NCBI GenBank assembly: GCA_003557905.1
Contig: PWNH01000132.1
Span: 2,920-66,919, forward strand
Direction: 5' to 3'
DNA: 64,000 bases
Source of the DNA: Methanomassiliicoccaceae archaeon
Lineage (GTDB): Archaea > Thermoplasmatota > Thermoplasmata > Methanomassiliicoccales > Methanomethylophilaceae
Under the pieces are notes generated by a model. That model was not told the origin of the DNA. It was given only the letters and a program-made list of their open reading frames with translations, and ran no database searches. Below are positions 1 through 64,000 of this stretch, in pieces; within the stretch, counting starts at the first letter, position 1; every line of letters starts with the position of its first letter. A program made the translations under genes and the position numbers.

Positions 1-75
1 GGGAGTTGGGCATACCTTGCAGGGTGGAGACCTTGGACGTGATTGCAATAAACGACTGATATTCGAGGAATTGAA

Positions 76-369
76 ATGGTTCAGGCATCCAGAGGGACTA
101 GGAAAAGGACCCGCAGCATGATGAGGAAGAGCCCCCGCGATCGCGGGCACTCCCCCGTTACTAGGGAGTTCCAGAGCTTCGAGAAGGGTGAGAAGGTCAA
201 CATCGTCATCGACCCCAGTGTCCACAAGGGTATGCCTTTCTCCCGCTTCCAGGGACTTACCGGCACCGTAGACTGTCGTCAGGGAGCGGCTGTGGTAGTC
301 CACGTCAAATCCGGCAACAAGATGAAGACCGTCGTGGCAAGGCCTGAACACCTTACCAAGGTCAACTGA
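76..369 (+). CDS. rpl21e: 50S ribosomal protein L21e
   Basis: 97-aa ORF with ATG at 76. Basic N-terminus MVQASRGTRKRTR and KGMPFSRFQGLTGTV core are typical of L21e. First gene of the conserved archaeal L21e-Rpo4-DUF655-KsgA cluster. Confidence 0.9.
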   Translation: MVQASRGTRKRTRSMMRKSPRDRGHSPVTREFQSFEKGEKVNIVIDPSVHKGMPFSRFQGLTGTVDCRQGAAVVVHVKSGNKMKTVVARPEHLTKVN

Positions 370-379
370 GGTGCTTAAA

Positions 380-700
380 ATGAACAAAGGCCGTTATGTA
401 AGCCTCGCGGAGGCGAAGCAGATGCTGGACAAGGAGAGCGAGCTCCGCGACCTCACCCCCGACCAGCGGGCGGCCCAGGAGCACGCTGGCAAGATCGCCA
501 AACTCTCCGAGGACGACTCCAAGAGGGTCGTCGCGGACGTTCTGGCCCTTGGTTTCGCCAGCGAGATGGTGGCCATCAAGGTCGCCGACATCATGCCCCA
601 GCACCCCGAGGACGTCCGTGCCCTCTTCGCCAAGGAGAGGATGGTCCTTGAGAAAACCCACATAGACCAGATAATTGATATAGTCGTCAAGTACCTCTAG
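380..700 (+). CDS. rpoF: DNA-directed RNA polymerase subunit Rpo4 (RpoF)
   Basis: About 107 aa, colinear by eye with archaeal RpoF (VSLAEAKQML, EHAGKIAKLS, ALFAKER). ATG at 380 is preceded by GGTG (370-373); in-frame GTG at 371 is an alternative start. Ends in TAG at 698-700. Confidence 0.75.
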   Translation: MNKGRYVSLAEAKQMLDKESELRDLTPDQRAAQEHAGKIAKLSEDDSKRVVADVLALGFASEMVAIKVADIMPQHPEDVRALFAKERMVLEKTHIDQIIDIVVKYL

Positions 701-721
701 ACCTGGTACGGGGTTGATTCT

Positions 722-1270
722 TTGGAAGACTATGCTTACATTCTAGATTATTTAGCCCAGGGTCTGCCTACCAACACCTTCAACAAACGTGAGCCGTTGT
801 GTTATGCCTTGGGGGAGTCGGAGTTCAAACTGTTCGAACTTGTGCCCATAGAGAAGGCGATCATCAACATCGGTGAGCGCGTCTATATCGGCAAGGATTC
901 CGCCACACGCGACAAGATAAGCCACGTCAAGAGAAGGGTGGGATACAACGAACTCACCCACGCCGCACAGGCGGAGATGGAGTTCGTCGTGCTCGACATC
1001 GTCAAGGCCAATGAAGGGAGGTTCGTCACCTTCTTGAACAAGGCGGAGAGCATCAGCACCAAGAAGCACATGCTCGAGGAACTCCCCGGGCTGGGCAAGA
1101 AGACGATGTGGGCCATCGTGGAGGAGAGGAAGAAGGGAGCATTCACAAACTTCGAGGACCTCGTGAAGAGGGTACCCTCGGTGAAACACCCTGAGAAGCT
1201 CGTATCCAAGCGTATAGAGATCGAGCTCTCCGACCCCGGGCAGAAGTACCGTCTCTTCGTGGCGCGATGA
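722..1270 (+). CDS. DUF655-family OB-fold / helix-hairpin-helix protein
   Basis: 182 aa. MEDYAYILDYL N-terminus and LPGLGKKTMWAIVEERKKGAFTNFEDL HhH-like segment match the gene that normally follows rpoF in archaea. The only available start is TTG at 722. Its stop overlaps the ksgA start (ATGA at 1267-1270). Confidence 0.7.
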   Translation: MEDYAYILDYLAQGLPTNTFNKREPLCYALGESEFKLFELVPIEKAIINIGERVYIGKDSATRDKISHVKRRVGYNELTHAAQAEMEFVVLDIVKANEGRFVTFLNKAESISTKKHMLEELPGLGKKTMWAIVEERKKGAFTNFEDLVKRVPSVKHPEKLVSKRIEIELSDPGQKYRLFVAR

Positions 1271-2055
1271 CCAGGGAAAGCAGACGCCAGGCCGAGCCCA
1301 TCTTCAAACCCCGCAAGAGCCGGGGCCAGAACTTTCTGATCGACGGGAGGGTCGCCGACCGTCAGGTGGCTTACGCGGACATCGGCGCGGACGACGTCGT
1401 ACTGGAGGTGGGGCCCGGCTACGGTGTGCTCACTGAGAGACTTGTCGAGAAGGCGTCCGCACTGCACGCCATCGAGTTGGAGCCGGAACTGGCCGAGCAC
1501 AACCGCCAACGCTTCGCGGGACGTTTGAATCTTATCGAGGGCGATGCGCTGAAGATCGAGTGGCCTCGCTTCGACGTGTTCGTGAGTAACCTTCCTTACA
1601 GCATATCCACTCCGATGATATTCCGTATCCTGGACCATGACTTCCGCCGCGCGGTGGTGATGGTGCAGAAGGAGTTCGCCGACCGCATGGTCGCTGAGCA
1701 CGGAACGCTGGACTACTCCCGCCTCTCTGTCGGCGTGTACTACCGCTGCTACGCGGAGATCGTCGAGACCGTGCCGCCATCACGGTTCCGTCCCCGTCCC
1801 AAGGTGGACTCGGCCATCGTGGTCCTAACCCCGAGGCCGCCGCCATTCCCGGTCAAGGACCTGGCCCTTTTCCAGGACGTGGTGAACCGCACGTTCCAGC
1901 ACCGGCGCAAGACCATACGCTCCGCGCTGAGGACCCATGAACTCCTTCCTGAGGATGAGGCCGACATCCCCTATCTCGACGAGAGGGTGGAGGCCCTCCG
2001 CCCCGAGGAGATAGGCGAGCTCGCCGATGCCCTGTTCGAGGCGTTAAAAGATTAA
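1267..2055 (+). CDS. ksgA: 16S rRNA (adenine-N6,N6)-dimethyltransferase KsgA/Dim1
   Basis: 262 aa. GQNFL, SAM-binding VLEVGPGYGVLT and NLPYSISTP motifs of the KsgA/Dim1 family. Confidence 0.9.
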   Translation: MTRESRRQAEPIFKPRKSRGQNFLIDGRVADRQVAYADIGADDVVLEVGPGYGVLTERLVEKASALHAIELEPELAEHNRQRFAGRLNLIEGDALKIEWPRFDVFVSNLPYSISTPMIFRILDHDFRRAVVMVQKEFADRMVAEHGTLDYSRLSVGVYYRCYAEIVETVPPSRFRPRPKVDSAIVVLTPRPPPFPVKDLALFQDVVNRTFQHRRKTIRSALRTHELLPEDEADIPYLDERVEALRPEEIGELADALFEALKD

Positions 2056-2084
2056 ATGGGACCGACGTATGACTGATTGATAGT

Positions 2085-3272
2085 ATGCAGATCGGCATCG
2101 TCGGAAAACCCAATGTGGGAAAGTCCACCTTCTTCTGCGCCGCCACCATGGCCAGCGTGGAGATAGCCAACTACCCTTTCACCACCATTGAGGCCAACAA
2201 AGGGGTCGCCTATCTGCGCGCCCCCTGTCCCTGCAAGGAACTGAACATCCAGTGTCAACCCCGCAACTCGGCCTGTGTCGATGGTGTCCGTATGATACCC
2301 GTGGAATTGCTGGACGTGGCCGGGCTGGTCCCCGATGCCTGGCAGGGGAAGGGTCTGGGCAATCAGTTCCTCGACGACCTCCGCCAGGCGGATGCCCTGA
2401 TAAACCTCGTGGACGCCTCGGGTTCCACGGACATCGAGGGGAATCCCGTGGACATCGGCAGCAACGACCCCGTGGAGGACGTGAAGTTCCTGGAGAACGA
2501 GGTCGACCGCTGGATAGCGGGGATCATCGGCAAGGGTTTCGACCGTATCGCCCGGCAGGCTCATCTGCAGGGCACCAAGATAGAGGCGGCCCTCCACGAG
2601 AGACTCACCGGCCTGGCGGTCAGTGAGCTGGCCATCATCCAGGCCCTGCGCGATGTGAAGCCGCCGGCCAACCCCCAGGATTGGGATGATGACGTGATAT
2701 TGGCGATCGCCTCCTCCATCAGAAGGAAGGGTAAGCCGATGATAGTGGCCATGAACAAGGCCGATGTCGCATCCGAGGACAACCTGGATCGCCTGCAGCA
2801 AGGTGATGGGGACTACGTGCCCACCATGGCCGAGGCGGAGTTGGCGTTACGCCGCGCCGAGAAGGCTGGTGTGCTCACGTACATACCCGGTGACGATTCT
2901 TTCACTGTGAAACCGGAAATCAACCTGAACGAAGGACAGAAGAAGGCCTTGGATTACATCGCCCAGAACATGAAACGATTCGGCGGTACAGGAGTCCAGA
3001 CCTGCCTGGAGAAGGCGGCCTACGGTATGCTCGACCTGATCGTCTGCTATCCGGTGGAGGATGAGGGCAAACTCACCGACCATGACGGCCGTGTCCTCCC
3101 CGATGCATTCCTCATGAGGCGTGGGGCCACCGCCAAGGATCTGGCGTTCAAGGTCCATACGGATCTCGGCGAGGGGTTCATACGCGGTGTCAACGCCCGG
3201 ACCAAACGGGTGGTAGGGCATGATTATGAACTCCAGGAAGGGGACATCATCAAGATAATCTCCCGGAAGTGA
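2085..3272 (+). CDS. YchF/OLA1-type P-loop GTPase/ATPase with C-terminal TGS domain
   Basis: 395 aa. GIVGKPNVGKST P-loop, NYPFTTIEANKG, DVAGLV, NKAD, and a C-terminal TGS-like end (LQEGDIIKI). Confidence 0.85.
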   Translation: MQIGIVGKPNVGKSTFFCAATMASVEIANYPFTTIEANKGVAYLRAPCPCKELNIQCQPRNSACVDGVRMIPVELLDVAGLVPDAWQGKGLGNQFLDDLRQADALINLVDASGSTDIEGNPVDIGSNDPVEDVKFLENEVDRWIAGIIGKGFDRIARQAHLQGTKIEAALHERLTGLAVSELAIIQALRDVKPPANPQDWDDDVILAIASSIRRKGKPMIVAMNKADVASEDNLDRLQQGDGDYVPTMAEAELALRRAEKAGVLTYIPGDDSFTVKPEINLNEGQKKALDYIAQNMKRFGGTGVQTCLEKAAYGMLDLIVCYPVEDEGKLTDHDGRVLPDAFLMRRGATAKDLAFKVHTDLGEGFIRGVNARTKRVVGHDYELQEGDIIKIISRK

Positions 3273-3276
3273 TACC

Positions 3277-5673
3277 ATGCGACAATGGGATGTGAGACTG
3301 CTGAGCGCCTCCTACAGGCAGGAGGGAGAGGATATGATCCTGGAGCTGTTCGGCAAGACCCGGGACGGACGCTCCATGACCGTCATCGACCGCAGCGGTT
3401 TCCGCCCTTATTTCTTCATCGTCGATGCCAGCGAGGATGTGAAACAAGGTCTGCGCAAGGACCCGGAGGTCAGGGGGGTCGAGGACCTGAAACTCCTCCA
3501 CAGAGGACGGGATAGGGATGTGACGAAGGTCACCATACTCTACCCTTACAAAGTGCCGGAATACCGCAACAAGCTCAAGGCCAGATTCGAGATACTGGCT
3601 GCGGACATCCCATTCCATCACCGTTTCATCTACGACCGGGACATGGCATCGTGCATACGCGTCAGCGGTGAGGAGACGCCCGGCGACTACACCACCGAGC
3701 TGGTGGTGCAGATGTCATCCTTCGAGAACATCGAACCTTTCAACCCCCGCCTCAAAATCCTGAGCTTCGACATCGAGAACTCCATTCGCGACGACACCAT
3801 CTATACAATCTGCTACGTGGTGGACAACGGTGACGGCATGGAGGAGAGGCCGGCCCTGCGCGGCACCGAGCGTGAGATAATCACCGGATTCACAAAGGCC
3901 ATACAGGACGAGGATCCCGACGTCATCAGCGGGTACAACATCGACAACTACGACATCCCCAAGATAATGGAGAGGGCCAAGGTCAACAAGGTCGAGTCCC
4001 TTCCCTGGGGGCGGGAGGGTTCCGAACCCCGCCAAGCGGGAAAGCGGTTCTGGAAGGTCAAGGGCAGACTCATCGTCGACGCTTGGTGGGCCGCTAAACG
4101 TGAGCTTCATCCCAAACAGGAGACTCTGAACGCGGTCTCGATGCTCGTCCTCGGCGAGCAGAAGATGGACGTGGACCCCAAGAAGATAGACGAGGAATGG
4201 AGGTCCGACCCCGACAAGGTCGTCTGCTACTGCGCCAAGGATGCGGAGCTTTCCGGCAGGATACTCAGCGCCGTGGGCTCGTTGCGGAAGGGGATGGACC
4301 TGGCCGCGGTCTCCATGCTCCCCGTTGAGGATGTGCTCTCCTCCGGATCGTCGCAGTTGATCGACTCCATCCTCATCAGGCGCGCCGACCGTGAGGGGGT
4401 GGCGGTCCCGTTGACCGGGGGGTTCCAGCGGAACGACCAGATCGAAGGCGGCTATGTGCACACCATCGAACCCGGACTTTATCATTGGGTCTGCGTGCTG
4501 GACTTCAAGTCGATGTACCCCTCGCTGATCATATCCAACAACATTTGTTTCACCACCCTGAGCCGCGACGGCGACATCGTCAGTCCCAGCGGCGCGAGGT
4601 TCCTGTCCCCGGAAAGACGTGAGGGCCTCCTCCCCGCCATCCTGCGTGAGCTCATGCAGAAGAGGGACGAGACCAAGTCTTTGGCCAAGAAGTCCTCCAC
4701 AGAGGACGAGAGACGCTATTACGGTGGTCTGCAGGAGGCGGTCAAGGTGCTGATGAACTCCGTCTACGGGGTTTTCGCCTCATCCTTCTACCGCTTCACT
4801 GACAAGAGCATCGGCAGCAGCATCACCGCATTCGCCCGCGAGACGGTCAAGAACATAATCACCGAACTCGACAAGGAGGGTGTCACGGTCATATACTCCG
4901 ATACCGACTCGGTCTTCATCCAGTCCCCTTATTCCGACCTCGAGAGCACCAAGGAGTTCGGGGAGGGTGTCGCCAAACGCTACACCCGTGCCGGGGGGCA
5001 GCTGGAGTTCGAGAAGATAATGGAGCCTCTCTTCTCCCACGGCAAGAAGAAGAGGTACGTCGGTCGTGTGGTCTGGCCGGAGAGGGAGGACATGCTGGTG
5101 CGCGGTTATGAGATCAGGCGCACCGATACCTTCGACCTGCTCAGCGAACTCCTCACCGGCGTTTTCGAGAGGATATTGGATGAGGACCAGGACGGCGCTG
5201 TGGCCCTGGCCCGTAAGATGGTCCAGGAGACATTGGAGGGCAAGGTCCCCTATGAGAAACTGGTCATCTCCCGGACATGCCAGGCCTTCCACACCTACAA
5301 GGAGCCCGATCGAATGGCGAACGTCCAGGCGGCGAGGAAGATCATCGAACTCGGTTATGAATTCATACCGGGTATGAAGGTCTCCTGGATAGTCACCAAC
5401 GCCAACAAGGTCCCGCAGGAGGTCGAGCCGTTCATACCCGGCCGTGAGGCAGAGATAGTCCCCGATCTTCGATATTACGCCGAGAGGCTCGCCCATGTCA
5501 CCGCCCGTGTCACCGAGGTTTTCGGATGGAAGGAGAACGACCTGATGCTGGGAAGCCAGCAGTCCACCCTCTTCGATTCATCCTTCAGCGGGGGAGGTGC
5601 GCAGAGGACCGCGCCCGCGAAGAAGGAGGCCCCGAAGCCGAAAGGCAAGGGCCCTTCACTCTTTGATTTCTGA
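3277..5673 (+). CDS. polB: Family B DNA polymerase
   Basis: 798 aa. Exo I (LSFDIEN), Exo II (SGYNIDNYDIPKI), Exo III (YCAKDAEL), Pol A (DFKSMYPSLI), Pol B (KVLMNSVYG) and Pol C (YSDTDS) motifs all present and contiguous. No intein-sized insert. Confidence 0.95.
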   Translation: MRQWDVRLLSASYRQEGEDMILELFGKTRDGRSMTVIDRSGFRPYFFIVDASEDVKQGLRKDPEVRGVEDLKLLHRGRDRDVTKVTILYPYKVPEYRNKLKARFEILAADIPFHHRFIYDRDMASCIRVSGEETPGDYTTELVVQMSSFENIEPFNPRLKILSFDIENSIRDDTIYTICYVVDNGDGMEERPALRGTEREIITGFTKAIQDEDPDVISGYNIDNYDIPKIMERAKVNKVESLPWGREGSEPRQAGKRFWKVKGRLIVDAWWAAKRELHPKQETLNAVSMLVLGEQKMDVDPKKIDEEWRSDPDKVVCYCAKDAELSGRILSAVGSLRKGMDLAAVSMLPVEDVLSSGSSQLIDSILIRRADREGVAVPLTGGFQRNDQIEGGYVHTIEPGLYHWVCVLDFKSMYPSLIISNNICFTTLSRDGDIVSPSGARFLSPERREGLLPAILRELMQKRDETKSLAKKSSTEDERRYYGGLQEAVKVLMNSVYGVFASSFYRFTDKSIGSSITAFARETVKNIITELDKEGVTVIYSDTDSVFIQSPYSDLESTKEFGEGVAKRYTRAGGQLEFEKIMEPLFSHGKKKRYVGRVVWPEREDMLVRGYEIRRTDTFDLLSELLTGVFERILDEDQDGAVALARKMVQETLEGKVPYEKLVISRTCQAFHTYKEPDRMANVQAARKIIELGYEFIPGMKVSWIVTNANKVPQEVEPFIPGREAEIVPDLRYYAERLAHVTARVTEVFGWKENDLMLGSQQSTLFDSSFSGGGAQRTAPAKKEAPKPKGKGPSLFDF

Positions 5674-5717
5674 AACGGGCGTAAACGCCTTTTACCCCGA
5701 ACATCCATGTTCTAACC

Positions 5718-6479
5718 ATGCCCGACCGTTGGCCCGAGGTACCGGGGGATTATCAGACAGGTGATGGGCGATCCCCAGTCGCCATAGCGATAATAGGAAG
5801 GGCCTTGGCAGACGTGCCATCCGATTGCTACCATATCATGGGGACCCTCCGATCTGCGAACATCGGAGTGGAGAAGATCATAGTCAATATGTTGTCCAAT
5901 CCCCGCCTGAGATTCTTATTGGTATGTGGCAGGGAGGATGGTCACTACCCGGGCGATGCGCTTCTGAAGTTGGCAGAGAACGGAGTGGACGACAACGGAA
6001 ACATAATCGGGGCCCTGGCCCAGTTCCCATGCCTTCCCGACATTGGACGTGATGTTGTGGAGAGATTCCGTTCACAGGTTGAGGTTGTCGACCTTCTGTA
6101 CCCTAAGGAATCGGAGGGGGAGATAGACTGGGAGGACCCTCTGTACATCTTCGACGAGGAACGGAACCGTGAATTAGAGGCCACCGCCCGTCATTGTCTG
6201 CTCAGGGATCCCGGCACCTATCCTGATGGTCCTATGCGGATTTCAATACCGGGAATCATTATGAAGCGGGATTTGGGCGATATGCTGAATTCCGAGGTCG
6301 GCCGCATGACGGACCTCATGCTTCGCATGCCTGACGATGGGTTGACGGCAGGATCACTCAACATCACCATCTCCGAGGAATTCGCTTTGGTCATCGACCC
6401 CATCGACGGACTGCTTCTTGAGGTTCCCACAGTTGAATTCCACAGACGGTTCAAATCCTATCTCACCGGCGATGAGTGA
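5718..6479 (+). CDS. MtrA-like (tetrahydromethanopterin S-methyltransferase subunit A family) corrinoid-binding protein, soluble form
   Basis: 253 aa. WPEVPGDYQTGDGRSPVAIAIIG, NIGVEKIIVNMLSNPRLRFLLVCGREDGHYPGDALLKLAENGVD and VVERFRSQVEVVDLL are colinear with the MtrA cytoplasmic domain. There is no C-terminal hydrophobic helix. Confidence 0.6.
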   Translation: MPDRWPEVPGDYQTGDGRSPVAIAIIGRALADVPSDCYHIMGTLRSANIGVEKIIVNMLSNPRLRFLLVCGREDGHYPGDALLKLAENGVDDNGNIIGALAQFPCLPDIGRDVVERFRSQVEVVDLLYPKESEGEIDWEDPLYIFDEERNRELEATARHCLLRDPGTYPDGPMRISIPGIIMKRDLGDMLNSEVGRMTDLMLRMPDDGLTAGSLNITISEEFALVIDPIDGLLLEVPTVEFHRRFKSYLTGDE

Positions 6480-6555
6480 GATCGGAAAACATCGCACCGT
6501 GCGAGGGTTCCCTATGTTGTATTCGGACGTTACCCCGAACCATTAACGAATCGCC

Positions 6556-6933
6556 TTAGAATCGATCCGGGAAATTGAACCTCTCCACCGCCCTAGCACC
6601 GCCGATCATGCCCATTATCCACACTATAGGATAGAGTATGAAGCCCACAAATATGACCATGGATGCCGCGGCAAGTATGGCAGCCAGTAGGAACACTATC
6701 CCGGTACCCCACTCTCCAGCGTACATATGACCCACCCCTGGTATAAGAAATGCCAGGGCCACCGCGATGGCTGGGCTGCGCTGCGGACGGGACTTCGGAG
6801 GTGCCAGACCTCCTGATTCTGACCCGAGTTCAGGTCTCTGATGATACCCGCATCTCGGACAGTACGTCGAACCGAGGTCCAAAGTTGAACCGCAGTTCAC
6901 GCATGATGATTCGAAACCGCTCTTCTTCCCCAT
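6556..6933 (-). CDS. Zinc-ribbon membrane protein (TM2-like PGxGxxYxG motif)
   Basis: 125 aa. N-terminal CxxC...CxxC (CVNCGSTLDLGSTYCPRCG), then two or three hydrophobic helices with LIPGVGHMYAGEWGTG. Confidence 0.6.
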   Translation of the reverse strand: MGKKSGFESSCVNCGSTLDLGSTYCPRCGYHQRPELGSESGGLAPPKSRPQRSPAIAVALAFLIPGVGHMYAGEWGTGIVFLLAAILAAASMVIFVGFILYPIVWIMGMIGGARAVERFNFPDRF

Positions 6934-7143
6934 GATGGTTGAATGTGTGCTTTTTTATTATAATCCTTGTCAACGTTCACTTGAACAAATGATCGCCAAC
7001 GGTTTGTGGTATGCCGCTTTAAAATGAATCGGATGAGACGATCATGTGGGATTTGGAACCTGTTGACATTTTTCTCCAACCTTGAAACTGATCACGTTGA
7101 TGGATGATGTTATTATCTGTGTGCCATACTCTAAAACTATTTT

Positions 7144-7533
7144 TCAGGACACTCTTTTCGAGAGAAGGGCATCGATCACCGCATATGACCATATCGCGAT
7201 ATATGGCAGGAAGGCCACGAAGACCAATGCCGCTCCGTCGCCGATGTGGGCGTTCGCTGCGGAGGCTTTGATGGCATCATAGGATGATATTGAGAACGCC
7301 ATCATCGCGGCGGAAAGGACCACGAGCACCATCCCCCTCCAGGACTCCCCTTTGGATATCTGACCCATACCAGGGACGACCGCTGAGAACAATGCGTGTA
7401 TGAAACCTTCCCGTATCCTCTCCTTGAGGATGTCCTTCAACCCCCTGGACCCGAATGAGTTGTCCGCCCCCGCCGAGGGAATGTTCATGTGTTCCAATCC
7501 ACATCCCGATGATAAAACCCCTTTGCCGGCCAC
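7144..7533 (-). CDS. Small membrane protein with related PGxGQ motif
   Basis: 129 aa. VVPGMGQISKGESWRG followed by hydrophobic helices. Start uncertain: GTG at 7533 or ATG at 7488. Confidence 0.5.
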   Translation of the reverse strand: MAGKGVLSSGCGLEHMNIPSAGADNSFGSRGLKDILKERIREGFIHALFSAVVPGMGQISKGESWRGMVLVVLSAAMMAFSISSYDAIKASAANAHIGDGAALVFVAFLPYIAIWSYAVIDALLSKRVS

Positions 7534-7555
7534 AAGTGATTTGCAACCGGAGAAG

Positions 7556-7564
7556 TTTTAAATA
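7556..7564. promoter_or_regulatory. TATA-like element TTTTAAATA shared by divergent genes (membrane protein and rpl15e)
   Basis: The only strong AT-rich box in the 131-nt divergent spacer. It is about 25 nt from the GTG at 7533 on the minus strand and about 100 nt upstream of the rpl15e ATG. Confidence 0.35.
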
Positions 7565-7591
7565 GTCTGCAATAATCCGTCAAAGGTAGTG

Positions 7592-7607
7592 ACGGGACTA
7601 GTCCCGT
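7592..7607. repeat. Perfect 16-nt palindrome ACGGGACTAGTCCCGT in the rpl15e leader
   Basis: Read directly. Lies between the TATA-like box and the rpl15e start. Confidence 0.5.
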
Positions 7608-7664
7608 TGGAGATGTGCCCCTAAAGGGTGAATCCATAAACGCCGGAAACGGCAGGTGATACAA

Positions 7665-8294
7665 ATGGCGAAGCAGTTTGATGAGGATGCCGCCCCGACA
7701 GTGAAGGGGAAGAGCATGTACCAATACATAGCCGATGCCTGGAAGAAACCAGGCGAGGGCTATATGAAAGAATTGTCCCTGCAGAGAAGGATCAAGTGGC
7801 GCCGCGAGGAGAACTTCTCCCGTGTTGAGAGGCCCACCCGTCTGGACCGTGCCCGCAAGCTCGGGTACAAGGCCAAGCAGGGATACGTCGTCGTCCGCGG
7901 TCGTGTCCGCAAGGGTTCTCTGCACAAGAGGACCATAAAAGGCGGTCGCCGTGCAAAGCGCAAGGGAGTCACCAAGATCACCGGTGGCAAGAGCCTGCAG
8001 CGCATCTGTGAGGAGAGGACGCAGAAGAGGTACCCCAACCTTGAGGTCCTGAACTCCTACTGGGTCGGACAGGACGGTCACCACGAGTGGTACGAGGTCA
8101 TACTGGTCGACCCTCACCACCCGGTCATAAAGGCAGACCCCAAGATCAACTGGATCTCCGGGGGATCCCACAAGGGCCGTGTCTACCGCGGTAAGACCTC
8201 TGCTGGTAAGCGTGGTCGCGGTCTGCACAAGAAGGGTAAGGGAACGGAGAAGATCCGCCCCTCCATCCGGGCCAACAAGAGTCTCGGGAAGTAA
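7665..8294 (+). CDS. rpl15e: 50S ribosomal protein L15e
   Basis: [42 protein letters not shown] and a highly basic C-terminus. ATG at 7665 follows AGGTGA. GTG at 7656 and ATG at 7716 are alternative starts. Confidence 0.9.
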
Positions 8295-8315
8295 GGCTTA
8301 GTCCCGAAAACGAGA

Positions 8316-9152
8316 TCAAACCATTTCCTTCAATCTTCTTTCTATTTCTTCATCATCCATTCCGACCAGGGGTGCGTACACTGGAACTTCGAAGCGGATG
8401 TCCTTGAGAGCATCGAAGTCATCCATCCCCAAGCCGGTGACGACCCCCAGGACGTCGTCCCCGATGAAGAGTCCTGCATCGTCCTTGAGCATCTTGAGAT
8501 CGGGATCGTAAGCCTGCAACAAAGGATGTGCGAGACCGGAGACGAGGATGCGGCATCCCCTCTTCATCAACATCCAGGCGGCAAGTGCGTCACGGTCGTC
8601 CTTGACGAATGCGATCACCTTGCCCTGAGTTCCCATGGGAAGCCCGCCGGGACCGTCCTGGTAGGTGTCGAAAATGAAGGCCTTGGGGCCGCGGACCTCT
8701 ATGAATATCTCCACGTCCGGTGAGCCGAGGTCGACCTTGATGCCCAGATTCTCATTGGCCCGGTATATCGCCGAACCGGCATTGCGGCCGATGTCAACTG
8801 AGGTGTAGGGATGCGTCCCCTCCCTCCTCGGCCTAACGGCGAAGGACTGGCCCGGTTGCAGCCTGCTCATTGAATAGGCGGCGGCGTGCTCACAGATATC
8901 CTCCATGGAGCTGCCGCAGGTCTCGGCCACACTAACTGATGCCACGCCGAACACTCTACGCAGGCAGGTCACGGCGGAATCCACATCGTCAGCCTCAACG
9001 TAGAAACGGCCCTCGTCAGAATGGAGCAGAGCCTCTACCCTGCCCTTTGCCAATGCGGAGAGGATGTTGTCCCTCAATAGGTTCTCGAAACGCCTGCGCA
9101 CCATACGGCTCTTGAGACCCAGTTCCGCGTAGCGTATGAGGATCGTGCTCAT
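8316..9152 (-). CDS. THUMP-domain, ThiI-like protein with degenerate and shortened PP-loop domain
   Basis: 278 aa from ATG at 9150-9152; the longer ORF to 9251 runs into the tRNA-Leu gene. ILIRYAELGLKS start and a THUMP-like middle match ThiI. The ThiI PP-loop position reads AFVKDDRDALAAWMLMKRG instead of LSGGIDSPVAA. Confidence 0.65.
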   Translation of the reverse strand: MSTILIRYAELGLKSRMVRRRFENLLRDNILSALAKGRVEALLHSDEGRFYVEADDVDSAVTCLRRVFGVASVSVAETCGSSMEDICEHAAAYSMSRLQPGQSFAVRPRREGTHPYTSVDIGRNAGSAIYRANENLGIKVDLGSPDVEIFIEVRGPKAFIFDTYQDGPGGLPMGTQGKVIAFVKDDRDALAAWMLMKRGCRILVSGLAHPLLQAYDPDLKMLKDDAGLFIGDDVLGVVTGLGMDDFDALKDIRFEVPVYAPLVGMDDEEIERRLKEMV

Positions 9153-9211
9153 CAGAGTGGTATTAAGACTCCACTTATAAACGGTTCCTTCCGTGAAGGT
9201 TTTGAAAAGAA

Positions 9212-9299
9212 TGGTGCAGGGGAAGGGATTCGAACCCTCGAACGTCTGCACGACTAGACCCTGAATCTAGCACCTTTGGCCAGGCTCGGTAACCCCTGC
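9212..9299 (-). tRNA. tRNA-Leu (anticodon CAG), type II with long variable arm, CCA encoded
   Basis: Reverse complement GCAGGGGTTACCGAGCCTGGCCAAAGGTGCTAGATTCAGGGTCTAGTCGTGCAGACGTTCGAGGGTTCGAATCCCTTCCCCTGCACCA folds by hand: 7-bp acceptor stem, 5-bp anticodon stem with loop TTCAGGG, variable arm, TTCGAAT T-loop. Confidence 0.9.
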
Positions 9300-9357
9300 T
9301 TTAGGACGCTCAATCGCATCATCGTACAAAAAGCTTAGCAATAAGGAAAGGGTTTCC

Positions 9358-9379
9358 GGGGGCTGGACCCCCAGTTTTT
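9358..9379. terminator. GC hairpin (GGGGG-CTGGA-CCCCC) followed by T5 on the + strand
   Basis: Perfect 5-bp G/C stem at 9358-9372, then AGTTTTT. Lies between the 72-aa ORF and tRNA-Leu (both minus strand) and may insulate the two units. Confidence 0.3.
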
Positions 9380-9400
9380 ACGCGATAGAATTATCGGGCT

Positions 9401-9619
9401 TCAGCCCTTCATTATCTTCATCCAGCCGCCGCTCTCGTAGATTGCCAGGCCCCTTCTCATGAGGGCTCCCTGGAAATCCTCCCAGCTTATGATCTCCAGC
9501 CTGTCGTTGCTGACCTTGGTGAACTGAACACCATCGGTTCCCTTTACACGTCCCGGCTTTAGACCCTTGTTCTCGGCGATCTGCCTTGCCTTCACTATGT
9601 TTATTTTCTCCATAACCAT
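9401..9619 (-). CDS. Small hypothetical protein (72 aa)
   Basis: MVMEKINIVKARQIAENKGLKPGRVKG...RGLAIYESGGWMKIMKG. Coding-like composition, flanked by AT-rich spacers. No family assignable from memory. Confidence 0.45.
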   Translation of the reverse strand: MVMEKINIVKARQIAENKGLKPGRVKGTDGVQFTKVSNDRLEIISWEDFQGALMRRGLAIYESGGWMKIMKG

Positions 9620-9847
9620 TGCCTATCCCTCCTGCTTGACCACACCTATCCAGTATGGTGTTTGTGCTATTTCTTTGAGGGATATATATATCTTTGCAAA
9701 AAAAACAGGTATCCAGATGGTTTTTCATATATAAAACTAACTATTCAAGGCAATTTTTAGCCAGTGTTTTCCTTGACGATAAATGATCGATTGTGTTGAG
9801 AAATCAGAAAGAAAGATAACTCGGATAGTCCATCCCTGAGCGATAAT

Positions 9848-11137
9848 ATGTCCCTTTTCGGTTCATCAGGCATCAGAGGCAAGGTGGGGGAGAGGATAAC
9901 CCCTGAACTCGTACTCTCAATAGGCGCAGCGGTGGGCACATGCAATGATGCGGTGATCATCGCCAAGGACACGCGCACCTCAGGGGACATGATGGTCGGC
10001 GCCCTGGTCGCTGGCATCTGCTCCGTCGGTTCGGAGGCCCACTGTGCGGGTATACTTCCGACACCGACACTTGCGAGGGCTGCGGTATGTTTCGATGCCG
10101 GTGTTATGGTCACAGCATCCCACAATCCCGCTGAATACAACGGCGTTAAGCTCTGGAACCCGGATGGTTCGGCTTTCGATCCTGAACAGACCATGGACAT
10201 AGAGAATCTGATAATGAGGGGATCATTCCCGCTCAAACGCTATGATGAACTGGGCATGATGCATGTTCACCACGGTGCGTTGGAAGACCATCGCGAAGCC
10301 ATCGCGAAGATCCTCCAATGCGATTGTGACGTTGTTATAGACTGTGCGTCAGGTCCGACGTCACTCATCACCCCGGGCCTCCTCTCCGACATGGGCGGCA
10401 AGGTGGTAAGTCTGAACAGCCAGGTAGACGGTAGATTCCCCGGCAGGATGCCCGAACCCACTGAAGAGAATCTCACCGACCTCATATGCATGGTGAAAGC
10501 GCATGGCGGCATCGGCCTGGCACATGATGGAGATGGCGACCGCGCGGTGGCGGTCGATGAAACCGGAAGATACCTGGGCGGCGATGTGCTGCTGTCCCTG
10601 TTCGTGGACCATATGAGGCCTTCCAAGGTCGCAGTGCCCATCGACGCGTCGTTGGCCATAGATGATATGGTCAAGGAAGTGGTCAGGACCAAGGTCGGTG
10701 ACGTATACATATCAGATGCCATGAAGAAGGAGGGCATCTCATTCGGCGGTGAGCCTTCCGGTACGTTCGTATTCGCCGAGCAGGGCTACTGTCCCGACGG
10801 CGTCTACGCCGCCGCATTACTGGCCAGCATGGCCTCCGAAGGCCGGCTGGCCGATCGCGTGGATGAGCTGCCCAGTTACCCGATGGTCAAGAGGAAGTAT
10901 CAGTACAGCAGCGCCAAGGGCGCCATACTGCAACGCATGGAGGACGCGGTCTCCTGCCTGGAATGTGAGGAGATAGTCACCTTGGACGGTTTCCGTGTCG
11001 GCCTCGGGGACGCTTGGTTCCTGATACGGTTCTCAGGAACTGAGCCCATAATACGTCTCACCGCCGAAGCCCGTGACGAGGCCCGGTTGAAAGAGGTCGT
11101 TGATTCAGCGGAGAATCTCGTTAGGAGGTGCCTGTGA
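9848..11137 (+). CDS. glmM: Phosphoglucosamine/phosphohexose mutase (PGM/PMM family)
   Basis: 429 aa. Active-site TASHNPAEYNGVKL, metal loop AHDGDGDRAV, sugar loop GGEPSG. Translationally coupled to the downstream GlmU-like gene. Confidence 0.85.
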   Translation: MSLFGSSGIRGKVGERITPELVLSIGAAVGTCNDAVIIAKDTRTSGDMMVGALVAGICSVGSEAHCAGILPTPTLARAAVCFDAGVMVTASHNPAEYNGVKLWNPDGSAFDPEQTMDIENLIMRGSFPLKRYDELGMMHVHHGALEDHREAIAKILQCDCDVVIDCASGPTSLITPGLLSDMGGKVVSLNSQVDGRFPGRMPEPTEENLTDLICMVKAHGGIGLAHDGDGDRAVAVDETGRYLGGDVLLSLFVDHMRPSKVAVPIDASLAIDDMVKEVVRTKVGDVYISDAMKKEGISFGGEPSGTFVFAEQGYCPDGVYAAALLASMASEGRLADRVDELPSYPMVKRKYQYSSAKGAILQRMEDAVSCLECEEIVTLDGFRVGLGDAWFLIRFSGTEPIIRLTAEARDEARLKEVVDSAENLVRRCL

Positions 11138-12363
11138 TGAAAGCTTTGATATTGGCAGCGGGTGAAGGTACCCGCCTTAGACCCTTGACCAGCAATGTAC
11201 CCAAGCCCTTGTTGACAGTCGCCGGTAAACCCTTCATGACCCACACCATCGAGGCTTTGAAGGAGGCGGGTGTGGACGAGGTCATCATACTCACTGGATT
11301 CCGGGGCGACCGCATACGGTCCCATTACCGTAACGGTGAGACACTGGGGATCAAGATAAGCTACCTGGAACAGAAGGAGCGCAAGGGCACCGCCCACGCC
11401 ATAGGAATGGCGGAGACGCATATCGACAGTCCCTTCTTCTGCCTGGCCGGTGATGTGCTCGTCAACGCTGAGGACCTCAAGACGATGAGGTCCCTCCATG
11501 AGAGGGGAGGTTCGACCGTACTCGGTGCCATCGAGGTCGACGACCCGTCCCGTTTCGGGGTCATCGAGGTCAAGGACGGCATGATGGTGGGCATCGTGGA
11601 GAAACCACAGGACCCGAAGAGCAACCTCATCAACTCCTCGGTTTACCTGTTCAACCCCGATGTGTTCCGGAAGATAACCGAGACGGGGCTGTCGGACCGC
11701 AATGAATACGAGATCACTGATTCCATATCCATGCTGGCCACGGATGGAGAGGTGCTCGTTCATCCCATGCAGGGGGAGTGGATAGACGTCGGTCAGCCCT
11801 GGGACCTCCTGAAGGCCAATGAGAAACTGATGTCCACCATGAAACGCAGTATCAAGGGAACCGTTGAGGACGGGGCGCACATCATAGGCGAGGTGGTCGT
11901 CGAGGAGGGTGCCAGGATACGCTCGGGAAGCTACATCGAGGGTCCGGTCTACATCTCGACCGGATGTGACATCGGCCCCAACTGCCATATCCGCGCATAC
12001 ACCTGCCTCGGACCCCGCTGTCGGGTCGGGAACGCAAGCGAGGTGAAGAACAGCATCATAATGGCGGACACCAAGGTGCCCCACCACAACTACATCGGCG
12101 ACAGCATCGTCGGGGAGAGATGCAACTTCGGTTCAGGGACCAAGGTCGCCAACCTGCGCTTCGACCACCGCAACATCAAGGTCATGTGCAAGGACGGACA
12201 GATGGACAGCGGCCGGCGCAAGATGGGAGTGATCATGGGCGATGACGTCGAGACCGGCATCAATTCGATGATACTGCCGGGGACGGTCATTTACGAGAAG
12301 GCCATAATCGGCGCCGGCTCCACCGCTTACGGGCTCATAGGCAAAGAGGCGCAGATCCTCTAG
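11137..12363 (+). CDS. glmU: Bifunctional sugar-1-phosphate nucleotidylyltransferase / left-handed beta-helix acetyltransferase (archaeal GlmU-like)
   Basis: MKALILAAGEGTRLRPLT nucleotidyltransferase N-terminus plus C-terminal hexapeptide repeats. ATG at 11137 overlaps the upstream TGA by 1 nt. Ends in TAG. Confidence 0.8.
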   Translation: MKALILAAGEGTRLRPLTSNVPKPLLTVAGKPFMTHTIEALKEAGVDEVIILTGFRGDRIRSHYRNGETLGIKISYLEQKERKGTAHAIGMAETHIDSPFFCLAGDVLVNAEDLKTMRSLHERGGSTVLGAIEVDDPSRFGVIEVKDGMMVGIVEKPQDPKSNLINSSVYLFNPDVFRKITETGLSDRNEYEITDSISMLATDGEVLVHPMQGEWIDVGQPWDLLKANEKLMSTMKRSIKGTVEDGAHIIGEVVVEEGARIRSGSYIEGPVYISTGCDIGPNCHIRAYTCLGPRCRVGNASEVKNSIIMADTKVPHHNYIGDSIVGERCNFGSGTKVANLRFDHRNIKVMCKDGQMDSGRRKMGVIMGDDVETGINSMILPGTVIYEKAIIGAGSTAYGLIGKEAQIL

Positions 12364-12728
12364 ACCAGGTCCACATCGATAGGCTCGCCGGAACTGTTGT
12401 AGGCCTTCCAACTTTTTGAGTTGAAGGGCTCACAGGTTATGATGTGTATACCGCCCATGCTGTTGAAGAAGCCCATATCGGCATCGGATGGTCGGTTGCA
12501 GGTCCCAGGATGGGAATGGGCGGAACCGACCACTCCGAACGATATGGGTGCCATGTTCACGTCCAGGATTCCATGGCTCTCGCCGCTGATCGTCCCTGGA
12601 AGCAGGATCAGCTCGGTCACCACCCCTTTCTCCGCCCGCAGGAGGCAGAGGAACTCGTTGGGGAGGCTGTAGCGGGCGGACTCGTTTATGGCCTCTATGA
12701 CCTCCCTCTCGATGGCCCAGCGCTTCAT
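12360..12728 (-). CDS. JAB1/MPN/Mov34 (JAMM) metalloprotease, minimal archaeal type
   Basis: 122 aa from ATG at 12726-12728. JAMM motif HSHPGTCNRPSDAD. The start overlaps the nadK stop (ATGA). The longer ORF to 13025 overlaps nadK and was trimmed. Confidence 0.75.
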   Translation of the reverse strand: MKRWAIEREVIEAINESARYSLPNEFLCLLRAEKGVVTELILLPGTISGESHGILDVNMAPISFGVVGSAHSHPGTCNRPSDADMGFFNSMGGIHIITCEPFNSKSWKAYNSSGEPIDVDLV

Positions 12729-13531
12729 AGCGACCCTACCAGCTTCTCCTGCATGCGGGCGTAGAAGTTGTCCTCGAAGCGCAGGAAACGACCGTAGTCC
12801 TTGGATAACGAGAACTCCACGGTCGTATGACCGGCTATGCTGTACTCCTTCTGACCGTCTATGACCAGGAGGCATCCCCTGTCCATCAGGAGCTCGACCT
12901 TTATGCGGGCGCTGGTGGGCACCACCATGGGCCGGGCGGCGAACTTGTAAGGGGCCATGGGTACGAAGACGAAGGCGTTGACGTGGGGATCGATGATCGG
13001 CGCTCCCACACTCATCGCATAGCACGTGGAACCGGTCGGGGTGGCGACGATCACACCGTCGGCACGCAGCTCGGTCGCCACCTGGTCATCCACCATTATG
13101 CGGAAATGCCTGATCTTGGCCACCGCGTCCGTGTGGATGACGGCCTCGTTCATGGCGTCGGCCAACCGCTCCCCGCCGTACTCGGTGCGCAGTTTGAAGC
13201 GCCTCTCGATGAAGTACTCGCCCTTTCTTACCTTGGCGAAGCTCTCCTCCATCTCCTCAGGACCGACCTCGGTGAGGAAACCGACCGAACCTGCGTTGAC
13301 GCCGAGGATTATGGCGTCGTTCTTCTGCATGGCACGGAGTATGGTACCGTCACCGCCCACGGTGACCAGTATGTCGACCTTCATATCCTCGAGGGGCACC
13401 CCTTCCCGGCCCAAGGCCCGGGCGAGCTTGGCCTCCAGGACCACGTCCTCGCCGTCCAATAGTCGGATGACCTCTTGACTGACATCTACCGCGCCCTCGA
13501 TGCTGAGATTGGTGTATACACCGTAATTCAC
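12725..13531 (-). CDS. nadK: NAD kinase
   Basis: 268 aa. VTVGGDGTILRA, GVNAGSVGFL and ATPTGSTCYAMSVGAPI motifs. Proposed GTG start at 13529-13531 overlaps the IMPase stop (GTGA) and follows AAGGAG. Confidence 0.85.
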   Translation of the reverse strand: MNYGVYTNLSIEGAVDVSQEVIRLLDGEDVVLEAKLARALGREGVPLEDMKVDILVTVGGDGTILRAMQKNDAIILGVNAGSVGFLTEVGPEEMEESFAKVRKGEYFIERRFKLRTEYGGERLADAMNEAVIHTDAVAKIRHFRIMVDDQVATELRADGVIVATPTGSTCYAMSVGAPIIDPHVNAFVFVPMAPYKFAARPMVVPTSARIKVELLMDRGCLLVIDGQKEYSIAGHTTVEFSLSKDYGRFLRFEDNFYARMQEKLVGSL

Positions 13532-14304
13532 AGTAACCACTCCTTGAGTCGCCTGTCCCCCACGGCCAGGAAGTTGCTCCTGGTCTCGAGGTCGAACGGC
13601 ATGTCCATCAATGTACCGTCGAGATTGAATATCTCCCCTCCGGCCTCCCTCAGTATCAGGTGGCTGGCGGCGATGTCGATGACCCTTATGCACTTGCCAC
13701 GGTCCTCGGAGTTCATCATGAACCCGTCGGCCGCTCCGGTGGCCACCAGGCACATCTCTATGGATGCGCATCCGTAGGCCCTCGTACGCCGGCATTCCTT
13801 CAGTATGCGGAACGTGTCGGGATGGGCGCCGCTACCCAGATATAGCATCATGGTCAAGGCTTCCCTTTGCGACCCCTTGCGGGCCTGGATGCGGCATCCG
13901 TTGAAGAACGCCCCCTGACCCTTCACGGCATGATAGACGTCATCGGTGACCAGGTTGCGTATGTAAGCGTACTCCACATCGCGGAGGGAGTTGCTGCCTA
14001 CCGCCAGGGATGCGGTGTAAAGAGGCACCCCCATGATGGAGTTGTAAGTGCCGTCGATGGGGTCCAGGACCAGGGTCATGTCGCCGCCCCGATCCACGAA
14101 CCCAATCTCCTCGCTGAGCACATTGAGTGATATCCCGTGCTCCTCCAGATACGAAAGGACGACGTTCTCAGCACACTTGTCTATCTGAGTGGTGGGCGTC
14201 CCGTCCGCCCCTTGGCAGACCTCTATCCCGCGGTCGCAGGAGTCGGGCATTTCGCGGGCGGTGTCCCGTATCAGAAGGGACAGTCTTTCCAAGAGCTCCA
14301 TCAT
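13528..14304 (-). CDS. suhB: Inositol monophosphatase / fructose-1,6-bisphosphatase family phosphatase
   Basis: 258 aa from ATG at 14302-14304. VLSEE, LDPIDGTYN and WDIAA-like IDIAASHLIL motifs of the IMPase/FBPase/NADP-phosphatase family. Confidence 0.8.
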   Translation of the reverse strand: MMELLERLSLLIRDTAREMPDSCDRGIEVCQGADGTPTTQIDKCAENVVLSYLEEHGISLNVLSEEIGFVDRGGDMTLVLDPIDGTYNSIMGVPLYTASLAVGSNSLRDVEYAYIRNLVTDDVYHAVKGQGAFFNGCRIQARKGSQREALTMMLYLGSGAHPDTFRILKECRRTRAYGCASIEMCLVATGAADGFMMNSEDRGKCIRVIDIAASHLILREAGGEIFNLDGTLMDMPFDLETRSNFLAVGDRRLKEWLL

Positions 14305-14398
14305 CGTCAGCTCATGGTGGTGGTGCCTATAATTGGGTTTTGTTCCAGCTGTGCTCAGAAACGATATTATGTAACGATGTTGATTTGCCTCGGTTAAA

Positions 14399-16936
14399 AT
14401 GAAACACGTCATCGGACTGGCGGACCTGGGGGCGGACTCCCTGGAGAAGGTGGGCGGAAAGGCATGCAACCTTGCCATCATGGCCCGTGGGGGTCTGCCG
14501 GTCCCGGAGGCCTTCGTGATATGCACATCGGCCTACCACCGTTTCCTGGAGGAGACGGGCCTGGGATCCAAGATTTCCTTCCTTGTCGAAAAGCTGGATT
14601 TCACCGACCGTGAGGAGGTGGCCGCCGCCGCTGAGCGTATCCAGACAATGATATCCTCCCAGGTCACGCCCGTGGCGTTGAAGGAGGACATCGATGAGCG
14701 GGCCTTCATGCTCGGGGGGCTCCTAGCGGTCAGGTCGTCAGCAGTGGCGGAGGACATGCCGGATGCCAGTTTCGCCGGGCAGCAGGACTCCTTCCTCAAC
14801 GTGGCGGCCGCTGATGTCCACATGAATGTCCAGCGTTGCTGGGCCTCCTATTGGAACGAGAGGGCGATGACCTATCGTCATGATGCCCGGGTGCCGCATA
14901 TGGAAGGAGGGATGGCCGTCCTGGTGCAGAGGATGGTGGACTCCCGCGCTTCAGGCATAATGTTCACGGTGGACCCGGTGACGGGAGAGGACCGCACCGT
15001 CATCGAATCGGTCCGTGGCCTCGGTGACCGCTTGGCGAGCGGCGAAGCGGCACCGGACAGGTTCGTGGTCTCCCGTGACGGCACCGTGGTGGTGGCCGAT
15101 GATGCTGACGGCCTCGGCCTTTCCATTAGCGACGGCGAGGCGGCGATGCTCTCCACGATAGGCGCCGACCTGGAGCGTCTCTTCGGTTCACCCCAGGACG
15201 TGGAGTGGGCCTTGGACGCCGAGGGTGTGAAACTGTTGCAGTCCCGACCGGTCACCACCGTCGCCGAGGACGATGGCATTCTATGGACCCGGGCCTACGG
15301 TGATGAGTACTGGGCCGATGCCACCACTCCATTGTTCTTCTCCGTCATGGGCCCGATGCTGACCGACTACGTGAACCACGAGGGGGCCCGCATAATGGGA
15401 TACAAGGCCATACAGGACAGCCCCCTTCTCCGCCTGCACAAATCGCACATTTACTTCAACACCTGGGTCCTGGAGCAGGCATTCAGCTACTACCCGCGCT
15501 ACGCCCGCTCCAAGGAACTGCTCAACTACTATCCCGCCAGCGAGAGGGAGAGGATCGCCGGTTCGCCGTCACGCACCGGGATGGCGCTGATGTCGCAGCT
15601 TAGGGTGGCGGTTCGCGACCCTGATGGGATGCTCAACAGGACCGACAAGGCGTACAAGGAGTGGGCCTCCCGCTTCATGAAGCAGTGCCTTCGTTTCGAC
15701 CGTCTCGACCTGTCTGCGATGGACTACGGTCAGCTGAAGCGCGTTTACGGGGAGATCGAGGAGGCGGCGATCGGTCATTACCGTCTGATCCGTTACGGCA
15801 TGGTCTCCCATTCCATAGCATCCAACATGATCATCAAACAATGGCTGCGGTCGTGGCTCAACGACGAGAGCGGCGAACTCTATTCCAAACTGATCTCCGG
15901 CCTCCGTGGCAACAAGACATTGGAGACCAACGTGGCGTTGTCCAAGCTGGCCTTGCGTGCCTCCAAGGACCGTCACGTCGCCGCCGCCCTGAGGTCGATG
16001 GACAACGGGGAATTCATGAAGGCCTTGAAAGACGACCCGATGCTCGACAACTTCCACGAGCGTCTGGACGAGTTCCTCTACGAATACGGCCACCGTTCAC
16101 ATACCAGGGAGATCGTCTATCCCCGCTGGTCGGAGGATCCGGGGATGGTGCTCGATGTCATCCGTGTGCTTCTCGAGTCGCCCACCGACCTCTCCAAGGT
16201 GGAGGATGCCAGGGAGAAGGAGAGGCTGGAGGCGGAGAGGAGGGTGTTCGCGGCGTTGAGAGGTATGAAGGCGGGCAGGGTCAGGGCCGTCATCTTCGAG
16301 AAGGTCCTCCGCCTGGCCCAGACGTACCTCCTGTTCCGTGAGAACCAGAGGTTCTTCCTGGACCACATACTCTTCCGCCAACGACTGATACTCAGGGAGT
16401 ATGGCGAAAGGCTGCAGAGCGACGGTGTGATCGACGACCGCGACGACGTGTTCTTCCTGGAGCTGGGAGAGGTATTCGCCCTTCCCGGCGAGGACCCGCG
16501 GAGGCTGATCGCCCAGCGCCGTCGCGACTTCATGCGCCATCGTGACATCCTCCCACCGAAATTCCTCAGGGGGAGGATGGAGTTCGATGACACCGTCACC
16601 CGCCTGGACGACTCCACGGTCATACAGGGAAGCGCCGCCAGCCCGAGCGTGTTCCGCGGCAGGGTGCGGGTGGTCTCATCGGTCCACGAGCTCTCCCAGG
16701 TCGAGAATGGGGATGTGCTGGTGGCCTCCAACACCGACCCGGGATGGACGGCGGTCTTCCATCGCCTGGGAGGACTGGTGACCGAGACAGGAGGGATATT
16801 GTCGCACGGCGCGGTGGTGTCACGCGAGTACGGCATCCCCGCCGTCACCGCCGTGAAGGGTGCCACAACGGTCCTGAAGACCGGTCAGACCATTACCGTC
16901 GACGGCAACGAGGGAGTAATCAGATTGGAGGAATGA
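14399..16936 (+). CDS. PEP-utilising phosphotransferase: PPDK_N ATP-grasp domain, long helical middle, C-terminal swivel-His domain; no TIM-barrel domain
   Basis: 845 aa. GGKACNLAIM, VRSSAVAEDMPDASFAGQQDSFLNV and MAVLVQRMV (ATP-grasp), then C-terminal TDPGWTAVFHRLGGLVTETGGILSHGAVVSREYGIPAV (phosphohistidine swivel). Same domain order as rifampicin phosphotransferase. Confidence 0.8.
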   Translation: MKHVIGLADLGADSLEKVGGKACNLAIMARGGLPVPEAFVICTSAYHRFLEETGLGSKISFLVEKLDFTDREEVAAAAERIQTMISSQVTPVALKEDIDERAFMLGGLLAVRSSAVAEDMPDASFAGQQDSFLNVAAADVHMNVQRCWASYWNERAMTYRHDARVPHMEGGMAVLVQRMVDSRASGIMFTVDPVTGEDRTVIESVRGLGDRLASGEAAPDRFVVSRDGTVVVADDADGLGLSISDGEAAMLSTIGADLERLFGSPQDVEWALDAEGVKLLQSRPVTTVAEDDGILWTRAYGDEYWADATTPLFFSVMGPMLTDYVNHEGARIMGYKAIQDSPLLRLHKSHIYFNTWVLEQAFSYYPRYARSKELLNYYPASERERIAGSPSRTGMALMSQLRVAVRDPDGMLNRTDKAYKEWASRFMKQCLRFDRLDLSAMDYGQLKRVYGEIEEAAIGHYRLIRYGMVSHSIASNMIIKQWLRSWLNDESGELYSKLISGLRGNKTLETNVALSKLALRASKDRHVAAALRSMDNGEFMKALKDDPMLDNFHERLDEFLYEYGHRSHTREIVYPRWSEDPGMVLDVIRVLLESPTDLSKVEDAREKERLEAERRVFAALRGMKAGRVRAVIFEKVLRLAQTYLLFRENQRFFLDHILFRQRLILREYGERLQSDGVIDDRDDVFFLELGEVFALPGEDPRRLIAQRRRDFMRHRDILPPKFLRGRMEFDDTVTRLDDSTVIQGSAASPSVFRGRVRVVSSVHELSQVENGDVLVASNTDPGWTAVFHRLGGLVTETGGILSHGAVVSREYGIPAVTAVKGATTVLKTGQTITVDGNEGVIRLEE

Positions 16937-16937
16937 C

Positions 16938-17831
16938 ATGGAGGATTTCACACCCCAGAGACCAGGCTCGGAGGAGGATTGGAGCGAGAGCCTCTATTTC
17001 AACTTCCACGACCGTGAGAACGACATCACGGCGTTCATGCGCATCGGCCTGAAACCGAACCGCGGCCACAAGGAGGCGTTCCTTTTCATCATGACCGATG
17101 ACATGGTTTGCGGGATGCGCTCCGCCATCCCCATCGACGACAGCGGGATGTCCGTCAACGGCCTTTCCTTCCGCAAGGAGGGAGGCGGCTGGAGACTGTC
17201 TTACAACGGGCAGTTGGGAAGCATGACCGAGGACGGGCCCATACCGATCGAGGCCTCGCTGGACATCCTTTGGACGCCGCTCAATGAGGAGTTCGACTAC
17301 CGCCGTTGCGTTGATGAGAGGGCGGAGAGGATGGCCGCGGCGGTGGCCGCGGAGCACCGCGAACAGTACGGTGAGGCGGTGGGCGCGGTGAGTCTGGGGA
17401 CCAAGCGTCTCCGCCTCAGGGGACTGGGCGAACGGGACCACAGCTGGGGGGTCCGCGACTGGAACGCCCCCCTTGAGTGGATGTGGATCAACTGCCACCT
17501 CGACCGTCGGACCTCCCTCAACCTGACACGCCTTGTCGTCGACCAGGGGGAGGTCGTGGCGGGGTTCGTCCATCGTGATGGCGAGAGCCATCCCATCGTA
17601 AGGGCCAGGGTGGAGACCCGCTATTCATCGAAAGGAGGGCCGCAGTCCTTCGACCTGGACATCACCGATTCCGAGGGTAAGCGCCACATCATCGGCGGTA
17701 GCGTGGTCAGGGAGACGGTGCTGCCGTTCGAGAAGGATGGGGTGCGCAGTCTGCTCTATGAGACCCTGTCGGAATATGATTGGAAGGGCGGCAAGGGCTA
17801 CGGCATCGCCGAATACCTCATCCGTACCTGA
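16938..17831 (+). CDS. Hypothetical protein (297 aa), coupled to the phosphotransferase
   Basis: ATG lies 1 nt after the upstream TGA. Contains GERDHSWGVRDWNAP. Coding-like composition; no confident family call. Confidence 0.6.
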   Translation: MEDFTPQRPGSEEDWSESLYFNFHDRENDITAFMRIGLKPNRGHKEAFLFIMTDDMVCGMRSAIPIDDSGMSVNGLSFRKEGGGWRLSYNGQLGSMTEDGPIPIEASLDILWTPLNEEFDYRRCVDERAERMAAAVAAEHREQYGEAVGAVSLGTKRLRLRGLGERDHSWGVRDWNAPLEWMWINCHLDRRTSLNLTRLVVDQGEVVAGFVHRDGESHPIVRARVETRYSSKGGPQSFDLDITDSEGKRHIIGGSVVRETVLPFEKDGVRSLLYETLSEYDWKGGKGYGIAEYLIRT

Positions 17832-18480
17832 CCTCGAGCTCCTTGCGTGACTTGTATCCGAGGGCCGATATCTTACGGGAGGGCGACCCCTCCATCCTCA
17901 GGCAGGCATCCATCACCGCCGTCCGGCAAACGTCGCCGCGACGGGCTATGGACCGCATCGCCCAGGCCATGGACTTCCTCACCAGGGGACGTCCGTCCTC
18001 GGCATGTCTCTCCACCAGTTCGAGCAGGGAGATGAACGAGGGGTCCCTGTCCACGCCTTTCATCGACACCGCTGCCGCCGCGACGGTTGCGAACGCCGCC
18101 CTCCGCACGAAGAGCCTTTCATCATCGGCCCAACGTGCCGCCCATTCCAAGGAACTGGGATGATGTCGGATGAGATTCATGCACAACTGGTCGCAGGTCT
18201 CCCAGTCGTTCACATCCTCCAGCCACCGCATCACGAGGCCCTCGTCGACTGTGGATTTGGGAACGATCAGGGTTGCCAGGATCCTCGCCTCCCTGGATCC
18301 GCTTGCCCATAGCTCGGTGGCAAGGTTGGCATCCTGACCCATCCTGCGGCCCAATGCCCGCAGCTGGGGCATGCTGACCCCCATCGCGTTTGCGGTATCG
18401 ATCCCGAAACGGGACATCCCCTGCAACGCCGACGGGTCCGCCAGCCCCCTCAGGGCCTCTAGTACTGCTGTCTTGTCCAT
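17818..18480 (-). CDS. DNA alkylation repair protein (AlkD-like HEAT-repeat family)
   Basis: MSRFGIDTANAMGVSMPQLRALGRRMG...ELWASGSREARILATLI pattern. ATG at 18478-18480 preferred; upstream ATG at 18519 is possible. Confidence 0.7.
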   Translation of the reverse strand: MDKTAVLEALRGLADPSALQGMSRFGIDTANAMGVSMPQLRALGRRMGQDANLATELWASGSREARILATLIVPKSTVDEGLVMRWLEDVNDWETCDQLCMNLIRHHPSSLEWAARWADDERLFVRRAAFATVAAAAVSMKGVDRDPSFISLLELVERHAEDGRPLVRKSMAWAMRSIARRGDVCRTAVMDACLRMEGSPSRKISALGYKSRKELEVRYG

Positions 18481-18524
18481 GTCAGGCCTGATATGCTTAT
18501 ATGGGATTCGGGCATGCATAAAGC

Positions 18525-19181
18525 ATGCGCATACCGACGGGGCTCCGCGACAGGCTCATGGAGGCGAACGGCCGCCTCTACACCTTGTCGGTGGACCCCG
18601 GCCATAGAGTATACGGTGAAAAGCTGATCATGAGGGGAGGCGGGGAATGGAGGGAATGGTCGGTGACCCGCAGCAACCCCGCCGCCTATCTAGCCGTCGG
18701 TGGATCGGCGTTCCCGATCAAACGCGACAGCCGACTCTTGTACCTGGGCGCAGCCAGCGGTACCACTGCGAGCCATTTCTCGGACATAGTCGATCAAGGC
18801 ACCGTGCACTGTCTGGAGTTCTCCGCCCGTTCCTTCCGCGACCTGGTGAGGATATGTGGCAGGAGGGGGAACATGATACCCCTTATGGGGGATGCCACAC
18901 GGCCGGAGAGCTTCGCCTTCGCCGTGGGGGATGTCGATATCGTATACCAGGACGTGGCCCAGAAGGGGCAGGCGACCATATTGGCGGACAACATGGATGC
19001 CTTCAACGCCGGCCGGGGGATGTTGGCCGTGAAGGCGAGGTCCGAGGATGTGACAGCCTCACCGCATGATGTCTTCGTTGAGGCCCATCGGACCCTGGTG
19101 TCACGGGGTTTGAGGGTGGTGGAGTGCAGAACCCTCGACCCGCACGAGAAGGACCATGCCATGATAGTGGTGGAAAGATGA
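18525..19181 (+). CDS. flpA: Fibrillarin (rRNA/tRNA 2'-O-methyltransferase)
   Basis: 218 aa. VYGEKLI, EWREWSVTRSNPAA, LLYLGAASGTTASHFSDIV SAM motif, IVYQDVAQ. Confidence 0.9.
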   Translation: MRIPTGLRDRLMEANGRLYTLSVDPGHRVYGEKLIMRGGGEWREWSVTRSNPAAYLAVGGSAFPIKRDSRLLYLGAASGTTASHFSDIVDQGTVHCLEFSARSFRDLVRICGRRGNMIPLMGDATRPESFAFAVGDVDIVYQDVAQKGQATILADNMDAFNAGRGMLAVKARSEDVTASPHDVFVEAHRTLVSRGLRVVECRTLDPHEKDHAMIVVER

Positions 19182-19531
19182 GCACCGTTTACTGTGTCGG
19201 CATAAAGGATGGGGAGTTCCTCATGATATTCAATCCCCGTCGCGGCGGCTGGGAGATGCCGGGCGGTCGCATAGAGGATGGCGAGAGCATCAGCCAGGCC
19301 GCGGTCCGTGAGTTCAGCGAAGAGAGCGGCCTTGAGCTGGATGTGGTCGCCTGCCGGCCCATTCACGACAGCAACGTCTGTCTGGGGCATGTTGGCAGGG
19401 AGATCGCCGAGGGCGAGATGGAATATCGGTTCTTCAGCTCATTGCCTTCGCCGTTGGCTTTTCCACGCGAGGAGTACCTCGAGGTGCTGGAATGGGCGTA
19501 TTCCCTGATGGGTCTCGAACAACCTTTATAA
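19178..19531 (+). CDS. NUDIX hydrolase
   Basis: 117 aa. Nudix box GGRIEDGESISQAAVREFSEESGL. The ATG overlaps the fibrillarin TGA (ATGA). Confidence 0.8.
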   Translation: MSTVYCVGIKDGEFLMIFNPRRGGWEMPGGRIEDGESISQAAVREFSEESGLELDVVACRPIHDSNVCLGHVGREIAEGEMEYRFFSSLPSPLAFPREEYLEVLEWAYSLMGLEQPL

Positions 19532-19557
19532 GCGTCAATAAAAATCACCCGGTGAGA

Positions 19558-20112
19558 ATGAAAGAGATGGCAGCAATACGTGTCGAGAACATGGTATCCT
19601 CAACCGCCTTGGCCAAGAAATTGGACCTCCAATCCATAGCCTTGACCCTTGAGAACGCGGATTACGATCCGGAAAGATTCCCCGGACTCATCTATCGCAT
19701 CAAGGACCCCAAGACTGCCATACTGCTGTTCCGCAGCGGCAAGGCTGTGTGCACGGGCGCCAAGAACCTTGATCAGGTCAAGGAGGCCATAGCCAAGGTC
19801 TCAGCGACACTTCGGGAGAAGGATATCGAAGTGTTCGAGGACCCGGTGATAGAGGTGCAGAATATGGTCGCCTCCGCCGATCTCGGGCGTGAGATCAACC
19901 TCAACGCCATGGCCATAACCCTGGGGCTGGAGAGGGTGGAGTACGAACCGGAGCAGTTCCCAGGCCTCGTATACCGCATGTCCTCACCCAAGGTCGTACT
20001 GCTGGTCTTCAGCTCCGGAAAGCTCGTCTGCACCGGGGCCAAGACCCTCGATGATGTCGAGCGGGCGGTGGAGATGATCGGTGACGACCTCAGGAAGGCA
20101 GGGATAATCTGA
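19558..20112 (+). CDS. tbp: TATA-box binding protein
   Basis: 184 aa. Two direct repeats (IENMVSS...FPGLIYRIKDPKTAILLFRSGKAVCTGAK and VQNMVASADL...FPGLVYRMSSPKVVLLVFSSGKLVCTGAK). Confidence 0.9.
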   Translation: MKEMAAIRVENMVSSTALAKKLDLQSIALTLENADYDPERFPGLIYRIKDPKTAILLFRSGKAVCTGAKNLDQVKEAIAKVSATLREKDIEVFEDPVIEVQNMVASADLGREINLNAMAITLGLERVEYEPEQFPGLVYRMSSPKVVLLVFSSGKLVCTGAKTLDDVERAVEMIGDDLRKAGII

Positions 20113-20113
20113 A

Positions 20114-20230
20114 TCAGATGTCGTCCAGGCCCTCGTTCCAATTCTTTATGCCATATACAACGCAGAAAGCGGCCACCAGCAATGAGAGCAGATAAGCGGC
20201 CGATATGTACGGGTCCTCTATCCCAAGCAT
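20114..20230 (-). CDS. Possible 38-aa single-pass membrane miniprotein (below the ORF-track cutoff)
   Basis: Translated by hand as MLGIEDPYISAAYLLSLLVAAFCVVYGIKNWNEGLDDI. GGAGAG lies 7 nt upstream of the ATG. Resembles, from memory, the small accessory proteins found beside sodium:solute symporters. Confidence 0.3.
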   Translation of the reverse strand: MLGIEDPYISAAYLLSLLVAAFCVVYGIKNWNEGLDDI

Positions 20231-20374
20231 GTCATTCTCTCCTGTTCCCCAATGACGCTGTCAGCGCCGTTCCCTGATGTGAAATTCTGATTATTTAACT
20301 GTGACCGGGGAGGTGACCGAAACATCCAGGGCGAATCCATTTCATATGTGCTGGTGCATGACGGTACGTTAGGA

Positions 20375-20743
20375 ATGGAATGTCCCTTCTGCTCCCCCGC
20401 CGGGGATGAGGTCGTCATAAGCAACGATGCGGCATATGTGCGCTATGACCGTTACCCTGTGAGCCAGGGTCACATGCTGGTCATACCTCGCAGGCACATA
20501 TCCAGCTATCTCGATTGCAACGAACAGGAAAGGATAGCCCTGTGGAATCTCGTGGACGAGGCCCGGAAGCTGCTCGATCGCGAGGTTGCCCCCGACGGAT
20601 ACAACATCGGCATAAACATAGGCGAGGCGGGCGGACAGACCGTAATGCATATGCATATCCATCTGATACCGAGGTTCCATGGCGACATGGAGGACCCCCG
20701 TGGCGGGGTCCGAGGCGTCATACCGGACAAGATGAGGTATTGA
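20375..20743 (+). CDS. HIT-family nucleotide hydrolase/transferase
   Basis: 122 aa from ATG at 20375. CPFC zinc-binding start and histidine triad HMHIHLIP. Confidence 0.85.
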   Translation: MECPFCSPAGDEVVISNDAAYVRYDRYPVSQGHMLVIPRRHISSYLDCNEQERIALWNLVDEARKLLDREVAPDGYNIGINIGEAGGQTVMHMHIHLIPRFHGDMEDPRGGVRGVIPDKMRY

Positions 20744-20833
20744 GCTCCCCCCTTCGGGAGGGTGAAGGGCTTATATACTATGAGTTGGATTGGCAAAAGC
20801 CTCGCCGCCAGACGATTCAATTGGAGGATCAAA

Positions 20834-21289
20834 ATGGCAAGAATGCACGCTAGAAAAAAAGGAAAATCATCCTCACGCAGACCCCTCATCACTGAGAACC
20901 CGGAGTGGGTACCTGTTGCCGCCGCTGACATAATCGACATGGTCACCAAGATGGCCAAGGACGGAATGTCATCCGCGAAGATAGGTCTGATCCTTAGGGA
21001 CCAGCACGCCGTCCCCGATGTGAAGTTGGCTACGGGCAAGTCTATTACCGAGATCATGGCGGAGAACGGTGTAACAACCGGCATCCCCGAGGACATGGCC
21101 AACCTCATGAGGAAGGCCGTCAACCTGAGCGTACACCTCAAGGACCACCGCATGGACGTTGGCAACAAGAGGGGACTGCAGCTGGTTGAGTCCAGGATAC
21201 GCCGCCTTGAGAAATACTACAAGAGGAACGGCGTTCTGTCGCCTGACTGGAAGTACTCCATCAAGACCGCCGAGCTGATGCTCAAGTAA
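20834..21289 (+). CDS. rps15: 30S ribosomal protein S15 (S13e)
   Basis: 151 aa. MARMHARKKGKSSS N-terminus. GGAGGAT Shine-Dalgarno 5 nt upstream. LQLVESRIRRLEKYY. Confidence 0.9.
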   Translation: MARMHARKKGKSSSRRPLITENPEWVPVAAADIIDMVTKMAKDGMSSAKIGLILRDQHAVPDVKLATGKSITEIMAENGVTTGIPEDMANLMRKAVNLSVHLKDHRMDVGNKRGLQLVESRIRRLEKYYKRNGVLSPDWKYSIKTAELMLK

Positions 21290-21297
21290 GGTGGCCC

Positions 21298-22650
21298 ATG
21301 GACGTTGACGTCCAGCTTCCCTCGAAACTACTTTCCAGTTTCTCTATTTGTGCTGATGTCCTGAAAAGGCATTGCCACGTCCAGATAATATCCCACTACG
21401 ATGCTGATGGCATAGCCGCCGCCGGTATCATCGCCAACGCCCTGCTGCGTCAGGGAAAGAGCGTCCATGTGAGGCTTCACAAGGCCCTGAACCAGAAGGG
21501 CGCGGAGGCGATAGCGTCATCCGGAGAGGCCTGCACCATCATCACCGATATGGGAGCCTCGTACCTGGGCACCCTCTTCTCCTCTGAGAACGACGTGATC
21601 GTCCTGGACCATCACCAGAACGAAGAGTTGCATGAGGACCGCCCCTACGTCAATCCTCACAACCACGGCATCGACGGTATGACCTCGGCATGCGCCTCCT
21701 CGCTGGCGATGATGCTGGCTGTGGAGATGGATGAGAAGAATTGGGACCTGGTGCAGCTGGCTTTCGCCGGCATTGCCGGAGACCGCCAACATGTCAACGG
21801 CGTCACGGGTGTGAACGCCCATCTGCTGAAGGAGGGTATCGCCCGGTCACACCTCCGGCTGCAGGAGGGTTCGTTGATACCCCCGGGTGAGCTGAGGTCG
21901 GCATTGTACCACAGCACCGACCCTTACATCGTGGGAGTCAGCTCCGACCCTGAAGGCATGGACGCCCTTCTCAAACAGGCCGGCGTGCCTCCGGGGACCA
22001 AGGACAGCGACCTCGACCCCCAATCGAGGCGGAGACTCTCCTCCCTGATCGCCTTGCGACTGATGTCCCAGGGTGTTAGCCTTGCGACTCTGCGTGAGGT
22101 GTCACGTACCCGTTACTCATTACCGTCCTGGGGCGTGGACGCGGAAGAGCTCGCCTCCCTGCTGAACGCCTGCGGGCGTAAGGACCAGGAAGGATTGGGC
22201 ATCGCCGTGGCACTGGGGGATGGTGATGCCCGCAAGGAGGCGGATGCCATGCGCATCGAATACATGGACGAGGTCGTGAGGTCCGTCAAGGACCTTGAGG
22301 TCCAAGGGCTGCAGGAGATGGATGGGATCCAATACTTCCACAGCCCGTCATCAGGATACACAGGGATAGTCTGCGGTGTGGCGATGCAGTACCTCGGCGA
22401 CAGCAGGCTGCCCTGCTTCGGACTCAGCCGCAAGGAGACCAGCGTCCGGATATCCGGACGCGGCACCAATGAGCAGCTGGCGGAGGGCATAGACCTCGCC
22501 GTTGCATTGAGGGATGCCAGCGCTTCAGTGGGCGGAAGCGGCGGCGGTCACCGCATCGCCAGCGGGGCGGCGGTGCCGTTGGAGAGGGAGGAGGAGTTCC
22601 TGAATAACCTGAATGGGATCATCCTAGCCCAGCGCTCCGGCGCCAAGTGA
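21298..22650 (+). CDS. RecJ-like DHH/DHHA1 phosphoesterase (archaeal RecJ/GAN/Cdc45-like)
   Basis: 450 aa. HYDADGIAAAGI, TDMG, VLDHHQ and GGGHRIASGA motifs. Sits in the conserved position after rps15. Confidence 0.8.
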   Translation: MDVDVQLPSKLLSSFSICADVLKRHCHVQIISHYDADGIAAAGIIANALLRQGKSVHVRLHKALNQKGAEAIASSGEACTIITDMGASYLGTLFSSENDVIVLDHHQNEELHEDRPYVNPHNHGIDGMTSACASSLAMMLAVEMDEKNWDLVQLAFAGIAGDRQHVNGVTGVNAHLLKEGIARSHLRLQEGSLIPPGELRSALYHSTDPYIVGVSSDPEGMDALLKQAGVPPGTKDSDLDPQSRRRLSSLIALRLMSQGVSLATLREVSRTRYSLPSWGVDAEELASLLNACGRKDQEGLGIAVALGDGDARKEADAMRIEYMDEVVRSVKDLEVQGLQEMDGIQYFHSPSSGYTGIVCGVAMQYLGDSRLPCFGLSRKETSVRISGRGTNEQLAEGIDLAVALRDASASVGGSGGGHRIASGAAVPLEREEEFLNNLNGIILAQRSGAK

Positions 22651-23620
22651 CCTCCACCTCATCGGTCCGGAAGCGTTGGTCGATCCGGCTGTCTCCGATG
22701 TCCGAGCGTATACCGGCATCGTGCATCACCTTCCCGGTCCATGCTATCATGGCGCCGTTGTCGATGCACAGCTTCGGTACGGGAACGAACATCTCCGCCC
22801 CCCTCTCTTCGGCCATCATTTGTGCCATCGTCCGTAATCTCTTGTTCTGGACGACTCCTCCGCCCAATAGCAGTTGGTCCTTCCCGATGTGCGCCATCGC
22901 CCTCTCCGTGACCTCGGTGAGCATGGCGAAACAGGTCTCCTGCACCGAGTGGCATATGTCCGGCAAAGAAACGCCTTTACGACGCAGGGCCACGGCGGCG
23001 GTCATTATCCCTGAGAACGACATGTCCATCCCTTTGACCGAATAGGGCAGTTCGTGATAACGGTCCGCCTCCAAGGCCAGCTTCTCAATGGCCGGACCGG
23101 CGTAATAACCGAGTCCCAGTTCACGGCCGAGTTTGTCGAACATGTTGCCGATTCCGATGTCCAATGTCTCACCGAAGATGCGGTAGCGGCCTTCGGCCAA
23201 GGCTATGACCTGGGTGTTGCCGCCGGAGGCATAGAGAAGAACGGGGTCGTCGCAGCCGGTGCTGGCTATGCCTATCTCCAGATGGGCTATGCAGTGGTTA
23301 ACACCCAACAAAGGAACGTTCAGGGAGAGCGATAACGAACGGGCGGCAGTGGCCACCGTGCGCAGGCAAGGCCCGAGACCCGGGCCGCGGGAGAACGCCA
23401 CCAGGTCGATGTCGTGGATCGATACCCCTGCGGCATCCAGTGCCTTGCGGATCACTGGTGTTACCCTTTCCGCATGGTGGTTGGCGGCCTCGCGGGGATG
23501 TATGCCTCCCTCGGGGGGGCGGTACATCTCCAACTCGTTAGCCAGGACGTTGGCGTCCTCATCCACTATCCCCACGCCCACCGTGTGGGCTGTGCCTTCG
23601 ATACCCAGGGTCAGCATCAT
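22619..23620 (-). CDS. kae1: tRNA N6-adenosine threonylcarbamoyltransferase Kae1
   Basis: 333 aa. LGIEGTAHTVGVGIV, VNHCIAHLE, LYASGGNTQV and GGGVVQNKRL motifs. No fused Bud32 kinase domain. Confidence 0.9.
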   Translation of the reverse strand: MMLTLGIEGTAHTVGVGIVDEDANVLANELEMYRPPEGGIHPREAANHHAERVTPVIRKALDAAGVSIHDIDLVAFSRGPGLGPCLRTVATAARSLSLSLNVPLLGVNHCIAHLEIGIASTGCDDPVLLYASGGNTQVIALAEGRYRIFGETLDIGIGNMFDKLGRELGLGYYAGPAIEKLALEADRYHELPYSVKGMDMSFSGIMTAAVALRRKGVSLPDICHSVQETCFAMLTEVTERAMAHIGKDQLLLGGGVVQNKRLRTMAQMMAEERGAEMFVPVPKLCIDNGAMIAWTGKVMHDAGIRSDIGDSRIDQRFRTDEVEVTWRRSAGLG

Positions 23621-23856
23621 TCGTTACCGGCGAGCTTCTTCAAACGGTCGATTATCTTTATGGCCCCCGTTACGACCTCATCATCGACCACCAGGACCGG
23701 GAATTCCAACTCCAGTATCTCGTAGTAGGCGGCCTCGGCCATCCCGTCGACGGTCTCGGCATCCATGAACTGCATGTCGATGCCGGCGGGTATGCGCTCC
23801 TTGACGTGGTCGCACTTCTGACAATCAGGCTTGGTGAAAAGGATTATCTCTGTCAT
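23617..23856 (-). CDS. Glutaredoxin-like small thioredoxin-fold protein
   Basis: 79 aa. ILFTKPDCQKCDHVK CxxC site. Its stop overlaps the kae1 start (ATGA). Confidence 0.7.
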   Translation of the reverse strand: MTEIILFTKPDCQKCDHVKERIPAGIDMQFMDAETVDGMAEAAYYEILELEFPVLVVDDEVVTGAIKIIDRLKKLAGNE

Positions 23857-23987
23857 GACGTTCCTGAAGATTGCATATCCTGATTAATAGATTGTCCCGC
23901 CTACCCGAAAGATGTATGTTTAGGGCCGATGGGATTCGTCCGGGTATGCCCTTGGGACATGCCAGTCACACAAGGGACTGTGCAAAG

Positions 23988-23995
23988 TTATAATA
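23988..23995 (+). promoter_or_regulatory. TATA-like box (TTATAATA) upstream of tRNA-Val
   Basis: AT-rich octamer about 27-34 nt upstream of the mature tRNA 5' end at 24022. Confidence 0.4.
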
Positions 23996-24021
23996 ACAAA
24001 AACGGGTATCCACGTTGCCGA

Positions 24022-24097
24022 GGGCTCGTGGTCTAGGGGTTATGACGTCGCCTTGACATGGCGGAGGTCGCCGGTTCAAATCCGGCCGAGCCCACCA
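24022..24097 (+). tRNA. tRNA-Val (anticodon GAC), CCA encoded
   Basis: GGGCTCG...CGAGCCC acceptor stem, anticodon stem TCGCC/GGCGG with loop TTGACAT, T-arm GCCGG-TTCAAAT-CCGGC; 76 nt, folded by hand. Confidence 0.9.
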
Positions 24098-24142
24098 TCA
24101 ACCTACTTTCATCTCTTCTATCATGGACCGTTTCTGACGCAA

Positions 24143-24180
24143 TTGATTATCATGAATCAAGCGCATCCGCTTGATTATCA
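24143..24180. repeat. Operator-like repeat: TTGATTATCA twice, 28 nt apart; the first copy is part of the inverted repeat TTGATT-ATCATG-AATCAA
   Basis: Read directly at 24143-24152 and 24171-24180. Ends 22 nt upstream of the MFS start codon. Confidence 0.4.
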
Positions 24181-24201
24181 GGGCCGAAGGGGGTTGTTTT
24201 C

Positions 24202-25482
24202 ATGGATGTCCAAAAGGAAGCAGTGAACAGGGTTCTGCGCCACCGTTGGGCAATATTCGCCATACTGGCCTTGGCGTATTTCCTGGTATATTTCCATCGT
24301 ACTTCCACTTCGGTCGTGGGTTCCGATATCGGGGCCACCTTCGGAGTGGGGGCGACATCGATAGCCCTCCTGGGCTCATCCTATTTCTTCGTATACACCG
24401 TGATGCAGCTACCGAGCGGCATACTGGCGGACCGATGGGGTCCGCGCAACACCGTCTCCCTCTTCCTGGTGATCGCCACGATCGGTTCCTTGATCACCGC
24501 CCTCGCACCATCCTTCGAGGCCGTCCTGGCGGGGAGGGTCCTGACCAGCGTGGGGGTGGCTATGGTCTACATACCCACGATGCGCATATTGGCCATGTGG
24601 TTCAGATCCGATGAGTTCGCCTCTCTGAGCGGGGTGCTACTCGCGGTCGGGAACGCTGGCGCCATTGTCGCGGCGACACCGCTGGCGGTGATGACCGCTT
24701 CATATGGATGGCAGAACGTTTACCTGATGCTGGCATTGCTCACCGCCACCCTCCCGGTGCTGTGCTACGTGATCGTCGTCGACCGTCCCTCCCGCAAGGG
24801 GCTCCCCGACATACAGACCATCGAACGGATGGAGACCGGCCTCACCGACCCTGCCCCGGTGATGGAGACGTTCACCGTCATGGAAGGCGTTAAGACGGCG
24901 TTCCTGGGAGGGAGGAGGTTCTGGCCCCTGGCCATTTGGTTCTTCATCATCTACGGCACGGTGATGATGTACCAGGGTCTGCAGATGGGACCCTACTACC
25001 GCAACATCTACGGGATGGAGGACTACAGCCTCATGATAACCATGGTCGGAGTGGGTATCATCGCTGGCTCACCGGTTTCGGGCCTCCTTTCCGATAAGAT
25101 ATTGAGGTCCAGACGCAAAGTGCTCATCATAGGGACGCTGTTCTACACCACTGTATGGTTCATCCTTTGGGCGACCGCGGGACAGTTCGACAGCATCGTC
25201 ATACAGGCCCTGATAAACTTCACGTTCGGATTCTTCGGAGGATGGTTCATCGTGGCCTTCGCGCAGATCAAGGAGATGTTCCCCTTGGCAATCGTGGGTA
25301 CGGTGACAGCCTCCCTGAACATATTCCCGTTCGCCGGTGGTGCCCTGTTCCAGGTGGCATCCGGTCTCGTCGTCACCTCGGGTACCGAGCTCTCGGAGTT
25401 CAAGACCCTGTGGTTCTTCGCATTCCTGTGCATGCTGGTGGCCTGCGTTGCCGCGTATCTGACGGTGGAGAGGGAACGTTAG
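24202..25482 (+). CDS. MFS transporter
   Basis: 426 aa, about 12 hydrophobic segments. MQLPSGILADRWGPRN loop motif typical of the major facilitator superfamily. Confidence 0.8.
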   Translation: MDVQKEAVNRVLRHRWAIFAILALAYFLVYFHRTSTSVVGSDIGATFGVGATSIALLGSSYFFVYTVMQLPSGILADRWGPRNTVSLFLVIATIGSLITALAPSFEAVLAGRVLTSVGVAMVYIPTMRILAMWFRSDEFASLSGVLLAVGNAGAIVAATPLAVMTASYGWQNVYLMLALLTATLPVLCYVIVVDRPSRKGLPDIQTIERMETGLTDPAPVMETFTVMEGVKTAFLGGRRFWPLAIWFFIIYGTVMMYQGLQMGPYYRNIYGMEDYSLMITMVGVGIIAGSPVSGLLSDKILRSRRKVLIIGTLFYTTVWFILWATAGQFDSIVIQALINFTFGFFGGWFIVAFAQIKEMFPLAIVGTVTASLNIFPFAGGALFQVASGLVVTSGTELSEFKTLWFFAFLCMLVACVAAYLTVERER

Positions 25483-25528
25483 CCCACTGACCCACGATGA
25501 GCCTGGCCGATGTGAAAAATGGTCGGAT

Positions 25529-25546
25529 GGACAGTATTAAATGTCC
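25529..25546. promoter_or_regulatory. Inverted repeat GGACA-GTATTAAA-TGTCC enclosing a TATA-like element upstream of catalase
   Basis: Read directly. Lies about 50-65 nt upstream of the catalase ATG, which has a GGAGGGG Shine-Dalgarno. Confidence 0.35.
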
Positions 25547-25594
25547 TGAGAATCAAGCATATACCATTGTGAAGGAGGGGTAATCACGAAAAAA

Positions 25595-27037
25595 ATGACC
25601 ACGAACAACGGCGCGGTGGTGGACAACGACCTTAACAGTGTCACCGCCGGTCTGCCGGGACCAGTACTGATACAGGACGTGCATCTCGTAGAGAAGCTCG
25701 CCCACTTCAACCGCGAAAGGATACCGGAGAGGGTCGTGCACGCCAAGGGGGCGGGCGCCGGTGGATACTTCGAGGTCACCAAGGACGTGTCCAAATGGAC
25801 CAAGGCCAAGTTCCTGTCCAAGGTGGGGAAGAGGACGGAGGTTTTCGTCCGTTTCTCGACCGTGGGAGGGGAGAAGGGCTCCGCCGATGCCGAGAGGGAC
25901 CCCCGGGGATTCGCCGTCAAGTTCTACACCGAGGACGGCAACTACGACCTTGTTGGCAACAACACCCCGGTCTTCTTCATCCGTGACCCGTTGAAGTTCC
26001 CGGACTTCATACACACCCAGAAGAGGAAGCCGGGCAGCAACCTGAAGGACGCCGACATGTTCTGGGACTTCCTTTCCCTCACGCCGGAGTCCATCCATCA
26101 GGTCAGCATTCTGTTCTCCGACCGGGGAACGCCCCGCACCTACCGCAACATGAACGGTTACGGAAGCCACACCTACAAGTGGTACAACGATGCCGGTGAG
26201 CATTTCTACGTCAAATACCACTTCAAGACCGACCAAGGGGTTGATAACTTCACCATGGAGGAGGCGGAGGTCATGAAGGGCAAGGACCCTGACAGCGCCA
26301 CCCGGGACCTGTACGATGCGATCGCCCGTGGCGACCCCCCGTCCTGGACGCTGCAGGTGCAGATCATGACCCCGGAGGAGGCGGAGGAGTACCGCTTCGA
26401 CCCCTTCGACGTCACCAAGGTATGGCCCCATGGGGACTATCCGGTGATGGACATCGGCAGGATGGTTCTGGACCGCAACCCCAGCAACTACTTCGCCGAG
26501 GTGGAGCAGGCGGCATTCTCGCCCAGCAACTTCGTTCCCGGGATCGCCGCCTCACCGGACAAGATGCTGCAGGGCAGGCTCTTCGCCTACCCCGACGCCC
26601 ACCGCTACCGCTTGGGCGCCAATTACACCCAGCTTCCGGTGAACGCCCCCAAGGCCGCGAAGATGGACAACTATCAGCGCGACGGTCCGATGCGTTTCGA
26701 CGGCAACCTCGGTGACGGCCCCAACTACTGGCCCAACAGCTTCGGCGGTCCGGAGCCGGTGCCAGGCAGCGGGGAGCCGATGTTCAACGTGTACGGCAAG
26801 GCGGGCAGACAGCCCTACGTCCACCCCAACGACGACTACGTGCAGGCCGGTGACCTTTACCGCAAGGCGATGAAGGACCAGGACCGTACGAATCTGGTGA
26901 AGAACATCGTCGCCCATCTCGGCAACGCCCGCAAGGACATCCAGATACGTCAGGTAAAGATATTCCTGAAGGCGGATGAGGAGTACGGCAGCCGTGTCGC
27001 CGAGGGACTGGGACTCAGCGCCGCCGATCTGGCATGA
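25595..27037 (+). CDS. Monofunctional haem catalase (small-subunit type)
   Basis: 480 aa. [56 protein letters not shown]. The distal His, Asn and proximal Tyr regions are recognisable. Confidence 0.95.
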
Positions 27038-27061
27038 GTCTCCGAAAAACCACTTCCTTTT

Positions 27062-28012
27062 TCATCCCCTTCTCAGCCCATGGTGGGCGGCGGCCCTCTT
27101 GGCGTCGCGGAACTCCTCGGGGCGGATGCGCCGTTTGAGCGCCCTGTGGGCGGGTTCCTGGGAACCGACCACCTTGTGACAGGGCCGGTACTGGTCCATT
27201 ATGTTCACATAGCTTCCTCGTGACAGTTCCTCGGCTATGAACGCCATCACCCCTTCGCTCCCCGCCAGCCTCTCAGGCAGCACCAGGTGCCTGATTATCA
27301 TGCCGCGGACGGCGACACCGTCCTCCACGACGAGGTCCCCCACCTGGCGGTGCATCTCCTTCAGGGCGGAACGCATCACGACCGGGTAGTCCTTTACATG
27401 CGACAGCCTCCAGGCCACCTCGGGGTCGTCGTACTTCGCATCGGGCATATAGATGTCCACCACACCGTCCAGAAGTCTAAGGGCCTCCACACGGTCGTAT
27501 CCGCCGCTGTTGTAAACCAACGGCAGCCTCAACCCCTTGCCAGCAGCCAGGTCCAAAGCCTCCAGTATCTGAGGTATGACGTGGGAGGGTGAGACCAGGT
27601 TGATGTTGTGACATCCCATGCGCTGGAGGTCGATCATCATACCCGCCAGACGGTGAGCATCGACCTCCAGACCTACCGGGCCTTGACTGATGTCGTGGTT
27701 CTGGCAATAGTCACAGTGCATGTTGCAGCCGCCGAAGAAGACCGTTCCCGAACCGTGCCTTCCCACCAACGGGGCCTCCTCGCCGAGATGGGGGCCGTAA
27801 CTGCAGACCGTCGCGTTGCGGCCGATGCCGCAAGCGCCTCTTATATCGTTGATACGGTCGACGCTGCACAGTCGGGGGCAGCAACGGCAGTCGGCGAGAC
27901 GGGACACCGCCTTGGCCGCCCTCGCGGAGAGCTCCCCGCTATGATGCAGGGAAAGATAGGACGGTCCGCTCATCGGATAAAAATGAATGATTGACGTTAT
28001 AGGTGTTGCCAT
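27062..28012 (-). CDS. Radical SAM protein (PflX / activase-like)
   Basis: CNMHCDYCQN CxxxCxxC cluster preceded by GSGTVFFGG. N-terminal CRCCPRLC. ATG at 27973 is an alternative start. Confidence 0.8.
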   Translation of the reverse strand: MATPITSIIHFYPMSGPSYLSLHHSGELSARAAKAVSRLADCRCCPRLCSVDRINDIRGACGIGRNATVCSYGPHLGEEAPLVGRHGSGTVFFGGCNMHCDYCQNHDISQGPVGLEVDAHRLAGMMIDLQRMGCHNINLVSPSHVIPQILEALDLAAGKGLRLPLVYNSGGYDRVEALRLLDGVVDIYMPDAKYDDPEVAWRLSHVKDYPVVMRSALKEMHRQVGDLVVEDGVAVRGMIIRHLVLPERLAGSEGVMAFIAEELSRGSYVNIMDQYRPCHKVVGSQEPAHRALKRRIRPEEFRDAKRAAAHHGLRRG

Positions 28013-28071
28013 CAGCTCCCCTCAGACGGTCTGAACAAGCGTTTTAAACCTGAATTGATTACACCGTCACA

Positions 28072-28146
28072 GGCGACTGTAGTCTAGCGGTTAGGACCGG
28101 GGCTTCCCAAGCCTCTAACCCGGGTTCAAATCCCGGCAGTCGCACC
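28072..28146 (+). tRNA. tRNA-Gly (anticodon CCC), CCA encoded
   Basis: GCGACTG...CAGTCGC acceptor stem, anticodon stem GGGGC/GCCTC with loop TTCCCAA, T-arm CCGGG-TTCAAAT-CCCGG; 75 nt, folded by hand. Confidence 0.9.
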
Positions 28147-28232
28147 AATCTTCTTCTCTTACGCTCCTGAATGAACACTGCGGGTTCCCTCAAAAATGAA
28201 ATATCATAGAGGACGCTACCACAGACACGTCC

Positions 28233-29066
28233 ATGGACGTAGGGGATCTGATGATGCAACTTGAGGTCTTGGAAACAAACATACCGTTGCTGGGGATGAC
28301 TTGGTTGCACCTTCTGTCCTCATTGTTGCTGCTTGTCATCGGCATAGTGGTAGCCAAGTACGTTGTCAGATATTTCCGCAAGGGACTGTCCCGCAGCAAG
28401 CTTCCGGAACTGGTGGTGGAGTTCCTCAGCCGTTTCCTCAGCGTCCTGTTGTACGTGGCGGTTTTCCTGATGTTCATATCATCGCTCGGTGTCCAGGTGG
28501 ACTCCGTGGTCCTCGGACTCTCAGCGGTGATCGGCCTGATCCTGGGATTCGGCATGCAGGACACGCTGACAAACCTATCCAGCGGGATTTGGATCGCCGC
28601 GCTCAGACCTTTGGACAAAGGTGAGTTCGTCTCCGTGGGCGGTTACAGCGGTACTGTGAATGCGGTCGGGATAATGGCCACCGAACTGCTCAGCATTGAC
28701 AACCAGCTCATAACCATACCCAACAAGCTGGTGTGGAACAACTCCATAGTCAACAACAGCCGGATGCCCACTCGCAGGGCATCGGTGGACGTCGGCATAT
28801 CTTACAAGGCCGACCTGGACAAGGCAATCACGGTGGCGATGGACCTCATGAGGTCTCACCCCAAGGTCCTGGAGGAGCCGTCCCCCGCGGTCGTGGTTCT
28901 AGGCCTCGGTGACTCCTCGGTCGACCTCCAGCTGCGTGCTTGGACGGTAAACGCCGACCTATGGGGCGTCAAGTGGGACCTTACCGGCGGCATATTCAAG
29001 GCATTCCGCGAGAACGGCATAGAGATACCCTATCCGCAGAGGGACGTCCATCTCAAGAAGGAATGA
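28233..29066 (+). CDS. Small-conductance mechanosensitive channel (MscS family)
   Basis: 277 aa. Three N-terminal TM helices, then GDFV-like KGEFVSVGGYSGTVNAVGIMATEL and IPNKLVWNNSIVN of the MscS beta domain. Confidence 0.85.
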   Translation: MDVGDLMMQLEVLETNIPLLGMTWLHLLSSLLLLVIGIVVAKYVVRYFRKGLSRSKLPELVVEFLSRFLSVLLYVAVFLMFISSLGVQVDSVVLGLSAVIGLILGFGMQDTLTNLSSGIWIAALRPLDKGEFVSVGGYSGTVNAVGIMATELLSIDNQLITIPNKLVWNNSIVNNSRMPTRRASVDVGISYKADLDKAITVAMDLMRSHPKVLEEPSPAVVVLGLGDSSVDLQLRAWTVNADLWGVKWDLTGGIFKAFRENGIEIPYPQRDVHLKKE

Positions 29067-29171
29067 GACCTGCCATGTATCATTGATGGGAAGTTCTCAA
29101 TGCGTCACCTGGTTTAACATACCCTAACCTTTTATGGTGCAATAGCGTATGTTCAAGCGCTGGGTGAGACT

Positions 29172-30203
29172 ATGATAGAGGTTGATGGTTCCAGAGGGGA
29201 GGGGGGCGGACAGATCGTACGTACCTCCATCGCCCTGGCAGCCCTTACCGGCAAGGATGTCAGACTCAGCAACATCCGCGAGAACCGACCCACTCAGGGC
29301 CTTTCCCGTCAGCATTGCACCGCCATCCATGCGGTAGCGGATATGAACGATTCATGGGTGGTCGGCAACGTCCCCGGTTCGCGGGAGATGGTGTTCCGTC
29401 CTGGTAAGGCTGGGAGCGGCGACGTGGCCCTTGACGTCGGCAGTGCCGGCAGTATCAGTCTCATGCTGCAGGCGATGCTGTTGTGCGCCCAATCACACGA
29501 CTCCAAGGTCACGATGGACATCAGAGGCGGTACCAATGTCAAGTGGGCACCGCCCATCGACTTCTATCCGCAGGTGCTTTTCCCCTTGCTTTCCCGGATG
29601 GGGATCGAGGCGGAGATGGAGATCGTCAACCGTGGTTTCTACCCTCAAGGCCATGGACATGTACGCGTCACAGTGGTTCCCGCGAAGACCATCAGACCGT
29701 TGCGCATAGATGACCTGGGTGAGGTGTTGGAGGTCAACGCGGTAAGCTACTGCCAGAACCTCCCGCCACGCATAGTGGACGAGATGGCATGGTCCTGTCA
29801 GGAGATGCTGTCCGACATAGCCGTCCTGAATGTGGAGAGGGACATCCGCCAGGGTGGCTCCACCGGGGCGGGGATATCTCTGGTGGCCGTGCACCGCAAC
29901 GGCATGATGGGCGCCAGTGCCCTCGGCTCTCGTGGGAACCCCGCCCGACTGGTCGGTGAGGAGGCCGCCAAGGACCTCATAGTGGAGATGGATGGCGGGG
30001 GCACATTGGACGTCCATGCCGCCGACCAGCTGGTGCCATACATGGCTTTGGCTGACGGCGGGAGTGTCTTCCGGGTCTGGCGTATCAGCAAGCACCTGCT
30101 GAGCCAGATGGACCTTCTGGAGACCTTTTTGGATGTCAAGTTCCATATCAGCCGTTTAACGAAAGGGTACCGCATAGAGGTGGAGCCGGGAGGGAATGAA
30201 TGA
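29172..30203 (+). CDS. rtcA: RNA 3'-terminal phosphate cyclase
   Basis: 343 aa. GSRGEGGGQIVRTSIALAALTG, GAGSISLMLQA, and LDVHAADQLVPYMALA containing the catalytic histidine. Confidence 0.9.
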   Translation: MIEVDGSRGEGGGQIVRTSIALAALTGKDVRLSNIRENRPTQGLSRQHCTAIHAVADMNDSWVVGNVPGSREMVFRPGKAGSGDVALDVGSAGSISLMLQAMLLCAQSHDSKVTMDIRGGTNVKWAPPIDFYPQVLFPLLSRMGIEAEMEIVNRGFYPQGHGHVRVTVVPAKTIRPLRIDDLGEVLEVNAVSYCQNLPPRIVDEMAWSCQEMLSDIAVLNVERDIRQGGSTGAGISLVAVHRNGMMGASALGSRGNPARLVGEEAAKDLIVEMDGGGTLDVHAADQLVPYMALADGGSVFRVWRISKHLLSQMDLLETFLDVKFHISRLTKGYRIEVEPGGNE

Positions 30204-30826
30204 GACCCAAGGTCATAGTGAACTGCGCCATGAGCGCCGATGGCAAGATAGCGGGATACGACCGCCGCCAGACCAGGATATCAACCCCCGAGGACATGGA
30301 GAGGGTCAAAGCCCTGCGCAGGTCGGTGGATGCGATAATGGTCGGGGTGGGCACCGTCGTAGCCGATGACCCCCATCTGACCGTCAAAGGGCTGGAGAGG
30401 GATGAGAACCCGGTGCGGGTGGTCATAGATTCCCGGGGAAGGACCCCGGATTCGGCCCAGGTGCTCGATGGTCGGGCACGCACCCTGATATTCCACGGCG
30501 AGGGATGCGATCGTCGGTGGGAGGGTACGGAATCGTTCTGCTGCGGAGCCGACCGTGTCGACCTGCGCAGGATGTTGGACATACTTGCTGAAATCGGCAT
30601 CGGGACGCTCATGGTGGAAGGAGGCGGGGAGTTGATAGCCTCCCTGTTCGACGAGGGTCTGGTGGACGAGTACAACGTATTCGTGGGTCCGCTGATAATC
30701 GGCGGCCGCAGTTCGCCGACGCCTGCCGACGGTGAGGGGCGTGAGGGCAAGGATGCCATACGTCTGCGCTTCGCCGGCATGGAGGTCCTGGGCGAGGGTG
30801 TGCTCCTGAGGTATCTACGCATTTGA
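30200..30826 (+). CDS. RibD C-terminal-domain (DHFR-fold) reductase; best match is archaeal 2,5-diamino-6-ribosylamino-4(3H)-pyrimidinone 5'-phosphate reductase
   Basis: 208 aa. VIVNCAMSADGKIAG, STPEDMERVKALRRSVDAIMVGVGTVVADDPHLTVKG, LMVEGGGELIASL. The start overlaps the rtcA stop by 4 nt. Confidence 0.75.
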   Translation: MRPKVIVNCAMSADGKIAGYDRRQTRISTPEDMERVKALRRSVDAIMVGVGTVVADDPHLTVKGLERDENPVRVVIDSRGRTPDSAQVLDGRARTLIFHGEGCDRRWEGTESFCCGADRVDLRRMLDILAEIGIGTLMVEGGGELIASLFDEGLVDEYNVFVGPLIIGGRSSPTPADGEGREGKDAIRLRFAGMEVLGEGVLLRYLRI

Positions 30827-30878
30827 GCATCGATTAGAACATTTTATGTACAAATGTATCATAGGAGCGTTGAGCCCT

Positions 30879-32306
30879 ATGTTGAAAGAACCCATCTTCA
30901 GCGGAGTCTACGCCTCGCTGGTCACGCCCTTCGACGCCGATGAGGGCGTCGACGAGTCCGCCCTACGGAAACTGATCTCACGGATGGTCGGACAGGTTGA
31001 CGGGCTGGTGGTCTGCGGGGCGGAGGGGGAGTTCGAGTACCTTTCCGACACCGAGAGACGCAAGGTGATAGACATAGCCGTGGACGAGGTGGCGGGCAGG
31101 GTGCCGCTGATCGTGGGAACCGGCTCGGCCAGCACCCGGATTGCCTGTCAGCTCTCAGCATTCGCGGAGGCGGCGGGCGCCGATGCGGTGATCGTATCCA
31201 CACCCTATTTCCTGTTCCCTTCCGACAAGGGATATCATCAACACTTCCTCGAAGTGTCAAATTCCACATCATTGCCGATAATAGTCTACAATCCCATGGA
31301 GAGCTGTATCGGCCGCATACCCCGCAAGGTCCTGGAGGACCTGTCCTACGTGGAGAACGTGGTGGCCTTGGCGGACTCGTCAGGCGACATGCCCTACCTG
31401 ATGGAGGTGATAGAGAAGGTCAGGGGCAGGATGGATGTCCTGGTGAGTAATGAGGAGACCGTCTATCCCTCCCTGTGCGTGGGATGTTCAGGTATGATAC
31501 TGGGTAGCGCACAGGTGTATCCGTCGTTATGGAGGGAGATGTTCAGGTCCTTCACCGAGGGCGACGACGATCAATCCCGCATACTGCAGGCCAGGGTGCA
31601 GAAGCTGTCCCGACTGTTCATGAGACATGGTCTGGCGGTGCCTTTGAAGGCGGCGATGAGGATGATAGGCGAGCCGGCCGGTAAGGCCCGAGGACCGTTG
31701 AAGGAGGGAGGTTCGCTTCTGCACGAGGACCGGGAGGAGATAAAGGTCGAGCTGGAGAGGATAGGCCTGTTGGAGAGGGCCGGTGAGTCAAGGGTTGAAT
31801 ACGACCTCCCCCTGGATGATAGGTTCTTGGACATAGGCATCAGCGCTGACGACCTGAGGAGTAACGGGGTGCGCCTGTCAACGGCATCCCATGGGAGCGG
31901 TGAGGAGAGTGCGGTCATCGATCTCGCCCTGGGGCGTAAAGATGGCCTCCTGGGAGACGTGTTCGCTTCCCAACTGGTCTATCTGAACCACGGGAAGGAA
32001 TCGTTGCCCATTGTTCTGGAGCCGAACCTGGCCACCCTCCCGCCCTGCATGATAATACCAGTCATGGAACTGCGCAACATGCGCCAGGCAAACATGGTCT
32101 ACGGCCCGGCCCAAGGTGCGATAGCCAAGGCCATCGCCGACCTGTGCGCCGACGGTCGGATCCCACATAAAATCATGGATGAATACATCATGCTGGCAAG
32201 GGTGTTCATGGACCCCAACGCCCTCGACCGTTCCTCGATATACGTCAACTTCCATCAGGCCACCCTCCGTGCCATGGAGGAACTGCTCATGGAGGTGGGG
32301 GAATGA
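30879..32306 (+). CDS. DapA-like (class I aldolase fold) :: Fae-like (formaldehyde-activating enzyme family) fusion protein, copy 1
   Basis: N-terminal about 300 aa are colinear with DapA/NanA (GVYASLVTPFDADEGV, GRVPLIVGTGSAST, TPYFLFPSDKGYHQHF, PIIVYNP). The C-terminal about 140 aa are colinear with Fae (AVIDLALG, PNLATLPPCMIIP, VYGPAQGAIAKAIADLCADGRIP, ARVFMDP). ATG at 30879 preferred; ATG at 30846 possible. Confidence 0.7.
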   Translation: MLKEPIFSGVYASLVTPFDADEGVDESALRKLISRMVGQVDGLVVCGAEGEFEYLSDTERRKVIDIAVDEVAGRVPLIVGTGSASTRIACQLSAFAEAAGADAVIVSTPYFLFPSDKGYHQHFLEVSNSTSLPIIVYNPMESCIGRIPRKVLEDLSYVENVVALADSSGDMPYLMEVIEKVRGRMDVLVSNEETVYPSLCVGCSGMILGSAQVYPSLWREMFRSFTEGDDDQSRILQARVQKLSRLFMRHGLAVPLKAAMRMIGEPAGKARGPLKEGGSLLHEDREEIKVELERIGLLERAGESRVEYDLPLDDRFLDIGISADDLRSNGVRLSTASHGSGEESAVIDLALGRKDGLLGDVFASQLVYLNHGKESLPIVLEPNLATLPPCMIIPVMELRNMRQANMVYGPAQGAIAKAIADLCADGRIPHKIMDEYIMLARVFMDPNALDRSSIYVNFHQATLRAMEELLMEVGE

Positions 32307-33751
32307 AGAGTGGAGACCTGCAAGGAATATTCACACCGCTGGTCACACCGTTCGATGAGCGCCTGAACGTCGACGAGCAGCGGCTACGGGGGCATGTGCG
32401 ATGGCTCATGGGCCGCGTCGACGGCCTGGTATGCACATCTGACGTCGGTGAGTTCGTTCAGCTGACCGAGACGGAGAGGGTCGAAGTCTGGAAGATGGTG
32501 ATAGACGAGGTTGACGGCAGGGTCCCTGTCATAGTCGGAAGCGGGTCATCGAGCACCAAGGTCGCCAAGGAGCTCACACTGAAGGCATCGGACCTAGGTG
32601 CGGATGCCGCTCTCGTGGTCGACCCTTATTTCTATCGCAGCAGCGGCAAGGAGCGCTACGAGCACTTCCAGGCCCTGAACGCCCTCGGTTTCCCGTTGAT
32701 CAATCACAACGTCTGCCGCTACACCGGTGCCGAGAGGGAATGGTGGACGACCGAAGGCATAGCCGACCTGGACAATGTCATAGGCATTCTGGATGCCACC
32801 GGCGACATGGCCTACACCGCCACCCTGAACGAGAAGGTCGAGGACGCTGCGATCATCGCCGGCAAGGACGAGGTGGCGGCCATGGCCCTGGCACAAGGTT
32901 GTAAAGCGGCCGTCCTGCCCACCGCCAACTTCATACCCGACCTCTGGAACGCGATATTCAAGGCCATCACCGCTAACGACCTGGACTCCGCCCGCTCCTT
33001 GCAGATGAGGATACAGAAGATCTGCCGCATATCCCACACCTGCCCCCATCATGTGGCCAAGGCCGCCCTGTGGATGATGGGTCGGGACATGGGGAGGCCG
33101 GCGCCCCCGGCGCTGCCCGGCGATAACTTCCTGCATGAGGACTGGGAGGAGCTCCGCCATCAGTTGTCGGGACTGGGCCTCCTTGCCGCCAAGTCGGTAC
33201 GCATGACAATCGGCGACGGTTCCTGCGACAGTTCCGTGGCATCGATACCGCACACCCCTGATGCGGTCGACCTCAGGATGCTCATAGGGGAGGCCTACTC
33301 CGGCCCGTCAGCGCACGAGGCGGCCCATGTCGACCTGCTCATAGGTGCCGACGACGGACCGGTGGGAAGGGCCTACGAAGCATCATTGGTCAATGACAAG
33401 GAGGGCCGGGTCAAGGAGGTCATGGACAGCCCGCGCTGCATGGTCGTGCCCACCGTCACACCGAGGACGGCGAAGCAGAAGAGGCATATGGAACTGGCAT
33501 CCGCCGGGGTCGTCCAGGCGGTGGAGGAGGCTGTCGAGGACGGTTTCCTGCCCCGTGAAATGCTGGACCGTGTCCGCCTTATAGCCAATGTGTTCGTGCA
33601 TCCTGCCGCCGCCAATGAGAGGCGAATACGGGTCAACAACTACAAGGCCATGCGCAACGCCATCAGGAGGGCGGTGGAGGGAAGGCCCCACGCCGAAGAA
33701 TTGGTGTGGCTGAAGGATTCCGTGAGGCACCCGACCCGCTACACGCCTTAA
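32303..33751 (+). CDS. DapA-like :: Fae-like fusion protein, copy 2 (diverged paralogue)
   Basis: 482 aa. GIFTPLVTPFDERLNVD, GRVPVIVGSGSSST and DPYFYRSSGKERYEHF (DapA-like), then GEAYSGPSAHEAAHVDLLIGADDGPVG ... ANVFVHPAA (Fae-like). The start overlaps the copy 1 stop (ATGA). Confidence 0.7.
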   Translation: MKSGDLQGIFTPLVTPFDERLNVDEQRLRGHVRWLMGRVDGLVCTSDVGEFVQLTETERVEVWKMVIDEVDGRVPVIVGSGSSSTKVAKELTLKASDLGADAALVVDPYFYRSSGKERYEHFQALNALGFPLINHNVCRYTGAEREWWTTEGIADLDNVIGILDATGDMAYTATLNEKVEDAAIIAGKDEVAAMALAQGCKAAVLPTANFIPDLWNAIFKAITANDLDSARSLQMRIQKICRISHTCPHHVAKAALWMMGRDMGRPAPPALPGDNFLHEDWEELRHQLSGLGLLAAKSVRMTIGDGSCDSSVASIPHTPDAVDLRMLIGEAYSGPSAHEAAHVDLLIGADDGPVGRAYEASLVNDKEGRVKEVMDSPRCMVVPTVTPRTAKQKRHMELASAGVVQAVEEAVEDGFLPREMLDRVRLIANVFVHPAAANERRIRVNNYKAMRNAIRRAVEGRPHAEELVWLKDSVRHPTRYTP

Positions 33752-34482
33752 TAGACGGGCTCGATGATGAACTTGCAGTAGTTGTAGGCGATGCCGAAGC
33801 ACTCGTTCTCCGTGATGATGAAGCGGCGGCCGGTCTTGTTCTCCAGGACGGACTTGAACACGCCCTCGTGGAACATGCAGAGCTTGTTCCCGGTCTCTGC
33901 ATTGGTCTCGTAGTCATCACGGATGATTATCGTCAATGGTATGAACGTGTAGACGCACACCTCGCCGAGGTCGTGCATCTCATAGAACTCCTGCAGTTCG
34001 GACACTATGTCCTCGATATCTGTGGACTCCACCTTCGTCGATAGCGCCTTACCGACCTCGCTGCCGACCTCGTACATCGCAGGATCTATGGCCAGACCGA
34101 TCGCTTCCAGACCTATCAACAGAGACCGCATCAACCCTTTGAGGAATGACGAGGGCGTGCCGGAGGAGTCGAGGATGGTCTTATGCATGTACTTCATCAT
34201 CTCATCCGAGGGATTGGTGGACTTGGCCACCGGTTTGGATGACAGGAAGAATATCTTACGCCTGTTGTCGGATGGATCGTCCCGTGAAGAGACGAGCTTC
34301 TCCTTGACCATCTTATCCAGATGTACGGAGAGGGTCGATTGGGCCTTACCGGTGATATTCGCGATGTCCGTCAAGGAAAGGTCCTTTACCTGCAGTTCTG
34401 TGAGAATCCTTTGTCGGACCGGGTTGCATATCTGTTTCAAACCGGAGCTGGTTGAGTATATATCGAATGCAGGTTCATCCAT
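33748..34482 (-). CDS. Transcriptional regulator: ArsR/TrmB-type winged helix plus C-terminal V4R (4-vinyl reductase) ligand-binding domain
   Basis: 244 aa. NPVRQRILTELQVKDLSLTDIANITGKAQSTLSVHLDKMVKEKLV (wHTH). C-terminal LCMFHEGVFKSVLE...ENECFGIAYNYCKFII is the V4R cysteine pattern. Confidence 0.7.
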   Translation of the reverse strand: MDEPAFDIYSTSSGLKQICNPVRQRILTELQVKDLSLTDIANITGKAQSTLSVHLDKMVKEKLVSSRDDPSDNRRKIFFLSSKPVAKSTNPSDEMMKYMHKTILDSSGTPSSFLKGLMRSLLIGLEAIGLAIDPAMYEVGSEVGKALSTKVESTDIEDIVSELQEFYEMHDLGEVCVYTFIPLTIIIRDDYETNAETGNKLCMFHEGVFKSVLENKTGRRFIITENECFGIAYNYCKFIIEPVY

Positions 34483-34593
34483 GGGAGCAGAGGCCCATCG
34501 AGATAATTCCTAATTAACTTTCCCGTTTAAATTCTCAAGCTATGCCATCACCTTAATCTACATTCGGGATTATTGTCTCAGCAGGGTAGTGGC

Positions 34594-35595
34594 ATGAGGT
34601 TCAAGGACAACGGAGCGGAACGGGACATCAGGGCACTATGGTTCGAGGACGGCTGGTTGGTCATGATGGACCAGCGGCTATTGCCCCGGAAAGTCGCATT
34701 CGTAAGATACGATGACCACGAACAGGTGGCCAAGGCCATCAGGGACATGGTTACCCGCGGCGCACCGTCCATCGGCGCCGCGGCCGCCTACGGGATGGCA
34801 CTGGCGGCCTTGAATGGTGCCGACCTGACCGAAGCTGGCGCAGTCATCAAGGCTGCAAGACCAACCGCCAACGACCTGTTCTACGCCGTCGACCATATGG
34901 CGGACAGGATATCGGCGGGCGATGACCCGGTGGAGGCGGCGGACGCCTATGTTTCAGCCATCATCGACAATTGCATGGCGATAGGTGTGCACGGTGCGCC
35001 GTTGATAAAGGACGGGTACACGGTGATGACCCATTGTAACGCCGGGGCATTGGCCACGGTGGATGTGGGTACCGCCCTGGCACCGATCCGCGTGGCATGG
35101 TCCGAGGGACGGAGGTTCAAGGTACTGGCATCAGAGACCCGGCCTCGTCTGCAGGGGCTCCAACTGACGGCTTGGGAGCTGATCCACGAGGGCATAGACC
35201 ACGCGGTCATAGTCGACGGTGCCGCGGGGCATTTCATGCGCCGCGGGGTTGACATGGTCATAGTGGGAGCGGACCGCATAGTTGCCAACGGTGATTTCGC
35301 CAATAAGGTGGGCACCTATGAGAAGGCCGTCATCGCCAAGGAACTGGGGATCCCGTTCTACGTCGCCGCACCCGTCTCGACCTTCGACTTCGGGACCGCC
35401 AGCGGCGACGACATAATCATCGAGGAGCGTGACGCTGAGGAGATCACCCACCTAGGCGGTGTGGATGTGTCGCCCGATGGCGTCCAGGTACTGAACCCCG
35501 CCTTCGACGTAACACCCTTTCGCTATGTCACTGCTTACATAACCGAGAAGGGCATACTCACCGCAGAGGACATCGACGCCATGAGGAGTGAATAA
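34594..35595 (+). CDS. mtnA: S-methyl-5-thioribose-1-phosphate / 5-deoxyribose-1-phosphate isomerase (MtnA, eIF-2B alpha/beta/delta family)
   Basis: 333 aa from ATG at 34594. LPRKVAFVRYDDHEQVAKAIRDMVTRGAPSIGAAAAYGMALAA, THCNAGALATVDVGTAL, VGADRIVANGDFANKVGTY. Confidence 0.8.
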   Translation: MRFKDNGAERDIRALWFEDGWLVMMDQRLLPRKVAFVRYDDHEQVAKAIRDMVTRGAPSIGAAAAYGMALAALNGADLTEAGAVIKAARPTANDLFYAVDHMADRISAGDDPVEAADAYVSAIIDNCMAIGVHGAPLIKDGYTVMTHCNAGALATVDVGTALAPIRVAWSEGRRFKVLASETRPRLQGLQLTAWELIHEGIDHAVIVDGAAGHFMRRGVDMVIVGADRIVANGDFANKVGTYEKAVIAKELGIPFYVAAPVSTFDFGTASGDDIIIEERDAEEITHLGGVDVSPDGVQVLNPAFDVTPFRYVTAYITEKGILTAEDIDAMRSE

Positions 35596-35596
35596 G

Positions 35597-36205
35597 ATGG
35601 ACGAACGTGGACACCGGGACGAGTTGGCGAGGATATGCAAATTGCTTTACGACCGCGACCTGACATTCTCCTCGGGCGGGAACATGAGCGTGCGGGTGGA
35701 TCCAGAGCACATTGTGATAACGCCCTCGGGCAGGAACAAGGGCATGCTGCGCGGAGAGGACATGATCAAGGTGAATCTCAATGGCGAGGTCATCGGTGAG
35801 GGCAGGCCCTCCATCGAGGTGGGTATGCATCTCATCTACTACCGCATGCGGGACGATGTCGGAGCGATAGTCCATTGCCACCCTCCATACTGCACATCAT
35901 TGGCAATAATGGGAGAGAGGCTCAAGAGCAATCTGACCCCTGAGGGCGCTGTGCTTCTGGGCGAGGTGCCCATAGCGCCGTACGGGACACCGGGCACCAA
36001 CCGCCTGGTGGACTCGGTACGGGAACATGTTCACAGCGACTGTCTCATAATGGAGAGGCATGGGGCGCTGGCGGTGGGTTCCGACCTGATATCGGCCTTC
36101 AACCGGATGGAGGAGTTGGAGTTCCATGCCCGTCTGCAGTTCATAGTCGGCGACCGGGCGCGGGAGTTCGATGCCGCGGAGATAGAGAGGATCAAGCAGG
36201 GATGA
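35597..36205 (+). CDS. Class II aldolase/adducin-family protein (MtnB / FucA / Ald2-like)
   Basis: 202 aa. SSGGNMSVRV, ITPSG, PSIEVGMHLIIY-like segment, VHCHPPY, MERHGALAVG zinc/His motifs. ATG lies 1 nt after the mtnA stop. Confidence 0.8.
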   Translation: MDERGHRDELARICKLLYDRDLTFSSGGNMSVRVDPEHIVITPSGRNKGMLRGEDMIKVNLNGEVIGEGRPSIEVGMHLIYYRMRDDVGAIVHCHPPYCTSLAIMGERLKSNLTPEGAVLLGEVPIAPYGTPGTNRLVDSVREHVHSDCLIMERHGALAVGSDLISAFNRMEELEFHARLQFIVGDRAREFDAAEIERIKQG

Positions 36206-37275
36206 CCATGGCGCAATACCTAGTCACCAAATGGTTCGGTTGTTTCCTCTGCGATGGGACGAGGATAATCGATAGCCGCGTGTTCCCTCCTGACGCTGAG
36301 GCGATCTCGCAGCGATTGGCCAAGGTTCAACGCGGTGAGGTACTCGAGGAGGAGAAGGACCTCGTCGGCGACCGCCGGGTCCGTGTCAGCGAGCAGCGCC
36401 AGTCGCCTCTCGGTAAACCGGGGATGTTCGATTCATCTTTCATCGTCCCCGATGCGAATACGCACGGACGCGAGCTGATGCATGAGGTGATGGTCGGTCT
36501 GGGGAGGTTGCGCACCAGCGAACCCCTCGCCAAGGACAGTAACCTGGTGCAGGCCATACGCGGGCTGGACGATCTCATCGAGACCTCGAACCTCATGAAC
36601 GAGAGACTGCACGAATGGTACGGCCTGCACTTCCCCGAGTTGGCGGACCATGCCCGTGAGAGAAGGTACGCATCCCTCATCGCTGAGCACGGTGAGAGGG
36701 ACGGTATAATGAAGGAGCTGTCACTGGACTTCGAATCGATGGGCGCCGATATGGATCCCGAGGACATCGAGAGCATACGCGGTATGGCCGAGGGGTTGGT
36801 GCAGATGTATGAGCGCCGGGCGGTGCTCGAGGAGTACATAGCCGCCAACATAGAGCCGATAGCTCCCAACATGTGCGCACTGCTGGGTCCGAACCTGGCG
36901 GCGCGGATGATATCATTGGCCGGAGGATTGCAGAGGCTGGCTTCATTGCCGGCATCGACACTTCAGCTCCTGGGAGCTGAGAAGGCCATGTTCCGTCATC
37001 TTCGGGAGAAGAAGAAGCCTCCGAAACACGGCATCATATATCAGCATCCCTCCGTTCACCGTTCCCCCTACTGGCAACGGGGCAACATATCACGGGCGCT
37101 GGCGGCCAAGGCCGTTATCGCCGCCCGTGTCGATCAGTACGGAGGCGAGTACCGTGGTGATGAATTGGTAGAGCAGTTCAACTCCCGTGTGGAGGACATC
37201 CGGAAGAGATATCCGCAGCCTCCGAAGAAGGAGAAGAGTGCCAAAGGACCGAGACGTCGCCAGAGGCGGCGTTGA
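36202..37275 (+). CDS. nop5: C/D box sRNP core protein Nop5 (Nop56/58)
   Basis: 357 aa. NERLHEWYGLHFPEL, PNLAARMISLAGGLQRLASLPASTLQLLGAEKAMFRHL (Nop domain), lysine/arginine-rich tail. The start overlaps the aldolase stop (ATGA). Confidence 0.85.
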   Translation: MTMAQYLVTKWFGCFLCDGTRIIDSRVFPPDAEAISQRLAKVQRGEVLEEEKDLVGDRRVRVSEQRQSPLGKPGMFDSSFIVPDANTHGRELMHEVMVGLGRLRTSEPLAKDSNLVQAIRGLDDLIETSNLMNERLHEWYGLHFPELADHARERRYASLIAEHGERDGIMKELSLDFESMGADMDPEDIESIRGMAEGLVQMYERRAVLEEYIAANIEPIAPNMCALLGPNLAARMISLAGGLQRLASLPASTLQLLGAEKAMFRHLREKKKPPKHGIIYQHPSVHRSPYWQRGNISRALAAKAVIAARVDQYGGEYRGDELVEQFNSRVEDIRKRYPQPPKKEKSAKGPRRRQRRR

Positions 37276-37307
37276 GGATACTGGTCGTATTCAACGGTTA
37301 ACAAAAA

Positions 37308-37315
37308 TATTTAAA
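37308..37315 (+). promoter_or_regulatory. TATA box (TATTTAAA) for aIF5A
   Basis: Ends 27 nt upstream of the ATG at 37343, consistent with a leaderless or very short-leader mRNA. Confidence 0.45.
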
Positions 37316-37342
37316 GGATATGACGATAATGAGGCGATTCTC

Positions 37343-37720
37343 ATGTGGGAGCAGAAGGAAGTCTCGGAATTGAAAGTGAACAGGTACGTCAACATAGATG
37401 ACGAACCTTGCAAGATCACTGCCATCAGCACATCGAAACCCGGCAAGCATGGCGGGGCGAAGGCCAGGATAGAAGGGACGGGCATCTTCTCCGGTTCGAA
37501 GAAGACCCTGGTGTCCCCGGTCAAGGCCAAAGTCCAGGTCCCGATGATAGACAAGCGCCGTGCCCAGATACTCTCGATAGTCAACAATGAGGTTCAACTG
37601 ATGGACCTGGAGACCTACGAGAACCTGATCATACCCATACCGGACGATATCGAGTCACCGTTGGAAGAGGGCGGCGAGGTCATGTACATGATCGCCATGG
37701 GCCGCCAGCGCCTGATGTGA
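37343..37720 (+). CDS. eif5a: Translation initiation/elongation factor 5A (aIF5A)
   Basis: 125 aa. STSKPGKHGGAKA hypusination loop. The ORF-track extension upstream of 37343 overlaps nop5 and is Arg-rich junk. Confidence 0.9.
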   Translation: MWEQKEVSELKVNRYVNIDDEPCKITAISTSKPGKHGGAKARIEGTGIFSGSKKTLVSPVKAKVQVPMIDKRRAQILSIVNNEVQLMDLETYENLIIPIPDDIESPLEEGGEVMYMIAMGRQRLM

Positions 37721-37727
37721 TCATTCC

Positions 37728-38576
37728 ATGATACGGGGAGCGAGTTTTGCGGACTGCGAGCATTCCTTCGAGGATGCTGACTATGTCATAATGGGAATAC
37801 CGTTCGACCGTACCACATCGTTCCGTGCCGGTTGCCGGGATGCGCCCGATTCAGTACGGCGTTCGTCCTACAACCTCGAGATGTACATGTTCGAGCATGA
37901 CCATGACATCGGCGACCTCAAAGTCCACGACATGGGAGACCTGGATGAGTACGCCCAGGTGGACGAGATGGTCGAGGCCGCTTGGATCGAGGCCTCCCGC
38001 ATCGTCGATGCGGGCAAGTTCCCCATAACCATCGGTGGCGAGCATTCCGTCACCGTTCCCATCGTTAAAGCGTTCAGTAAGGACATCTCCGTCATATCCG
38101 TCGACGCCCACACAGACTTCCGCGACGAATACATGGGGATGAAGAACAGCCATGCCTGCGTCATGAGACGCTGTGCCGACCATGTCGGCAAGGACAATGT
38201 GGCCAGCCTCGGTGTGCGTTCCATATCCAAAGAGGAGGTCGACGCTGGCCTGCCCTTCCATGTGGACTCTTTCACCATCCTCGAGAAGGGGATGGAATGG
38301 GCGGCGGAGAGGGCCTTGGACCATCTTAAGAACGAGAAGGTCTACCTGACTGTGGACATCGACGGGATCGACCCCGCCTACGCCCCCGGCACCGGTACGC
38401 CCGAACCTTTCGGCCTCCTTCCTCTGCATGTCAAAAAACTGATCAACATCATAGGTGAGCGGCTGGTCGGTTTCGATGTTGTAGAGGTATCGCCCCCCTA
38501 TGACAACGGCAACACCTCGGTCCTCGCCGCCCGTCTGATACGGGAGGCGATGGCGGTCAGCTCTAAGAAAAGGTGA
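37728..38576 (+). CDS. speB: Agmatinase (ureohydrolase family)
   Basis: 282 aa. GGEHSVT, SVDAHTDF, LTVDIDGIDPAYAPGTGTPEP and EVSPPYD manganese-ligand motifs. Confidence 0.9.
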   Translation: MIRGASFADCEHSFEDADYVIMGIPFDRTTSFRAGCRDAPDSVRRSSYNLEMYMFEHDHDIGDLKVHDMGDLDEYAQVDEMVEAAWIEASRIVDAGKFPITIGGEHSVTVPIVKAFSKDISVISVDAHTDFRDEYMGMKNSHACVMRRCADHVGKDNVASLGVRSISKEEVDAGLPFHVDSFTILEKGMEWAAERALDHLKNEKVYLTVDIDGIDPAYAPGTGTPEPFGLLPLHVKKLINIIGERLVGFDVVEVSPPYDNGNTSVLAARLIREAMAVSSKKR

Positions 38577-38580
38577 TCGC

Positions 38581-39150
38581 TTGGACCTCGGCGTTCTCAT
38601 AAGCACCTTCGGTCTTGTGGGCGTTGCGGAGCTGGGCGACAAGAGCATGTTCGCGGTGATAGCCCTCGCCGCCCGTTATGGGCGCAGAGGGGTTTTCTTC
38701 GGTGCCGTTTCCGCATTGTTCCTGTTATCGGTGATCGCGGCCCTACTGGGAGCCACGGTGTCGAACCTGGTTGATGATTCCATCATCGTACCGATGGCCG
38801 CCCTGGTCTTCCTTGCCTACGGCTCCTACATGCTGGTTAAGAAAGAGGATGAAACGGAAGAGGTTCTCACAACGAGCTCATCTAGCGGCTTCTTCGCCAC
38901 CTTCTCGCTGATAACTCTGATGGAGATGGGGGACAAGACGCAGATCGCGATATTCACCCTGGCAGCGTCGACCGGGGAGGCGCTGGCGGTGATCGCGGGA
39001 GCCTCCTTGGCATTCATAGTGATGGTGGCCATAGAGGTGTATCTCGGCCAGAAGATCAGCACCAAGGTGTCGCCTCAGACAATGAGGTCTTTGGCCGGTG
39101 CGGTGTTCCTGCTCTTCGGATTCTTCTATCTGTTGCAATGGCTGCTCTGA
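38581..39150 (+). CDS. UPF0016 / GDT1 / TMEM165-family cation (Mn2+/Ca2+) transporter
   Basis: 189 aa. Two E-x-G-D-K-[ST] repeats (AELGDKS, MEMGDKT) within 6 predicted TM segments. TTG start. Confidence 0.8.
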   Translation: MDLGVLISTFGLVGVAELGDKSMFAVIALAARYGRRGVFFGAVSALFLLSVIAALLGATVSNLVDDSIIVPMAALVFLAYGSYMLVKKEDETEEVLTTSSSSGFFATFSLITLMEMGDKTQIAIFTLAASTGEALAVIAGASLAFIVMVAIEVYLGQKISTKVSPQTMRSLAGAVFLLFGFFYLLQWLL

Positions 39151-40497
39151 TCAGCAGACCAGACTCTCCAACTGGGCCGATATCCTGTCCGCCCTCTCAG
39201 TGGCCTTGTCCTTGTCCTTGGATTCCGAATAGACGCGGAATATCGGCTCCGTGCCGGAAGCGCGGATCAGGACCCAGCCGTCATCGAACAGTATCTTGAT
39301 GCCGTCAGTATCGTCCACCCTCTCATCGCGGAAGATTTCCTTGACCTTCTCCTGCAGACCGGTCTTGGAATCATTGGGACAGAGGAACTTGCGTTTCTCG
39401 GTGTGGTACACCGGTAATTCCGCCACCTGTTGTGACAGTGCGCCGTTGCGGACCACGGTCTCCAACATCTTAGCCAGGGTCATGGGCCCGTCCCGACAGA
39501 ACTGATGGTCGGGGAATATCAGGCCGCCGTTCTCCTCCCCGCCGAATATGGCCCCGGTCACAATCATGCGCCGGGCCACTATCGGAGAGCCCACTGCGGT
39601 GTAGTCTATCGTACCGCCGGCGGCGCTCACGACCTCCTCCACCATGGACGATGAGCTCACGGGGGTGACCACAGTGCCCTTGTTCTCACTCAGCATCGCT
39701 TTGGAGACCAGGGCCAGACTCTTATCGCCAGGAAGATAGCCTCCCTTCTCATCGACGAAGACCGCCCGATCGGCATCGCCGTCGAAGGCGACACCGAGGT
39801 CGGCCCCCACCGCCACCACCAAAGACAGTAGGTCACGGAGGTTCTCGGCGGTCGGTTCGCTAGGATGGCCGGGGAACTTCCCCTGAGGGTCGGCGTTTAT
39901 GGTGACCGCCCTCACACCGAGCCGGTCCATGAGCATCGGGCCGACCGAGTAGGCGGCACCGTTGGCGCAGTCCATCACAACCGTCAGGCAGGCATCGCGT
40001 ATGGCGGCGGCATCCACATGGGACATCACCGCGTTCAGGTACTCCTCCACGGCCTCGGATACGGGGTGGACGCTACCGACATCCTCCCAATCCGCACATG
40101 GTATCTGGGACCAGAACAGCCCTTCGATATCCATCTCCTTCTCACGCGGCATCTCGGTGCCGTCGTGGTCGACGCACTTGATGCCGTTGAACTGCGGCGG
40201 GTTGTGGGAGGCGGTTATCATCACCCCGCCCCGTACCTCGGGGCGGTTCTTGATGTAGAATTGCAGAACCGGCGTGGGCACCACTCCCAGGTCCAGGACC
40301 TCAACGCCGACGGCGGTGAGTCCGGCGATGGTCGCCGAGGATATCATATGGCGGGAGGTGCGGGTGTCAGTGGCGATTGCTACCTTGCCGCCCATGAAAC
40401 TGCCTATGGCCTTGCCCAGTTGGAGGGCAAGGGCGGAGTTCATGTCCTCATTGACGATGCCGCGCACACCGTTGGTGCCGAACAGCCTTTGGGTCAT
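39151..40497 (-). CDS. Phosphohexose mutase (PGM/PMM/GlmM family), second copy
   Basis: 448 aa. LFGTNGVRG, TASHNPPQFNGIK, AFDGDADRAVF, GGEENGG. Confidence 0.85.
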   Translation of the reverse strand: MTQRLFGTNGVRGIVNEDMNSALALQLGKAIGSFMGGKVAIATDTRTSRHMISSATIAGLTAVGVEVLDLGVVPTPVLQFYIKNRPEVRGGVMITASHNPPQFNGIKCVDHDGTEMPREKEMDIEGLFWSQIPCADWEDVGSVHPVSEAVEEYLNAVMSHVDAAAIRDACLTVVMDCANGAAYSVGPMLMDRLGVRAVTINADPQGKFPGHPSEPTAENLRDLLSLVVAVGADLGVAFDGDADRAVFVDEKGGYLPGDKSLALVSKAMLSENKGTVVTPVSSSSMVEEVVSAAGGTIDYTAVGSPIVARRMIVTGAIFGGEENGGLIFPDHQFCRDGPMTLAKMLETVVRNGALSQQVAELPVYHTEKRKFLCPNDSKTGLQEKVKEIFRDERVDDTDGIKILFDDGWVLIRASGTEPIFRVYSESKDKDKATERADRISAQLESLVC

Positions 40498-40501
40498 GGT
40501 A

Positions 40502-41185
40502 TCAGTCCGTACGGGCGGTTATGAGGATCTGGATGGTGTCCGCACAGTCCTTGCAGCGGTCGGCGGACTTCTCTATTGAGTCAAGCAGGCCCTTTGACAT
40601 CATCGTGCCGCGGTGGTCCATGTCCGCTGTGAGGATCTTCTTGAGTATGGAGACGTTGAGCTCGTCGATCACCCTCTCCTGGGACTTGATGTTCTGGATG
40701 CACTTGAGGGTGTCATCCTCATCAGCGCCCAGCCTCTCCACCGCACGCAACAGCATCTTGGTGGCCAGTGAGAGCTCGTTGCATATCGAACGCAGTGCCT
40801 CCCAGATATGGTTGGGTATATCGATGGAGGCCTCGATTATGAGTTGAACGTGAATGGCACCCTCCATCGCCCAGTCGGCGATACGGTCCATCTTGCGTAC
40901 CAGGTGCATGAGGTCCTCCCTCTCGCGGGGATCGAGCTCTCCCTTGCTGAGTTTGAAAGCGAGACGGTCCTCTATCCTGTCCGCCTCCTTCTCACTCAGC
41001 ACGAGGCGGTTGACGGCGCCCATGGCGGTGTCATCGTCACCTTTGGACATGGCTATGATGCTCCTCTCCAGCTCGTTGACCGCATCTATGATGATGAGGC
41101 CGTGCTCCCTCATGCCTTTGAGGACGAAGTCCTCACGCCTCTTGCCGAACCAATCCAATAGGGACTTTCCTTTCTTGTCACTCAA
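40502..41185 (-). CDS. DUF47 / PhoU-like helical-bundle protein (TIGR00153-type)
   Basis: 227 aa, all-helical. E-x-x-x-D-type repeats (EKEADRIED, MDRIADWAME). The start overlaps the upstream ABC ATPase gene by 8 nt. Confidence 0.7.
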   Translation of the reverse strand: MSDKKGKSLLDWFGKRREDFVLKGMREHGLIIIDAVNELERSIIAMSKGDDDTAMGAVNRLVLSEKEADRIEDRLAFKLSKGELDPREREDLMHLVRKMDRIADWAMEGAIHVQLIIEASIDIPNHIWEALRSICNELSLATKMLLRAVERLGADEDDTLKCIQNIKSQERVIDELNVSILKKILTADMDHRGTMMSKGLLDSIEKSADRCKDCADTIQILITARTD

Positions 41186-42263
41186 GCCTGACCGCCTCCG
41201 CTATGCCCTCCTTGGGCCTCTTGTACACCATGGACATCTTACGGTTGAACACCAGCTCCAACCCCTGACCTATATTTGGAGGTTCGTGGTGCTTGGGTAT
41301 GTTGTATTCCACTATGTCCTCGCTCTTCGCCCGGGTCACCACACGCCAATAGCTGCCCATGTATATCACCTGGACGACCTTGGCGCTCAGACCCTCCTTG
41401 GCAGGGTACACATACTCCGGCCTTACCGATAGGACGATGGCATCGTTGATATTGAAGTGGCGGTTCCCGCCCACCTTGATGTCCGTACCGTCCCTCAGCT
41501 TGATGAGTATGTTGCGGTCGTCCTTGTCGGCGACCATTCCCTCCAATAGGTTGGTCTCCCCTATGAAATAGGCGGTGAATAAATTGTTCGGTCGTCTGTA
41601 CAGCCTCATGGGGCTGTCACTCTCCACGATGCTGCCGTTGCGCATGACCACGATACGGTCGGAAACCGACATGGCCTCATCCTGGTCGTGGGTGACGTGT
41701 ATGACGGTTATGCCCAGCTCCTTCACCAGACGACGGATCTCATAACGGAGGTCCATCCTCACACGGGCGTCCAGTGCGGACAGCGGCTCATCGAGGAGTA
41801 GGAGTCTGGCACCGGATGCCATCGCCCTGGCGATGGCCACCTTCTGCTGCTCCCCGCCGGACAGCTCACCGGGGAACATGTTGAGACGGTCGAGCATGTT
41901 GACGAGTTTCAGGAACCGGTCCGCCGTCTCCTGTCCCTCCTCGGTGGTCTTCCCTTGCATACGAGGGCCGAACGACACGTTCTTAGCGACTTTCATATGA
42001 GGGAACAGGGCGATGTTCTGGAACACGTAACCGACCTGCCGGTCCTCTATCGGCACGTCGGTGACGTCCTCGCCGTCTATCAGGACCCTTCCCTCCGAAG
42101 GTGTCCACAATCCGGAGATCACCTTGATCAAAGATGTCTTACCGCACCCTGACGGACCGAGGATGGTGAGATACTCGCCGTCCTTGATGACCAGGTCTAT
42201 GTCCCGCACGGCGTATATGTCGCCGAACCTCATTGTGACCTTTTGCAACGATATGCGGGGCAT
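41178..42263 (-). CDS. ABC transporter ATP-binding protein with C-terminal TOBE-like domain
   Basis: 361 aa from ATG at 42261-42263. GPSGCGKTS Walker A, LSGGEQQKVAIARA signature, LLLLDEPLSALD Walker B. Confidence 0.9.
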   Translation of the reverse strand: MPRISLQKVTMRFGDIYAVRDIDLVIKDGEYLTILGPSGCGKTSLIKVISGLWTPSEGRVLIDGEDVTDVPIEDRQVGYVFQNIALFPHMKVAKNVSFGPRMQGKTTEEGQETADRFLKLVNMLDRLNMFPGELSGGEQQKVAIARAMASGARLLLLDEPLSALDARVRMDLRYEIRRLVKELGITVIHVTHDQDEAMSVSDRIVVMRNGSIVESDSPMRLYRRPNNLFTAYFIGETNLLEGMVADKDDRNILIKLRDGTDIKVGGNRHFNINDAIVLSVRPEYVYPAKEGLSAKVVQVIYMGSYWRVVTRAKSEDIVEYNIPKHHEPPNIGQGLELVFNRKMSMVYKRPKEGIAEAVRLE

Positions 42264-43348
42264 TATTCCAACCTCAGCTCCTCTTCCAGTCCTTTCTCCG
42301 GCATCGGGAACACCGTCGCCTCGTCCGCCGACCATCCCACGACGACCTCGTCACCGGGCGAGAAATCCTCGAACTTGCGGTTGGGGAGTTTGGCGGAGAA
42401 CAGTTTTCCGTTTGCGATCACATCCACATGAATCGTGACGCCCTCGTATAGTATCCTCTCCACCCGCCCCAGGAAGAACCCTTCCTCGGTCTTTAGCTGG
42501 GTGTTCCCTACCTTGATGGCCACGACCACCTCTGAGCCTATTGGCAATTGACAGGGACGGGCCTTGACGTTTATGCCCAATTCGTTCTCCACCACGGTGT
42601 GGTCACCGTTGGAGACGAGCCTGCCGGTGAAGAAATTGGATTGGCCGACGAAGTTGGCCACGAATGGACTCACCGGGGTGTCGAACACCTCCTTGGGAGT
42701 CCCCACCTGCACGACCTTGCCGTACCTCATGACCGCGACGCGGTCGGCTATGACCATAGCCTCCTCCTGGTCGTGGGTGACGTGTATCGCGGTGATCCCC
42801 ATCGCCTTAACCAACGAACGGATCTCACGGCGGAGCTCAATCCTCAACCGGGCGTCCAATGCCCTCAATGGTTCATCGAGGAGTATGACCTTAGAACCTG
42901 AAGCGAGGGCTCGGGCCAAGGCCGTGCGTTGCTGCATGCCTCCGCTCAGTTCGCGGGGCAGGGCGTCCTTACGACGGTTGAGATGGACCATCTCCAGCAT
43001 GTTGTCGACGATGTCCTGGGCCTCCTGGAAGTCCCAGCCTCTTATCCTGGGGCCGTAGATCACGTTCCCGTTGACATCCATGTGCGGGAACAATGAATAG
43101 ACCTGCGACAGCATGGCGGCCTCACGGGCCTCGGGTTCGACACGGGTATAGTCCTTACCGTCGAACAGGATCTTCCCGGAATCGGGATCTATCAGTCCGG
43201 CTACCATCTTCAGAGCGGTAGTCTTGCCCGCCCCGGTGGGGCCGAGGATGCACAGGTACTCACCCTCCTCCACCTTTAGGTCCATACCATCGGCGGCGAT
43301 GGTGCTGCCGTATCTCTTACTGAGGCCTTTGAGTTCGACAACGGTCAT
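42263..43348 (-). CDS. ABC transporter ATP-binding protein with C-terminal TOBE-like domain (paralogue)
   Basis: 361 aa. GPTGAGKTT, LSGGMQQRTALARA, VILLDEPLRALD. Overlaps neighbours by 1 nt on each side. Confidence 0.9.
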   Translation of the reverse strand: MTVVELKGLSKRYGSTIAADGMDLKVEEGEYLCILGPTGAGKTTALKMVAGLIDPDSGKILFDGKDYTRVEPEAREAAMLSQVYSLFPHMDVNGNVIYGPRIRGWDFQEAQDIVDNMLEMVHLNRRKDALPRELSGGMQQRTALARALASGSKVILLDEPLRALDARLRIELRREIRSLVKAMGITAIHVTHDQEEAMVIADRVAVMRYGKVVQVGTPKEVFDTPVSPFVANFVGQSNFFTGRLVSNGDHTVVENELGINVKARPCQLPIGSEVVVAIKVGNTQLKTEEGFFLGRVERILYEGVTIHVDVIANGKLFSAKLPNRKFEDFSPGDEVVVGWSADEATVFPMPEKGLEEELRLE

Positions 43349-45000
43349 CAGTAACCGCCTCCATCACGTTTGATGACATAGCGTAGGGCGAACATGAACA
43401 CGAATGAGACCATGATGAGCACCATCGCCGATACGGCTGCCAGGTAGTAATCGCCGGAGCTCATCAGGTTGACTATGTAGACCGGAACGGTGTTGGCCTC
43501 GGAGCTGACAGCCACCGTGGCACCGGTCTCGCCGAGAGAGCGGGTGAAGGCGAGGATGGCGCCGGCAAGGACCGCCGAACGGACGATGGGCAACAGAACG
43601 GTACGGAAGGTGGCGAACGGTTTTGCACCCAAGGTACGCGCCGCCTCCTCATACGACGGGTCCACCTCCATGACCGCCCCGGCGACATTCCTCACCACCA
43701 ATGGATAGGTGAAGGCTATGTGCGCCATTATGACCAGGAAGGTAACGTTGGTCACCAGGTCCTGGCTGGTCCAGAACAGGGCCAGGGAGAATCCCAAGGC
43801 GGTGGTGGGGACGATGAGCGGTATGTTGACCAGGGAATCCACCACCTGAGCCAACTTCTTGTCCCGGTGCCGGGCGATGTATATGCCCATCGGAACACCG
43901 AGTACTATGTCCGCCAGTGTCACCACGCCGGCCACCATGAACGAGAAGGCCAGAGCGTCAATGAGCCCCGACCAGTCCATCTCCGCGGGAGAGGGCACTA
44001 GAAGATAGGCGAATATGAAGAATGACGGGATTATCACGATGGTGAAAAGCCAAACGAAACTGATGGCGTCCTTGGCCTTGGGCACCATGCCTCGGCTCAA
44101 TACACGCTCCCATCGCGGCCAAACCTTGTCGAATGGCACGTTTATCCTGCCAAGGACGAACTTGATTATGAGCAGGAAGATTATCGCCGTCACTATCAGT
44201 ATGATGCTGACGACGGCCAATATCGCCTCTACCTCCTCCGGCGCCAGAGTGGACCTCTTGAACCAAGCGATAAGTGTGGGGCCGGTGAAGAACTTGTCCG
44301 CCTGACCGACGGTTATGAGGGCGATGAACGTACCGCCCGTCTCACTCAATGAACGGGCGAAACAGAGTATGAAACCGGTTATGAGGCCGGCGCGGAACAG
44401 AGGCAGCGTTATCGTCCGGGCGGCGGTCATACGGCTGGCGCCCAATGTCATCCCCGCCTCCTCATAACTCTGGTCGATCTGCTCCAGGATGGCGGAGAGG
44501 GAACGGACCATGTAGGGATAGGTGAAGATGATGTGGAGAAGCATTATGAGGATGTAAGGGGAGGCCACGATTCCGAGCGCTCCCGGAGGCACAGGGGCGT
44601 CGATGGGCATTCCCCAGAAGATACCGATGGAGAAACCGAGGGCGGCCGTGGGGAAGGCCAATGGCATGTCGATAAGGGTGTCGAGGATCCTCTTCCCCCG
44701 GAACTCCTTGCGCACCATTATCCAGGCCATCGGTATGCCGACGATGAGGTCGATGACGGTGACCAGCAACGCCAAGCTGAAAGAGGCGAATACCGCCCCC
44801 CATATCAGGGACATCGTCTCAGGGTCGTCAAGGACTACGTCGCTCAGGTTCTGAAAGTCGGTAATGCCGTATATCAGCACATAAACCGTCGGCAATATGA
44901 TGAATGCCAGGAAGAACAGGGTGATGATCCCGAACCATCCGCTGCGGATGTCCCTCCTGCTGGAGAGATCGTCTAGCCTCTTTGTCAGGTTCATCGGCAT
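43348..45000 (-). CDS. ABC importer permease, fused two-module (about 12 TM) type I importer (CysTW / ModB / FbpB-like)
   Basis: 550 aa. Two EAA-loop modules (YEEAGMTLGASRMTAARTITLPL...ARSLSETGGT and YEEAARTLGAKPFATFRTVLLPI...TRSLGETGAT). Confidence 0.85.
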   Translation of the reverse strand: MPMNLTKRLDDLSSRRDIRSGWFGIITLFFLAFIILPTVYVLIYGITDFQNLSDVVLDDPETMSLIWGAVFASFSLALLVTVIDLIVGIPMAWIMVRKEFRGKRILDTLIDMPLAFPTAALGFSIGIFWGMPIDAPVPPGALGIVASPYILIMLLHIIFTYPYMVRSLSAILEQIDQSYEEAGMTLGASRMTAARTITLPLFRAGLITGFILCFARSLSETGGTFIALITVGQADKFFTGPTLIAWFKRSTLAPEEVEAILAVVSIILIVTAIIFLLIIKFVLGRINVPFDKVWPRWERVLSRGMVPKAKDAISFVWLFTIVIIPSFFIFAYLLVPSPAEMDWSGLIDALAFSFMVAGVVTLADIVLGVPMGIYIARHRDKKLAQVVDSLVNIPLIVPTTALGFSLALFWTSQDLVTNVTFLVIMAHIAFTYPLVVRNVAGAVMEVDPSYEEAARTLGAKPFATFRTVLLPIVRSAVLAGAILAFTRSLGETGATVAVSSEANTVPVYIVNLMSSGDYYLAAVSAMVLIMVSFVFMFALRYVIKRDGGGY

Positions 45001-45048
45001 CGGCGGTCTCTTGACTGATGATTATGTATATATCTGCTATGATTGTAA

Positions 45049-45065
45049 TCTATATAGGATATAGA
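45049..45065. repeat. Palindrome TCTATAT-AGG-ATATAGA in the AT-rich spacer upstream of the ABC operon
   Basis: Read directly. Embedded in several TATA-like runs at 45020-45080, so it could be an operator or simply overlapping TATA boxes. Confidence 0.35.
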
Positions 45066-45164
45066 ATCTCTATAGTTTTCTTCGGTTTTCGAATCCACCG
45101 ATCGATTGCATCGATATGAGCGGGCACATGATGGGAAAATGCGGGAAAACCTTTTTATCAGAGC

Positions 45165-46028
45165 CTATTGGAAGATCGTGTCAACGACCTTCTCGCCTCT
45201 TGCCACCTTGGCTCCGGGACATATTATGGAGTTGCGGACGAAGGCCTTCGACCCCACACTGGCACCGGCCATGACCGTTGATTCGGCCAGATCTGCGTCG
45301 GCGGCCACCGAGGATCCGTCCTTGAAGACGTTGCCCTTGCCCCTCTCCTGCAAAAGTATCCCCTGCGCCCGCAGATAACTGTCGCGGGTGCCGCAGTCCA
45401 CCCAGTGGCCTTCGAGCCTCATGCCGTAGAGGCCGCGGTCCAGCACTTTGGGGAAGACGTCCCTCTCCAGACTCACCACACCGTCGGGTATGTGTTCGAA
45501 TATCTCCGGCTCGAAGACGTAGACACCGGCGTTTATGAGGTCGGAGAGCTCCTCCCCGGGGGCGGGTTTCTCCTGAAATGATGTTACGCGGTCAGCGTCC
45601 AGGGCCACAACGCCGAAGGCACTGGGGTCGGGCACCTTCCACAGGGCGATCGTTCCGATCCCACCTGAACGGTGGTGGAATCCGACAAGCGCGGCGGCAT
45701 CCAGGGAGCATACGATGTCACCGTTGAAGGCCAGGAAGGTCTCATCTAGGTATTGGGATATGTTCTTGAGCGCCCCGCCGGTTCCCAGCGGCTCCTTCTC
45801 CTCCACCAGAATGACCTCGCGACCGACGTCGACAGAGTCGAAATAAGCCTGGAGGTCGTCTTTGCGGTAGTTGACCGCCAATATGACGGTGTCGACCTCG
45901 GCCGGAAGCGGGTCTATGATGTGCCTTATGAGCGGTTTGCCGACAAGGGGCACCAATGGCTTGGGCATGCCGTTGGTCAGGGGTCGCAGTCGCGTCCCCT
46001 GCCCTCCGGCGAGTATCGCCGCCTTCAT
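45165..46028 (-). CDS. Sugar-1-phosphate nucleotidylyltransferase (mannose-1-P guanylyl- / glucose-1-P thymidylyltransferase-like)
   Basis: 287 aa. MKAAILAGGQGTRLRPLTNGMPKPLVPL, EKEPLGTGGAL, short C-terminal hexapeptide-repeat tail. Confidence 0.85.
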   Translation of the reverse strand: MKAAILAGGQGTRLRPLTNGMPKPLVPLVGKPLIRHIIDPLPAEVDTVILAVNYRKDDLQAYFDSVDVGREVILVEEKEPLGTGGALKNISQYLDETFLAFNGDIVCSLDAAALVGFHHRSGGIGTIALWKVPDPSAFGVVALDADRVTSFQEKPAPGEELSDLINAGVYVFEPEIFEHIPDGVVSLERDVFPKVLDRGLYGMRLEGHWVDCGTRDSYLRAQGILLQERGKGNVFKDGSSVAADADLAESTVMAGASVGSKAFVRNSIICPGAKVARGEKVVDTIFQ

Positions 46029-46037
46029 CTCCTTGAT

Positions 46038-46280
46038 TCAGAGGGTTGATATGCTCACGACGTTGTTGCCACGCAGAACTACGGTTCCGAGACGCTTTTT
46101 CTGTTCCACAGTGGTCTCCTCCGTGTCCTCGAGTACCATGTTCATGTAGTCGTCGAAGCCGGTGAGCTTCCCTTCCAGGACCCTGCTGTCCTTCAGTAAT
46201 AGGGATATTCTCTTGTCGAGGGATTTCTCCAATAAAGCGAGAGGCATGACCTTTTCAATCAGACGTGAAAACTGAATCAT
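46038..46280 (-). CDS. Sm-like archaeal protein (LSm/SmAP)
   Basis: Sm1/Sm2 pattern: VLEGKLTGFDDYMNMVLEDTEE ... VVLRGNNVVSIS. ATG at 46247 is an alternative start. Confidence 0.8.
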   Translation of the reverse strand: MIQFSRLIEKVMPLALLEKSLDKRISLLLKDSRVLEGKLTGFDDYMNMVLEDTEETTVEQKKRLGTVVLRGNNVVSISTL

Positions 46281-46295
46281 GTTTTTAAAGGTTTT

Positions 46296-46799
46296 CTAAC
46301 GTTGGCTCTCGCGCGCGGTGTCCATCCAACGTCGGACGTCCTCGCGGCGGTGGGCGTCGATGCCGAAATGTTCCGAGAATCGGCGGTTGGTGCTCAGCTC
46401 CAGGGTCTGCCCTTTCTTCCTGGCGTCAACCAGGCCCATCTCCCTCAGTTTGCGGACGTCGTCATAAACGCGCGGACCTAGGGTCCGGCAGAGCTCGCTC
46501 TGCTCCACCGGTTGATGGTAGGCGATCATCGCTGCCGTGCGTAGCGTGGACGGCGGTATCTCGGGAGGGGAGAACTGCTGCCCGTAGGGGAGGTACTCCT
46601 CACGCAGGCAGAGGGAGTAGCGTCCACCGGCGCGGAGCACCCGCAGTGCTGAGCCCCGCTCCTCATAATCATCCTGCAATGCCTTGAGGGCACTGCGTAC
46701 CTGCGATTCGCTCAGACCGGTGGACTTGGACACGTCCACCGCCCGCAATCCCTCATGGGAGGCGAAAAGCACCGCCTCCACCAGGGCCTTGGGCTCCAC
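46296..46799 (-). CDS. scpB: Segregation and condensation protein B
   Basis: 167 aa. LVEAVLFAS start and two winged-helix repeats. GTG start immediately after the scpA stop. Confidence 0.8.
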   Translation of the reverse strand: MEPKALVEAVLFASHEGLRAVDVSKSTGLSESQVRSALKALQDDYEERGSALRVLRAGGRYSLCLREEYLPYGQQFSPPEIPPSTLRTAAMIAYHQPVEQSELCRTLGPRVYDDVRKLREMGLVDARKKGQTLELSTNRRFSEHFGIDAHRREDVRRWMDTARESQR

Positions 46800-47663
46800 T
46801 CACATCACCAGTTTGTCCTCGGTCTCGGCCAGCACCGCGTCCTCGACCTTGCCTTGCATCCAATCCACCTTGATCTCTATGAACACCTCACCGTACGGCA
46901 GTTCGTCCTGCCATACCGCCAGGAGGCCGTTGCGGACCAGGAACAGCACTGCCACGAAGGAGGAGATGTTGGCGGTGTGGTCGCATCCGAACAGCTCCCT
47001 CAGGGCCAAAGGACCGGCGCCGAATCTCTGTATGCGCTCCCATACCCGGTCGACATCGCTCTCCATGTCCTCGTCGTGGGCCTGGTTGCGGAAGGGGGCG
47101 GTCGTCTTCGCCCTCACGGAACGGGTGCGGTCGCGCTCGACCTCGCGACGGGCCTCCTCGAAGGCGTCGAGCAGTTCCATCAGTGAGACGGGTCGCAGCT
47201 CACGGCGGCGGAGGGTTGGGGTGAGCAGTGCCGGCGGCGGGAGCAGCCTCGCCGGCTCTTCGTAAAGGTCATCCACCAGACCGTCCATGTCCCACATCTG
47301 GAACGGGCAGTCCTGTCTCTCCTTCTCGTTGATTATCTCGTCACTCTGCAGACGCAGGACCTGCCATGCCATATGCACCAGCTTGCCGGCCACTATCAGG
47401 TCCACGCGCTCCTTGCCTATCCTGTTCGTATACAGACGGGTGAACTCCATGAGGTCTATGGCCCAGGGGTCCATCCCATGGCTGAGGACCAGCTCGAACG
47501 CCGAGCGTATGGACTCGTCGACGGGGTCGCAGAGCGATTCGCCCTCACCCTCGTCGAATATGCGCAGATACCTCTGCAATTTCGCTATGCCCGCCTCGTC
47601 ATCCACCAGAGCCTGGTGGAACATAAGGTGCTCCAGCACCGACTGGTCCCTCGTCTCGCTCAT
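46800..47663 (-). CDS. scpA: Segregation and condensation protein A (kleisin)
   Basis: 287 aa. GMDPWAIDLMEFTRLY N-terminal kleisin motif. Conserved position between smc and scpB. The start overlaps the smc stop (ATGA). Confidence 0.8.
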   Translation of the reverse strand: MSETRDQSVLEHLMFHQALVDDEAGIAKLQRYLRIFDEGEGESLCDPVDESIRSAFELVLSHGMDPWAIDLMEFTRLYTNRIGKERVDLIVAGKLVHMAWQVLRLQSDEIINEKERQDCPFQMWDMDGLVDDLYEEPARLLPPPALLTPTLRRRELRPVSLMELLDAFEEARREVERDRTRSVRAKTTAPFRNQAHDEDMESDVDRVWERIQRFGAGPLALRELFGCDHTANISSFVAVLFLVRNGLLAVWQDELPYGEVFIEIKVDWMQGKVEDAVLAETEDKLVM

Positions 47664-50600
47664 GTGCTCCCCTCCGCTTCCTTCAAAGTGCTCGATATAT
47701 CGCCCAGGTTGGGCTGCATTATGACCTTGCTTATCCCGTTCGGTTGACGGGTGACGCCCATCAGATGGTCGGCCTTGCCCAGGGTCACCTTGCGCAGCGA
47801 TATCTGCACGAACTGCGCCTTGGCGCAGCTCTGCTTCACCCTCCTCGCCACCATCTCAGCGTTCACCGAGTCCAGGAACATGTCCACCTCGTCCAGGAGG
47901 TAGAAGGGCGATGGCTGGTGCTCCTGCAGGGCGAATATGAATGCCAAGGCCGTAAGGCTCTTCTCCCCGCCGCTCAGCGCCTCCAGTCGCAGCAGTTTGC
48001 CGTTCTTGGGCTTGGCGTTGATCAGCAGTCCGCCCGAGAACGGGTCCTCGGGATGCTCCAGCGATAGGTAGGCCTCCCCTCCTCCGGAGAGGTCGGCGTA
48101 TATGGAACGGAAATTCTCGTCCACGGCCTTGTACACTATGTCGAAGACCGTCTTCTTCTCCTCGTTCAGGCCGTCCATGAGTGCGAGGAGCTCCACACGC
48201 TGGTTCTCCAGCCTCTGCACCTCCTCCATCATACGGTCATGGCGGCCCTTCTTCTCCTCGTAATCCTCGATGGCGCGCAGGTTAACATTGCCCATCGCCT
48301 CCAGCTCCGCCTCCGATTTCCGTATGCGGGAACGGATGCTGTCCAGGGACGGCAGGGGATGCTCGACGGTGACCTTGATCCCTTCCGCCTCGACGCGCAA
48401 CTGCTCCAGCCTCTGGTCGGTCTGCGCCAGCCTGACGCGCAGGCCGTTCTGGAAATCCTCCTTGGTGGTCATCCGGTCCTTGAGCGATTCGGCCTCGGAG
48501 TTGCGGGCCACCGAATTGCGATAGGCGTCGTCCCTCTTGTCACGGAGCTCCTTGACCTCGTCCTCCATGGTCTGCATCATGGACTTGACGGCGGCCATCT
48601 CCTTCCTTATCTCCGTCTCCTCGGCACGGGCGGAGTCCCTGTCCGAGACCAACTCCTTGAGTCTAGACTCCAATGAAGTCGCTGCGCCATCGTTTTTCGA
48701 TATGGATGAATCCAGGTTGTTCAGGGTGGTCTCGGCGGCCATGACTCTGCCCTCTATGGTGCCGAGATTGCGGTCCGCATTCAAAAGTGCATCCTGCAAC
48801 CCGGACAGCCGGCGTTGCACATCCTCGGGCGCCAGCTCGAGGAGTTTCGCCTTCATTCCGCGCAGCGTCTCCCGTGTCGCTTCGAGCTCCTCGGAGCAGG
48901 CGGCGAGCTCGGCATCCTTGGCCTTCAGCTCAGCATCCTTGGCCACTGACGCGGCGTTGTTGCCGTCCAGCTCCTCCTTGAGGGAGTCCCGGCGCTCGCG
49001 GGCCTCGTCCCTCTTCCCCTGCAGACGCTGCATCGAATCCTTGAAATCACGGTCGCTGCTGCTGGCCGACCGCAACTCCTCCTCCGCGGACCTCATCCCC
49101 CCACGGACCTGGGCGACCTCTTCCACCAACCGGTCCAATGCTCCGGTGGCGATGCGGAGCTCTTCAGCAACGGCCTCCAGCCTGCCCGCCGATGCCGAAC
49201 CGAACTTCATGCCCTGTTTGGCGAGACTGCCGCCGACGATCGCCCCCGCGGCCTCGATGACCTCGCCGTCCAATGTCACCAGCCTCACACCGCCCATCAA
49301 CTGCCGTGCCGAGGAGAGGTCCTCGGTGACCACGGTGTCGCTGAGGACGTGCCAGAACGCCGCCCGGTATGCCGGGTCGAAACGGACGAGGTCGATGGCG
49401 TACCCCAATGAGCGCCCGGCGGCCATGATTGCCTTGGCCCTCGGCCTCCCCTCCTGCATCTTGCTCAGGGGAAGGAAGGTGGCCCGGCCCGCCTTGGTCC
49501 TCTTCAGCATATCGATGGCCTGGGCGGCGACGCTGTCATCGTCGACGATTATCGCCTGCATACGGCCCCCGGCGGCCACCGACAGGGCGGTCTCGTACTC
49601 CTCGTCCACCTCCGCCAGTTCGGCGATGGTCCCGTGTATCCCCTTGATCGTACCGCGATCCCTGGCTTCGAGCACCGAGACCACGGCACGGTTGTATCCT
49701 TTCTGGAGGTTCTCGGCGGCCTCCTTCTCCGCCTTCAATGAAATGTAATCCCTCTCCAGGCGGTGAACCGCCTGCCGCAGGTCCCTCTCCTCCTCACTGA
49801 GGCGGGTCTCCTCGGTCTTCAAAACTCTCAGGCGTTGGCTCACTTCCTTGAGCCTCTCCGCCGCCTCGCCCTCGCTCTTCTTGAGCTCCCTCATCTGCCA
49901 TTCGGCATCCTGGGCCTCGAACTTGGCCGTCTCGAGGTCCTCCTCCAAACGTGACATCTCACGCTCCAGGGCATCACCCTCGTTGACCAGCGCCCCCCGT
50001 TCGATGCTGAGGCGGTGTTGCTTGTCGCGCAGCGTCTCGACACCTTCCTCGGCGACCGCAATCCCATCCTGAAGGCGGGAGAGCTCCCCGCCGCGAGACT
50101 CGATCTCATCACGCAGCGCCTCAAGGTCCGCCTGCACCGAATCCCTCTCGCTGGCGGCGGCGTCCCTCTCACTGCGCACGGCGATCAACGCCGCATCGGC
50201 ATCAGCCCTCTCACCGTTGAGGCGGACCGCCTCCTCACGGCAGGCCTCCAGCTCCGCCTCCTCATCGCTGATGTCGGAGTCCGCCCTCTCGGCACGGTCC
50301 TTGCGCCGTGCCGCCTCGACCATGAGCACGTCCCTTCTTTCCTTCAACTGACGGTACTCATCACCGCCGCGGTCCTCGATCTCCCTCTCCCAGCGCTGCT
50401 TCTCCTCCTCGAACCTACGGGCATCCTCCAGGAACCCTTTCCTCTCGGCGGCGATGGCCGCTATCTCCTGGTCGTAGGCATCTATCTGCGACCGGATGCT
50501 GTCCGCCTCGGCCTGGGCGAGCTCCAGGTTCTTGTGAACCAGTTCGGCCTTGGCGATGTCCAGACCGGCCTTGGCGTCGAGGTAGCGACGGGCGGCCTTC

Positions 50601-51241
50601 CTCTCCTCATCCAATTGCAGAAGCTGCGTCTCCAGTTCCTTCTTTATTATCGATATTCGCTCCAGGTTGTCATCGGTCTGTCTCCGTTCCTCCTCCGCCT
50701 TGGCGATGTCGGCGTCGAATCGGGAGATGCCGGATATGCCGTCCAACACCCTCCTGCGCTCCAGGTTGCCCATCTCCACGATGCGGGTGACGTCGCCCTG
50801 CTGCACAAGGTTGTAACCCTCGGCGGATATGCGGGCGCTGGACAACAGGTCGTCGAACTCGCTCAGAGAGGAGCGGTGGTCGTTGACATAGAAATATGAG
50901 TTGTAACCCTCGCCGCTGGACGACATCTTGACCAGACGGGTCAGCCGTACGGTGTCGGCATCCCAGGGTATTACGCGGTCGCTGTTGTCGAACACCAGGG
51001 AGACCTTGGTGAAATCGGATGCCTTGCGGCTCTTGCCGCCGTCGAATATGAGGTCGCTGAGCTTGCCGGCCCTGATGGCCTTGGAGCTCTTGGGCCCGAG
51101 GACGAACAGGATGGCATCTGAGATGTTCGATTTACCGGAGCCGTTCGGTCCGGTTATCGCCAGATAGCCTTCCAGCAAAGGAATGCTTAGCTTCCCGCCG
51201 AAGGACTTGAAGTTCTCCAGCTCTATCTGCTTAAGGTACAC
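47660..51241 (-). CDS. smc: Chromosome partition protein SMC
   Basis: 1193 aa. GPNGSGKSN Walker A, long coiled coils, hinge (GIHGTIAELAEVDEEYETALSVAAG), LSGGEKSLTALAF signature, FYLLDEVD Walker B. GTG start at 51239-51241. Confidence 0.95.
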   Translation of the reverse strand: MYLKQIELENFKSFGGKLSIPLLEGYLAITGPNGSGKSNISDAILFVLGPKSSKAIRAGKLSDLIFDGGKSRKASDFTKVSLVFDNSDRVIPWDADTVRLTRLVKMSSSGEGYNSYFYVNDHRSSLSEFDDLLSSARISAEGYNLVQQGDVTRIVEMGNLERRRVLDGISGISRFDADIAKAEEERRQTDDNLERISIIKKELETQLLQLDEERKAARRYLDAKAGLDIAKAELVHKNLELAQAEADSIRSQIDAYDQEIAAIAAERKGFLEDARRFEEEKQRWEREIEDRGGDEYRQLKERRDVLMVEAARRKDRAERADSDISDEEAELEACREEAVRLNGERADADAALIAVRSERDAAASERDSVQADLEALRDEIESRGGELSRLQDGIAVAEEGVETLRDKQHRLSIERGALVNEGDALEREMSRLEEDLETAKFEAQDAEWQMRELKKSEGEAAERLKEVSQRLRVLKTEETRLSEEERDLRQAVHRLERDYISLKAEKEAAENLQKGYNRAVVSVLEARDRGTIKGIHGTIAELAEVDEEYETALSVAAGGRMQAIIVDDDSVAAQAIDMLKRTKAGRATFLPLSKMQEGRPRAKAIMAAGRSLGYAIDLVRFDPAYRAAFWHVLSDTVVTEDLSSARQLMGGVRLVTLDGEVIEAAGAIVGGSLAKQGMKFGSASAGRLEAVAEELRIATGALDRLVEEVAQVRGGMRSAEEELRSASSSDRDFKDSMQRLQGKRDEARERRDSLKEELDGNNAASVAKDAELKAKDAELAACSEELEATRETLRGMKAKLLELAPEDVQRRLSGLQDALLNADRNLGTIEGRVMAAETTLNNLDSSISKNDGAATSLESRLKELVSDRDSARAEETEIRKEMAAVKSMMQTMEDEVKELRDKRDDAYRNSVARNSEAESLKDRMTTKEDFQNGLRVRLAQTDQRLEQLRVEAEGIKVTVEHPLPSLDSIRSRIRKSEAELEAMGNVNLRAIEDYEEKKGRHDRMMEEVQRLENQRVELLALMDGLNEEKKTVFDIVYKAVDENFRSIYADLSGGGEAYLSLEHPEDPFSGGLLINAKPKNGKLLRLEALSGGEKSLTALAFIFALQEHQPSPFYLLDEVDMFLDSVNAEMVARRVKQSCAKAQFVQISLRKVTLGKADHLMGVTRQPNGISKVIMQPNLGDISSTLKEAEGST

Positions 51242-51306
51242 TGTTTACACCCCCTGCGGGGCGAGAGGCGGATCCTGTGCGGGGACCCTGTGTCGCATCC
51301 CATCGA

Positions 51307-51325
51307 GGACAGGCCAGACCTGTCC
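51307..51325 (-). promoter_or_regulatory. Perfect 7-bp hairpin (GGACAGG-CCAGA-CCTGTCC) in the smc leader, downstream of a consensus TATA (TTTATATA on the minus strand, 51349-51356)
   Basis: Read directly. The TATA lies about 108 nt upstream of the smc GTG, implying an unusually long, GC-rich leader of about 80 nt for this locus. Confidence 0.35.
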
Positions 51326-51379
51326 AGGTTTATAAGAGGATTAGTTCGTATATAAAGGTTGTCGGTGCATCCAGCGCCT

Positions 51380-52156
51380 TCATTCCCTTCCGACCAGTTC
51401 GGCTACGCTGTCCACCACCACATCGATCGTCATGCCGGATTCCTGCAGGGAGCCTTCATCCGCCTCACCGCTGAGGACGAGGATGGAGGTCATGCCGTTC
51501 TCCACCGCCATCCTCATGTCGGTGTAAAGTCGGTCCCCGACCATCGCCAGTTTTGACACCGGGACGTTGAGATGGATTGAGGCCATCTCCACCATGGCGG
51601 GGTTCGGCTTCCCGATGATCAGGGCCTTCTTTCCGCTCAGCTCCTCGAACATCCGTATGAACGGCCCGACATCCACATCATAGCCGTCCTCCGTCGGGCA
51701 CAGGTCATCGGGATGGGTGGCGATGAGATCCGCCCCCTGGAGGAGGAGGTGATAGGCGTGGTTGATCTTCTGGTATGTGATGGTGCGGTCGAATGCCAGC
51801 AGAACGATCGGTGCCGTGTCTGACACTTCGATCCCCGCCTCCTGCAGCTCCTCCATGAACTGCGGGGTTCCCAGAGGGTAGACGGCCTTCCCTTTGCATT
51901 TTGATTTCAGATGCAGTACGGTGGCGGTGGTGGATGTCAGTATGTTCTCCATGCCGACGTCGAATCCCATTCCGGTGAGCTTGCGCAGATAATGGGAACG
52001 GCTGGAGGATGAGTTGTTGGTGAGCATCACGAAAGGTTTGTTCTTCTCTTTGAGATATGAGATGAAATCCTTGGCCCCGGGGATGGGTTCCATTCCCTTG
52101 TACACCGTGCCGTCCATGTCTATCAGGAACCCTTCCACCCCTTCTAGATGCCCCAT
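51380..52156 (-). CDS. HAD-superfamily subfamily IIA phosphatase (NagD-like)
   Basis: 258 aa. FLIDMDGTVYKG (DxDG), MLTNNSS, GKPNP, MVGDRLYTDM motifs. Confidence 0.8.
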   Translation of the reverse strand: MGHLEGVEGFLIDMDGTVYKGMEPIPGAKDFISYLKEKNKPFVMLTNNSSSSRSHYLRKLTGMGFDVGMENILTSTTATVLHLKSKCKGKAVYPLGTPQFMEELQEAGIEVSDTAPIVLLAFDRTITYQKINHAYHLLLQGADLIATHPDDLCPTEDGYDVDVGPFIRMFEELSGKKALIIGKPNPAMVEMASIHLNVPVSKLAMVGDRLYTDMRMAVENGMTSILVLSGEADEGSLQESGMTIDVVVDSVAELVGRE

Positions 52157-52243
52157 AAGGGGAGAATGGTGGTCAAATTATTAATCGATGGTATGTAGTT
52201 GCCAATCCACGGACCGTCGGGACTTCGGATGGAGTGTTGTTGT

Positions 52244-53776
52244 ATGGTGAAGAAGGAGAGCGCCGGCGTTACAATGGGTCGTAAGTCCTTCCTCATAATG
52301 GGTTCCAACGTCCTGGCGGCGATGATCGGTTTCGTCGCCCTCACCACCATGACACGATACGTGGGTGACGCCTACGGCAGTCTCATGTGGGCGATGGCCT
52401 TCGCGGCCACGTTCAACGCCATCTCTGACCTCGGGTTCTCCTCCGCCAACGTCAAGAGGATATCGGAGGGGCAGGACGTAAACGACTGTTTCTCCACCTT
52501 CATCATCGTCAAGATGGCGCTCACGGCGGTGATGATGACCGCCACCATCGGCTTCTTCCTGGTATACATCTTCGTCCTCGGCAACCAGATCTACACCGCC
52601 AGCATCTACACCCTGTTGTTGTTCGTGCTCTATTGGGGCTTGTGCAACATGTCAGGGGTTTTCACATCCCTGTTCAAGGCCCGCAAGGAGATATCGAAGT
52701 CGGAGTCCATCCATCTCATCGACCCTCTGCTGCGGGCGCCGGTGATAGTGATATTCGCTTTGCAGGGAGCGTCGGCGACCTATCTGGCCTTGGCCTATGT
52801 CCTCGGTGCGATGGCCATGGTGTTGGTAGGCATCCTCCTCCTCAGGCGCAGCGGGATACGTTTCGTGCGACCGACCTTGTTCCGCAACTATCTGCGTTTC
52901 GCCCTGCCGCTTTCGGGTATCGTGTTCCTCAGCGCATTGCTGGTTAACCTGGACGTCCTCCTGCTCGGTTTCTTCTGGAATGCCACCGAGGTCGGTTACT
53001 TCGCCTCCTCCTACAAGCTACTGGAACTGGTTCTTACATTCGGTGCGGCCATCAACACCCTGCTCTTCCCCAGCATCTCGGAGTGGCATGCCCTCGGCGA
53101 CATGGAGCGCATCCGCGACATCAGTTCCGAGGCGCAGCGTTTCATCTCCATGTTGGCGATGCCGATCGCCGTTTTCCTCTTCATTTTCGCCTATCCGGTT
53201 GCAGGAATAGTCTTCGGCGACGGCTTCGTCGGTGCCGGAGGGCCGCTGACGGTGATGTCGCTGATGCTCTACATCATACTGATCATGGGCGTGCAGAGTC
53301 AGGTGATAATCGGCTGCAACCGACCCGACCTGACAGCAAAGACGCAGATCGTGGTGCTGGGGATGAGGGTTATGCTGCTGATCGTGTTCGTACCCACCTC
53401 GTTCTTCGGCATACCCATGCTGGAACTGAAGGCCGCCGGCGCCGCCATGGCGGGCCTGGTGTCCTGGATCGCCTATGCGGTCATCGTCGAGATGTTCACC
53501 CGCCGCATCGCCGGGATAAGCATCTACCGCGGCATCGGCCTGCATATCATCGGCGGAGGCATCACCGCCCTGGCGATGGTCTCCTTGGCACAGGTCCTGC
53601 CGATGACCGGATTCCTGACCATGCTGTTCCTGGCAGCCGTCACCATGGGCCTTTTCCTGACCATGATGTTCATCGTCAAGGAGCTCCGCCGGAATGACAT
53701 CAGGATGATAGCCAATGCTTTGGACCCCCGCAAGATGCTCTCTTACATACGGGAGGAGATAGGGGAGCGGGACTGA
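52244..53776 (+). CDS. Polysaccharide/oligosaccharide flippase (MOP superfamily, Wzx-like)
   Basis: About 510 aa, 12 or more hydrophobic segments, polysaccharide-biosynthesis-protein pattern. Start uncertain (ATG at 52229, 52244 or 52274). Confidence 0.75.
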   Translation: MVKKESAGVTMGRKSFLIMGSNVLAAMIGFVALTTMTRYVGDAYGSLMWAMAFAATFNAISDLGFSSANVKRISEGQDVNDCFSTFIIVKMALTAVMMTATIGFFLVYIFVLGNQIYTASIYTLLLFVLYWGLCNMSGVFTSLFKARKEISKSESIHLIDPLLRAPVIVIFALQGASATYLALAYVLGAMAMVLVGILLLRRSGIRFVRPTLFRNYLRFALPLSGIVFLSALLVNLDVLLLGFFWNATEVGYFASSYKLLELVLTFGAAINTLLFPSISEWHALGDMERIRDISSEAQRFISMLAMPIAVFLFIFAYPVAGIVFGDGFVGAGGPLTVMSLMLYIILIMGVQSQVIIGCNRPDLTAKTQIVVLGMRVMLLIVFVPTSFFGIPMLELKAAGAAMAGLVSWIAYAVIVEMFTRRIAGISIYRGIGLHIIGGGITALAMVSLAQVLPMTGFLTMLFLAAVTMGLFLTMMFIVKELRRNDIRMIANALDPRKMLSYIREEIGERD

Positions 53777-53789
53777 GTTCGGTACATGA

Positions 53790-53798
53790 TTTATAAAA
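53790..53798 (+). promoter_or_regulatory. TATA box (TTTATAAAA) for the glycosyltransferase genes
   Basis: Ends 16 nt upstream of the ATG ATG at 53815-53820, which is compatible with a leaderless transcript. Confidence 0.4.
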
Positions 53799-53814
53799 AA
53801 ACGGAGATGGGTGG

Positions 53815-54615
53815 ATGATGTTGGTATCCGTTGTGCTCAAGGTCCGCAACGAGGAGCATTGCATCAGCGATGCCTTGGATTCGCTGGTGGTTCAGGAGGG
53901 GCCTTTGGAGATAATAATCGTCGATGGTTCCAGCACCGACCGTACCCGGGAGATAATCGAAGGGTACCAGCAGGTGTTCGGTTTCATCCATCTGTACAAG
54001 GCGGGAAGGAACCGCGCCGAAAGCCTGAACCACGGGCTGCGGAGAGCGAAGGGCGATATCATCGCCCTCACCGATGGCGACTGCATCGCCAACCCCAACT
54101 GGTTGAGGGAGATGCGCCGTTCCATCGTCGAGGACGGCCACGACCTGGTCGCCGGTCGCAGCGTTTCCCTAGGTCTGCGCGCCTGGGAGGAGTTGGCCCG
54201 CGTCGAGCTGTACAACCAGGGCTTTGATTGCAGCTGGCCGGGTTGCAACCTTGCCTACCGTCGTGAGGTGTATGAGAAAGTGGGCGACGTCGATCCGTGG
54301 TTCATAACCGCCGAGGACATCGACTACAACATCCGCGCCACCGATGCCGGCTTCAACATACATCACAACCCTGAGGCGATCATTTACAACCGCACCCGCA
54401 ACACGGTCTACGGTTTCGTGAACCAGGCGTTCTGGAACGGTGCCGGCCGCAAACAACTGAACATCAAGTACGAAGGCCGGCTCTGGCACAAGTACAACCC
54501 CATCAACATGCTCACCGAGAGGAAGATGACGTTCTGGTACATGGTGAGGATCGGCGCCGCGGGTATGGGTTACATCGGCTTCAAGTACTTCGGCGCCAAG
54601 AAGATGCTTCAGTAA
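53815..54615 (+). CDS. Glycosyltransferase family 2
   Basis: 266 aa. VSVVLKVRNEE, IIIVDGSSTDRT, and LTDGDC (DxD) of the GT-A fold. Confidence 0.85.
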   Translation: MMLVSVVLKVRNEEHCISDALDSLVVQEGPLEIIIVDGSSTDRTREIIEGYQQVFGFIHLYKAGRNRAESLNHGLRRAKGDIIALTDGDCIANPNWLREMRRSIVEDGHDLVAGRSVSLGLRAWEELARVELYNQGFDCSWPGCNLAYRREVYEKVGDVDPWFITAEDIDYNIRATDAGFNIHHNPEAIIYNRTRNTVYGFVNQAFWNGAGRKQLNIKYEGRLWHKYNPINMLTERKMTFWYMVRIGAAGMGYIGFKYFGAKKMLQ

Positions 54616-54657
54616 CTGTTAACTAATCCCAGCGGTATTGCCAGGCGAGGATTTTCT

Positions 54658-55341
54658 GTGAAGGTGTCAGTGATCATACCCACCATGAACGAGGCCGAGT
54701 CCATCGGAGAGGTGCTGGACCAGATAGATGCAGCCTTCTCCGCCAGTGACCTCGAGTACGAGGCGATGATCGTGGACACCTCGTCCACCGATGGTACCCC
54801 GGAGATCGCCAGGTCAAAGGGCGCCAGGGTCGTCGACGAACCGAGAAGGGGGTACGGTGTCGCCTACAAGACCGGCTTCGCCGCCGCTGACGGTGACATA
54901 TTCGCAACACTGGACGCCGACTGCACCTATCCGGCGGAGATCATCCCCGACCTGTGCAGAAAATTGATCGACGAGGATCTGGAGTTCATCACCACCAACC
55001 GCTTCGGGGACCTTGAGGAGGGCGCGATGAGCCCCATGCACCGTTTCGGAAACTGGGTGTTGACTTTCACCACCAACCTTCTCTTCCGCATCAGGATCAA
55101 GGATTCGCAGAGCGGTATGTGGGTGTTTTTCCCTGAGGTTCTGGACAGGTTCGAGCTGAACTCGGACGGCATGCCCCTGTCGGAGGAGATAAAGATCGAA
55201 GCGATGCGCAAGGCCCGTGCCGTCGAGGTCCCGATAAGCTACCGCCGTCGCGTCGGGGATGTGAAACTGTCATCCTGGAAGGACGGCGGCGAGGATTTCT
55301 TCTATCTGTGGAGGAAAAGGTTCCTCAGACCAAAGGCCTGA
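54658..55341 (+). CDS. Glycosyltransferase family 2, dolichyl-phosphate glycosyltransferase-like (Dpm1/AglD-like)
   Basis: 227 aa. VSVIIPTMNEAESI, MIVDTSSTDGTPEIA, TLDADCTYP. GTG start with GAGGA upstream. Confidence 0.85.
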   Translation: MKVSVIIPTMNEAESIGEVLDQIDAAFSASDLEYEAMIVDTSSTDGTPEIARSKGARVVDEPRRGYGVAYKTGFAAADGDIFATLDADCTYPAEIIPDLCRKLIDEDLEFITTNRFGDLEEGAMSPMHRFGNWVLTFTTNLLFRIRIKDSQSGMWVFFPEVLDRFELNSDGMPLSEEIKIEAMRKARAVEVPISYRRRVGDVKLSSWKDGGEDFFYLWRKRFLRPKA

Positions 55342-55855
55342 TGGAACGTATGGTCTCCCGGAGACCCTCCCGGGCCTCCTTGCGGTAGATGCAGGCGGCG
55401 GGATGGTAGGTGGGTATCAGAAGTATCTCACGCCCGCACACGTCGATCGTGAGTCTTTTATTGGCAATGTCCTTCATCGGTTCGGTGAGGCCGGCGAGGG
55501 AGCGGCATGCCGACCGCCCCAGGGCGACGATGGCATCACAGTCCTGCAGTTCCGCCATCAGGAAGGGGCGGCAGGCGACCATCTCATCCGCTGTTGGATC
55601 GCGATTGCCAGGCGGGCGGCACTTGACGGTGTTCGTTATCCTTATCGACGACCTGTCCACACCCTCTTCCGCCAACATCTTGTCGAGGAGCTTCCCGGAA
55701 CGACCGACGAACGGCGTCCCGCTGAGGTCCTCCTTCTCCCCCGGGGCCTCGCCCACGAAACACACCTTTGAGGAAGGGTCGCCACAGGGGAGCACCATCA
55801 TGGTGCGCCCGGAATGAAGACCGCAGAGCCTGCAGTCCCTCTCAGGCCTCATCAC
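55325..55855 (-). CDS. udg: Uracil-DNA glycosylase, family 4 (4Fe-4S type)
   Basis: 176 aa. CRLC, FVGEAPGEKEDLSGTPFVGRSGKLLD, HPAA motifs. The 3' end overlaps the convergent GT2 gene by 17 nt. Confidence 0.85.
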   Translation of the reverse strand: MMRPERDCRLCGLHSGRTMMVLPCGDPSSKVCFVGEAPGEKEDLSGTPFVGRSGKLLDKMLAEEGVDRSSIRITNTVKCRPPGNRDPTADEMVACRPFLMAELQDCDAIVALGRSACRSLAGLTEPMKDIANKRLTIDVCGREILLIPTYHPAACIYRKEAREGLRETIRSIRPLV

Positions 55856-56373
55856 TTCTGCAGAAGGCGGCTGGCGGTCAGGAGTGCCTCCAGCCTCAGG
55901 CCCTCAGCGGCCAGGGCCTCCCTGCCGCCTGCCTCGCGGTCTATCACCGTCAGGACGGTGTCCACCACCGCACCGTGCTCCCGCAGCTGCTTCACAGCGG
56001 ATATCACCGATCCGGCGGAGGTTATTACATCCTCCACCACCAGCACGCGCATGCCCTCTCCAAGGTCGCCTTCCACCGTGGAACCGGTACCATGGCCTTT
56101 CCTCTCCTTGCGGACCATCAGCAAGGGTATGCCGGTTCGCAGGGAGAGGGCGGTCGCCAATGGTATGGAACCGAGGACGACGCCGGCCACACGGTCGGGC
56201 CTAGGTCCGGAATCCAGCACCTCTGCCATCTCGTCAGCGATGACCGAGAGGACGTCGGGGCGGGTGCTGGCCTTCTTTATGTCAACGTAATAATCGCTCT
56301 TCTCGCCGGATGCGAGGGTGAACTCCCCGAAACGCAGGGCGCCGCAGTCCTTCAAAGCATTCTCCAGCATCAT
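55852..56373 (-). CDS. pyrE: Orotate phosphoribosyltransferase
   Basis: 173 aa. FGEFTLASGEKSDYYVD, and VLVVEDVITSAGS PRPP-binding loop. Confidence 0.9.
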   Translation of the reverse strand: MMLENALKDCGALRFGEFTLASGEKSDYYVDIKKASTRPDVLSVIADEMAEVLDSGPRPDRVAGVVLGSIPLATALSLRTGIPLLMVRKERKGHGTGSTVEGDLGEGMRVLVVEDVITSAGSVISAVKQLREHGAVVDTVLTVIDREAGGREALAAEGLRLEALLTASRLLQK

Positions 56374-56377
56374 GATC

Positions 56378-56950
56378 TCACCACGGTACGTCCTTCTTCC
56401 CCATGCGATAGCCGAGGATGTTCATTCCCCGGTGTAGAAGCGGTGTGATCACCAGGAGGGTTATCAGAGCCATGATGTTCCAGCCCTCGATATAGGATGT
56501 GAAGAACCAGGACGGGTAGGCGATGGCCACCAGGACGAACGCCCCGATGAGGAAGTCGTACTGATCGAGAATGGGCATCTTGGCCCCACGGGGGACGTCC
56601 AACCGTCTCTTGACGAAAGAACCGAGCATGTCACCCAGCAACGAACCGACGGCCAGAACCACGATCACGCCCAAGGCCTGTCCGATGGGGCCGTAGCCGC
56701 CGTTGTCCCCCCAACCCGCCAAGGAGGATATGCCCAGCATCACCAGTCCAAGGAGTACGCCTGCCCCGGCGCCGCCGAGGAATCCCCTCCATGTCTTGCC
56801 GTCACCGAGCAGGCGTCTTCCCTTCCAGCTCCTGCCGAGATCCACCGGCGTCCCGCCGCCGGTCAGGACCGCGGCGGAGTTGGGCAGCATGGCAGGGAGT
56901 GCGAGCCAGAATCCACTGGCGGCGATGATGACGGCCTCGGCCAATTCCAT
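56378..56950 (-). CDS. carS: CDP-archaeol synthase (CarS, DUF46 family)
   Basis: 190 aa from ATG at 56948-56950. LPNSAAVLTGGGTPVDLG...GDGKTWRGFLGG and LGSFVKRRL motifs. An archaeal lipid marker. Confidence 0.8.
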   Translation of the reverse strand: MELAEAVIIAASGFWLALPAMLPNSAAVLTGGGTPVDLGRSWKGRRLLGDGKTWRGFLGGAGAGVLLGLVMLGISSLAGWGDNGGYGPIGQALGVIVVLAVGSLLGDMLGSFVKRRLDVPRGAKMPILDQYDFLIGAFVLVAIAYPSWFFTSYIEGWNIMALITLLVITPLLHRGMNILGYRMGKKDVPW

Positions 56951-56960
56951 GGCCAGGTCA

Positions 56961-58862
56961 TCAGGTAGCACGATTATTAACCTTTCCCGCTGAGAAGAAG
57001 GTCTTGACAGCACCGACCGGGTCCGCGGAAGGCATCGATTCCAATTGGCCCAAGGCGGCGGCGCGGTTGTCGAGTATCACTATCGCCCCCCTGTCCGTCT
57101 CGGAGCGTATGACGCGGCCCATGGCCTGCCTCATCTTACGAAGGGTGGGGGCCTTCATCACATACTCCCAACCTTTGCGGAACCTCATGTCGTAATAGGT
57201 GAGCAACGCTTGATTGCGGGCCGAAGGCCGGGGATAGGGTATTCCGACCAGCACCGCCATCTCCATATCGGAATCGGGGAAGTCGAGGCCTTCGGATATC
57301 CTGCCGCCGTATACGGCGAAAAGAACCGCGCCCTCCGCTTTCCTGAACCGCTCCACCGTCTCCATCAACTCGACCTGTGCCATTCCCTTAACTTCGATAT
57401 GGACCTCACTCTTCATCCTCTTGACCACACCGTCGCGGATGAACCGTTCCATCATCATGTAGGAAGGGAAGAACACCGCGGTGTTCCTGCATGTCGAGTC
57501 GCAGAGCTCGACCACATAATCCTGTATCCGGCGGGTGGTGTCCCGGTCCCTCTGCAGCACCTCGTACTTCGTGGTCACGTCCTCAGCATGCAGCACCAGT
57601 CGGTTCTCGGGCGGGAATGGGCTCTTGAAGTATCGGGCGGTGGCCTCTTCGCCCAGTCCGAGGGAGTCACGGTATTCGGTTATGGGCTCCAATGTGCCGG
57701 ACATGTGGATGCTGGCATGGCAGTTGAGCAGCGGCTCAGCAGCCAAGGACGGGTCGAGGCAGTAGCATTGCAGGGAAAGGTTCTCCCCTCCGGTCACCAC
57801 TTTCACATAATGCCTCTCGTCCAGGGAGGCGAAGGTCTGCAGGAACGAGCCTAGTATCAGCATATAGGAACGCGGCAGGCGGCCGCTCTCCTTGCGGGAC
57901 TCCCTCACGGTCTCACCGTGGTCGCAGAGGTTGCGGTACATCCTCTCCAAGGAGTTGGAGCTGGTGCGCAGCTCCATCATCATGCCGGTGGTGAGAAGGT
58001 CAGGCGGGATCAATCCGTCCTCGTCACGCAGATAGTCCTCGGCGGCCTCCATGATCTTCTCCTCGACGATGTCCGCTATGTCGAGAGCGGACACTCCGTT
58101 CATGACCTCCGGGTCGCCGAACTCCTCCACCTCCGCACGCAGCATGCGCAGGTGATAGAGGCTGAGGGATGACGTCCACACCTCGCGGAGATAGTCGGGG
58201 AGGTTGTGAGCCTCGTCCACGATGACCACCACCTCCTCCATCGAGGCGTTCATCCAATACAGGAAACGGTCGCGGATGAAGGGGACGAAGAAATAATTGT
58301 AAGGGGCGACGACCACATCGGCGTGGGGCAGCATGAGTTTCATCATCTCGTAGGGGCAGGCCCCTCTCTCGGCGCATATGGCCACGAACTCCTCCACCTG
58401 AGGCATCCGTTCACGGCAGATGGCGAGCATCTCCTCCTCGTCGAATTCCAGGCATTTGCGGTAGTACTCGCAGCCACCCTCGCCGGCCATGGCCTTGCGC
58501 TTCTGCTCCCCGCAGTATTTGGACAGCTCCTCGGAACTGCCCTTGCTCAACTCCTCGTCGGAGGCCGCCAGCGGACAGGTTGAGTTCCTGCCCTGGATGC
58601 CCATCGCCAGAACGTTCTCCTTCTCGGATATGCGCCGAGCCTCGATGATCACCTGGCGCTGTTGGGATTTGGTACGTGTCAGGTACACGACCCTCTTGCC
58701 CATCTCCAGGGAGGCCTCGAGGGCGCCCGCGAGTGAGCACACCGTCTTCCCGGTGCCGGTGCCGCTCTCCAGAACTAGATGGCCAGCCCCCCGGACCGTT
58801 CCGCGGACCAGGGAGACGAACTCCTCCTGCTGGTCACGGGGAGGGTAGGGGAAAAGACGCAT
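56961..58862 (-). CDS. xpd: XPD/Rad3-family 5'-3' DNA helicase with Fe-S domain
   Basis: 633 aa. ESGTGTGKT Walker A; four Cys of the Fe-S domain (CPL..., CGEQ, CEYY, CLEF); DEAHNL; C-terminal GRVIRSETDRG. Confidence 0.9.
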   Translation of the reverse strand: MRLFPYPPRDQQEEFVSLVRGTVRGAGHLVLESGTGTGKTVCSLAGALEASLEMGKRVVYLTRTKSQQRQVIIEARRISEKENVLAMGIQGRNSTCPLAASDEELSKGSSEELSKYCGEQKRKAMAGEGGCEYYRKCLEFDEEEMLAICRERMPQVEEFVAICAERGACPYEMMKLMLPHADVVVAPYNYFFVPFIRDRFLYWMNASMEEVVVIVDEAHNLPDYLREVWTSSLSLYHLRMLRAEVEEFGDPEVMNGVSALDIADIVEEKIMEAAEDYLRDEDGLIPPDLLTTGMMMELRTSSNSLERMYRNLCDHGETVRESRKESGRLPRSYMLILGSFLQTFASLDERHYVKVVTGGENLSLQCYCLDPSLAAEPLLNCHASIHMSGTLEPITEYRDSLGLGEEATARYFKSPFPPENRLVLHAEDVTTKYEVLQRDRDTTRRIQDYVVELCDSTCRNTAVFFPSYMMMERFIRDGVVKRMKSEVHIEVKGMAQVELMETVERFRKAEGAVLFAVYGGRISEGLDFPDSDMEMAVLVGIPYPRPSARNQALLTYYDMRFRKGWEYVMKAPTLRKMRQAMGRVIRSETDRGAIVILDNRAAALGQLESMPSADPVGAVKTFFSAGKVNNRAT

Positions 58863-58920
58863 GGCTATCAGAGATAATTGTGTTTAAGAAGGGGTTTTCT
58901 AAGAGTTCGGTGAAACTGGA

Positions 58921-59373
58921 TCACTCGCGGGTCCAGAACTCTTCCGGTATGTCATCGTATATGGAGTCCTGACCCCTGATGACTTCGCCCGTATCGTCGC
59001 TCCTTCCCAGGAGGTCGAGGATGCGGTCACGGCGGAACAGCCAATAGTGGATACGCCATTCCCTGCCGTCGTAGAGGGTGGTCTCCTCCCTCTCGGTTGT
59101 TAGAATACCAGTGTCCTCGAGCATGTAGAAAGCGTCACGGTCCTCGGGCTCGAGCATGTTATCGATGATGCGGTCAGAATATCCGAAGAAGTTGAGAATG
59201 TGTTGGGCGAGATGCTCGGCCTCCTCGGCTGGCATTCCGCGGGTGTCTATTCCGTTTCTTATGGCCATGGTTAGATCGTCTGCTGTCAAAGTGGTTCGTT
59301 TCGACAGATCTACCATGAACTCCTGCTCTACAGCATTTTCTAGTGTCGTTTTTTCATTCAAGGTAAATTCCAT
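58921..59373 (-). CDS. Acidic hypothetical protein (150 aa) upstream of xpd
   Basis: Coding-like composition. YDGREWRIHYWLFRRDRI core. No family assignable from memory. Confidence 0.5.
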   Translation of the reverse strand: MEFTLNEKTTLENAVEQEFMVDLSKRTTLTADDLTMAIRNGIDTRGMPAEEAEHLAQHILNFFGYSDRIIDNMLEPEDRDAFYMLEDTGILTTEREETTLYDGREWRIHYWLFRRDRILDLLGRSDDTGEVIRGQDSIYDDIPEEFWTRE

Positions 59374-59503
59374 AGTGTTTCCTCCTGAGAATTCAGAAAT
59401 CGTAGATGATAGACGTTTGATTGCAGTTATTTAAAGGTTATTGTGTCCGTATCTTCTAAGGATAACGAAAAATTGCTAAAACGCGGAGTGCGTTGGCATA
59501 CCT

Positions 59504-59791
59504 ATGATCGCATCTTTCAGCATCGTTCCGTTGGACAAGGGCGAGAGCGTCAGCGAACAGGTCGCCGAGTGCCTGCGAATTGTCAGAGAGAGTGGTTTGG
59601 CCCACCGCCTAACACCGATGTCCACCGTCATCGAGGGAGAAGCGGGGGAGGTGATGGCGACCATCATGCGCTGCCATGAGGCAGTTAGGTCGGCCTCGAA
59701 GCGGGTGCTCACCCGCATCGACATCGATGACCGTGAAGGGGTCAGCGACGGCCTCGTCACCAAGATGAGGAGTGTGGAGTCCAAACTCTAA
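59504..59791 (+). CDS. MTH1187/YkoF-family (UPF0045) small ligand-binding protein
   Basis: 95 aa. MIASFSIVPLDKGESVSEQVAECLRIVRESGL...TPMSTVIEGE pattern. Confidence 0.75.
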   Translation: MIASFSIVPLDKGESVSEQVAECLRIVRESGLAHRLTPMSTVIEGEAGEVMATIMRCHEAVRSASKRVLTRIDIDDREGVSDGLVTKMRSVESKL

Positions 59792-61383
59792 CTCATATAG
59801 GTCCGCGTCTGCGACAGGCGTATGAAGCGGGCCTCCTCGAAACGGTCAAGGCTGTTTATCTCATCCATGACCTTCTCGGGAACGGCCTCGTCGACCGTCA
59901 TCAGCATCAGCGCGTTCTTCTCCTTGCCCTCACGGGCGACGACCATACCGGCGATGTTCACTTCGTTCTCGCCGAGCATGCGGCCTATCATGCCTATCAC
60001 GCCGGGACCGTCACGGTACACGGCCATGAGGAAGTCGGCGTCCAAGGGTATCTCGATGTTGTACTGGTCGATACCGACGATGCGGGCCTGCTGTCCCGGG
60101 AAAACGGTCCCGCGGACCTCGCGGGAGCTGTCGTTGCTGCCGATGCGCACGCTGATCATGTTGGTGTAGTGGTCGCACTCGTCGACCTTGGTCTCCACGA
60201 TCTTGATGCCCTTGCTCTTGGCGATGGACTCGGCGTTGATTATGTTGGTGTTGTCGCCGACGATGTGGGACAGTACGCCTATCAGGGCGGAGAGGGTGAC
60301 CATGCGGGTGTTCTTGGATGCCAGCTCACCGTAGCATTTGACCTCCAGACGGTCGACGGGACCGCTGCGGCTCTGGAACGCGAAGGATCCCATGCTCTCC
60401 GCCAGGGAGACGAAGGGCTCGAGTTCCTTGTCCACCTGCCCGCGGGGGGCGTTGACGGCGTTGGATATGATACCGTCGCGCAGGAACATCAGCACATGCT
60501 CCGCCATCTCCACCGAGACCTTCTCCTGGGCCTCGATTGTGGATGCTCCCAGGTGAGGAGTGGTGATAAGGTTGGGCAACTCGAGGAGCTTGCAGGGCTT
60601 GAGGGGCTCCTCGGCGAAAACGTCGAAGGCCGCCCCGGCGATGGTGCCGTTGGTAAGAGCGTCGGTGAGGGCGTCCTCGTTGACAATCCCTCCACGGGCC
60701 ACGTTGACGAGCAGCGCCTTCTTCTTCATCATGGCGAACTGCTCCTTGTCGATCATGTTCTTAGTCGAGGGGGTGAGGGGGGCGTGGACGGTGATGATGT
60801 CCGATTGCGATATGACCTCCTCCAAGGTCGTGAGTCTGACGCCCAGCTTCTCGGCGATGTCCTCGGGCAGGAAGGGGTCGTAACCGAGGAGCTTCATCTC
60901 GAAGGACGCGGCGCGCTTGGCCACCTCCGCACCGACACGGCCGACACCGACGATGCCCAGGGTCTTGCCGAAGAGCTCGACGCCGGTGAAGCGCTTCCTC
61001 TCCCACTTGCCCTCATGGACCGACTGGTGCGCCCATACGATGTTACGGGCCAGGGCCATCATCATCGCCAGGGAGTGCTCCGCCGCCGATATGATGTTGG
61101 CGGAGGGGGTGTTCATCACGAGTATCCCTTTGGCGGTCGCGGCGGGCACGTCGACGTTGTCGACACCGACGCCGGCACGTCCCACGACCTTCAGCTTCTT
61201 GCCGCATTCGATGATGCGGGCGGTGATGGTGGTGCCGCTGCGTATGATAACGCCCTCGTAGTCAGCGATTATATCGCAGAGTTCGTCCTCGCTCAATCCC
61301 GGTCTCACGTCCACGGGTATTCCCGATTCCTTGAGTATGTTGATACCTTCCTCGGAGAGAGGGTCGGTTACAAGCAGTTTCAT
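59788..61383 (-). CDS. serA: D-3-phosphoglycerate dehydrogenase (long form with ASB and ACT domains)
   Basis: 531 aa. GIVGVGRVGAEVA NAD site, VARGGIVNE, TPHLGAST, C-terminal ACT-like domain. Ends in TAG. Confidence 0.9.
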   Translation of the reverse strand: MKLLVTDPLSEEGINILKESGIPVDVRPGLSEDELCDIIADYEGVIIRSGTTITARIIECGKKLKVVGRAGVGVDNVDVPAATAKGILVMNTPSANIISAAEHSLAMMMALARNIVWAHQSVHEGKWERKRFTGVELFGKTLGIVGVGRVGAEVAKRAASFEMKLLGYDPFLPEDIAEKLGVRLTTLEEVISQSDIITVHAPLTPSTKNMIDKEQFAMMKKKALLVNVARGGIVNEDALTDALTNGTIAGAAFDVFAEEPLKPCKLLELPNLITTPHLGASTIEAQEKVSVEMAEHVLMFLRDGIISNAVNAPRGQVDKELEPFVSLAESMGSFAFQSRSGPVDRLEVKCYGELASKNTRMVTLSALIGVLSHIVGDNTNIINAESIAKSKGIKIVETKVDECDHYTNMISVRIGSNDSSREVRGTVFPGQQARIVGIDQYNIEIPLDADFLMAVYRDGPGVIGMIGRMLGENEVNIAGMVVAREGKEKNALMLMTVDEAVPEKVMDEINSLDRFEEARFIRLSQTRTYMS

Positions 61384-62444
61384 GCTAGTTCCTCCAGTGT
61401 CTCGTCCATCTTCTCGATGAGTTCCTTTATGTCGGCGACGGTCAGGTCGCCCATGTGACCTATGCGGAAGGTCGTCTCTTTAATCTTCCCATATCCGTTG
61501 GATATCTCGTAGCCCTTTTCCTTAAGGGTTGAATGGAAGGCGTCGAAGGGCATGTCGCCCTTGTTGATCACCGATATGGTGTCGGAACGGAAACCCTCCT
61601 TGGCATACAGTCCGTCACGTCCCTCCGCCCAGGAGTGCACCATGGCCTTCATCTCCTGATGGCGGCGGTAGCGGGCGGGCATGCCCTCGGCGAGCATGCG
61701 GTCCAGCTGCGCGTCCAGGCCGTACATCAATGAGACCGGCGGCGTGGTCAGGGCGTAGTTCTCGGCGTTCTTCTTATGCAGTTCGTTGAGGTTGAAGTAG
61801 AACCCGGCGTCCTTGGCGTCCTTGGACCTTTCCAACAGGCGCTCGGAGCAGGCCACCAGTGCTATACCGGGGGGAAGGGCCAATGCCTTCTGTGTCCCGA
61901 ATACAAGGGCGTCGATGTCCAGGGAACGGAGTTTCAGGTCGGTCCCGGCCACGGATGTGACGCCGTCGACCATCACCAGGGCGTCGCTGCGCTCCTTGAT
62001 GGCATCCACTATCTCAGCGGTGGGGTTGAGAACGCCGGTGGAGGATTCGTTGCTTACGAAGTGGACCGCATCGATGGAATCGTCGATGGCGTCCACGAAA
62101 TGATCGGGCATGATCGGCTGCCCCCACGGGGCCTCGGCCTTGACGACGGTCTTGCCGTTGGATTCGCTGATCTCCTGCCAGCGTTTACCGAAGGAGCCGT
62201 TGGATATCCCCAGGGCCTTGCTCTTCACACCGCAACGGGAACAACCCTCCAGCAGACCGCTGGCGGAGGATCCCACAAAGAGTACCTCCATATCGGTGTC
62301 CAGCACCTTCCGGGTCTTCTCAACAATGTTCTCGTGGAGTGTCTTGTACTCCTTGCCGCGATGGATGATCATAGGTTTGGACATGGCCTTGACCAATTCC
62401 TCCCTGACCTCCACGGGACCGACGGTGAACAGCCTGCGATTCAC
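61380..62444 (-). CDS. Class V aminotransferase (phosphoserine / serine-glyoxylate aminotransferase type)
   Basis: 354 aa. LFTVGPV start, and FGTQKALALPPG containing the PLP lysine. GTG start after GAAGGAGGG. Overlaps the serA start by 4 nt. Confidence 0.85.
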   Translation of the reverse strand: MNRRLFTVGPVEVREELVKAMSKPMIIHRGKEYKTLHENIVEKTRKVLDTDMEVLFVGSSASGLLEGCSRCGVKSKALGISNGSFGKRWQEISESNGKTVVKAEAPWGQPIMPDHFVDAIDDSIDAVHFVSNESSTGVLNPTAEIVDAIKERSDALVMVDGVTSVAGTDLKLRSLDIDALVFGTQKALALPPGIALVACSERLLERSKDAKDAGFYFNLNELHKKNAENYALTTPPVSLMYGLDAQLDRMLAEGMPARYRRHQEMKAMVHSWAEGRDGLYAKEGFRSDTISVINKGDMPFDAFHSTLKEKGYEISNGYGKIKETTFRIGHMGDLTVADIKELIEKMDETLEELA

Positions 62445-62547
62445 AACTACCCTCCTTCATCAGTGCCAGCCCTTGCGGGCGACGACTGTGCCCTAAATGT
62501 AGTGATGTTATAAAGTTTCCGACCGTAGCCACAGGGTATCGGGAGGT

Positions 62548-63702
62548 TCACAATCGGCGTATGGCGTCGTCGATGCGCGCCATGCCCTCTTTGATGTGCT
62601 CCTCGCTCGCCGCGTAGGATAGGCGGAAGTGCTTCTCACCGCAGGGACCGAAGGCCCCGCCCGGAGTGACGGCGACGTGCGCCTCCTTCAGGAGGTGGGT
62701 GGCGAAATCCTCGGAGTTCATGTCCGCCTCGTACTTGGGGAACACGTAGAACGCGCCCTTGGGTTTGACGCACTCGATGCCGTCGATGTCCTCGATGAGG
62801 TCGCATACCAGGTCGCGACGCTTCTTGAACTCCTTCACCATGGCCTTCATCTTGTCCTGCGGACCTTGCAGCGCCTCTACGGCGGCGGGCTGTGTGAATG
62901 AGGTGCAGCACGTAACGGAGTGGGTCTGCAGCTTGTTGATGGCGTCGATGTTCTCCTCCGATGCGACCATCCATCCCAGTCTCCAGCCGGTCATGGCGTA
63001 GGTCTTCGACAGGCCGTTGATCGTCAATGTGCGGTCGAACATGCCATCCATGGATGCAATGGAGACGTGCTCGCCCTCGTAGATAATCTTCTCGTAGATC
63101 TCGTCGGACATCACCATTATGTTGTTGTCCTGGGCGATGTCGGCTATGGCCTTGATGTCCTCGCGGGGCATGACCGAGCCGCAAGGGTTGGAGGGTGAGT
63201 TCAGGATTATCATCTTGGTGCGTGAGGTCACACGCTCGGCGACGGACTCCGGGGTCATGGTGAACTCCGTCTCGTCACTCGTCGGCACGTACACCGGCCA
63301 AGCACCGGCGAGGCGGATGCAGGCCTCATAGGTCACCCAAGACGGGTCGGAGAGAAGAACCTCGTCCCCAGGGTCCAGGAACGCCAATGCCGCCATGAAT
63401 ATGGCGTGCTTGGTCGGTGTGACCAGGACGTTGGATGCCTTGCAGTCGATGCCGTTCTCCGCACGGGTCTTGTCGGCGATGGCCTTCCTCAACTCAGGTA
63501 TCCCCAGTGACGGCGTGTACTGGGTGAAGTTCTGTTTGAGCGAACCGATGCAGGAATCAATGATGTTGTCGGGGGTGCCGAAATCAGGCTCACCCATCGA
63601 GAACGAAAGGATCTCCACTCCCTCTTGGCGCAACTGGCTAACCACGTTGGAGATCTTCACCGTTCCGGAAACCGGGACGCTCTGCAGCCTCTTGGATACC
63701 AT
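62548..63702 (-). CDS. Aspartate/aromatic aminotransferase, class I
   Basis: 384 aa. GEPDFGTP, NSPSNPCG, SDEIYEKIIYEG, and NGLSKTYAMTGWRLGW (PLP lysine). Confidence 0.9.
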   Translation of the reverse strand: MVSKRLQSVPVSGTVKISNVVSQLRQEGVEILSFSMGEPDFGTPDNIIDSCIGSLKQNFTQYTPSLGIPELRKAIADKTRAENGIDCKASNVLVTPTKHAIFMAALAFLDPGDEVLLSDPSWVTYEACIRLAGAWPVYVPTSDETEFTMTPESVAERVTSRTKMIILNSPSNPCGSVMPREDIKAIADIAQDNNIMVMSDEIYEKIIYEGEHVSIASMDGMFDRTLTINGLSKTYAMTGWRLGWMVASEENIDAINKLQTHSVTCCTSFTQPAAVEALQGPQDKMKAMVKEFKKRRDLVCDLIEDIDGIECVKPKGAFYVFPKYEADMNSEDFATHLLKEAHVAVTPGGAFGPCGEKHFRLSYAASEEHIKEGMARIDDAIRRL

Positions 63703-63763
63703 TGACCACCAAAATACCAGAGGGTTACATATCCTTTGTTATCCACCGCTTACGATAATGCTT

Positions 63764-63786
63764 ATATCGTAGAAATTATACGATAT
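63764..63786. repeat. Perfect inverted repeat ATATCGTA-GAAATTA-TACGATAT, with an extra half-site TACGATAAT at 63751-63759
   Basis: Read directly in the 226-nt divergent spacer between the aminotransferase gene and pdxS. Confidence 0.45.
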
Positions 63787-63928
63787 CCGTATTGATTTCA
63801 AAGGGCAGTAAACCGAGTGACGGGGCGTGATTTCTTTTAAAAATAATGTACTTAAATGTTCATTTGTGTACATATATGTCCGAAAGTCTTAAGTAAAAAT
63901 GGACAATAACTCCAATAAGGTGAATTTA

Positions 63929-64000
63929 ATGGCTCTTGAACTCGACATGTCAAAACTCCGCCACGGCAGTGACCTCATCAAGAGGGGCTTCGCCAAGATG
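63929..64000 (+). CDS. pdxS: Pyridoxal 5'-phosphate synthase subunit PdxS, 5' fragment (runs off the window)
   Basis: First 24 codons MALELDMSKLRHGSDLIKRGFAKM match the PdxS N-terminus (G-x-x-L-x-K-R-G-F-A-K-M). AAGGTGA Shine-Dalgarno 5 nt upstream. Confidence 0.7.
   Translation, partial: MALELDMSKLRHGSDLIKRGFAKM

Follow-up and report, generated by a model that had tools for sequence, protein, structure and literature searches.

What do two adjacent genes do, whose products each join a barrel of the DapA type to a domain resembling Fae, the formaldehyde-activating enzyme? Such a pair is found in the 64-kb stretch of DNA analysed here (the window), from a soda-lake member of the Methanomassiliicoccales. 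An earlier note on this DNA could link the architecture to no described pathway, and this still holds, as a full-text literature search retrieved no paper on a DHDPS-Fae fusion.

Organization of the gene pair

The two open reading frames, spanning positions 30846-32306 (486 aa, copy 1) and 32303-33751 (482 aa, copy 2) of the forward strand, are present as had been described, and the stop of copy 1 and the start of copy 2 share the ATGA at 32303-32306. All the motifs quoted in the earlier note are found in the translations, and the tandem paralogy is borne out by alignment of the products, 33% identical across ~470 residues (E 2e-75). Copy 1 most likely starts at its second ATG, at 30879, and encodes 475 aa. 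This is the length given by the gene callers and featured by all copy 1 relatives; AGGAG is located ~10 nt 5' of this ATG, downstream of the TATA-like TTTTATGT, and in the structure prediction pLDDT stays under 50 over residues 1-13 of the long ORF. The leader elements have been read by eye from the sequence, and are weak evidence.

Copy 1 is 92% and 89% identical to its counterparts in two related soda-lake Methanomassiliicoccales species, denominated L006 and L007, and 46-51% identical to A-type proteins (see below) from other genomes. A protein 100% identical to copy 2 (P0121) is found in four independent assemblies.

Table 1. Features of the DHDPS-Fae locus, in window coordinates
Feature	Position	Strand	Remarks
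Copy 1 intergenic leader	30841..30878	+	TATA-like TTTTATGT at ~30843-30850; AGGAG ribosome-binding site at ~30864-30868
Copy 1, A-type subunit	30879..32306	+	475 aa from ATG 30879; mechanical ORF from 30846
Copy 1 DHDPS/NanA-fold (β/α)8 barrel	30897..31775	+	remodelled active site
Copy 1 Fae-like domain	31878..32285	+	Pfam Fae; lacks C-terminal HP tail
Copy 2, B-type subunit	32303..33751	+	482 aa; GGAGGTGGGG ribosome-binding site upstream
Copy 2 DHDPS/NanA-fold barrel	32318..33178	+	remodelled active site
Copy 2 Fae-like domain	33278..33736	+	Pfam Fae; C-terminal RHP motif kept (H476-P477)
MsvR-like HTH_5 + V4R regulator	33748..34482	-	convergent with copy 2; 4-nt overlap of its 3' end

Domain architecture and fold

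Profile HMM searches match both domains in both proteins, in agreement with the DapA-fold and Fae-like assignments made from the sequence by eye. DHDPS (PF00701) covers residues 18-287 of copy 1 (E 7.5e-58) and 6-273 of copy 2 (E 5.2e-48), and Fae (PF08714) covers residues 349-479 (E 1.1e-30) and 328-478 (E 3.5e-30), respectively. The Pfam Fae scores, 107.2 bits for copy 1 and 105.5 bits for copy 2, are above the gathering cut-off of 27. Foldseek superimposes copy 2, as modelled by AlphaFold2 (pLDDT 89.8, pTM 0.89), on the DapA structure 2YXG with a target TM of 0.94 and an rmsd of 1.6 Å. The best PDB matches, by sequence and by fold, are DapA structures, and no PDB chain spans both DHDPS and Fae domains.

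A conserved family of paired genes

The A/B pair has been identified in at least 296 species genomes, mainly from Anaerolineae/Chloroflexota and Methanomassiliicoccales/Thermoplasmata; Loki-, Thor- and Korarchaeota feature one unsplit fusion gene. The A and B clades are reciprocally monophyletic in the tree, copy 1 of the window belonging to the former and copy 2 to the latter. In Chloroflexota and Thermoplasmatota alike, most loci (about 63 of 85) have B directly after A, on one strand. Tree and gene order together show that A and B stem from one old duplication, and are fixed as non-equivalent subunit types in bacteria and archaea. The window pair encodes the A and B subunits of this conserved, uncharacterised DHDPS-Fae family. 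In some genomes, A is found with no B close to it, or B with no A.

A partner gene, X (~316 aa) or X′ (~420 aa), is located immediately upstream in 42 of the 85 loci, and is found also in Lokiarchaeota loci. X and X′ have no relatives in Pfam, NCBIfam or PDB. They gave no tblastn match in the 64-kb window, so that the pathway context is missing there, and are not adjacent to the pair in other Methanomassiliicoccales loci either. The window pair shares synteny with pairs retaining the catalytic lysine (MsvR-like regulator, MtnA, class II aldolase and Nop genes), which identifies it as their in-situ orthologue.

Loss of the Schiff-base residues from the barrels

Residues of copy 1 are numbered on the 486-aa ORF, and reference positions are those of E. 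coli DapA, the Schiff-base residue being Lys161. At the position aligned to the lysine of 2YXG and 3HIJ, copy 1 carries an alanine (A176, 31371-31373) and copy 2 a leucine (L163, 32789-32791). The Thr-Thr of the GTTGE motif is replaced by AE in copy 1 (T44 by A59, 31020-31022, and T45 by E60) and by DV in copy 2 (T44 by D47, T45 by V48). In copy 1, Y107 is replaced by F122 and GHD by S201-N202-E203, and Y133 is kept (Y148). In copy 2, F110, H135 and C138 are found in place of Y107, Y133 and a proline, and the near-invariant family residues C140 and H144 are changed to Y and E. The DapA triad Thr44/Tyr133/Tyr107′ reads A59/Y148/F122 in copy 1 and D47/H135/F110 in copy 2, and is complete in neither.

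Lys161, Thr44/Thr45 and Tyr133 are kept family-wide (79 of 81 A and 57 of 59 B sequences). Loss of the Schiff-base set is confined to the window, L006 and L007, and has affected both genes (K to A and K to L). No replacement lysine is conserved in these genomes; the sole gained lysine, D201K in B, is a serine in L006.

By analogy with Fae-Hps, the earlier note had considered a C1/aldehyde-channelling or pterin-handling module. In its strict form, each protein would be a working class I aldolase releasing (or consuming) formaldehyde, with its own Fae domain at the other end of the channel. Both domains are indeed present, and the other family members have kept the residues for pyruvate binding and Schiff-base formation. 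The small residues found in place of Arg138 (Val/Thr in A, Cys in B) fit a small uncharged aldehyde, and the confident model of copy 2 (pTM 0.89) implies that its two domains are held in a fixed arrangement. However, judging from the residues listed above, the aldolase reading cannot apply as stated to the window proteins, which lack Lys161 and Thr44/45. The lysine replacements require at least two nucleotide substitutions each and are seen in independent assemblies, and copy 1 has in addition a Fae-like domain devoid of His22. As a description of the window pair, the model is very unlikely.

The label found in databases, according to which the genes would encode DapA, the 4-hydroxy-tetrahydrodipicolinate synthase of lysine/diaminopimelate synthesis, is practically untenable. 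DapA is the best PDB match, and typical family members, with 211-242 bits, narrowly pass the TIGR00674 (DapA) cut-off of 206.15 bits (lysine-bearing relatives range from 204 to 242 bits); the window proteins, in contrast, score 180.9 (copy 1) and 134.4 bits (copy 2), in addition to having lost the Schiff-base lysine and Thr44/45. Moreover, Arg138, which binds the carboxylate of aspartate-semialdehyde, is absent in every family member (Val, Thr, Cys, Ala or Ser in the 81 A, Cys, Thr, Tyr or Ala in the 59 B), and DapA has neither a C-terminal Fae-like domain nor an obligate A/B partner. Many members of the family are labelled DapA in public sources, an automatic annotation carried by hundreds of uncultured anaerobes (Anaerolineae, Methanomassiliicoccales, Thermoplasmata, Asgard). 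Lysine-pathway reconstructions for these genomes may be wrong, since the label is assigned despite the missing Arg138 and the extra Fae-like domain.

Divergence and selection in the soda-lake lineage

The window lineage is made of this genome, L006 and L007, with dS between species of 0.5-0.8. A and B proteins are 70-77% identical among lysine-bearing Methanomassiliicoccales, but only 47-54% identical to those of the window. The Fae-like domains of the window have also strongly diverged (49-54% versus 75-80% identity), and the genes neighbouring the pair display no extra divergence. Losses at family-conserved columns amount to 48 of 187 in the barrels, versus 7 of 82 in the Fae parts; most barrel invariants are still present. 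The comparison shows that Lys161 and Thr44/45 were lost from both barrels, and Tyr133 from B, during a burst of divergence limited to the pair.

All three species have intact reading frames, and dN/dS values range from 0.058 to 0.091 in the barrels and from 0.08 to 0.16 in the Fae parts. As every family-invariant Fae-like residue is moreover retained in the lineage, the substitution patterns show that both genes have been under strong purifying selection since the burst, and are not decaying. It could be argued that the proteins are pseudo-enzymes heading for gene loss once their pathway had become dispensable, catalytic residues having been lost simultaneously from both subunits on an accelerated branch, in a window lacking X and X′. 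The intact frames and low dN/dS (0.06-0.10) in every domain, the residues kept in both domains and the preservation of translational coupling and ribosome-binding sites make this very unlikely.

Several replacements are fixed in all three species (T60E, Q152E and D203E in A; T47D, Y135H, P138C, Q139R and H144E in B). They are polar or charged, and occupy the columns that align with active-site residues of DapA. In DapA structures, T44 and Y133 are hydrogen-bonded partners, and their positions are taken by D47 and H135 in copy 2. It is possible, though on the unlikely side, that the barrels have gained a new catalytic or binding site, for example metal-assisted or thiol-based, built from the new acidic, histidine and cysteine residues, and that the reaction is unlike that of the family. 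A burst confined to the pair and followed by strong purifying selection, with replacements placed exactly at active-site positions, would fit such a change. The new residues, on the other hand, match no metal- or thiol-site motif of a known family, no new neighbour gene indicates a new pathway, and the replacements may be compensatory and purely structural.

Fae-like domains

The two C-terminal domains align with the Fae of M. extorquens (1Y5Y) with E values of 8.8e-19 and 2.5e-15. Their scores against the NCBIfam Fae model (TIGR03126), 104.7 bits for copy 1 and 116.5 bits for copy 2, are below the equivalog-domain cut-off of 118.05. In copy 1 the His22 position is occupied by a valine (V357, 31914-31916), Asp24 is kept (D359), and so are the 50s loop (EPNL) and a YGPAQ motif (Y419-Q423). 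Copy 2 keeps His22 (H342, 33326-33328) and Asp24 (D344); a deletion has shortened its 50s loop by 7 residues, and FGPAQ is gone. In neither copy are the His22/Asp24 motif (AHIDL) and FGPAQ found together in one chain. The same partition is found throughout the family. His22 is present in 59 of 59 B but only in 6 of 81 A; A sequences invariably feature YGPxQ and EPNL, and B carries a deletion there. B-type proteins of bacteria and archaea alike have an invariant His22, Asp24 and C-terminal HP, and their A-type counterparts an invariant (F/Y)GPxQ.

The Fae-like domains of A and B have degenerated in complementary ways, B keeping His22, Asp24 and the HP tail, A the 50s loop and (F/Y)GPxQ, which suggests a composite site shared by the two subunits. 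A-only loci, inspected as a test of complementarity, have no complete (His22-bearing) Fae domain, and provide no support for it.

Fae-like domains might alternatively represent an oligomerisation or ligand-binding fold, rather than C1/pterin enzymes, in a complex unrelated to formaldehyde. Tetrahydromethanopterin (H4MPT) has no known role in Methanomassiliicoccales, which are folate-based (PMC6147122), and no H4MPT, folate or other C1 genes were found in the 64-kb window. Both domains are below the Fae equivalog cut-off, and neither has the full set of Fae features. The hypothesis is nevertheless unlikely, because the invariance of these residues in B and A is the pattern expected of catalytic or ligand-contact positions, and in Lokiarchaeota the Fae domain of the unsplit fusion reaches a full score (191 bits). 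It is of interest that the divergence of the window domains and their sub-cut-off scores leave room for a change of the Fae-like activity as well.

Comparison with known systems

In the Fae-Hps proteins of methanogens (NF009833; bifunctional 5,6,7,8-tetrahydromethanopterin hydro-lyase/3-hexulose-6-phosphate synthase), a Fae-family domain is likewise fused to a carbon-carbon lyase barrel, and the lysine-bearing relatives of the window pair share the same logic, an aldolase making or using an aldehyde being set beside a formaldehyde-pterin condensing domain. The analogy, drawn in the earlier note, is chemically plausible for the wider family, where the Schiff-base machinery is kept, but does not extend to the window, with its A176, L163 and lost Thr-Thr. 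The layout also differs. In Fae-Hps, Fae is N-terminal and the partner is Hps, of the OMP-decarboxylase fold; in the present proteins, Fae follows a barrel of the DHDPS/NanA fold and forms the C-terminus. Of NF009833 (cut-off 274 bits), model positions 2-160 alone, corresponding to Fae, are matched by the window proteins, with 100.8 and 78.1 bits. Unlike Fae-Hps, the system has two non-equivalent subunits and folate-based hosts, and the window barrels have no catalytic lysine.

Class I pyruvate aldolases of the DapA/NanA group (2YXG, 1DHP) have the same (β/α)8 fold and are ~27-31% identical to the barrels. Lysine-bearing family members keep the GTTGE, YN and Schiff-base lysine of this group. 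The window proteins differ from it, besides their lost residues, by an extra ~35-residue linker, a ~150-residue Fae-like domain and the obligate A/B gene pair. The C-terminal domains of the window align with the Fae of Methylobacterium extorquens (1Y5Y/1Y60) over essentially its whole sequence. Unlike this free 18-kDa protein, which Acharya et al. are said to have described in 2005 as a homopentamer, each is fused and has a partial feature set, in hosts not known to make H4MPT. Serine hydroxymethyltransferase (GlyA), a PLP enzyme, and ketopantoate hydroxymethyltransferase (PanB), a metal-dependent enzyme, are functional analogues only, as the reaction proposed for the family would similarly pass a C1 fragment to or from a tetrahydropterin, with no free formaldehyde. 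They are unrelated to the family in sequence and fold, and the analogy is not valid for the lysine-less window proteins.

Proposed function

A and B would assemble as a hetero-oligomer, the Fae-like domains forming a composite site at the A/B interface. In the wider family, the barrels would carry out a pyruvate-dependent (retro-)aldol step (4-hydroxy-2-oxo acid ⇌ pyruvate + HCHO), coupled to the reaction HCHO ⇌ methylene-tetrahydropterin. The pterin is probably tetrahydrofolate, as no use of H4MPT is known for the hosts. In the window the Schiff-base step would be gone. The pair is tentatively regarded, at somewhat less than even chances, as a heteromeric Fae-like module handling formaldehyde and pterin, the barrels of which do without Schiff-base chemistry and may be retained, under constraint, to provide a scaffold or to bind a ligand, rather than as aldolases.

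Several observations run against this reading, among them the genomes with A or B alone, the outcome of the A-only test, the divergence of the window Fae-like domains and the absence of X/X′ from the window. With dN/dS at 0.06, constraint on the barrels is no weaker than on the Fae parts, and stronger than might be expected for a passive scaffold. Moreover, the fixed polar and charged residues (E60, E152 and E203; D47, H135, C138, R139 and E144) hint at a new active site.

A broader and distinctly unlikely proposal is that DHDPS-Fae and X/X′ form a direct link between pyruvate and C1 metabolism. A class I aldolase would make or cleave 4-hydroxy-2-oxobutanoate, or a related 4-hydroxy-2-oxo acid, and the formaldehyde unit would be exchanged with a tetrahydropterin (probably folate) at the composite A/B site. 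In the window, the scaffold would have been rebuilt around a lysine-independent site (Asp47-His135-Cys138 in B, a Glu cluster in A) supporting new chemistry. The condensation of pyruvate and formaldehyde to 4-hydroxy-2-oxobutanoate is known only as a promiscuous, "non-native" reaction exploited in synthetic methylotrophy (PMC8879981). If real, the pyruvate-C1 system would be a natural counterpart of the corresponding step of the engineered homoserine cycle, and a third, non-homologous solution to the hydroxymethyl transfer of the GlyA/PanB type. The fusion of Fae-like domains to a pyruvate aldolase, in hosts for which no use of H4MPT is known, suggests that formaldehyde or C1 carriers are connected with central 2-oxo-acid metabolism in a way not yet described. 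The window lineage, in which the lysine has been lost in both subunits and the proteins are still constrained, is a natural experiment, by which the role of the Fae-like domains could be separated from that of the barrels, or a repurposed barrel exposed.

The neighbouring regulator

The MsvR-like gene convergent with copy 2 scores 214.5 bits against NF053755, under the cut-off of 220. It adjoins the pair in 12 Methanomassiliicoccales loci, and is at most a candidate regulator of it.

The DHDPS-Fae gene pair

The earlier note described two adjacent ORFs, joined by an ATGA stop/start overlap, as tandem paralogues in which a DapA-type barrel is followed by a Fae-like domain. Both ORFs were found in place, and the domain reading was borne out. 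DHDPS and Fae are detected in each by Pfam searches (E 7.5e-58 and 1.1e-30 in copy 1, 5.2e-48 and 3.5e-30 in copy 2), and the two proteins are 33% identical from end to end. The C-terminal domains align to nearly all of M. extorquens Fae (1Y5Y), with E values of 8.8e-19 and 2.5e-15. AlphaFold2 models were confident for both copy 2 (pLDDT 89.8, pTM 0.89) and copy 1 (pLDDT 85.5, pTM 0.70). The barrel of the copy 2 model superposes on DapA 2YXG with a target TM of 0.94 and an rmsd of 1.6 Å; in a fold search of the PDB no chain covered more than this barrel, query TM being at most 0.58. The start of copy 1 is probably ATG 30879 (475 aa), the one used by gene callers and by all relatives. An AGGAG and a TATA-like box fall within the first codons of the longer copy 1 ORF.

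Features of the window and of related loci (window positions unless a locus handle, L-number, is given)
Feature	Location	Strand	Remarks
PPDK_N + PEP-utiliser mobile-domain protein, then DUF7065/DUF7064 protein	14399-17831	+	845 aa for the former; weak Rv3169-family match for the latter
MFS transporter, haem catalase, radical-SAM protein, MscS channel, RtcA, archaeal riboflavin reductase	about 23700-30826		catalase 480 aa, E 1e-198; reductase TIGR01508
Copy 1 (A-type)	30846-32306	+	
Copy 2 (B-type)	32303-33751	+	
MsvR-like regulator (HTH_5 + V4R)	33748-34482	-	tail-to-tail with copy 2, 4-nt overlap
MtnA-type S-methyl-5-thioribose-1-phosphate isomerase, then overlapping class II aldolase	34573-36205	+	isomerase 393 bits
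3-phosphoglycerate dehydrogenase (SerA type, ACT domain) beside class V and class I/II aminotransferases	59788-63702	-	
X, upstream of A	L015:7024-7965; L019:6595-7536; L003:8183-9133		24 other loci
X′, Lokiarchaeota	L092:6683-7966		
X′, Anaerolineae	L068:3146-4414		7 other Anaerolineae loci
X′	L032:6477-7727		6 other loci
Unsplit fusion, Lokiarchaeota	L092:8001-9491		

Distribution and subunit types of the family

Many relatives share this combination of Pfam domains. When one genome per species was scanned, at least 296 genomes contained a relative. The best 80 of the 296 belong to Methanomassiliicoccales/Thermoplasmata and mostly to Anaerolineae/Chloroflexota, along with single Myxococcales, Brocadiia and Thermodesulfobacteriota MAGs; none of these 80 is a cultured isolate. 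In about 63 of 85 loci a B gene (~488 aa) comes after an A gene (~475 aa), with both on one strand. A neighbour-joining tree shows A and B to be reciprocally monophyletic, so the two arose by an old duplication and are fixed, non-equivalent subunit types rather than recent paralogues. Only about 15 clusters gave a full two-domain match in a library of 1.84 billion representatives at 50% identity. Some of these clusters, from Lokiarchaeota, Thorarchaeota and Korarchaeota, are unsplit fusions encoded by one gene (among them proteins P0243, P0245 and P0252). The Lokiarchaeota fusion has a complete Fae domain (TIGR03126, 191 bits) keeping both His22 and the GPAQ/loop features, and this unsplit form may resemble the ancestor that preceded the A/B split.

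Family members are named in databases '4-hydroxy-tetrahydrodipicolinate synthase', rarely 'formaldehyde-activating enzyme'. Typical members score just above the dapA HMM cut-off, the window proteins below it. The DapA name is wrong for the whole family, because Arg138 of DapA is absent in every member (81 A and 59 B sequences) and an extra domain is present; DapA function is likewise poorly supported for the window pair. B-type proteins feature near-invariant Cys and His residues (YNIPQC...H) in the Arg138 region. In the window lineage (copy 2 residues 138-144, 32714-32734) these are replaced by Y140 and E144, and a Cys is found two residues earlier (C138).

No paper on the fusion turned up in full-text literature searches directed at it, and further searches gave only background on the hosts or on C1 metabolism. 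The pair is a real feature, not described in the sources searched: a new, two-subunit version of the theme in which a lyase is fused to Fae. The form present in this genome is an unusual, lysine-less one.

Loss of the Schiff-base lysine

Residue-level alignment to DapA structures places Ala176 (copy 1, VVALADSSG) and Leu163 (copy 2, VIGILDATG) at the position of the Schiff-base Lys161. In place of the GTTGE motif of DapA, copy 1 has GAEGE and copy 2 has SDVGE; the Tyr107 position is Phe in both, and that of Tyr133 is His in copy 2. Lys161, Thr44, Thr45 and Tyr133 are all kept in 79/81 A and 57/59 B sequences; exceptions are confined to the window and its two nearest relatives, soda-lake Methanomassiliicoccales MAGs (L006 and L007) at 92% and 89% identity. 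Every other representative has the motifs, including those with as little as 29% identity. A sequencing or assembly artefact was discarded, as the same substitutions, each requiring two or more nucleotide changes, recur in three species and in four independent assemblies. A relocated lysine was also considered and rejected: the sole Lys gained in the lineage arises through D201K in B, where L006 has Ser, and no conserved replacement was found.

A Schiff-base step is excluded for the window pair. The earlier note, by analogy with Fae-Hps, had suggested a possible C1/aldehyde-channelling or pterin-handling module; taken literally as an aldolase channel this is poorly supported here, both barrels lacking the lysine. 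For the family at large, the simplest mechanism would be class I aldol or retro-aldol chemistry that depends on pyruvate, with formaldehyde as the aldehyde partner, coupled to a Fae-like condensation of formaldehyde with a tetrahydropterin, probably folate, at an A/B interface. A small aldehyde would fit the small residues that replace Arg138. Anaerolineae are bacteria expected to use folate. In Methanomassiliicoccales H4MPT has no known role, and a complete C1-tetrahydrofolate pathway is present (PMC6147122). So far, aldol chemistry between pyruvate and formaldehyde has been described only as promiscuous and 'non-native' (PMC8879981).

Change in place, followed by constraint

The lysine-less pair occupies the same syntenic slot as lysine-bearing Methanomassiliicoccales pairs, with the MsvR-like regulator, the MtnA-like isomerase, the class II aldolase and Nop, and is thus an orthologue altered in place. 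Among the three lysine-less species dS is 0.5-0.8; the barrels give dN/dS values of 0.058-0.091 and the Fae parts values of 0.08-0.16. The pair is under strong purifying selection; simple decay, which the missing catalytic residues might bring to mind, is poorly supported. Between lysine-bearing Methanomassiliicoccales, A and B are 70-77% identical and better conserved than neighbour genes, whereas they share only 47-54% identity with the window proteins, neighbour genes being at their usual similarity. Such a pattern indicates that the pair alone underwent a burst of change and came under constraint afterwards. General acidification of the halophile type was rejected as the cause, as flanking genes show no extra divergence.

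Of the columns at least 95% conserved in the family, the window has changed 48/187 in the barrels and 7/82 in the Fae parts; Fisher tests gave p = 0.002 for B and 0.19 for A. Our tentatively favoured reading is that the window pair survives as a heteromer of Fae-like type whose barrels are not aldolases. The barrel changes map to the counterparts of DapA active-site residues, and all three species have them fixed (T59A, T60E, IPQ→PME, K176A and GHD→SNE in A; T47D, T48V, Y135H, P138C, Q139R, H144E and K163L in B). A rebuilt active site in the barrels, the main rival to a Fae-like heteromer, is regarded as less likely.

Complementary Fae-like domains

The Fae-like domain of B has His22 and Asp24 in 59/59 sequences and keeps the C-terminal 'RHP' tail. 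A deletion has removed 7 residues from its loop matching Fae residues ~50-60, and FGPAQ is lost. The domain of A keeps the 50-60 loop, with invariant EPNL, as well as an invariant Y/F-G-P-x-Q, and lacks the C-terminal tail; His22 is found in only 6/81 sequences, being otherwise Gln or another residue (Val in the window). The active site of Fae reportedly lies between neighbouring subunits. We infer a composite A/B site, which would be expected to leave such complementary retention in A and B. Genomes with A and no adjacent B were inspected for a complete A with His22; none was seen, the position being K, Q or R. The composite site gains no support from these loci, where the partner gene may lie elsewhere in the genome. 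B-type genes are also found alone in some loci.

The window proteins keep every family-invariant Fae-like residue. Genes for folate, H4MPT, Hps or Phi did not turn up in the domain survey of the whole 64 kb. A role of the Fae-like fold outside C1 chemistry is regarded as rather unlikely. The function of the pair itself is one we infer.

Partner genes in other loci

Directly upstream of A, other loci usually host one of two genes, X or X′. X (~316 aa) is the neighbour in 27 loci from Chloroflexota, Thermoplasmata and one Myxococcales MAG; its alignment has 73% mean column identity and features the motifs TPGPR, FRGFLVxDEG, KVSIxAGHA and PCYFKIEPG. In several Chloroflexota loci X is preceded by a transaldolase/FSA gene. 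X′ (~420 aa) directly precedes the fusion gene or genes in 15 Anaerolineae loci. The Lokiarchaeota X′ precedes a single fusion gene and is 60-66% identical to Anaerolineae X′, which implies that the module moved between domains recently. Anaerolineae also have a second, distantly homologous X′ group (E about 1e-9), and hhalign links between X groups are weak. Single-sequence and profile searches of Pfam, NCBIfam and PDB retrieved no relatives of X or X′, and neither gene was found in the window.

Genomic surroundings

The window consists of housekeeping DNA from an archaeon of the Methanomassiliicoccales type. MsvR is a redox-sensing regulator in methanogens, and the neighbourhood formed by the MsvR-like gene and the pair is conserved in 12 Methanomassiliicoccales loci. 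The class II aldolase is FucA/MtnB-like, below all cut-offs; together with the MtnA-type gene it resembles a 5'-deoxynucleoside/MTA 'DHAP shunt', and both are conserved beside the pair in Methanomassiliicoccales. Kae1/TsaD is close to the pair in two related MAGs (L005 and L013), and is separated from it in the window by ~7 kb of additional genes. These include a monofunctional catalase, notable in a host presumed to be a strict anaerobe. The dehydrogenase and aminotransferase genes near the end of the window are likely a serine-biosynthesis cluster, the sole C1-adjacent metabolism seen in the window.
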